Assembly: GCA_002422845.1 (NCBI GenBank)
Contig: DITM01000098.1
Location: forward strand, 21,465-45,464
Reading direction: 5' to 3'
Source: Candidatus Paracaedibacteraceae bacterium UBA6184
GTDB lineage: Bacteria; Pseudomonadota; Alphaproteobacteria; UBA6184
DNA: 24,000 nucleotides
Positions within the stretch are counted from its first letter, which is position 1; each line of letters begins with the position of its first letter. The translations under genes and the position numbers were made by a program. A model generated the notes under the pieces. The model was given only the letters and a program-made list of their open reading frames with translations, was not told the DNA's origin and made no database searches. Positions 1-24,000 of the stretch are shown one piece after another.

Positions 1-36
1 CTCAATTCCCAGTTCGTTACGAAGTGACCAGCTCAT
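1..36 (-). CDS. 5' end of an unidentified CDS running off the window (MSWSLRNELGIE...); next gene downstream in the phage-like structural cluster
   Basis: ATG at 36..34 on the minus strand with GAGG 7 nt upstream (ctgaggttgcatcATG). Only 12 codons are visible, so no product call. Confidence 0.25.
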   Translation of the reverse strand, partial: MSWSLRNELGIE

Positions 37-101
37 GATGCAACCTCAGTAAATATATACGTCCAACTGTAATTAAAATCCCAGGGACTGTATTTATGCC
101 C

Positions 102-371
102 TCATTTTTCAAATCGAAACACGGCCATCTCATCAAAACCCCGCGGTTTGATCGTAACGCGATCTCCAACCTTTAACGAACATTTGGGTAAAATATCGCC
201 ATTTCCAGAAATTGTTAATGACCGAACTTCGCGCCCGTCTACAATTTCATCTCCTTGAATGGTTTTGCGAATGACTGGACGCCCAGATATACTTTCCAAC
301 TGTTCTAGATAGTCTCGATCGCTATTTTTTGGAAACGATAATCCTGGAATCTTGGTATATCGTTCAACCAT
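102..371 (-). CDS. Hypothetical small protein (89 aa) in the head-tail part of the phage/GTA-like cluster
   Basis: Start trimmed to MVERYTKIPG... The minus strand has GGAGG 7 nt upstream of the ATG, and the ATG overlaps the upstream stop by 1 nt (TGATG), implying translational coupling. No recognisable motif. Confidence 0.4.
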   Translation of the reverse strand: MVERYTKIPGLSFPKNSDRDYLEQLESISGRPVIRKTIQGDEIVDGREVRSLTISGNGDILPKCSLKVGDRVTIKPRGFDEMAVFRFEK

Positions 372-724
372 CAAACAACCTCCAATGCATATCGAATTAA
401 TACTGTACAGGTCACGTGTAACGGATCTGTGGAAAACTGAGCAGTTTGCCCCCACCATTGGGTAAAGACATTCTCTGGATCCGTTGTTCGGATTAACGTA
501 TGAAATTGATTCAACCATTGCAACATGGCCTGCATGGGGGCGTCTGTTGATGGGTAAAATGCCACATTCAATGAAACCTCACATCCTTCCGGACGTTGAA
601 TCCAGCGCTGTATGTTAACCCCCATCACATTCGTTTGATCCGCAACGTGATGGCTTGCAATAACGGGAACTGATGGCCATTCTTGGCGCAAACGTTCCAT
701 AAAATCTACAACGATATCAGTCAT
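371..724 (-). CDS. Hypothetical phage/GTA structural-module protein (117 aa), in the position of the gene after the head-tail adaptor
   Basis: Start trimmed to MTDIVVDFMERL..., with AAGGAAG 7 nt upstream of the ATG at 724. The longer track ORF (to 841) runs into a repeat copy and is rejected. The functional call rests on synteny only. Confidence 0.45.
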   Translation of the reverse strand: MTDIVVDFMERLRQEWPSVPVIASHHVADQTNVMGVNIQRWIQRPEGCEVSLNVAFYPSTDAPMQAMLQWLNQFHTLIRTTDPENVFTQWWGQTAQFSTDPLHVTCTVLIRYALEVV

Positions 725-774
725 GATAAGTCTTCCTTTGGTTGAAAATTGAGAAAAGTTGAAAATAGACACTA

Positions 775-843
775 GACCTTTGGTCAAGTGACATTTTAAG
801 CCCACCCACCCCGGCAGACCGTCGGCAATGTGACGTTGCATCC
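775..843. repeat. Truncated copy of the hairpin-bounded repeat family (copy c1): ggtcaagtgacatttt / CCCACCCACCCC / GGCAGACCGTCG joined directly to GCAATGtgaCGTTGCATCC
   Basis: Aligns by eye to 3239-3350, 8830-8947 and 13030-13141. Lies in the 5' leader of the 371..724 gene. Confidence 0.8.
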
Positions 844-862
844 ACTGGGTGAGGATGAGTAT

Positions 863-1150
863 TTAAAGTTGTTCTATTTTGAATTGAACTAATTGAGACT
901 CTGGAAAATACACTGGCGGTTGTATGAGTTTCCACAGTTGATCGTTCCATTGGATGCGTATGTTATCTGCGTAATCAAATGGAGCCCGAACCGTTACTGT
1001 TGCTATGGATTTAGGGCTCAGCTGAGTCCGAACATCTGACCAAATCTCTGCGGTCTCTTTCCAAGACTCAGCCCCAGAATGTCCCCATGCATCATAAGTT
1101 CCAGCTGTGTGCACTAAAATTTGAATGCGATCTTTCCATCGTTTTGTCAT
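863..1150 (-). CDS. Phage head-tail adaptor / head closure protein (SPP1 gp16 / GTA g7-like, Phage_H_T_join-type)
   Basis: 95 aa. The pattern R.q.l......D.wG.....w.......W.dv and the late 'IRIQWNDQLWKLI' are typical of this family. AGGAG lies 7 nt upstream of the ATG. Positioned downstream of the capsid gene. Confidence 0.7.
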   Translation of the reverse strand: MTKRWKDRIQILVHTAGTYDAWGHSGAESWKETAEIWSDVRTQLSPKSIATVTVRAPFDYADNIRIQWNDQLWKLIQPPVYFPESQLVQFKIEQL

Positions 1151-1199
1151 GACAAATCTCCTATTGATAATGTATTAAGTTTTGAACGGTACACCGGTA

Positions 1200-1530
1200 A
1201 GCTTATAAAAATTTCTTTACCCACTCTTCCTTTTAGGATAGCGTTTTTGAACTATCAACCAGCATAGCCATCTCAATATCTACACGCCCATGGCGTCAGC
1301 GTTTGCTGTCGTTTCAGCCCCATAACTTATAAACCAAGACCAGTGCCCAACGAATTACTGCCATTCGTGACAAATATCGGGGGGTGTGGTAACGTCACTA
1401 TTACGCTAACAGCAGAACAAATCACCCCGTAGTCTCATTTATTTGTAAACCTTCTGTTTTACGTATCAAATAGGCTTCAATCGCAGTTGAGGCAAAGTTG
1501 TTATAAGAAAACTTGAGTTCTATCATTCTG
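1200..1530 (-). pseudogene. Possible remnant of a gp6-type head-tail connector gene (expected between capsid and adaptor), broken by stops and frameshifts
   Basis: Hand translation of the minus strand gives short fragments in different frames: MIELKFSYNNFASTAIEAYLIRKTEGLQINETTG* and ..VIVTLPHPPIFVTNGSNSLG... They resemble the aA..iE.yt.r.l and LP.pP segments of gp6-like connectors. No ORF of 60 aa or more exists here. Confidence 0.3.
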
Positions 1531-1616
1531 CTGACTAAGCACTCCTTAGAAGAAATCTATTTTCAGGTCACTTAGTTTCTGATACGTTTGTCATACAAAC
1601 AGGAAAGTTCATCATA

Positions 1617-2021
1617 ATGAAAATATTAATTTATATATCAGCCAGTGCTGTCTTTTTTATGCCGACAGTCTCTGCTTCAGAAAGCCTAATAGAACGTCAA
1701 AATGCGTGCGCTCAATTGGAACCAACAGGTCAACTCACACACCCTGAACTTCCCTTGGTATTGCAACCGTTCGTATGTCATGAAAACTTACCTGGACTCT
1801 CGAATAATGTGCTTCTGCACCTTATTCAGGCTCAGTACGACGAACATTGTTCCGTCATTGCAAGGTTATCCTATGTTAGTTTTAAAATTCTGGAGGCAGA
1901 ACCATTCTCAACCGAGGCAACTCAAGGGTCTCAAACATCAATAGCGTCAACCGTGCTTGTAGACCTCAGCCAAAACAGTAGTCTGGATTCTTTGCCTCCA
2001 ACAGTACCGTTTAAACCATAG
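1617..2021 (+). CDS. Hypothetical secreted protein (134 aa), convergent with the capsid gene
   Basis: N-terminal signal-peptide-like segment MKILIYISASAVFFMPTVSA|SES. AGGAAAG lies upstream of the ATG. No recognisable domain. The 3' end overlaps the relic capsid stop by 11 nt. Confidence 0.55.
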   Translation: MKILIYISASAVFFMPTVSASESLIERQNACAQLEPTGQLTHPELPLVLQPFVCHENLPGLSNNVLLHLIQAQYDEHCSVIARLSYVSFKILEAEPFSTEATQGSQTSIASTVLVDLSQNSSLDSLPPTVPFKP

Positions 2022-2083
2022 TCTTAACTTTCATTGCTTTTAATGGAGCTAAGGCACCCTGTACGATAGACATATCAGGTGTA

Positions 2084-3175
2084 TCACTGTCGTACAGGCA
2101 TCGGATTAAGTTCATCCAAATACCCTCTATTAACGCAGAAACTGGCGTTACCCCACCCCGTCCAACTATGCGAATACTCCGAATTCCCGACGTTATCGGG
2201 GGCCAATCTGCATGAACCCCCAATCGATGACCTGCAACAACGAATCGCTCTGCGGGTTGCGTAAAACTCTACATAGGGTTTTGCACTGTATGGATCACGC
2301 AAAATGGATAATTCCTGGCGATCCACGATTTGATATCCTTGTTCAAAGTTACCAAAGGCCACAGAAATGCTAGGGTTTGATGGATCCAAAGCAGGCATAT
2401 CATCAGAAATGATTACTGGATATCCTAACAATGTATTGGAAGCTTCACCGGCAAGGCCGCTTCCCGTATGCCACAACACATGACCCGTTGCAGGATCTTT
2501 GATTTGACGAAGCTTTGATTGAGCCGACCTGGACATTACCCAACATGCATTATGTAAGTATTCACTTTTGACGGAATCCAATGTCTTAAACAAGACCTCT
2601 AGCGCTGATTCATCATCCATGAACCCACCATTGACAAGCGTTGAAAACGTTTGAAGTTTCCCCCACGTTGCTACGTTAGTTCCTACATATTTCAAAAACC
2701 CTTTGGGTTGATTGACGCCATCACCTTGAATGAATCCTTTATTTTCAATGGCCGCCATTTGTGAGGCTATACGCCCCATCAACCAATCTTCAATTGGGAT
2801 TTGAGCATCGTCAATTAAACGTTGGCTTAATCGTAATTTGGCATACAGTTCATGTACTCCGATACGTCGTTTTTCTAACTGAGATGGATCCGTTTCATTG
2901 CGGGTTCCTGTTTCTGTTACCCAACCGACATTGGGCGAATTGCGCTCAACAACGATATCTAAGCTATCGCTAGAAATGGTTGTGCTGGACGCCAATTGAC
3001 GCAAAGGGGACAAGGCATCCACCTTAGATTTTACTTGATCTCCAATCGCCGTAGGCATTACCAATCCGCCTTCAGCGCTTTCGCTGGTTAAGGACTTTGT
3101 TTCCCAGTTTACGGCTCCAGTTTGAACAAAGTTTTTGAATTCAGTTGTGGATTGATCATTAAGATATGGTGTCAT
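2084..3175 (-). CDS. HK97-family major capsid protein (GTA g5-like), probably damaged at both ends
   Basis: Start trimmed to MTPYLNDQ..., with AGGAG 7 nt upstream. The body carries typical HK97-fold capsid segments: FKNFVQTG...KSLTSESAEGGLVMP, ...GFLKY..., ...LGYPVIISDDMP..., ...FGNFEQGYQIVDRQELSILRDPYSAKPYVEFYATRR. After YATRR the frame runs into an atypical Cys/Trp-rich tail. A capsid-like C-terminus (..APLKAMKVKTMV*) sits in another frame at 2011-2065. Confidence 0.85.
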   Translation of the reverse strand: MTPYLNDQSTTEFKNFVQTGAVNWETKSLTSESAEGGLVMPTAIGDQVKSKVDALSPLRQLASSTTISSDSLDIVVERNSPNVGWVTETGTRNETDPSQLEKRRIGVHELYAKLRLSQRLIDDAQIPIEDWLMGRIASQMAAIENKGFIQGDGVNQPKGFLKYVGTNVATWGKLQTFSTLVNGGFMDDESALEVLFKTLDSVKSEYLHNACWVMSRSAQSKLRQIKDPATGHVLWHTGSGLAGEASNTLLGYPVIISDDMPALDPSNPSISVAFGNFEQGYQIVDRQELSILRDPYSAKPYVEFYATRRAIRCCRSSIGGSCRLAPDNVGNSEYSHSWTGWGNASFCVNRGYLDELNPMPVRQ

Positions 3176-3238
3176 ATTTGTTTCTCCTGTTATGAACATT
3201 GATATAGTTAAAAGAAAAGGTAAGATCAAATGGGCACT

Positions 3239-3350
3239 TGCCCTTCGGTCAAGTGACATTTTCACCCACCCACCCCGCAGGCCGTCGCAAGAGCTCCTAC
3301 GCCTGCTTCCCGCTAACGGCGTGCTTAACGCCCGCCGAAAGGTAGAATTT
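3239..3350. repeat. Copy c2 of the repeat family, with hairpin GCAGGC-N18-GCCTGC, lying in the capsid 5' leader
   Basis: cccttcggtcaagtgacattttcaCCCACCCACCCCGCAGGCcgtcgcaagagctcctacGCCTGC aligns to c1, c3 and c4. It produces the false N-terminal extension MKMSLDRRA... on the capsid ORF. Confidence 0.8.
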
Positions 3351-3355
3351 TGAAT

Positions 3356-3381
3356 AAAAAAAGCACCCCGAAGGGTGCTTT
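3356..3381 (-). terminator. Rho-independent terminator ending the secreted-protein operon (after ORF 3415..3867)
   Basis: Minus strand reads GCACCC-TTCG-GGGTGC followed by TTTTTTT. Confidence 0.8.
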
Positions 3382-3414
3382 GAATTGATTAGACGTGTTA
3401 CTTAGACACTCGTT

Positions 3415-3867
3415 TCATAGTTTGCTAACGTACTCCTCCACGTGCAAGATCAAAAAATAAGGACTTAATATATCTGCAAATGATAAAGGTAAATGGCTTA
3501 ACTCTTTTGCCTGACCGATCTGTTTATCTCGTTCAGCAACACGCGACCAAAATGCGGTTTCTTCTTGCTTCGTCAACACATGAAACTTGCCATTAAGGTC
3601 TCGTGTGTGCAAAAACATATGAATCTTTGCTGGTGAAAATGAGATTTTTCTGTCCTCCAATAAGGCTTCAAACACAAACTGAACCAGTGTCTGATTGTGT
3701 GCAGATTTCGGAATGTTAAGGCTAAATGCTCCCTCTTTTTCAGTATAAAACACAGGGATATGAATACATTTCAACTGAGTATACGATTGATCATCTGTTG
3801 TCAAATCTGAACTTGCGGAAACTATCATGCACAGCAACATCGATACTTTTAGAGCTAATTTGATCAT
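3415..3867 (-). CDS. Hypothetical secreted protein (150 aa), island gene F
   Basis: Signal-peptide-like MIKLALKVSMLLCMIVSA|SSD. The AGGTGA RBS lies inside the end of the upstream gene, with 3 nt between the upstream TAA and this ATG, so the two are translationally coupled. No recognisable domain. Confidence 0.65.
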   Translation of the reverse strand: MIKLALKVSMLLCMIVSASSDLTTDDQSYTQLKCIHIPVFYTEKEGAFSLNIPKSAHNQTLVQFVFEALLEDRKISFSPAKIHMFLHTRDLNGKFHVLTKQEETAFWSRVAERDKQIGQAKELSHLPLSFADILSPYFLILHVEEYVSKL

Positions 3868-3870
3868 GTA

Positions 3871-4386
3871 TTATTCACCTGTTTTTGACGGGTTGATTCT
3901 TGTGTGCAATGTGTAACTTCCATCCTCCATCAGATCTAGAAAATAGGCTGAAAAATTGATGTATTTTCCTCTCTCAACCGCCTTTTTAGGATACTCATTC
4001 GTCATCAATGCACACGTCGGAATACATGTACAAGACACGCCTTTTTCTGGTTTGTGTAATTTAGAACTAAGCACCTGAAGAGGTCTATTCAAAAGAAGAA
4101 AAGTCATTGTTTCAAATTTAGCGCCATTTAATTTCAAACTTGATATTAAACATCTTTTTATTACCAAAAATATCTCAACGTTGGAAGCAGACAATTTACA
4201 CTCAATTTGAAACACTGCTGGATTACTGTTATCCAACAAAACCATATTCTCATTAACTTTTAATTTAAACAGAAAGACCTTTTTTTGTGCAGACTCACGT
4301 GATTCAGCATGTAAGGTTATAGCTGTCTCAGAACCAACTACACATTTCATGGTCAATATAAGACTTAATATAAAGATAAATCTCAT
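3871..4386 (-). CDS. Hypothetical secreted protein (171 aa), island gene E
   Basis: Signal-peptide-like MRFIFILSLILTMKCVVG|SET. AAGGA lies 5 nt upstream of the ATG. Several Cys (CTCIPTC). No recognisable domain. Confidence 0.65.
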   Translation of the reverse strand: MRFIFILSLILTMKCVVGSETAITLHAESRESAQKKVFLFKLKVNENMVLLDNSNPAVFQIECKLSASNVEIFLVIKRCLISSLKLNGAKFETMTFLLLNRPLQVLSSKLHKPEKGVSCTCIPTCALMTNEYPKKAVERGKYINFSAYFLDLMEDGSYTLHTRINPSKTGE

Positions 4387-4420
4387 GATAATCCTTATTA
4401 TTATATATTAATGATGGTTA

Positions 4421-4906
4421 TCATCTACGTTGGCATTCACCTCCATCACATAAATACTCGCGATACTTTACCTCCACTAAATTAATTTCTAACGCTAGGT
4501 CTTTTAGCATTTCTAATTGATTTAACACCTCTGCAAATGGAGCCTGCCATAATCTCGCACACATATTTACGTCATCACGCGCTGAATCTTTTCTGATTAA
4601 TCGCAGTGAAGAACATTGCAAGTTAGATCTGAAATTTAATACGCCAACACGCTGAAATTTATGAATAAGATTTTCTACATTCGCTTCAATTATAGATTGA
4701 AGCGATTTGTCTGCGTATCTATTGTGTTCAAGGGCTAGAGTAAAACTATAGTACACGCTTAAGCATGCTTGATTACCATGATTGCAAACACAGTGCACTG
4801 GACTTCCGTTACTCACAAGTTTTACGTCCATATTCAACTGAATTGATCCACTCACCAGACTTACCCACATCAAGGCAAAAATACTTAATTTTAAAAGAAC
4901 TTTCAC
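4421..4906 (-). CDS. Hypothetical Cys-rich secreted protein (161 aa from GTG), island gene D
   Basis: GTG at 4906 has AAGGGA 7 nt upstream; the TTG at 4924 used by the track has no RBS. Signal-peptide-like MKVLLKLSIFALMWVSLVSG|SIQ. Eight Cys in the mature part (VHCVCNHGNQAC...YLCDGGEC). Confidence 0.6.
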   Translation of the reverse strand: MKVLLKLSIFALMWVSLVSGSIQLNMDVKLVSNGSPVHCVCNHGNQACLSVYYSFTLALEHNRYADKSLQSIIEANVENLIHKFQRVGVLNFRSNLQCSSLRLIRKDSARDDVNMCARLWQAPFAEVLNQLEMLKDLALEINLVEVKYREYLCDGGECQRR

Positions 4907-4939
4907 GTTGTTATCCCTTCTCAACTATAAATTGATTGA

Positions 4940-4968
4940 TTTGTATACATACTTACCCGAAAAGTCAA
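4940..4968 (-). promoter_or_regulatory. Putative sigma70-type promoter for island genes D-E-F
   Basis: Minus strand reads TTGACT (4968..4963), 17 nt, then TACAAA (4945..4940), about 30 nt upstream of the GTG start at 4906. Confidence 0.35.
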
Positions 4969-5037
4969 AATTTTTATCTTTAGAATAGACATCTTTTTAG
5001 TTTTCTCATTACCACTATGAATATTCAGTTAATTTCT

Positions 5038-5556
5038 CTATTTAAAAAGGTCTAGTTCTCTTTGTCGTAACCTATGGCCAACCGTATAAATAGAATCTGT
5101 TGACGTCTCAATACTCACGCGTAATATATTGCCATAAACGTGCTCAATTAAGTCATTCTTACTTAAGGTTAAAAGATCATATAAAATTGGGAAAACGACT
5201 GATTTTCCAGCCTCTACAGGACTTGCCATGCTTGATGTCATTTCACTTTCAACACGCGTCATTACGATTCCATCCTTCAACAATGGATCTATGCTAGCTT
5301 GAATAGTCTTAATCGAAGCTATTTTTAAATTGCCCGAACAAAAATCTAACAATATTCTCCTTAGGTTTTGATGTGTTAATCCTCTAACACTCACAATCAT
5401 CTCAAAGGGTTTACTCTCAAAACTCCCTGCGGACTGACCCGCCGGATAAATAAACTGACCATTAATTTCTAAAAAGACACTAAACGAAAGCTCTGTAATC
5501 TGTGATGCTGCATGAAGTTCATACATAACTAACCATAAAATTAAGAAAAAACGCAT
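5038..5556 (-). CDS. Hypothetical secreted protein (172 aa), island gene C
   Basis: ATG at 5556 with AAGGTGA upstream; the track's GTG start lies inside the RBS. Signal-peptide-like MRFFLILWLVMYELHA|ASQ. No recognisable domain. Confidence 0.65.
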   Translation of the reverse strand: MRFFLILWLVMYELHAASQITELSFSVFLEINGQFIYPAGQSAGSFESKPFEMIVSVRGLTHQNLRRILLDFCSGNLKIASIKTIQASIDPLLKDGIVMTRVESEMTSSMASPVEAGKSVVFPILYDLLTLSKNDLIEHVYGNILRVSIETSTDSIYTVGHRLRQRELDLFK

Positions 5557-5596
5557 CTTTATCACCTTATTTTTATTGTGTATTGCCTTAGCATAA

Positions 5597-5628
5597 AGAA
5601 AAAACCACCAAAAGGCGGTTCTTTTTTT
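5597..5628. terminator. Intrinsic terminator after island gene B (bidirectional in form)
   Basis: Minus strand: AACCGCC-TTTT-GGTGGTT (one G-U pair) followed by TTTTCTTT. The plus strand also ends in a T-run. Confidence 0.65.
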
Positions 5629-5643
5629 AATCGTTACCTTTTA

Positions 5644-5947
5644 TCAAGGAAACGTATAGCGTTTCTCTTGACCACAATTACTTTTATCGATCACATCTAC
5701 AGGGATGTTCCCTAAGTAGGGTTTAACGTTATCCAAACGATAGCTCTTTAACACCCCTCTAGCGGTAAATGTTTCATTTTGGTGTATTATTTGTATTCCA
5801 AGCTCTGGGAACTCTTCTTTACTTCCTTCAAATTTAAGCACTACACTCAACCACCCACGTATTTGGGGTAACTCTGAAAGTCCTCAGCGGCGTTAACCTG
5901 AAATTGAAAGAACGCATTCAACGCGACCATACAAACAACAAGTGCAT
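5644..5947 (-). pseudogene. Probable frameshifted relic of another small secreted-protein gene, island gene B
   Basis: The 68-aa ORF 5644..5850 starts at TTG with no RBS or signal peptide. Upstream, two other frames read MHLLFVWSR* and LNAFFQFQVNAAEDFQSYPKYVGG*. Joined by two 1-nt shifts these give a signal-peptide-like N-terminus (..FQFQVNA|AED) continuous with the ORF. Confidence 0.35.
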
Positions 5948-6018
5948 ACGTCTTCTCCACCAACAATTGAAGGTAGAAGAAACACATCTGCACACATTAA
6001 GTCAAGCATTCTCTCAAT

Positions 6019-6044
6019 AAAAAAAGGGAAGATCACTCTTCCCC
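6019..6044 (-). terminator. Rho-independent terminator after island gene A
   Basis: Minus strand reads GGGAAGA-GTGA-TCTTCCC followed by TTTTTTT. Confidence 0.75.
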
Positions 6045-6069
6045 TTGATACAGTACTTAGAAAATATTC

Positions 6070-6585
6070 TTATTCGCCCTTAGGAGATTTCAATGGTGAT
6101 ATCTCTCCCTCCAAAAGTGGTGGTGTTGGTGTAAGCATTGGCGAACGACCACTATCCATTATAATATCAATCACAGGTATCTCTCCTACACCCTTGAATA
6201 TAGTGGCTAATGTGATCAAACTTCCATCCTCTTCACTAACACTTTCCCTCATAACCTCTACACCATTCCACATTAAGCGATGAGCCGAAGGAATTCTTAA
6301 AGAACTCAGTAATTCAGATTTAAAATCTTCCACTCTTGTCGTGCTACTAACAGGAATCGTAGAGACGATATAAGTACCTCCATCAGCTCCTAATCTCGCA
6401 ACTTTAACAGCTGGGGGAAACTCTATTGCAGGCTGCGTATTTCCATAAACCTCGCCATTGCACATTCCACCATTCGTTGCGCCATGATGCCCTTGGGGAG
6501 ATAAAGCCTCGTCTGCAACATTATGGCTAGCTGACACCTGTGAAACGACTCCAAACACACACATAGTATATAAAAATTTATTCAT
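6070..6585 (-). CDS. Hypothetical secreted protein (171 aa) with a possible ubiquitin-like beta-grasp core and a Pro-rich tail, island gene A
   Basis: Signal-peptide-like MNKFLYTMCVFGVVSQVSA|SHN. GGAG lies 7 nt upstream of the ATG. The core VKVARLGADGGTYIVSTIPVSSTTRVEDFKSELLSSLRIPSAHRLMWNGVEV...GSLITLATIFKGVG aligns by eye to the ubiquitin pattern (see findings). Confidence 0.65.
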   Translation of the reverse strand: MNKFLYTMCVFGVVSQVSASHNVADEALSPQGHHGATNGGMCNGEVYGNTQPAIEFPPAVKVARLGADGGTYIVSTIPVSSTTRVEDFKSELLSSLRIPSAHRLMWNGVEVMRESVSEEDGSLITLATIFKGVGEIPVIDIIMDSGRSPMLTPTPPLLEGEISPLKSPKGE

Positions 6586-6683
6586 TATTCTTCTCCGTGT
6601 TAACTTATTTTTAAGACTATTATTTATAATAGAATATACTCTGTTTATCTAGATAAAAAACATAGATACGAAAGATCATAGTC

Positions 6684-7097
6684 TTATTTCTTAAAAATGC
6701 GTGCTTTTGCATGGGCAGGAAATGTCACAATCGATATTTCCTTTAAGGCGACTTTGTGTATTACACGACGAACATCTCCAACGCCTCGCACCGATTTTAA
6801 TGCTGTATACCCAATGGATAACCCTGTTAAACTGCCACATTGAATCAATTTAAAGGCCTCTTGTCCTATCTGAGTTTCCATACAAAGTTCCAAAGTCACC
6901 CGCAATCCCAACTTGTCTTCGGCTGCAACCACAACTCTACCCATGGGAGTCGTTGGATAATGCTGCCACAATACAGGGATACCGATAATTTTATCTATCG
7001 AAAAAGCCCCTGGCATCATCACATCTTTTAATTGATCCGGCTCATGAAAGATACTGGCATATCCTTCGATCATCACTGTACGTACTTCATCTTGCAT
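6684..7097 (-). CDS. HK97-family prohead protease (GTA g4-like)
   Basis: 137 aa from ATG 7097, with AAGGAG 7 nt upstream. Family motifs: IEGYASIF, PVLWQHYPTTPMGRV (catalytic His region), GLSIGY (catalytic Ser region), LKEISIVTFPAHAKA. Directly downstream of the portal gene. Confidence 0.85.
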   Translation of the reverse strand: MQDEVRTVMIEGYASIFHEPDQLKDVMMPGAFSIDKIIGIPVLWQHYPTTPMGRVVVAAEDKLGLRVTLELCMETQIGQEAFKLIQCGSLTGLSIGYTALKSVRGVGDVRRVIHKVALKEISIVTFPAHAKARIFKK

Positions 7098-7107
7098 AAA
7101 AATCTCC

Positions 7108-7229
7108 TTTGCAGCATGGTGCTGCACCCATTAAATTACATCCGATTCATTCCGACACACGTTTCATAAAGCGACCTAGTCGGTAACGTCGCTATCGGAT
7201 CTAATCTATCGGATGCAACGTCGCGTTGC
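7108..7229. repeat. Repeat-family copy c5 filling the portal-protease junction: variant hairpin GCAGCAtggTGCTGC (7111-7125), left-arm-like sequence, and an inverted consensus hairpin (7211-7229)
   Basis: gcacccattaaattacatccgattcattccgacacacg aligns to gcatccattaagttaaaatccgattcgtttcgagacatg (8722-8761). tatcggatctaatcta is identical at 7193-7208 and 13183-13198. ggatGCAACGtcgCGTTGC is the reverse complement of the family hairpin. Confidence 0.75.
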
Positions 7230-8346
7230 TTGGGCTGTATCCAAGAGCTTGACGCTTTTCATTTTCACTTAAGAACGATGCATCAGATAGCTTTCGCCAT
7301 GTTGCCTCACGTCGGGGAGCCAGCGCCGCAATGGCATCCACATCATAGGAAAACCTTAGATTCTCGTCATATTGCTTTGCTACAAACTGTGTAAATGCAT
7401 GCTGAAACCGTTCCAGTAAGAGTAAAATCGTATCTTCCCACAAATGGAATCTAGCCTCCTTATAGTTGGTATATGTCGCATCTCCTGGCACGCCAACCAA
7501 CATGGGTGGCACGCCAAACGCTTGAGAAACTTCACGTGCAGCAATGTGTTTTCCCTCAGAAAAATCAAGATCCTTTGGGCTTAACCCCAATTCTTTCCAT
7601 TCAACATCACCTTCCAATACCATGATGCGTCCCGCATTACCTTGCCCGGAATACACCTGCGTAATACTATCTCGAATGGATTGTTTTTGCTCATCCGTTA
7701 ATCCCCACCCATCCTCGGTGCCTTTCCAAATAAACACTCCTGATGGACGCCCCCCATTTTGTAACAATGCCAAATTATGGGTACTAACGGCGTTATGTTG
7801 ATCAATGGCCATCGCTGCAACTTCAATGGGGCTTAATCCATACCAATCATTCAACGGGTGGACGGATTTTAACTGAAATACGCACTCTGTTGGCAATCGA
7901 CACGTCGCCCCCTCCACGGTATAATCATAAGCGGCAACCTGCCCGTTTTCCGTAATCACTCTCACCCGATCGGGTCGCAAGGTCTTCAATCGTTGTGGAA
8001 TACCCTGAGAATCCCTGTCAAGATGCACAAATGCATTGCCCGATAATAGAAACGACGTCGCCAAGCTTTCTAAAAAAGAAGCCCCGGATTCCCCAGGGCT
8101 TGGATGTTGCAATAACTGTAATAATGGATGCGTAAATAACTCCGTATCCCCCTCATACAGCAACCACGGCACCGTCGCAATCCCACGCGCAATCATTGTC
8201 ACACATCGATAGACGATCACGTTTTTCTCATACCCTTCTTTTACTAAAGGAGTATATTGCCGAGATGTCCATTGCGCTTTTAATTGACTTTGCATCGTCA
8301 TTTGAGGGCGCGCCACTGTTTTTCGTCCAGTCATCCAATTCCACAT
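7201..8346 (-). CDS. HK97-family phage portal protein (GTA g3-like)
   Basis: 381 aa from ATG 8346, with AAGGAG 6 nt upstream. The length and blocks such as NVIVYRCV..IA, LL.HPSPG, LSGNAF, GLSPIE.A, LLQNGGRPSG, GLSPKDLDF and FGVPPMLVG are typical of HK97-type portals. Confidence 0.9.
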   Translation of the reverse strand: MWNWMTGRKTVARPQMTMQSQLKAQWTSRQYTPLVKEGYEKNVIVYRCVTMIARGIATVPWLLYEGDTELFTHPLLQLLQHPSPGESGASFLESLATSFLLSGNAFVHLDRDSQGIPQRLKTLRPDRVRVITENGQVAAYDYTVEGATCRLPTECVFQLKSVHPLNDWYGLSPIEVAAMAIDQHNAVSTHNLALLQNGGRPSGVFIWKGTEDGWGLTDEQKQSIRDSITQVYSGQGNAGRIMVLEGDVEWKELGLSPKDLDFSEGKHIAAREVSQAFGVPPMLVGVPGDATYTNYKEARFHLWEDTILLLLERFQHAFTQFVAKQYDENLRFSYDVDAIAALAPRREATWRKLSDASFLSENEKRQALGYSPSNATLHPID

Positions 8347-8364
8347 GTGTTTCTCCTTAAAACT

Positions 8365-8387
8365 AAAAAAGCCCCCAAATTGGGAGC
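8365..8387 (-). terminator. Hairpin plus T-run immediately upstream of the portal RBS
   Basis: Minus strand reads GCTCCC-AATTT-GGGGGC (one G-U pair) followed by TTTTTT. Confidence 0.55.
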
Positions 8388-8420
8388 ACGACATAAGAAC
8401 TCAGCACGATTATTACCCAT

Positions 8421-8443
8421 AAAAAAAGCTCCCTTTCGGGAGC
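8421..8443 (-). terminator. Rho-independent terminator downstream of the small ORF 8516..8644
   Basis: Minus strand reads GCTCCC-GAAA-GGGAGC followed by TTTTTTT. Confidence 0.75.
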
Positions 8444-8515
8444 CGGAGGAGATAGTAATATGCATATTATATTTAATATATTACTGACTCATTTTAATAA
8501 GTCAATCTATTTTTT

Positions 8516-8644
8516 TTAATATTTTTCATTTTTTTCACAACTTGGTTGAAAAAGGCTTAAATCATGCGGTTTATAGATCGCAGACGTTAATAGTACGATA
8601 GTTCCAATCATCATTCCAACGATACATGTAAATAAAGGGTTCAT
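8516..8644 (-). CDS. Possible small single-pass membrane protein (42 aa)
   Basis: MNPLFTCIVGMMIGTIVLLTSAIYKPH..., with GGAG 6 nt upstream of ATG 8644 and a terminator downstream. The upstream part of the track ORF runs into the repeat. Too short to be confident. Confidence 0.3.
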   Translation of the reverse strand: MNPLFTCIVGMMIGTIVLLTSAIYKPHDLSLFQPSCEKNEKY

Positions 8645-8708
8645 TCTAATCTCCATCATATAGATGGTATATAGGGATAAAATTCCAAAGGTCAAGCAGC
8701 ATGACGCT

Positions 8709-8947
8709 GGCAACGTGACGTTGCATCCATTAAGTTAAAATCCGATTCGTTTCGAGACATGTAAGTTAAAATCCGATTCGTTTCGAGACATGTTCTTAAA
8801 AGCAAGCAGACAAGATCTAAATAGGCACGCTCCCTTTGGTCGCATGACAATGTTCAACCCGCCCACCCGGCAGACCGTCGCAAGGGCTCCTACGTCTGCC
8901 GATCCCTTTAAGTGCAGGTTCACCTCTGACAACATGCCGTTGCATCC
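8709..8947. repeat. Full copy c3 (239 bp) of the hairpin-bounded repeat element
   Basis: Bounded by GGCAACGtgaCGTTGCATCC (8709-8728) and gaCAACAtgcCGTTGCATCC (8928-8947) in direct orientation. Internal hairpin GGCAGAC-N18-GTCTGCC (8869-8900). About 90% identical by eye to 12940-13141 over the shared core. Confidence 0.9.
8731..8792. repeat. Perfect 31-bp tandem duplication inside copy c3
   Basis: taagttaaaatccgattcgtttcgagacatg occurs twice back to back (8731-8761 and 8762-8792). Copy c4 has one diverged unit. Confidence 0.95.
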
Positions 8948-9098
8948 GCCCCACCCATCCGACACATGTTATAAAAGCCCACTTCCGCATCTCTGGGCGG
9001 CTCATGCAATCATATTAATGTCTATAACGTATATAACTTGAAAATTAAACCGTTTTCAGATAATTTATTGTCATTCAACGAAGACATAAGGACTTACC

Positions 9099-9419
9099 AT
9101 GAATATTGCTGGAATGATGAAAAAAGCTCAAGAAATGCAAAAGAAAATGCAAGAGATGCAAGACAATCTTGCCAACATTATCGAAGAAGGCTCTGCGGGT
9201 GCGGGCATGGTCTCAGTGACGATGAATGGCAAAACCGACGTCAAAAAAATAACAATTGCTGAAGAATTGTTAAACCCAAATGACAAAGAAATGTTAGAAG
9301 ACCTTTTGATTGCTGCATTAAGTGATGCAAAACGTAAAATTGATGCTCGGGCAGGATCCGAAATGGAAAAAGTAACTGGCGGTCTAGGCTTGCCCGGCGG
9401 CATGAAATTACCATTCTAA
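9099..9419 (+). CDS. ybaB: YbaB/EbfC family nucleoid-associated protein
   Basis: 106 aa. MNIAGMMKKAQEMQKKMQEMQ... and ...GLGLPGGMKLPF are characteristic of the family. Located immediately upstream of recR. Confidence 0.92.
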   Translation: MNIAGMMKKAQEMQKKMQEMQDNLANIIEEGSAGAGMVSVTMNGKTDVKKITIAEELLNPNDKEMLEDLLIAALSDAKRKIDARAGSEMEKVTGGLGLPGGMKLPF

Positions 9420-9434
9420 TATAGAGGATACAAC

Positions 9435-10040
9435 ATGGTTGGCGCAGATATCGAAGGGTTGATTAAATTTTTTTCAAAAATGCCGGGGTTAGGGCCACGC
9501 TCTGCCCGACGTTTTGTGCTATATCTTTTAAAGCACAAGCACCAAAAACTACTTCCCTTAATCGATCTGCTGGCGCATACGGCAGAACATGTGTCGGAAT
9601 GCACCGAATGCGGTAATTTGGATACTGAAAATCCGTGTACGATTTGCAGCAACCCTCGACGGAACAAAGCCCACCTCTGCGTCGTTGAACACGTTGCTGA
9701 CTTGTGGGCACTTGAACGTTCAGGCGCCTTCCATGGAATTTACCACGTCTTGGGGGGAACCCTATCCGCCCTTGATGGGATAGGCCCCGACGAACTCCGC
9801 ATTCCCCACTTAAAACAACGCATTCAATCGAATCAAACACTGGAACTTACCTTAGCGTTGAATGTAACGTTAGAAGGTCAAACAACCAACCATTATTTGG
9901 CGGCTGAACTTGCAAGCCCAGGTCTAAAAATAACCTCAATCGCTCACGGCGTCCCCTTGGGGGGAGAGTTAGACTATTTAGACTCTGGCACTCTGATTAC
10001 AGCACTATCAGCACGCAGAACCTTGGAAACAGAAAGCTAA
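9435..10040 (+). CDS. recR: Recombination protein RecR
   Basis: 201 aa. HhH region MPGLGPRSARR, zinc finger CTECGNL..CTIC, and a Toprim-like LCVVEHVADLWALE. Confidence 0.95.
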   Translation: MVGADIEGLIKFFSKMPGLGPRSARRFVLYLLKHKHQKLLPLIDLLAHTAEHVSECTECGNLDTENPCTICSNPRRNKAHLCVVEHVADLWALERSGAFHGIYHVLGGTLSALDGIGPDELRIPHLKQRIQSNQTLELTLALNVTLEGQTTNHYLAAELASPGLKITSIAHGVPLGGELDYLDSGTLITALSARRTLETES

Positions 10041-10043
10041 CCT

Positions 10044-10826
10044 ATGTATATTGATACCCATTGCCACCTTGATTATCTGCAAAAAAACAACGATTTAAAG
10101 GATATCGTCCAATCTGCATGGGATGCCAATGTTCACTTACTGCATACCATTTCAACACGGCTAGATGAAAGTGCGATGATCAAAGGCATTGCCGATCAAT
10201 TCGATCATGTGTACTGCTCTATTGGTGTTCACCCCAATGAATCATCCGAAGTTACACACTTATCGCAATCCCAAATCACGGACGCCTTACTGGCTGAAAT
10301 CACAGATAAAGTGATTAGTTTGGGTGAAACAGGATTGGATTATTATTATGAACACAGCGATAGAACCACTCAACACAAAAGCTTTTTGGCTCATATCGAT
10401 GCCGCCAGGCACGCAGGCCTTCCCTTGGTGATTCACTCACGCGATGCTGATAACGATATGGTGAAATACCTACAGTCCAGCTCCGCCCAAGAAGTAACAG
10501 GTATCATACATTGCTTTACTGGCAGCCCTGAAATGGCTAAAGCCTGTTTGGATTTAGGATACTATATTTCAATTTCAGGAATCGTGACGTTCAAAACGGC
10601 AACTCAACTTCAAGATATTGTTCGATGGCTACCTCTCGATCGCATCTTGATTGAAACCGACTCCCCCTATCTTGCTCCAATGCCGTACCGTGGAAAACCC
10701 AACCAACCTGCTTATGTTGTTCATGTTGCAGAAAAAGTCGCAGAACTCAAAGACCTTCCATTCAAAGACATCGTTGCTCAAACGACTCAAAATTTTATGA
10801 ATGTGTGTCCAAAAGTACTTAAATAG
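10044..10826 (+). CDS. tatD: TatD family metal-dependent hydrolase/DNase
   Basis: 260 aa. Starts YIDTHCHLD; contains GETGLDYYY and IHSRDA motifs. Confidence 0.9.
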   Translation: MYIDTHCHLDYLQKNNDLKDIVQSAWDANVHLLHTISTRLDESAMIKGIADQFDHVYCSIGVHPNESSEVTHLSQSQITDALLAEITDKVISLGETGLDYYYEHSDRTTQHKSFLAHIDAARHAGLPLVIHSRDADNDMVKYLQSSSAQEVTGIIHCFTGSPEMAKACLDLGYYISISGIVTFKTATQLQDIVRWLPLDRILIETDSPYLAPMPYRGKPNQPAYVVHVAEKVAELKDLPFKDIVAQTTQNFMNVCPKVLK

Positions 10827-10827
10827 A

Positions 10828-10915
10828 CTCCTTCGCTGCGCTGCGGAGACTCTTCATTTCCCACCCAATCGAGATGAAGCCCCTTCGGGGCTTCCCTACG
10901 ATTTCCCACCCTAGA
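10828..10915. repeat. Short structured intergenic element (hairpin GAAGCCCC-TTCG-GGGCTTC; tttcccaccc present twice; ccttcgct start as in the fmt-flanking repeats)
   Basis: Read directly from the sequence. Shares the ccttcgct and CCCACCC pieces with the other repeat families. Lies between the convergent tatD and prfH. Confidence 0.6.
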
Positions 10916-10925
10916 AATAGATCGT

Positions 10926-11573
10926 TTATCGAATCTTTTCCTTAAAGTCTTTACCAACAAACACACGCATCGAATTTCCACGCTCTAATTCATAATGTTT
11001 GTTACGTTTCTCATGGTTTTTTTCAGATCGTGCAGCTGCAGACCGTTCATCAAACGCGGCAACTAACCGAGCAAGTGCTAATTTTTTATTCATATGTTGC
11101 GATCGCTCCTCTTGAGCAAATGCGGTAAGCCCCGTTGGACTATGAATCACGCGAACTGCACTGTCTGTTGTATTGACATGCTGACCTCCTGCTCCGGAAG
11201 CTCGCATCGTTTCAAATCTTAAGTCTGATATGTTAATGTCCTTATGAAATTCCAATGCCTCCAATACATTAACACCGACAAACCAATTTTTACGCTTGTG
11301 CGTTGGACGATACGGACTTTCACAGACCCACTGAACCGTTCCCTGCCATTGTTTCAAAAATAAAGGCAAACCAATCCCGTTGATACTTAACATTACAGAT
11401 TGATAGATCCCATCTTTTTCACCGGGCACCTTTTCTAAAACCTCAACTGTCAGATTCTGCTGAATTGCTTCTTTCAGAAGACACTCTAATACATGATTAA
11501 CGGCCAATTCGCATTCAGCAGATCCATGACCTGATGTAATTTGAACCCATCTCAATGTGTTATCTTGGCTCAT
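10926..11573 (-). CDS. prfH: Peptide chain release factor H (PrfH)
   Basis: 215 aa. Class-I RF GGQ domain (RASGAGGQHVNTTDSAVRVIHSPTG) but much shorter than RF1/RF2. The start overlaps the rtcB stop (ATGA), which is the canonical rtcB-prfH pairing. Confidence 0.85.
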   Translation of the reverse strand: MSQDNTLRWVQITSGHGSAECELAVNHVLECLLKEAIQQNLTVEVLEKVPGEKDGIYQSVMLSINGIGLPLFLKQWQGTVQWVCESPYRPTHKRKNWFVGVNVLEALEFHKDINISDLRFETMRASGAGGQHVNTTDSAVRVIHSPTGLTAFAQEERSQHMNKKLALARLVAAFDERSAAARSEKNHEKRNKHYELERGNSMRVFVGKDFKEKIR

Positions 11574-12697
11574 TTTCCCCTCCTCGTTTTATACGTAATC
11601 ACAGGTCTAAGAATCGCAATCACCTTAATGATCCCAACGGTTACAAGATCACCTATCACAGAATCAATTTTCTTATAAGCCTGGGGAGCCTCTTCAAATA
11701 TCAAATCTTTATCTTCACATATAACGCGACTTCCAAGATCAGTATGGGTAAAATCATCCATTCGAAATTTCGATAACTTAGACTTTGCATCCGTACGTTT
11801 CCACTTCCGTCCTGCTCCATGCGCCAATGAATACGCGTTTTCAACCTGAGATCCCGTTGGCATTACAAGGTAACTAAAACTTCCTCTAGATCCTGGAATC
11901 ACGACAAGCCCCTGATCAGCAGGCGTTGCACCTTTACGGTGCAGCCAATAGGATTCATTGTCTTCGCTGTACGGTTCAACGGTATTGTGAAAGACATCCA
12001 AAACCTGCGATCCCTCACCTTTTAAACAGCTTAGAAATCGATGTGCAATCAAGGCTCGGTTGGCACCTGCCCATTTCACTGCCATATTATGTTGCGTTAA
12101 ATAATCAATGGCTTCGGGTGAATTTTCCAACACTCCAGCGTGAGCATCCCTATGGTTTCGTAAAATGAATTCTCCCAAACCTCTAGACCCCGAATGCACT
12201 AATACATAAAAATGTTTTGTTGATAGATCTAAAGCTTCAAACACATCCTCATCCAGTACCGATTCAATTTTTTGCAATTCTGCAAAATGATTCCCTCCGC
12301 CAATCGTTCCCAGCGAATGATCAAACAAAGTTGATTCCAACTGATGACGTGACAACCATTCGGAAGTATCCCCTTCCCATGACTCATCCAAATTATCCAA
12401 TTTAGATACCCATGTATCCAATTTTAATTTATGAACGGGTAAATCTGTTTTCCACAGCCCCATTCCGCAACCAATATCATTCCCCACTAAGTGAGGATAT
12501 ATCCATGATTTAGACATAAAAGCTGCCCCAATCGGCGTCCCTCTACCGGGATGCAAATCGGGTAAGCCAACGACTTTTTTCATTCCTTTTAATGCAGCAG
12601 TTGTTTTAAGTTGTTGAATCGCTTCGTCTTCAATCCAAGTTTTTTCAGACGCAATGACAGTTACTGTTGCCCCTGACGTTTGTGTATAAGTGCACAT
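11570..12697 (-). CDS. rtcB: RtcB family RNA 3'-phosphate ligase (PrfH-associated RtcB2-type)
   Basis: 375 aa. Motifs NDIGCGMG, GGGNHFAE, HSGSRGLG, FHNTVE and AHGAGR (ligase His). Confidence 0.9.
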   Translation of the reverse strand: MCTYTQTSGATVTVIASEKTWIEDEAIQQLKTTAALKGMKKVVGLPDLHPGRGTPIGAAFMSKSWIYPHLVGNDIGCGMGLWKTDLPVHKLKLDTWVSKLDNLDESWEGDTSEWLSRHQLESTLFDHSLGTIGGGNHFAELQKIESVLDEDVFEALDLSTKHFYVLVHSGSRGLGEFILRNHRDAHAGVLENSPEAIDYLTQHNMAVKWAGANRALIAHRFLSCLKGEGSQVLDVFHNTVEPYSEDNESYWLHRKGATPADQGLVVIPGSRGSFSYLVMPTGSQVENAYSLAHGAGRKWKRTDAKSKLSKFRMDDFTHTDLGSRVICEDKDLIFEEAPQAYKKIDSVIGDLVTVGIIKVIAILRPVITYKTRRGK

Positions 12698-12939
12698 AAT
12701 GTTCTCTATAATTTATTGCAGAAAAATTGTGCTTAATTAATAAGCTATATAAATAGCGATGTGATTTAAGGTCTACGCGGGATTGAATTCTAAGCGATTG
12801 AGTGTCAAATGAAACTAACGTGGCATCAACAAAAAATTACAGTCCCACATATCCTTTGGGAAGTGATTTAAGGTGTTGCATGATAGACCTCATTTTTGTA
12901 TTGATTATGCATACTATCACACATACTATAATTTGTCAA

Positions 12940-13141
12940 GCAACGTGCCGTTGCATCCATTAAGTTGCATCCGATCAGTCCTGACACATGTTCATAAAAA
13001 GCAAGCAGATAAGATCTAAATAGGCACGCTCCCTTTGGTCGCATGACACTGTTCAACCCACCCACCCGGCAGACCGTCGCAAGGGCTCCTAAGTCTGCCG
13101 ATCCCTTTAAAGCGCAGGTTCGGCAACGTGCCGTTGCATCC
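12940..13141. repeat. Full copy c4 (202 bp) of the hairpin-bounded repeat element
   Basis: Bounded by GCAACGtgcCGTTGCATCC (12940-12958) and GGCAACGtgcCGTTGCATCC (13122-13141). Internal hairpin GGCAGAC-N18-GTCTGCC (13068-13099). Confidence 0.9.
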
Positions 13142-13296
13142 ACCTACTTCACTCTGTTCTTAATAACGCGTCTCACATCATATCGGATCTAATCTAACCT
13201 AACGGGTCCAGGGATCATCCCTGGTCAAAAATATTCTACCAAACTCTTTTGAAAATAGTGTAAATTAAGCTTGATTGCAGTGATAAAGGAAATGGG

Positions 13297-14082
13297 ATGA
13301 GCTTTAAAGTTACAATTTTAGGATGCGGAGCCTCTGCAGGCGTTCCTGTCATTGGAAACCTTTGGGGGAATTGCGACCCTAAAAACCCAAAGAATCGCCG
13401 CACTCGATCCTCTATTTTTATTGAATATGACGCAACCAGATTGTTGGTGGATACCAGCCCGGATATGCGGCAACAACTGCTCGACAACGACATTTCAAAT
13501 TTTGATGCTATTTTCTATACCCATGAACATGCTGACCATACCCATGGCATCGATGATTTACGACTCATTTATTATCTTAATAATCAAAAATCAATTCCTG
13601 TGTATACCGACGAACGCTGTATGAACGAACTTCAACAACGGTTCCCTTATTTATTTGGGATTGGACAGAATGCTGCCACCCCAAAGGATTTTAATGCATT
13701 TCTTGAACCGCACCTTATTGACCTATCGCCACTCACCATTGGGGATATTCAGTTAAAGCCGTTCTTGCAAGATCATGGAACTATTACTACTTTAGGATTC
13801 AGGATTGATGATTTTGCCTATTCAACGGATGCCGTAAATCTGGATGATATTGCGTTCAAAGCATTAGAAGGCGTTGACATATGGGTGGTCGATTGCCTAC
13901 GCATGACCCCATCAAATGTTCATGCTCATTTAGATAAAACCCTAGAATGGATTGATCGCGTAAAACCAAGGCAAGCGTATTTTACTCAAATGAGTAAAGA
14001 TCTCGATTACGATACACTCTGTAAACAACTTCCCGATCACATTCGCCCAGCTTATGATGGTCTGGTAATTAACATTCGTTAA
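13297..14082 (+). CDS. MBL-fold metallo-hydrolase (PhnP-like)
   Basis: 261 aa. HxHxDH motif (YTHEHADHTHGIDDL). Glycine-rich N-terminus ILGCGASAGVP. Confidence 0.85.
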   Translation: MSFKVTILGCGASAGVPVIGNLWGNCDPKNPKNRRTRSSIFIEYDATRLLVDTSPDMRQQLLDNDISNFDAIFYTHEHADHTHGIDDLRLIYYLNNQKSIPVYTDERCMNELQQRFPYLFGIGQNAATPKDFNAFLEPHLIDLSPLTIGDIQLKPFLQDHGTITTLGFRIDDFAYSTDAVNLDDIAFKALEGVDIWVVDCLRMTPSNVHAHLDKTLEWIDRVKPRQAYFTQMSKDLDYDTLCKQLPDHIRPAYDGLVINIR

Positions 14083-14170
14083 ATTCACTGATAAGACTTG
14101 ATTTATCCCGCTTAAAAAGAAATAATCAACAAAATGGTATTAAGTCATCAAAAAAATAAGGATAGATAAA

Positions 14171-15652
14171 ATGGAATTGAGGTTTCAACCAGAGTTTAAA
14201 CCCACCGAAAATTCAGTAATTGTTGTGGGTATGTTTACCGATGGAACTATACAAACTCACGGCAATGATCTTAGCAAAGACATACTCAGCCTCATTACAA
14301 AGGCTGCTAAAGCAAAAGACTTTAAGGGAAAACCCAAAGACGTCATGGACATGATTGCGCCTGTTGATATTGCGTATAATCGTATCATCGTTATCGGATT
14401 GGGTGAAAAAGAAAAGCTCACTGATTATGAACTCCAAACTATTGGTGGAGCCTTAGCTTCGTCTTTATTAGGGGGTAAAGAAATCAATGGGTTTGCATTG
14501 TTTTCAGGGCTTACCCCTCGTCAAGCGGCATTGATTGCAACTGGGGCACGACTTCGCAGTTGGAGTTTCGATAAATATTTCACAACTGAAAAAACGAAAT
14601 CTAAGCGCGTTTTCAAAACACTTAACATCGCCTATGATAATGTTACTGAACTTGAAACAGCCTATGCTGATTTTGCAAGTGTAACTGACGGTGTCTTTTT
14701 AACCCGTGACGTTGTGTCAGAACTTCCAAACATTTTGTATCCAGAAACGTTTTGCGATCGTGCAAAAGAACTTCGTCAGTTAGGGGTTGAAATTGAAATC
14801 CTTGGCGAAGATGAAATGCAAGAACTAGGAATGAACTCTCTATTGGCCGTGGGTCAAGGCAGTGTGCGTGAATCAAAACTTTGCGTGATGCGCTGGAATG
14901 GCGGAAAATCAGGCGAGGCTCCAGTTGCCTTTGTGGGTAAAGGCGTTACCTTTGACACGGGCGGAATCAGTATTAAACCCGCTGATCGCATGCACGATAT
15001 GAAATACGACATGGCAGGTGCCGGCGTTGTCCTTGGGCTGATGAAAGCTTTGGCCAGCCGAAAAGCAAACGTCAATGTGGTTGGCGTTGCGGGTCTTGCT
15101 GAAAACATGCCGTCAGGAAACGCTCAACGCCCCGGCGATGTTTGGGTCAGCATGTCTGGACAAACCATTGAATGTCAAAACACCGATGCCGAAGGCCGCA
15201 TGGTATTAGCCGATGCATTGTGGTATACACAAGATCGCTTTAAACCTCAATTTATGATCGATCTTGCCACGTTAACCGGTGCGATTGTTGTTGCCCTTGG
15301 TCAAGAACACGCTGGATTATTCTCGAACAATGACGAACTGGCAGAACGCCTATTCAAAATTGGTCAAACAAGTGGCGAAAAATTATGGCGCATGCCATTG
15401 GGTGATGCCTATGACAAAGCCATCAACTCAACGGTTGCTGATATGAAAAACGTTGGTGACTCTGGCACGGGTGGCAGCATCACCGCCGCTCAATTCTTAC
15501 AACGGTTTGTGAACGATCATCCATGGGCTCACTTAGATATCGCCGGCATGGCTTGGGCAAACAAAGCCCGTGATCTATGCTCTGCCGGCGCCTCTGGATT
15601 CGGGGTTCGTTTATTGGATCAACTGGTTGCAACGTATTACGAAGGCAAATAA
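14171..15652 (+). CDS. pepA: Leucyl aminopeptidase (M17)
   Basis: 493 aa. Motifs VGKGVTFDTGGISIKP and NTDAEGRMVLADAL. Confidence 0.95.
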   Translation: MELRFQPEFKPTENSVIVVGMFTDGTIQTHGNDLSKDILSLITKAAKAKDFKGKPKDVMDMIAPVDIAYNRIIVIGLGEKEKLTDYELQTIGGALASSLLGGKEINGFALFSGLTPRQAALIATGARLRSWSFDKYFTTEKTKSKRVFKTLNIAYDNVTELETAYADFASVTDGVFLTRDVVSELPNILYPETFCDRAKELRQLGVEIEILGEDEMQELGMNSLLAVGQGSVRESKLCVMRWNGGKSGEAPVAFVGKGVTFDTGGISIKPADRMHDMKYDMAGAGVVLGLMKALASRKANVNVVGVAGLAENMPSGNAQRPGDVWVSMSGQTIECQNTDAEGRMVLADALWYTQDRFKPQFMIDLATLTGAIVVALGQEHAGLFSNNDELAERLFKIGQTSGEKLWRMPLGDAYDKAINSTVADMKNVGDSGTGGSITAAQFLQRFVNDHPWAHLDIAGMAWANKARDLCSAGASGFGVRLLDQLVATYYEGK

Positions 15653-15656
15653 CCTC

Positions 15657-16079
15657 ATGCAGATTGTTGGCTATCACCACAGTATTAGTCCGTTAGAAAA
15701 AGTACTTCCTAAGCTTTTAGAAAAAATCTTAGCCTCAGGACAACGTGCCGTGGTGATGGCACCTTCGGAAGATCAACTCAAAACCATCGATACGTTCCTA
15801 TGGACATATTCTAAATCAGAACTCCTTCCCCATGGAACGGCCGAAGATGGCAACCCATCTTACCAACCCATTTGGCTAACGTGCACCGATGAAAACCCAA
15901 ATGGCGCACACGTACTTATCTTAATCAACACCCTCCGTCCCACTCATCTAAATCAATTTGAAAAAGTGTTAATATTAGATCCTGATTGGTCAATACACTC
16001 CACTCAATGGGCTCAATCCATCGGAGACCTCACCGTTTGGGAAGAACAAACTCAAGGCGGCTGGGCTAAAAAAATATAA
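15657..16079 (+). CDS. holC: DNA polymerase III chi subunit
   Basis: 140 aa from the ATG 4 nt after the pepA stop. ...ASGQRAVVMAPSEDQLKTIDTFLWTY......LPHG fits the chi family. pepA-holC adjacency is common. The track's longer start overlaps pepA and is rejected. Confidence 0.8.
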   Translation: MQIVGYHHSISPLEKVLPKLLEKILASGQRAVVMAPSEDQLKTIDTFLWTYSKSELLPHGTAEDGNPSYQPIWLTCTDENPNGAHVLILINTLRPTHLNQFEKVLILDPDWSIHSTQWAQSIGDLTVWEEQTQGGWAKKI

Positions 16080-16162
16080 TTCTTAATTTTGTGTAAACAT
16101 AGTTGACTTTATTTTCAACTCCCCCTATAACCTTGTTAAGGATTAATAGGAAGTTTAAAATT

Positions 16163-16690
16163 ATGAGATTATCTTTACACGCTATTGGACTAACAACTGC
16201 ATTACTCTTAGGTGTAGTTGATGTTAATGCACATCTAGACCTTCTTAACGATTCAGGTTCTCTAGGTGGTTCTACAATCCATGAAATCAGAGCTCTAGAT
16301 GTACTAAACAGAGAAGCAAGCACTTTAGCCAGTTCTGCTGTAACAACAGGAACAAGCACTCAAAATGCGTCTACTGAAACCGAAGCAGAAACTAACACTG
16401 CTGAAGAAGGTGTAGCAATCGAGGAAGTAAAACCTTTAACTCATACTGCAGAACTTAAAGCAAATTTATATGAAATTGAAAAAGCTTTAAAAGAAAGTAC
16501 ACTAGCCGTTGCCGAAGTTTTAAATGGGGTAATTAGTTTAGTTGCACCCATTGCAAATATCGGAAATAGCGCTGTAAACTTAGGGATTACTTTAGCAAAA
16601 GTATTCTGGTTTAGCGGTAAAGTACTGTATAACCTTGGAGCAGTCATTGCTGAAGGCGTTCAAACAGCTCACGCTTTTTTAACTAAATAA
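16163..16690 (+). CDS. Hypothetical secreted protein (175 aa) with a Thr/Glu-rich linker and an amphipathic Gly/Ala/Val-rich C-terminus
   Basis: Signal-peptide-like MRLSLHAIGLTTALLLGVVDVNA|HLD from ATG 16163, with AGGAAG upstream. Followed by a strong terminator. No recognisable family. Confidence 0.6.
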   Translation: MRLSLHAIGLTTALLLGVVDVNAHLDLLNDSGSLGGSTIHEIRALDVLNREASTLASSAVTTGTSTQNASTETEAETNTAEEGVAIEEVKPLTHTAELKANLYEIEKALKESTLAVAEVLNGVISLVAPIANIGNSAVNLGITLAKVFWFSGKVLYNLGAVIAEGVQTAHAFLTK

Positions 16691-16710
16691 CTCAGACACT
16701 TAAAGACATA

Positions 16711-16748
16711 AAAAAGCCCCGCCCAAAATTAATTGAGCGGGGCTTTTT
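16711..16748. terminator. Bidirectional intrinsic terminator between the secreted-protein gene (+) and gyrA (-)
   Basis: GCCCCGC...GCGGGGC stem flanked by an A-run on the left and a T-run on the right. Confidence 0.8.
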
Positions 16749-16761
16749 CGTAAGTATCGTA

Positions 16762-19470
16762 TTACTCTTCGATACTTACCTCGATATCTTCCACCACGTC
16801 ATCTTGGACAATTTTTGATTCGTCCAAACGGGTCGTTGAGATAACCTTTTCGTTGTCAGCCACTCGAATCACGATCACACCTTGGGATGTTCGTCCACAA
16901 ATGCGAACGCCTTCAACAGGGCAACGAATCGTTGTGCTCGCATCGGACATCAAGACGATATCATCGCCATGCCCCACTGGGAATGAACTGATCACTTTAC
17001 CGTTTTTAGCCGACAATCCAATGTTTGTAAGTCCCTGCCCGCCACGGTGCGTCACACGATATTCATACGATGACGTACGCTTAGCATAGCCTTTATCTGT
17101 AAGGGTTAAGATGAACTCTTCTTTACCTTGCAACTCTTTGTAACGCTCGTCGGTTAAGGTAACGTCTGCTGTTGATTCTTCATCATCGTCAGCAACAGAA
17201 TCATCATCCAATCGACGCATTTTCAAATACGCATTACGCTCTTCGATTGTGAAATCAATGCTGTTCAACAGTGACATTGACACCACTTCATTATCGCCCG
17301 CTAATCTAATGGCTCTAACGCCATTTGAATCACGACCAGAAAACACACGAATGTCCGTGACAGAGAATCGAATTGATTTACCATCACGCGATGCCAACAA
17401 TACATCTTGAGTATCATAACAAGGTTGAACAGCGATTAAGTTTTCACCCTCATCTAAACGAATGGCTTTTTTACCCGATGATCGAATTTGGGTAAAGTCA
17501 CTCAATCGGTTGCGTCGAACATTACCACGATTAGTCGAGAACATAATGAACATGTTTGCCCATTCTGCTTCATCCTCTGGCATTGGCATGATCGTCGCAA
17601 TACGCTCACCTTGTTCCAATGGCAGCAAGTTCACCAAGGCTTTACCACGAGATTGCAATGAACCTTCGGGTAAACGATATACCTTTAATTTGTAACACTG
17701 CCCATGCGTCGTAAAGAACAACAAGGGTGTATGTGTATTGGCCACAAAGATATCTTGTACCGCATCTTCATCACGGGTCGCCATTCCGGATCGACCTTTT
17801 CCACCACGGCGTTGTGCACGGTACAATAATAATGATGAACGACGAATATATCCACTCATCGTAACCGTTACAACCATGTCTTCACGTTCAATCAGGTCTT
17901 CGATATCATGTTCAAATTCGCCTTCTTGAATCTCAGTTTTACGTGGTGTTCCGAATTGCTCTTTGACCTCAATCATTTCCTGTTTTAACAACGCATATAA
18001 AACAGCTTTATCCGACAATATGTCTAACAAACGTTCGATTTCAGCAACAATTTCTTTCAAATCATCTAATATTTTTTCGCGTTCTAATCCAGTTAAACGG
18101 TGTAAACGCAAATCTAAAATTGCCTTGGCTTGCTCTTCAGACATCTGATACGTTTTAACCAAGACTTCTTCGCCGGTCACCAATTGAATAAACGGCGCAA
18201 TGTCTTTTGTATCCCATTCACGAGCCAGCAAGTTTTCTTTCGCAACTTTTGGATCAGGTGCCGCACGAATGATGCGAATCACTTCATCAATGTTTGCAAC
18301 CGCAACACCAAGCCCCACCAACAGGTTTGCTTTTTCACGCGCTCTACGCAGCAAGAATCTTGAACGTCGCGTAATGACTTCTTCGCGGAATTCCACAAAG
18401 GCTTTAATGATCTGTTGAAGATTCAATAATTCTGGGCGATTGTTATACAACGCCAATACGTTAAAGCTAATGCTGGTTTGCAAGGGTGTAAACTTAAACA
18501 GCTGATTCAACACCACTTCAGGTGAAGCATCTTTCTTCAACTCAACGACCACGCGCACACCGGTACGGTTTGATTCGTCTCGAATTTCAGAAATGCCTTC
18601 AATAATCTTTAATTTAACGGTTTCAGCGATACGCTCAACCATTTTGGCTTTGTTCACTTGATAGGGAATTTCGCTAACAATAATGGCCATACGACCTTTG
18701 CGAATTTCCTCAATCTCTGTACGTCCACGAACAATAATGCTGCCTCTACCTGTGCGATAGGCTTGCAAAATAATAGAACGACCCATGATAATTCCACCGG
18801 TTGGGAAATCTGGGCCTTTAATATGTTCCATTAATTCTTCAATGGCAATGTCCCGATTATCCACAAACGTACAGCAGGCATCAATGACTTCACTCAGGTT
18901 ATGCGTTGGAACACTTGTCGCCATCCCCACAGCAATACCTTCAGCACCATTGACCAACAAATTTGGGAATCGCGCAGGCAATACTGATGGTTCTAACAAT
19001 GTTTCGTCATAGTTTGGACGGAAATTCACAGTATCTTTATCAATGTCCTCCGTCATCGCATGTGCTGCTTTAGACATACGGGCTTCCGTATAACGGAATG
19101 ATGCGGGTGGATCACCATCCATCGAACCAAAGTTACCTTGCCCTTGAATCAATGGCACTCGCAATGAGAACGATTGAGCCATACGCACCATCGAATGATA
19201 AATAGCCGAGTCACCATGCGGGTGAAACCTCGCCATCACGCCTCCGACGATATAGGCTGACTTTTTAAAGGGTTTGTTGTAATCATACCCATCTTGTTTC
19301 ATCGAAAATAAAATACGTCGATGAACTGGTTTCAATCCGTCGCGTATATCAGGTAAGGCACGTCCCACGATTACGCTCATCGCATAATCTAAATAGGAAC
19401 TTTTCATTTCATGTTCAATAGATACAGCACGAATATCCGTATCCAATACCGAATTCTTTTTATCGCTCAC
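16762..19470 (-). CDS. gyrA: DNA gyrase subunit A
   Basis: 902 aa. YAMSVIVGRALPDIRDGLKPVHRR, active-site region FRYTEARM, and C-terminal beta-pinwheel repeats with an acidic insertion (DDDSVADDDEEST). Confidence 0.97.
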   Translation of the reverse strand: MSDKKNSVLDTDIRAVSIEHEMKSSYLDYAMSVIVGRALPDIRDGLKPVHRRILFSMKQDGYDYNKPFKKSAYIVGGVMARFHPHGDSAIYHSMVRMAQSFSLRVPLIQGQGNFGSMDGDPPASFRYTEARMSKAAHAMTEDIDKDTVNFRPNYDETLLEPSVLPARFPNLLVNGAEGIAVGMATSVPTHNLSEVIDACCTFVDNRDIAIEELMEHIKGPDFPTGGIIMGRSIILQAYRTGRGSIIVRGRTEIEEIRKGRMAIIVSEIPYQVNKAKMVERIAETVKLKIIEGISEIRDESNRTGVRVVVELKKDASPEVVLNQLFKFTPLQTSISFNVLALYNNRPELLNLQQIIKAFVEFREEVITRRSRFLLRRAREKANLLVGLGVAVANIDEVIRIIRAAPDPKVAKENLLAREWDTKDIAPFIQLVTGEEVLVKTYQMSEEQAKAILDLRLHRLTGLEREKILDDLKEIVAEIERLLDILSDKAVLYALLKQEMIEVKEQFGTPRKTEIQEGEFEHDIEDLIEREDMVVTVTMSGYIRRSSLLLYRAQRRGGKGRSGMATRDEDAVQDIFVANTHTPLLFFTTHGQCYKLKVYRLPEGSLQSRGKALVNLLPLEQGERIATIMPMPEDEAEWANMFIMFSTNRGNVRRNRLSDFTQIRSSGKKAIRLDEGENLIAVQPCYDTQDVLLASRDGKSIRFSVTDIRVFSGRDSNGVRAIRLAGDNEVVSMSLLNSIDFTIEERNAYLKMRRLDDDSVADDDEESTADVTLTDERYKELQGKEEFILTLTDKGYAKRTSSYEYRVTHRGGQGLTNIGLSAKNGKVISSFPVGHGDDIVLMSDASTTIRCPVEGVRICGRTSQGVIVIRVADNEKVISTTRLDESKIVQDDVVEDIEVSIEE

Positions 19471-19498
19471 AATACATCCAATGCGTTAGTTAATAAAT

Positions 19499-20014
19499 TT
19501 AGAACGGAATTTCATCATCAATGCCAAAGCTATTTTTTGGCTGAGCTTGCGTTGAAGGCCTAGATGCCTGTTGCATAGATTGTCCGCCAAATCCAGATGA
19601 ACTTGATTGAGACGAAAATCCATTATCAGATCCGAAAGAGTCTGAACCACCGGATGATCCATTGCGGCTATCAACCAAGACCAATTCACCTTTAAAACGA
19701 GAAATCACAATTTCCGTAGTATACCGATCAACGCCAGTATTATCTTTCCATTGACGTGTTTGCAGCTGACCTTCTAAATAAACCTTAGATCCTTTGCGCA
19801 AATACTTTTCTGCAACTTCAGCAATGCGATCGTTAAAAATCACCACACGGTGCCATTCGGTTTTCTCTTTGCGTTCTCCGCTTTGCTTATCATTCCAAAA
19901 TTCAGAGGTCGCAACAGAGAATGTAACGATTTTAGAACTATCTTGCCCCATACGAACTTCAGGATCTGCGCCTAAATTTCCCAGCAACGTCACCTTGTTA
20001 ATACTTCCAGCCAT
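19499..20014 (-). CDS. ssb: Single-stranded DNA-binding protein
   Basis: 171 aa. OB-fold N-terminus ([14 protein letters not shown]), Gly/Ser/Gln-rich linker, acidic tip DDEIPF. Only 28 nt upstream of gyrA, so likely co-transcribed. Confidence 0.95.
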
Positions 20015-20172
20015 GGCTTTTCCTTTATAAATAGTTAAATTAACCTATCATTTTTTTCAACAAAAAGCCATTTTTTTTGACGACTAATGTATGTTTTACC
20101 TCGTCTTTTATCTTGACGATCTTGAATCTCTATATTACATCTACCCATACATTATTATAGTTCAAGGTGATC

Positions 20173-21069
20173 ATGAATTTTATTCCAACAACACTCAGAT
20201 ATTTAGTCGTCATCAATTGCTTTTTATCCATAGGATCTGCCGCACATCATTTACCCTGCAAAGGCTCTATTAATGGAATGAACGGAGCTATCAAGCAGGT
20301 TGTTTCTCCCAAAATTACCCACCGTTTTGCACACGCTACACACCCTTCAGCCATGAATATATTAACAAAAAACTCCACTCTTTTTCAGCGTTTTTGTTGC
20401 CATATGTTTTTACAACCAGTTCATTTAGGTTTACGCAAAGTCCAATGGTGGCCTTATGTAAACGCAGCTCACAATAGCTTTTTAGAATTTGCACAACACC
20501 AAGACTCCCATCCATTTACAGAGGTTCAAATTACATCTCAAAATGTGTGGTCAGACACCTCTCCGCTTCATTCAACACCGTCATCAGATACAGATCATGA
20601 CACCTTCGTTTACAACTTAGTCATGGATCCTCACAGTAAACTTGACAGAACCATCGTTTTCGACAGTCAAGAACCTACTCATATCCCAACAATTAAACGT
20701 GTTACTCAACTGGGGTTAGGTTCAGACCGCCTTCAAAACTCTACTGATCCTGAAACTAAAGCATGGATTGAATTCTTAACTCATGCTCATTTGAAGGATG
20801 ATATTCCCGCAAAAACGCCAGATAGTGTTGCACAGGCTTACACAATGATTGACTTAACCGCCTGGTCACCCAAAACCCAGAAACGTTACCTAGACACACT
20901 ATCCCCTCAAAAACCTTTAAATCAAAAGGAACTAGAAACTATTATTGGAATCATCGACTTTTGTTTAGAAAAAGGATACCCACTGGCAAATATGGTAAAA
21001 TATACGGGACTCTGCCCCGATGTGATTACCACAATTATCGATCAATTAAATCATCGTCCTCAATTTTAA
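20173..21069 (+). CDS. Hypothetical secreted protein (298 aa)
   Basis: Signal-peptide-like MNFIPTTLRYLVVINCFLSIGSA|AHH from ATG 20173, with AAGG upstream. His-rich. No recognisable domain. Confidence 0.55.
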   Translation: MNFIPTTLRYLVVINCFLSIGSAAHHLPCKGSINGMNGAIKQVVSPKITHRFAHATHPSAMNILTKNSTLFQRFCCHMFLQPVHLGLRKVQWWPYVNAAHNSFLEFAQHQDSHPFTEVQITSQNVWSDTSPLHSTPSSDTDHDTFVYNLVMDPHSKLDRTIVFDSQEPTHIPTIKRVTQLGLGSDRLQNSTDPETKAWIEFLTHAHLKDDIPAKTPDSVAQAYTMIDLTAWSPKTQKRYLDTLSPQKPLNQKELETIIGIIDFCLEKGYPLANMVKYTGLCPDVITTIIDQLNHRPQF

Positions 21070-21071
21070 TA

Positions 21072-21152
21072 CTGCAGCGCCCTTCGCTCCCCAATGCCCT
21101 AACGGGCACGCAGGAGCGAACCTGCGCCCAAGATCCAACGGACACGTTGCCT
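21072..21152. repeat. Nested-hairpin repeat B1 (upstream of fmt)
   Basis: ctgcagcgcccTTCGCTCCccaaTGCCCtaacGGGCAcgcaGGAGCGAAcctgcgcc... ends in the variant hairpin CAACGgacaCGTTG. About 85% identical by eye to 22191-22250. Confidence 0.85.
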
Positions 21153-21212
21153 ATAGATTTTACCGCTTAATCTATGATATGTCTCTGACAACCACTTAAT
21201 ATCAGAGGACAC

Positions 21213-22145
21213 ATGCGTATCGTTTTTATGGGAACCCCAACCTTTGCAGCCGCTGCATTACACTCAATACTTGATGCAAAATTGAATGTCGTGGCCGTAT
21301 ATACTCAACCCCCCAAACCCGTTGGACGGGGATATGAAGTCACAAAATCAGCAACACATGAACTTGCCGAACGCCACAACATCCCCGTATATTACCCTAA
21401 AACCTTACGCTCCCCCGAAGCCTACGCTGAACTTCAAGCGTTAAACCCTGACATCTGCGTGGTTGCAGCCTATGGCTTTATTTTACCTCAACCCGTATTA
21501 GATATTCCCCCGCTCGGCTGCATTAATATTCACGGATCATTGTTACCCCTATGGCGTGGTGCTGCTCCCATTCAACATTCTATTTTAGCTGGCGATACTG
21601 AAACTGGAATTACAATCATGAAAATGGATATTGGTATGGATACCGGTGACATGCTGTATAAACGATCCGTCCCCATCACTCCAACCACCACAAGCCAAAT
21701 GCTATTTGATGAGTTGGCTATCTTAGGTGGAAAAATGATCGTGGACTATCTGCATCTTCCTGATCGTTACCCTCCTGCACCACAACCTATCAAAGGCGTC
21801 ACCCTGGCACCCAAGATTGATAAATCAATGGCTCAATTGGATTGGCGAAAAACAGCGGTTGAATTAGACCGTCAATTGCGCGCATTCACACCGTGGCCCG
21901 GCGCATTCACGACTTATAACAATATCATCCTAAAAATTGGCGGATTGAAAATTATCCCCGATAATCACACCCAAACGCCTGGAACTATTCTCAATGATCA
22001 GCTTCATATTGCGTGCGGAAACGGTACTGTCCTTGCAATCACAGCATTGCAACGCCCAGGTGGAAAAATGCTATCGACACCAGAGTTTTTAAAGGGATTT
22101 GAGATTAAACCTGGACAGCATCTTGATACTGGATCCAATAGATAG
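21213..22145 (+). CDS. fmt: Methionyl-tRNA formyltransferase
   Basis: 310 aa. MRIVFMGTP start and the NIHGSLLPLWRGAAPIQ motif. Confidence 0.95.
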   Translation: MRIVFMGTPTFAAAALHSILDAKLNVVAVYTQPPKPVGRGYEVTKSATHELAERHNIPVYYPKTLRSPEAYAELQALNPDICVVAAYGFILPQPVLDIPPLGCINIHGSLLPLWRGAAPIQHSILAGDTETGITIMKMDIGMDTGDMLYKRSVPITPTTTSQMLFDELAILGGKMIVDYLHLPDRYPPAPQPIKGVTLAPKIDKSMAQLDWRKTAVELDRQLRAFTPWPGAFTTYNNIILKIGGLKIIPDNHTQTPGTILNDQLHIACGNGTVLAITALQRPGGKMLSTPEFLKGFEIKPGQHLDTGSNR

Positions 22146-22190
22146 ATCTGATCCGAACTGACACGGAATATTCGAATCAGAGTTATCTTT

Positions 22191-22268
22191 CTGCAGCGCC
22201 CTTCGCTCCACAATGCCTCTAACGAGGCACGCAGGAGCAAACCTGCGCCACAGCAACGCTGGCAACGA
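22191..22268. repeat. Nested-hairpin repeat B2 (downstream of fmt), same orientation as B1
   Basis: ctgcagcgcccTTCGCTCCacaaTGCCTCtaacGAGGCAcgcaGGAGCAAAcctgcgcc. The inner stem is one base pair longer than in B1 (a paired insertion). Confidence 0.85.
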
Positions 22269-22269
22269 C

Positions 22270-23847
22270 TTAATCGTGTTCCACGGATTCCAACCTAACC
22301 TGACCTTTTTCAGTTAAATAAATCTGATGCGTGGCAACTTCATGAATAAAGGCTCGGTTATGGCTCACAAAAATAACTGTACCAGTAAAGACCGATAATG
22401 CATTTGCCAAATTTTCACACGCTGATAAATCTAAATGGTTGGTGGGCTCGTCTAAAAAGAGTACATTTGGACGTTTAATCAACATAGACGCCAAGGCTAC
22501 ACGGCTTTTTTCACCTCCCGACAAAATCTTTATTTTCTTAAAGACCGCTTCTCCTGTAAGTCCCAAACTCCCCAATAAGCTTCGCGCCTCATTTTCCGTT
22601 GCATCTCTCGAACTTTGTGTAACGTTTTCCAATATGGATAACTCTTCATTAAGCCCTTCTAAATGCTCTTGGGCAAAGTATCCCGGATTAAACTTTCCAC
22701 CCAAAGAAACTGTACCCTCGACGGCTGGATGCTTGCCTAAAAGTGTTTTAAGCAATGTAGACTTTCCCAGTCCATTGGCTCCCAGTATACCGATCTTTTG
22801 CCCCCTTAAAATAGTAAACGACATAGCGCGCGTTAAGGGTTTATCATATCCAATTCGCAAATCTTCTACCTTCATGACTTCTTTTGAGGATGGGTATGGG
22901 TTGCGTAATGATAGACTCATTGTGTCCTTCATCTCATCAATCTCAACAGAGTCTTCCAACATACGAAGGCGTGAAAGCATCTTCAGTCGTGACTGAACTT
23001 GTTTTGCTTTTGTTGGGGTTGCCCTAAACGTATTTACGAATTTTTCAATATGCTCCGCCTGCAAACGAAGTTGTTTTGCCATGTGATCTTGTTGAGATTG
23101 CTTCAGTGCAAAGGATTCTAAAAAAGCATCAAAGTTCCCAACATACGGTGTCATTTCACCTTGCTTCAAATGTAAAACATGGGTTGATAGGCGATTCAAA
23201 AGATCTTTATCATGCGACACAAACAGAATCGTTCCTTCGAATTTTTTTAAATACTCTTCAAACCAAAGAATGGTGGGTAAATCTAAATGGTTGGTGGGCT
23301 CGTCAAGAATCAAAAAATTAGGCTTGTTTAAAAGCATCTTTACAAATTCTAACCGCATCCGCCACCCACCCGACAGAATATCTACCGGCGCATCAAATTG
23401 CTCTTCTTTAAACCCAAGCCCTTGTAAAATTTTCTTGGTATCATCAACAACTCGATATCCCCCCATATCTTGGAACTGCTGTTCAAGGCGCTCATACCGA
23501 TCAAAAATTTTCTGATCACAATCTATTGCCATTTGCTCAAGAATCGCATCACGCTCTTCGATCACCGCATTTAAATCCAAAGCCCCACTTAAGGCTTCAG
23601 CCAAAATAGTATCTTTAGGTGTGGGGTTGGCAATTTGAGGAAGATAGCCTAAGCGCAGCGCCTTTGGCTTAATCATTGAACCTTCATAGTCATTATCAAG
23701 ACCACACAATATGTTCAAAAGAGTCGTTTTTCCTGCACCATTATTACCAATCAGAGCAATACGCCCCTGACTTGGACAGTGATATGAAATGCTTTTTAAA
23801 AGGGTGTTTCGACCATACGCTTTAGAAATATTTTGCAATAAAATCAC
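22270..23847 (-). CDS. ABC-F family ATPase (two fused ABC domains, no transmembrane domain; YbiT/EttA/Uup-like translation factor class)
   Basis: 525 aa. Walker A GNNGAGKTT and GANGLGKST. Signatures LSGGWRMR and LSGGEKSR. Inter-domain linker present. Confidence 0.9.
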   Translation of the reverse strand: MILLQNISKAYGRNTLLKSISYHCPSQGRIALIGNNGAGKTTLLNILCGLDNDYEGSMIKPKALRLGYLPQIANPTPKDTILAEALSGALDLNAVIEERDAILEQMAIDCDQKIFDRYERLEQQFQDMGGYRVVDDTKKILQGLGFKEEQFDAPVDILSGGWRMRLEFVKMLLNKPNFLILDEPTNHLDLPTILWFEEYLKKFEGTILFVSHDKDLLNRLSTHVLHLKQGEMTPYVGNFDAFLESFALKQSQQDHMAKQLRLQAEHIEKFVNTFRATPTKAKQVQSRLKMLSRLRMLEDSVEIDEMKDTMSLSLRNPYPSSKEVMKVEDLRIGYDKPLTRAMSFTILRGQKIGILGANGLGKSTLLKTLLGKHPAVEGTVSLGGKFNPGYFAQEHLEGLNEELSILENVTQSSRDATENEARSLLGSLGLTGEAVFKKIKILSGGEKSRVALASMLIKRPNVLFLDEPTNHLDLSACENLANALSVFTGTVIFVSHNRAFIHEVATHQIYLTEKGQVRLESVEHD

Positions 23848-24000
23848 TTTGAAGTCCTTAATAGGTGAAAACTTGAAATCAATAGTTCGCAGATTTTACC
23901 ACATTTGTAAATATAGCCCAACATATAATACCAACCTCACTCAACCCTCTCCACTTTTTTAAAGCAAAAAAAGATCTAGGCTAAACTGTTTATAGCGCCT

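Follow-up and report, generated by a model that had tools for sequence, protein, structure and literature searches.

Probable moron-like cassette of predicted exported proteins, one with a predicted ubiquitin-like fold, within the GTA-like head cluster of a Paracaedibacteraceae endosymbiont

The 24,000-nt window analysed here comes from a member of the Paracaedibacteraceae (genus UBA6184/'Ca. Bodocaedibacter', whose members are endosymbionts of Bodo flagellates) and contains a chromosomal GTA-like head-tail cluster with RecR and YbaB as conserved neighbours. No integrase or lysogeny genes were seen at this cluster. Its head module follows the RcGTA/HK97-type order of portal (PF04860), S78 protease (PF04586), HK97-fold capsid (PF05065), and gp6-like connector. 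The first-pass annotation had described this module as split between protease and capsid by ~3.4 kb of extra genes, six in number and all on the minus strand. Five intact genes (A, C, D, E, and F) and one relic (B) are indeed found there, on the strand that also carries every other feature located below, and such genes are mostly absent from related clusters.

The island is bordered upstream by the prohead serine protease gene (Peptidase_S78, Pfam E 9.6e-27; 6684-7097, or to 7127), the product of which, in a comparison of protein tails, lacks the 25-39 aa C-terminal extension present in most Holosporales homologues. Downstream lies the HK97-type major capsid gene (Phage_capsid, Pfam E 4.5e-67; 2084-3175), for which the Pfam match places the true start at 3175. 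It is preceded by a conserved leader of ~170 nt (3176-3355) that holds one copy of a dispersed repeat (3228-3306). The 3' end of the capsid gene is replaced by out-of-frame sequence because ~400 nt are missing relative to two related loci, L070 and L076. This deletion removes the capsid 3' end and the 5' part of the connector gene in this genome and leaves the island genes intact.

The cassette consists of several small units. Gene A (6070-6585, 171 aa) encodes a signal peptide (residues 1-20, 6526-6585, assigned heuristically), an SPxGxHG motif, a predicted ubiquitin-like domain, a D..RSP motif, and a Pro/Ser/acidic tail; both motifs are conserved in its family. Upstream of A, alignment of five close lineages defines a conserved non-coding block (6586-6663) with a candidate promoter/operator and a GGAG ribosome-binding site, better conserved than the A coding sequence itself (blastn identity 81% vs 67%). 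A hairpin and T-run terminator follows the gene (6016-6046, hairpin 6046-6023). Relic B (5644-5960), delineated by three-frame translation against the B genes of L070 and L076, had been taken for a frameshifted remnant, and its signal-peptide-like N-terminus, which has lost the start codon, is indeed out of frame with the 68-aa ORF at 5644-5850. The terminator after B (5599-5624), conserved in relatives, is followed by the conserved leader of gene C (5038-5556, 172 aa), which encodes a signal peptide and an orphan domain. The last unit comprises D (4421-4906, 161 aa, GTG start), with a signal peptide and three invariant cysteines (CVCxHG ... C), together with E (3871-4386, 171 aa) and F (3415-3867, 150 aa), each with a signal-peptide-like N-terminus. 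Genes E and F share a reading frame, with 3 nt between the stop codon of E and the start of F.

In front of D-E-F stands a sigma-70-like promoter candidate (4940-4968), in which TTGACT (4968-4963) and TACAAA (4945-4940) are separated by 17 nt. The proposal that this is a promoter holds in part: within the window alone the site is not distinguishable from chance, but its footprint, TTGACT-N17-TA(C/A)AAA, is conserved across five lineages, with an invariant -35 hexamer, a conserved -10 block and leader, and a variable spacer. A strong hairpin and T-run terminator (3360-3381), conserved in five lineages, closes the unit and the island, and the conserved capsid leader comes next. Terminator searches recovered all three of the sites that had been claimed, after A, after relic B, and ahead of the capsid gene; hairpin and T-run sites number 13 in the region, compared with 5.9 expected.

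Sec-type N-termini had been called on five of the island proteins. A heuristic that scores n-, h-, and c-regions and applies a -3/-1 test agrees, returning positives for all five intact island genes and for only 2 of the 21 other genes in the window. By this heuristic, proteins A, C, D, E, and F each show the features of predicted signal peptidase I cleavage and export: a basic n-region, a hydrophobic h-region of 10-12 residues, small residues at -3/-1, and no later membrane helix. 'Ca. Bodocaedibacter vickermanii' has a gene C homologue, and its CPBP_00158/159/160 correspond to A, C, and D by length and by position between portal CPBP_00156 and capsid CPBP_00163. These three proteins are positive in SignalP 4.1, without a transmembrane helix (PMC8163844), and are listed among 105 uncharacterised proteins with secretory signals that only UBA6184 shares (Midha et al. 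2021, PMC8163844); the next two genes, CPBP_00161/162, are absent from the published SignalP table (PMC8163844). The accessible portions of that article and its supplements make no mention of the phage-like-cluster location, fold, or evolutionary pattern of CPBP_00158-00160. The relatives are cytoplasmic symbionts with Sec, a T6SS, and many lineage-specific SignalP proteins (PMC8163844). The Sec pathway by itself takes the island proteins no further than the periplasm, and they have no known dedicated route of secretion across the outer membrane.

At the level of sequence, the island proteins belong to no recognisable family, as first stated: PHROG and Pfam searches gave no matches, C, D, E, and F are orphans, and comparison of the proteins with one another found no similarity, again in agreement with the earlier view. 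The statement breaks down at the level of structure for protein A, for which an AlphaFold/Foldseek remote-homology check returned a ubiquitin/SUMO/NEDD8 match. The AF2 model, of moderate confidence (mean pLDDT 57.7, 70-78 in the domain), places a ubiquitin-like beta-grasp domain at about residues 55-145 (6151-6423). Its elements (E59-65, E72-78, H85-95, E103-106, H126-129, and E138-142) are consistent with the beta-beta-alpha-beta-beta-(short helix)-beta order of that fold. A Foldseek search of the PDB gave 68 matches at E<=1e-3 (best E 7.5e-5), and the best 50 of the 68 are all ubiquitin, SUMO, NEDD8, or UBL structures, with target-normalised TM of up to 0.67 against single-domain ubiquitin-fold targets. 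Matches in a viral structure library are likewise almost exclusively to the ubiquitin family and include no head-scaffold or decoration protein. For family A (18 representatives), no curated ubiquitin-family profile scores above threshold, and the signals are sub-threshold: an hhalign comparison with the Ub family (E 1.2e-3, probability 19%), a Rad60-SLD profile match in one member (18.9 bits vs a cut-off of 23.8), and a BAG6 UBL match (E 0.04). Structural alignments with ubiquitin-like proteins show only 15-27% identity. Protein A is, in sum, predicted to fold like ubiquitin. The model of protein C is of low confidence, and its fold search gave no match.

A role for protein A as a conjugatable modifier was considered and rejected. 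A C-terminal Gly-Gly is present in none of 20 family A members, and the domain is followed by the D..RSP motif and the Pro/Ser/acidic tail. If host proteins are met, protein A could instead act as a non-conjugatable ubiquitin-like binding module. Its fold matches include PDB 8hm2, the structure of BfUbb, a secreted ubiquitin homologue of Bacteroides fragilis that carries a signal sequence, adopts a ubiquitin fold, and exerts its effect beyond the cytoplasm of the producing cell (PMC5705921, PMC11467351). Family A is similarly bacterial and combines an N-terminal signal sequence with a ubiquitin-like fold, as modelled. BfUbb, however, is a close sequence homologue of eukaryotic ubiquitin that was gained by transfer and kills competing strains (PMC5705921, PMC11467351), whereas family A has extra conserved motifs at both its N- and C-terminal sides and is tied to a GTA cluster.

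Comparison of related portal-protease-capsid clusters bears out the suspicion of an insertion. Protease and capsid are adjacent in ~40 Holosporales loci, 230-450 nt apart, compared with 3.4 kb here. Within the clade, every relative examined has the same gene families at this position, down to ~70% portal identity, and family A itself reaches lineages that diverge to this extent. Gene A directly follows the protease in L005, L070-L073, L076, and L081-L084, the loci with both genes on the contig, and lies upstream of the capsid gene in L078; L074, L075, and L080 are short contigs in which its neighbour is missing or unidentified. Homologues of C, D, E, and F follow in conserved order across the Bodocaedibacter clade. 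Viral contigs have no members of the A and C families, bar one fragment of the same cluster type. In other Holosporales lineages, the protease-capsid junction holds signal-peptide cargo that is unrelated. Judged from gene content and order, the cassette is old within the clade and inherited throughout the Bodocaedibacter lineages, and is not recent foreign DNA.

The island also differs from its surroundings in composition and constraint. A proper window analysis confirms a dip in GC, smaller than hand counts had indicated: 0.364 in the island vs 0.427 in the rest, which places the island beyond the range of all other 3.3-kb windows (0.406-0.443). All orthologous islands share the dip, which is consistent with AT-biased mutation under relaxed constraint. 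Values of dN/dS for the island proteins (0.2-0.66) exceed those of the flanks (0.03-0.19) and are below 1 in every comparison. Against L076, they are 0.42 for A, 0.21 for C, 0.35 for D, and 0.30 for F, at dS similar to the flanks, compared with 0.03 for capsid, 0.05 for portal, and 0.19 for protease. The first-pass suggestion of foreign or fast-evolving DNA is consequently upheld for fast evolution and, given the clade-wide identity of families and order, not supported for recent foreign origin. Gene C is the most constrained member (dN/dS 0.21-0.33) and gene E the fastest-evolving, with 30% identity to its L070 orthologue and loss in L076; homologues of F are found in L076 and L083, and F is fragmented in L070. 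The history of the cassette thus includes fast evolution, gene loss, and one pseudogene. Against L070, dS is 0.19-0.25 for portal and capsid and ~1.0 for C, D, and E, values near 1 being close to saturation. C and D cluster with L076/L073, and portal and capsid with L070, a conflict of genealogies that points to putative allele replacement in the cassette.

Taken together, the locus is probably a moron-like accessory cassette of exported proteins inside the RcGTA/HK97-type head cluster of a Paracaedibacteraceae protist endosymbiont. Morons are reportedly extra genes of lambdoid and HK97-like phages, such as lambda bor and lom, and are said to have been described for HK97 and HK022 by Juhala, Hendrix and colleagues. 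The moron-like organisation proposed from the first inspection is borne out: the island consists of extra genes between genes that are adjacent in relatives, has its own terminators and promoter-like sites, the latter as phylogenetically conserved sequence footprints, and deviates in composition. Moron products, too, are often envelope proteins that are exported, do not belong to the virion, and benefit the host cell, as is predicted for the island. In contrast to phage morons, the carrier here appears to be a domesticated GTA-like cluster in the chromosome of an obligate endosymbiont rather than a prophage, and the cassette is multi-gene, old, and diversifying in place. In the proposed mechanism, the island proteins would be exported by Sec and cleaved; they would therefore act outside the cytoplasm and so take no part in capsid assembly. 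They could act at the envelope of the symbiont or, once vesicles or cell lysis had released them, in the host cytoplasm. The conserved portal and capsid genes on both sides could be homology arms for exchange of cassette alleles among related symbionts.

The GTA clusters of Holosporaceae/Rickettsiales protist endosymbionts share with this locus the cluster type (portal, protease, capsid, and connector), the lifestyle, and purifying selection on head genes (George et al. 2022, PMC9254644). The Results of that study, as far as accessible, describe no cargo genes inside the head module, in contrast to the cargo at the protease-capsid junction here, and the words 'insert', 'interrupt', and 'signal peptide' do not occur in the paper. 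What keeps GTA head genes in reduced endosymbiont genomes has yet to be explained (PMC9254644). Within one clade, the cluster additionally appears to house a long-lived, rapidly diversifying set of predicted exported proteins, one of them modelled as ubiquitin-like. These proteins offer concrete candidates for factors at the symbiont-host interface of the Bodo/Bodocaedibacter association, where host dependence is documented and not explained, and the locus raises the testable possibility that turnover of secreted-protein genes is linked to a domesticated phage structure. Should they be only periplasmic housekeeping factors, the finding would be an ordinary moron-type insertion.

A more elaborate reading, unlikely when all of its parts are taken jointly, is that genes for exported proteins have repeatedly docked at the protease-capsid junction of the domesticated Holosporales GTA head cluster, with unrelated signal-peptide cargo in at least four lineages. 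In the Bodocaedibacter clade, the leading cargo gene would belong to a dedicated family whose ubiquitin-like products are exported and cannot be conjugated; portal and capsid, both highly conserved, would serve as homology arms by which cassette alleles are swapped among symbiont lineages; release of the cargo to the host cytoplasm may be tied to a lytic GTA programme; and the cluster would double as a platform that diversifies and delivers host-interaction factors.

It is distinctly unlikely that the exported proteins have their function in the GTA-like particle programme, as periplasmic or envelope factors for release, adsorption, or exclusion that are co-regulated with the head genes. Such a role would suit the strict linkage of family A to the slot directly after the S78 protease and the retention of the cassette in the cluster since before the split of lineages with ~70% portal identity, and exclusion proteins are common among phage morons that bear signal peptides. 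Yet such genes are missing from most Holosporales clusters of this type, the terminators and promoter-like sites of the island genes insulate them from the head operon, and they are intact here despite partial deletion of capsid and connector.

It is quite improbable that the ORFs are filler, without function and in decay, within a prophage or GTA remnant that is degenerating. The B pseudogene, the loss of E in L076, the fragmentation of F in L070, the very high protein divergence and low GC, and the damaged capsid and connector of this genome are all compatible with decay. Against this stand dN/dS values of 0.2-0.66, never reaching 1, the preservation across lineages of signal peptides, motifs, cysteines, promoter footprints, and terminators, and frames of 150-170 codons that are still open in the AT-rich DNA of many lineages. 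Recent horizontal transfer of the island into the cluster as foreign DNA is very improbable. The 6-point GC deficit relative to the backbone, the confinement of homologues to a narrow group, and the incongruent genealogy of C-E favour it, but families, slot, and order are the same across the clade, the GC dip recurs in all orthologous islands and fits relaxed constraint, and no integrase, transposase, or repeats were found at the island flanks.

That any island gene encodes a head scaffolding or decoration protein is scarcely credible: the position is right, as in the many phages with scaffold genes between portal/protease and capsid, and the protease of this clade lacks its C-terminal tail, but PHROG and Pfam profiles and the viral fold search, in which A matches ubiquitin-like proteins, give no scaffold or decoration match, the genes are absent from ~40 related clusters, all intact island proteins have signal peptides, and the island genes are 4-14 times less constrained than the capsid gene.

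The island that separates the S78 prohead protease gene (6684-7097) from the HK97-type capsid gene (PF05065, start at 3175) probably encodes exported, moron-like accessory proteins outside capsid assembly, with the surrounding head genes flanking allele exchange. This reading builds on insertion relative to the common architecture, insulated units, Sec-type leaders, relaxed purifying selection, turnover by loss and pseudogenisation, discordant genealogies and a ubiquitin-like prediction for protein A. Like the head genes, including the portal gene (7201-8346, PF04860), the island (3355-6683) lies on the minus strand and comprises A (6070-6585), the relic B (5644-5850 plus an upstream remnant), C (5038-5556), D (4421-4906), E (3871-4386) and F (3415-3867). 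Protease and capsid were both located in 69 loci; their matches stand 230-450 nt apart, and thus adjacent, in about 40 Holosporales loci versus 3.4 kb in the window, which makes the island an addition to the usual layout.

The first-pass annotation had described a head module split by signal-peptide genes, an observation confirmed by ORF positions, signal-peptide calls, terminators, E-F spacing and base composition. A heuristic scoring n-, h- and c-regions and the -3/-1 residues detects signal peptides in each of the five intact genes of the island and in 2 of the 21 other window genes, one being the small gene at 1617-2021 near the capsid. Hairpins with T-runs follow A, B and F on their 3' sides, and E and F share a frame across a gap of 3 nt. 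B is a true pseudogene: compared with the B genes of the related loci L070 and L076, its signal-peptide-like start (…ALVVCMVALNAFFQFQVNAAED…) lies in a different frame and the start codon is lost. The dip in GC is real by window analysis (0.364 in 3355-6683 versus 0.427 elsewhere, all other 3.3-kb windows having at least 0.406; GC3 0.325 versus 0.380), but smaller than the earlier hand counts had implied. The lack of similarity noted among the island proteins also stands: all-versus-all blastp and phmmer searches and profile-profile comparisons of A, C, D, E and F yielded no significant match (F against A came closest, at E 0.02), so paralogy was rejected. Pfam and PHROGs contain no match to these proteins above chance.

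Published data agree with export. The SignalP 4.1 supplementary table for Ca. Bodocaedibacter vickermanii lists CPBP_00158 (166 aa), CPBP_00159 (177 aa) and CPBP_00160 (167 aa) as positive, with no membrane helices and with orthologues in UBA6184 only (PMC8163844). These genes lie between portal CPBP_00156 and capsid CPBP_00163, and in length they match the L075 orthologues of A, C and D; from this agreement in gene length, L075 is probably a Ca. B. vickermanii locus. CPBP_00161 and CPBP_00162, possible orthologues of E and F, are absent from that table, so the calls for E and F are those of the heuristic. The presumed orthologues of A, C and D were previously listed as anonymous SignalP-positive proteins (PMC8163844); their position inside a head cluster, evolutionary pattern and ubiquitin-like fold go unmentioned in the searched text and supplements of that report. 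The same genome contains Sec and a T6SS (PMC8163844). Exported through their Sec-type leaders, the island proteins would act at the envelope or, once released, in the host cytoplasm, as moron-like accessories with no role in capsid assembly. The three invariant cysteines of D would suit an oxidising compartment. In organisation the island corresponds to the operational definition of a phage moron, unlike which its carrier is a domesticated chromosomal cluster.

Relatives of the portal among species-representative genomes belong to Holosporales: Finniella, Caedibacter, Paracaedibacter-like MAGs and Alphaproteobacteria bacterium CMAR1. A protein C homologue is annotated in Ca. B. vickermanii, a cytoplasmic symbiont of Bodo saltans, and the GTDB genus UBA6184 takes in this species and newer Bodo symbionts of about 42% GC (PMC12999062). 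Endosymbionts of this sort are known to carry GTA-type head clusters, according to PMC9254644, in which the words "insert", "interrupt" and "signal peptide" do not occur.

Orthologous islands in several related lineages indicate that the cassette is not recent. L070-L072 (portal 96% identical) have A, B, C, D and E; L073 and L075 have orthologous islands; L076 has A, B, C, D and F and has lost E; and L082 has A, C and E. Shorter versions are A, an F-like gene and one further gene in L083 (portal 72%), A followed by a C-like gene in L081 and L084, and A and one gene before the capsid in L078. In CMAR1 (L005, portal 70%) A is accompanied by about eight other small signal-peptide genes; this sister-lineage island (11753-16822) is larger, at 5.4 kb, with about nine small genes that all have signal-peptide-like starts, the second gene alone being recognisably homologous to A of the window. 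In L070, an F-like sequence at 2195-2653 (ORFs of 47 and 99 aa, the latter matching the C-terminal half of F) separates C from D instead of standing before the capsid; gene order is therefore rearranged in that lineage, which also has discordant C, D and E alleles.

The family A profile recovered only 18 members from 1.84 billion representative proteins, and those looked up directly follow the protease wherever the contig is long enough to show it. Family A is absent from the viral contigs scanned; scans with the A and C families matched a single fragment, which belongs to this cluster type. That A is strictly linked to the protease favours the main alternative, in which the exported proteins work for the GTA programme itself; we regard this alternative as unlikely.

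Divergence within the clade is concentrated in the island. Identity is 90-96% for portal and 91-98% for capsid, as against 36-65% for A, 50-73% for C and 37-70% for D, while dS relative to L076 is alike across genes (0.46-1.07). The corresponding dN/dS values are 0.03 for capsid, 0.05 for portal, 0.19 for protease, 0.42 for A, 0.21 for C, 0.35 for D and 0.30 for F, which places the island genes under purifying selection 4-14 times weaker than that on portal and capsid. That the island is junk is accordingly improbable, being contradicted by specific tests. Relative to L070/L071, dS is 0.19-0.25 for capsid and portal, 0.50 for protease, 0.59 for A and about 1.0 for C, D and E; by identity, the portal, capsid and A of the window pair with L070, and C and D with L076/L073. 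Such discordant genealogies of adjacent genes point to allele replacement within the island, with putative breakpoints close to B/C and to the capsid leader, placed from few sequences and with dS near saturation. In an accessory cassette of this kind, the conserved head genes would provide the flanking homology through which alleles are exchanged.

By its regulatory anatomy, the island is a set of insulated small units. The TTGACT-17-TACAAA site (4968-4940) proposed ahead of D remains a candidate promoter backed by a five-lineage footprint, in which the TTGACT hexamer is invariant, the next 15-17 nt are variable, and conservation covers a TATA(A/C)A-type block together with the leader as far as the ribosome-binding site. 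Within the window by itself, promoter-like sites are no more frequent than chance predicts. A 75-nt block 5' of A is more conserved than the A coding sequence, the terminators after B and at the island end are conserved, and beyond the last terminator about 170 nt of capsid leader are conserved as well. With these terminators, footprints and leader, the capsid gene would need a new transcription start or read-through.

Four further Holosporales lineages contain unrelated genes, mostly with signal-peptide-like starts, at the protease-capsid junction, which therefore looks like a recurrent docking site or insertion hot spot for cargo. The L019 insert (11754-16296) encodes small signal-peptide proteins with C-terminal helices and two trypsin-like proteins, one with a Pfam match (Trypsin, E 1e-8) and the other trypsin-like by eye; that of L034 (11733-16846) encodes coiled-coil and Pro-Asn-repeat proteins. 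Cargo occupies both the protease-capsid and portal-protease junctions in L040 (11104-12235 and 12778-14807), a short insert is present in L042, and unrelated cargo lies at the protease-capsid (or portal-protease) junction of L031 (1139-4691). All orthologous islands show the GC dip, as do the unrelated ones of other lineages, and this recurrence is better accounted for by relaxed constraint under AT-biased mutation than by a foreign source. The idea that the island is recently acquired foreign DNA is not upheld and, contradicted by specific tests including the orthologous islands in relatives, is very improbable.

The AlphaFold2 model of A, built from four orthologues, is of low confidence overall (mean pLDDT 57.7), with residues 55-145 reaching 70-78 and following the order beta-beta-alpha-beta-beta-(short helix)-beta. 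Foldseek against PDB gives 68 matches at E<=1e-3 (best E 7.5e-5), the top 50 all being ubiquitin, SUMO1, NEDD8, BAG6-UBL or Bacteroides fragilis ubiquitin, with target-normalised TM up to 0.67 for single-domain ubiquitin-fold targets. Against predicted viral structures, the matches are nearly all ubiquitin-family and include no head-scaffold or decoration proteins. That the island encodes scaffold or decoration proteins is the least probable reading of all, specific tests contradicting it, among them the lack of Pfam or PHROG matches and of any such fold match for A.

Sequence comparisons lean in the same direction below threshold: the top four PDB matches of the family A profile are BAG6 UBL chains (E 0.04-0.07), and one member scores 18.9 bits against Rad60-SLD (cut-off 23.8). 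An hhalign comparison of 20 family A members with ubiquitin/NEDD8/SUMO (E 1.2e-3, probability 19%) brings strand 2, helix 1 and strand 3 into register. The family conserves SPxGxHG before the domain and D..RSP with a Pro/Ser/acidic tail after it, and its members have no Gly-Gly end; on account of these features, A is predicted to be a ubiquitin-like domain protein, not a conjugatable modifier. Among known proteins the closest analogue is Bacteroides fragilis BfUbb, likewise bacterial, with a ubiquitin fold and a signal sequence (PMC5705921), although BfUbb, unlike A, is a near-copy of eukaryotic ubiquitin with different biology.

For C, a model from an eight-sequence alignment (mean pLDDT 54.6) has no fold match; PDB sequence searches with C, D, E and F are empty, and profile-profile comparisons link them neither to one another nor to A. 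Several CMAR1 island proteins show by eye a strand-strand-helix-strand pattern resembling the ubiquitin fold. Extending the ubiquitin-like assignment to that array and to C-F was a by-eye idea that went unconfirmed, the C model being of low confidence and without a match.

Other changes affect the head genes themselves. Compared with L070 and L076, the window lacks about 400 nt at 2011-2260 (junction near 2250), a deletion that costs the capsid gene its last ~25 codons and the gene for a gp6-like head-tail connector (PF05135 in L076) its first ~113 codons; the capsid ORF continues out of frame, and the ORF at 2011-2223 is a C-terminal connector remnant. The truncated capsid gene (371-aa call) recurs in the independent metagenome assemblies L001 and L002. 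The head module is probably defective in this genome, though capsid dN/dS is 0.02-0.05 clade-wide. Just past the connector, on the opposite strand, the plus-strand gene at 1617-2021 encodes a second small signal-peptide protein (134 aa, MKILIYISASAVFFMPTVSA followed by SE) conserved in L070 and L076 at only 50-69% identity, and therefore appears to be a further fast-evolving insertion of an exported-protein gene into this cluster. At the protease 3' end (6684-6710, compared with L006-L067), the island-bearing clade stops 0-8 residues past the FPAH motif, where most Holosporales homologues have an amphipathic tail of 25-39 aa; insertion as the cause of tail loss was dropped, as several island-free lineages also lack the tail.

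Between ybaB and portal (8395-9098), the window has no terminase gene and about 700 nt of repeat-rich non-coding DNA, which fits the location of Holosporaceae terminase genes apart from the main cluster described in PMC9254644; the same interval in L076 (3955-5462) holds four short ORFs without Pfam matches. A G-rich repeat about 80-130 nt long (…GCAGGCGTAGGAGC.CTTGCGACGG.CTGCGGGGTGGGTGGGT.AAAATGTCACTTGACC.AAGGG…) is dispersed on the minus strand at 763-844, 3228-3306, 8819-8899 and 13032-13066; short related repeats occupy 8709-8729 and 8928-8948, and a 31-nt tandem lies at 8731-8792. Rfam finds no RNA family within the window and no match to the repeat, and the pre-capsid copy folds no better than shuffled sequence. 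That copy is about 90% conserved in L070, L076 and L082. Copies lie upstream of portal, capsid, the next gene block and rtcB, the fourth indicating that the repeat is not GTA-specific; its copies may represent a common promoter or regulatory cassette, or else an element of REP/MITE type.
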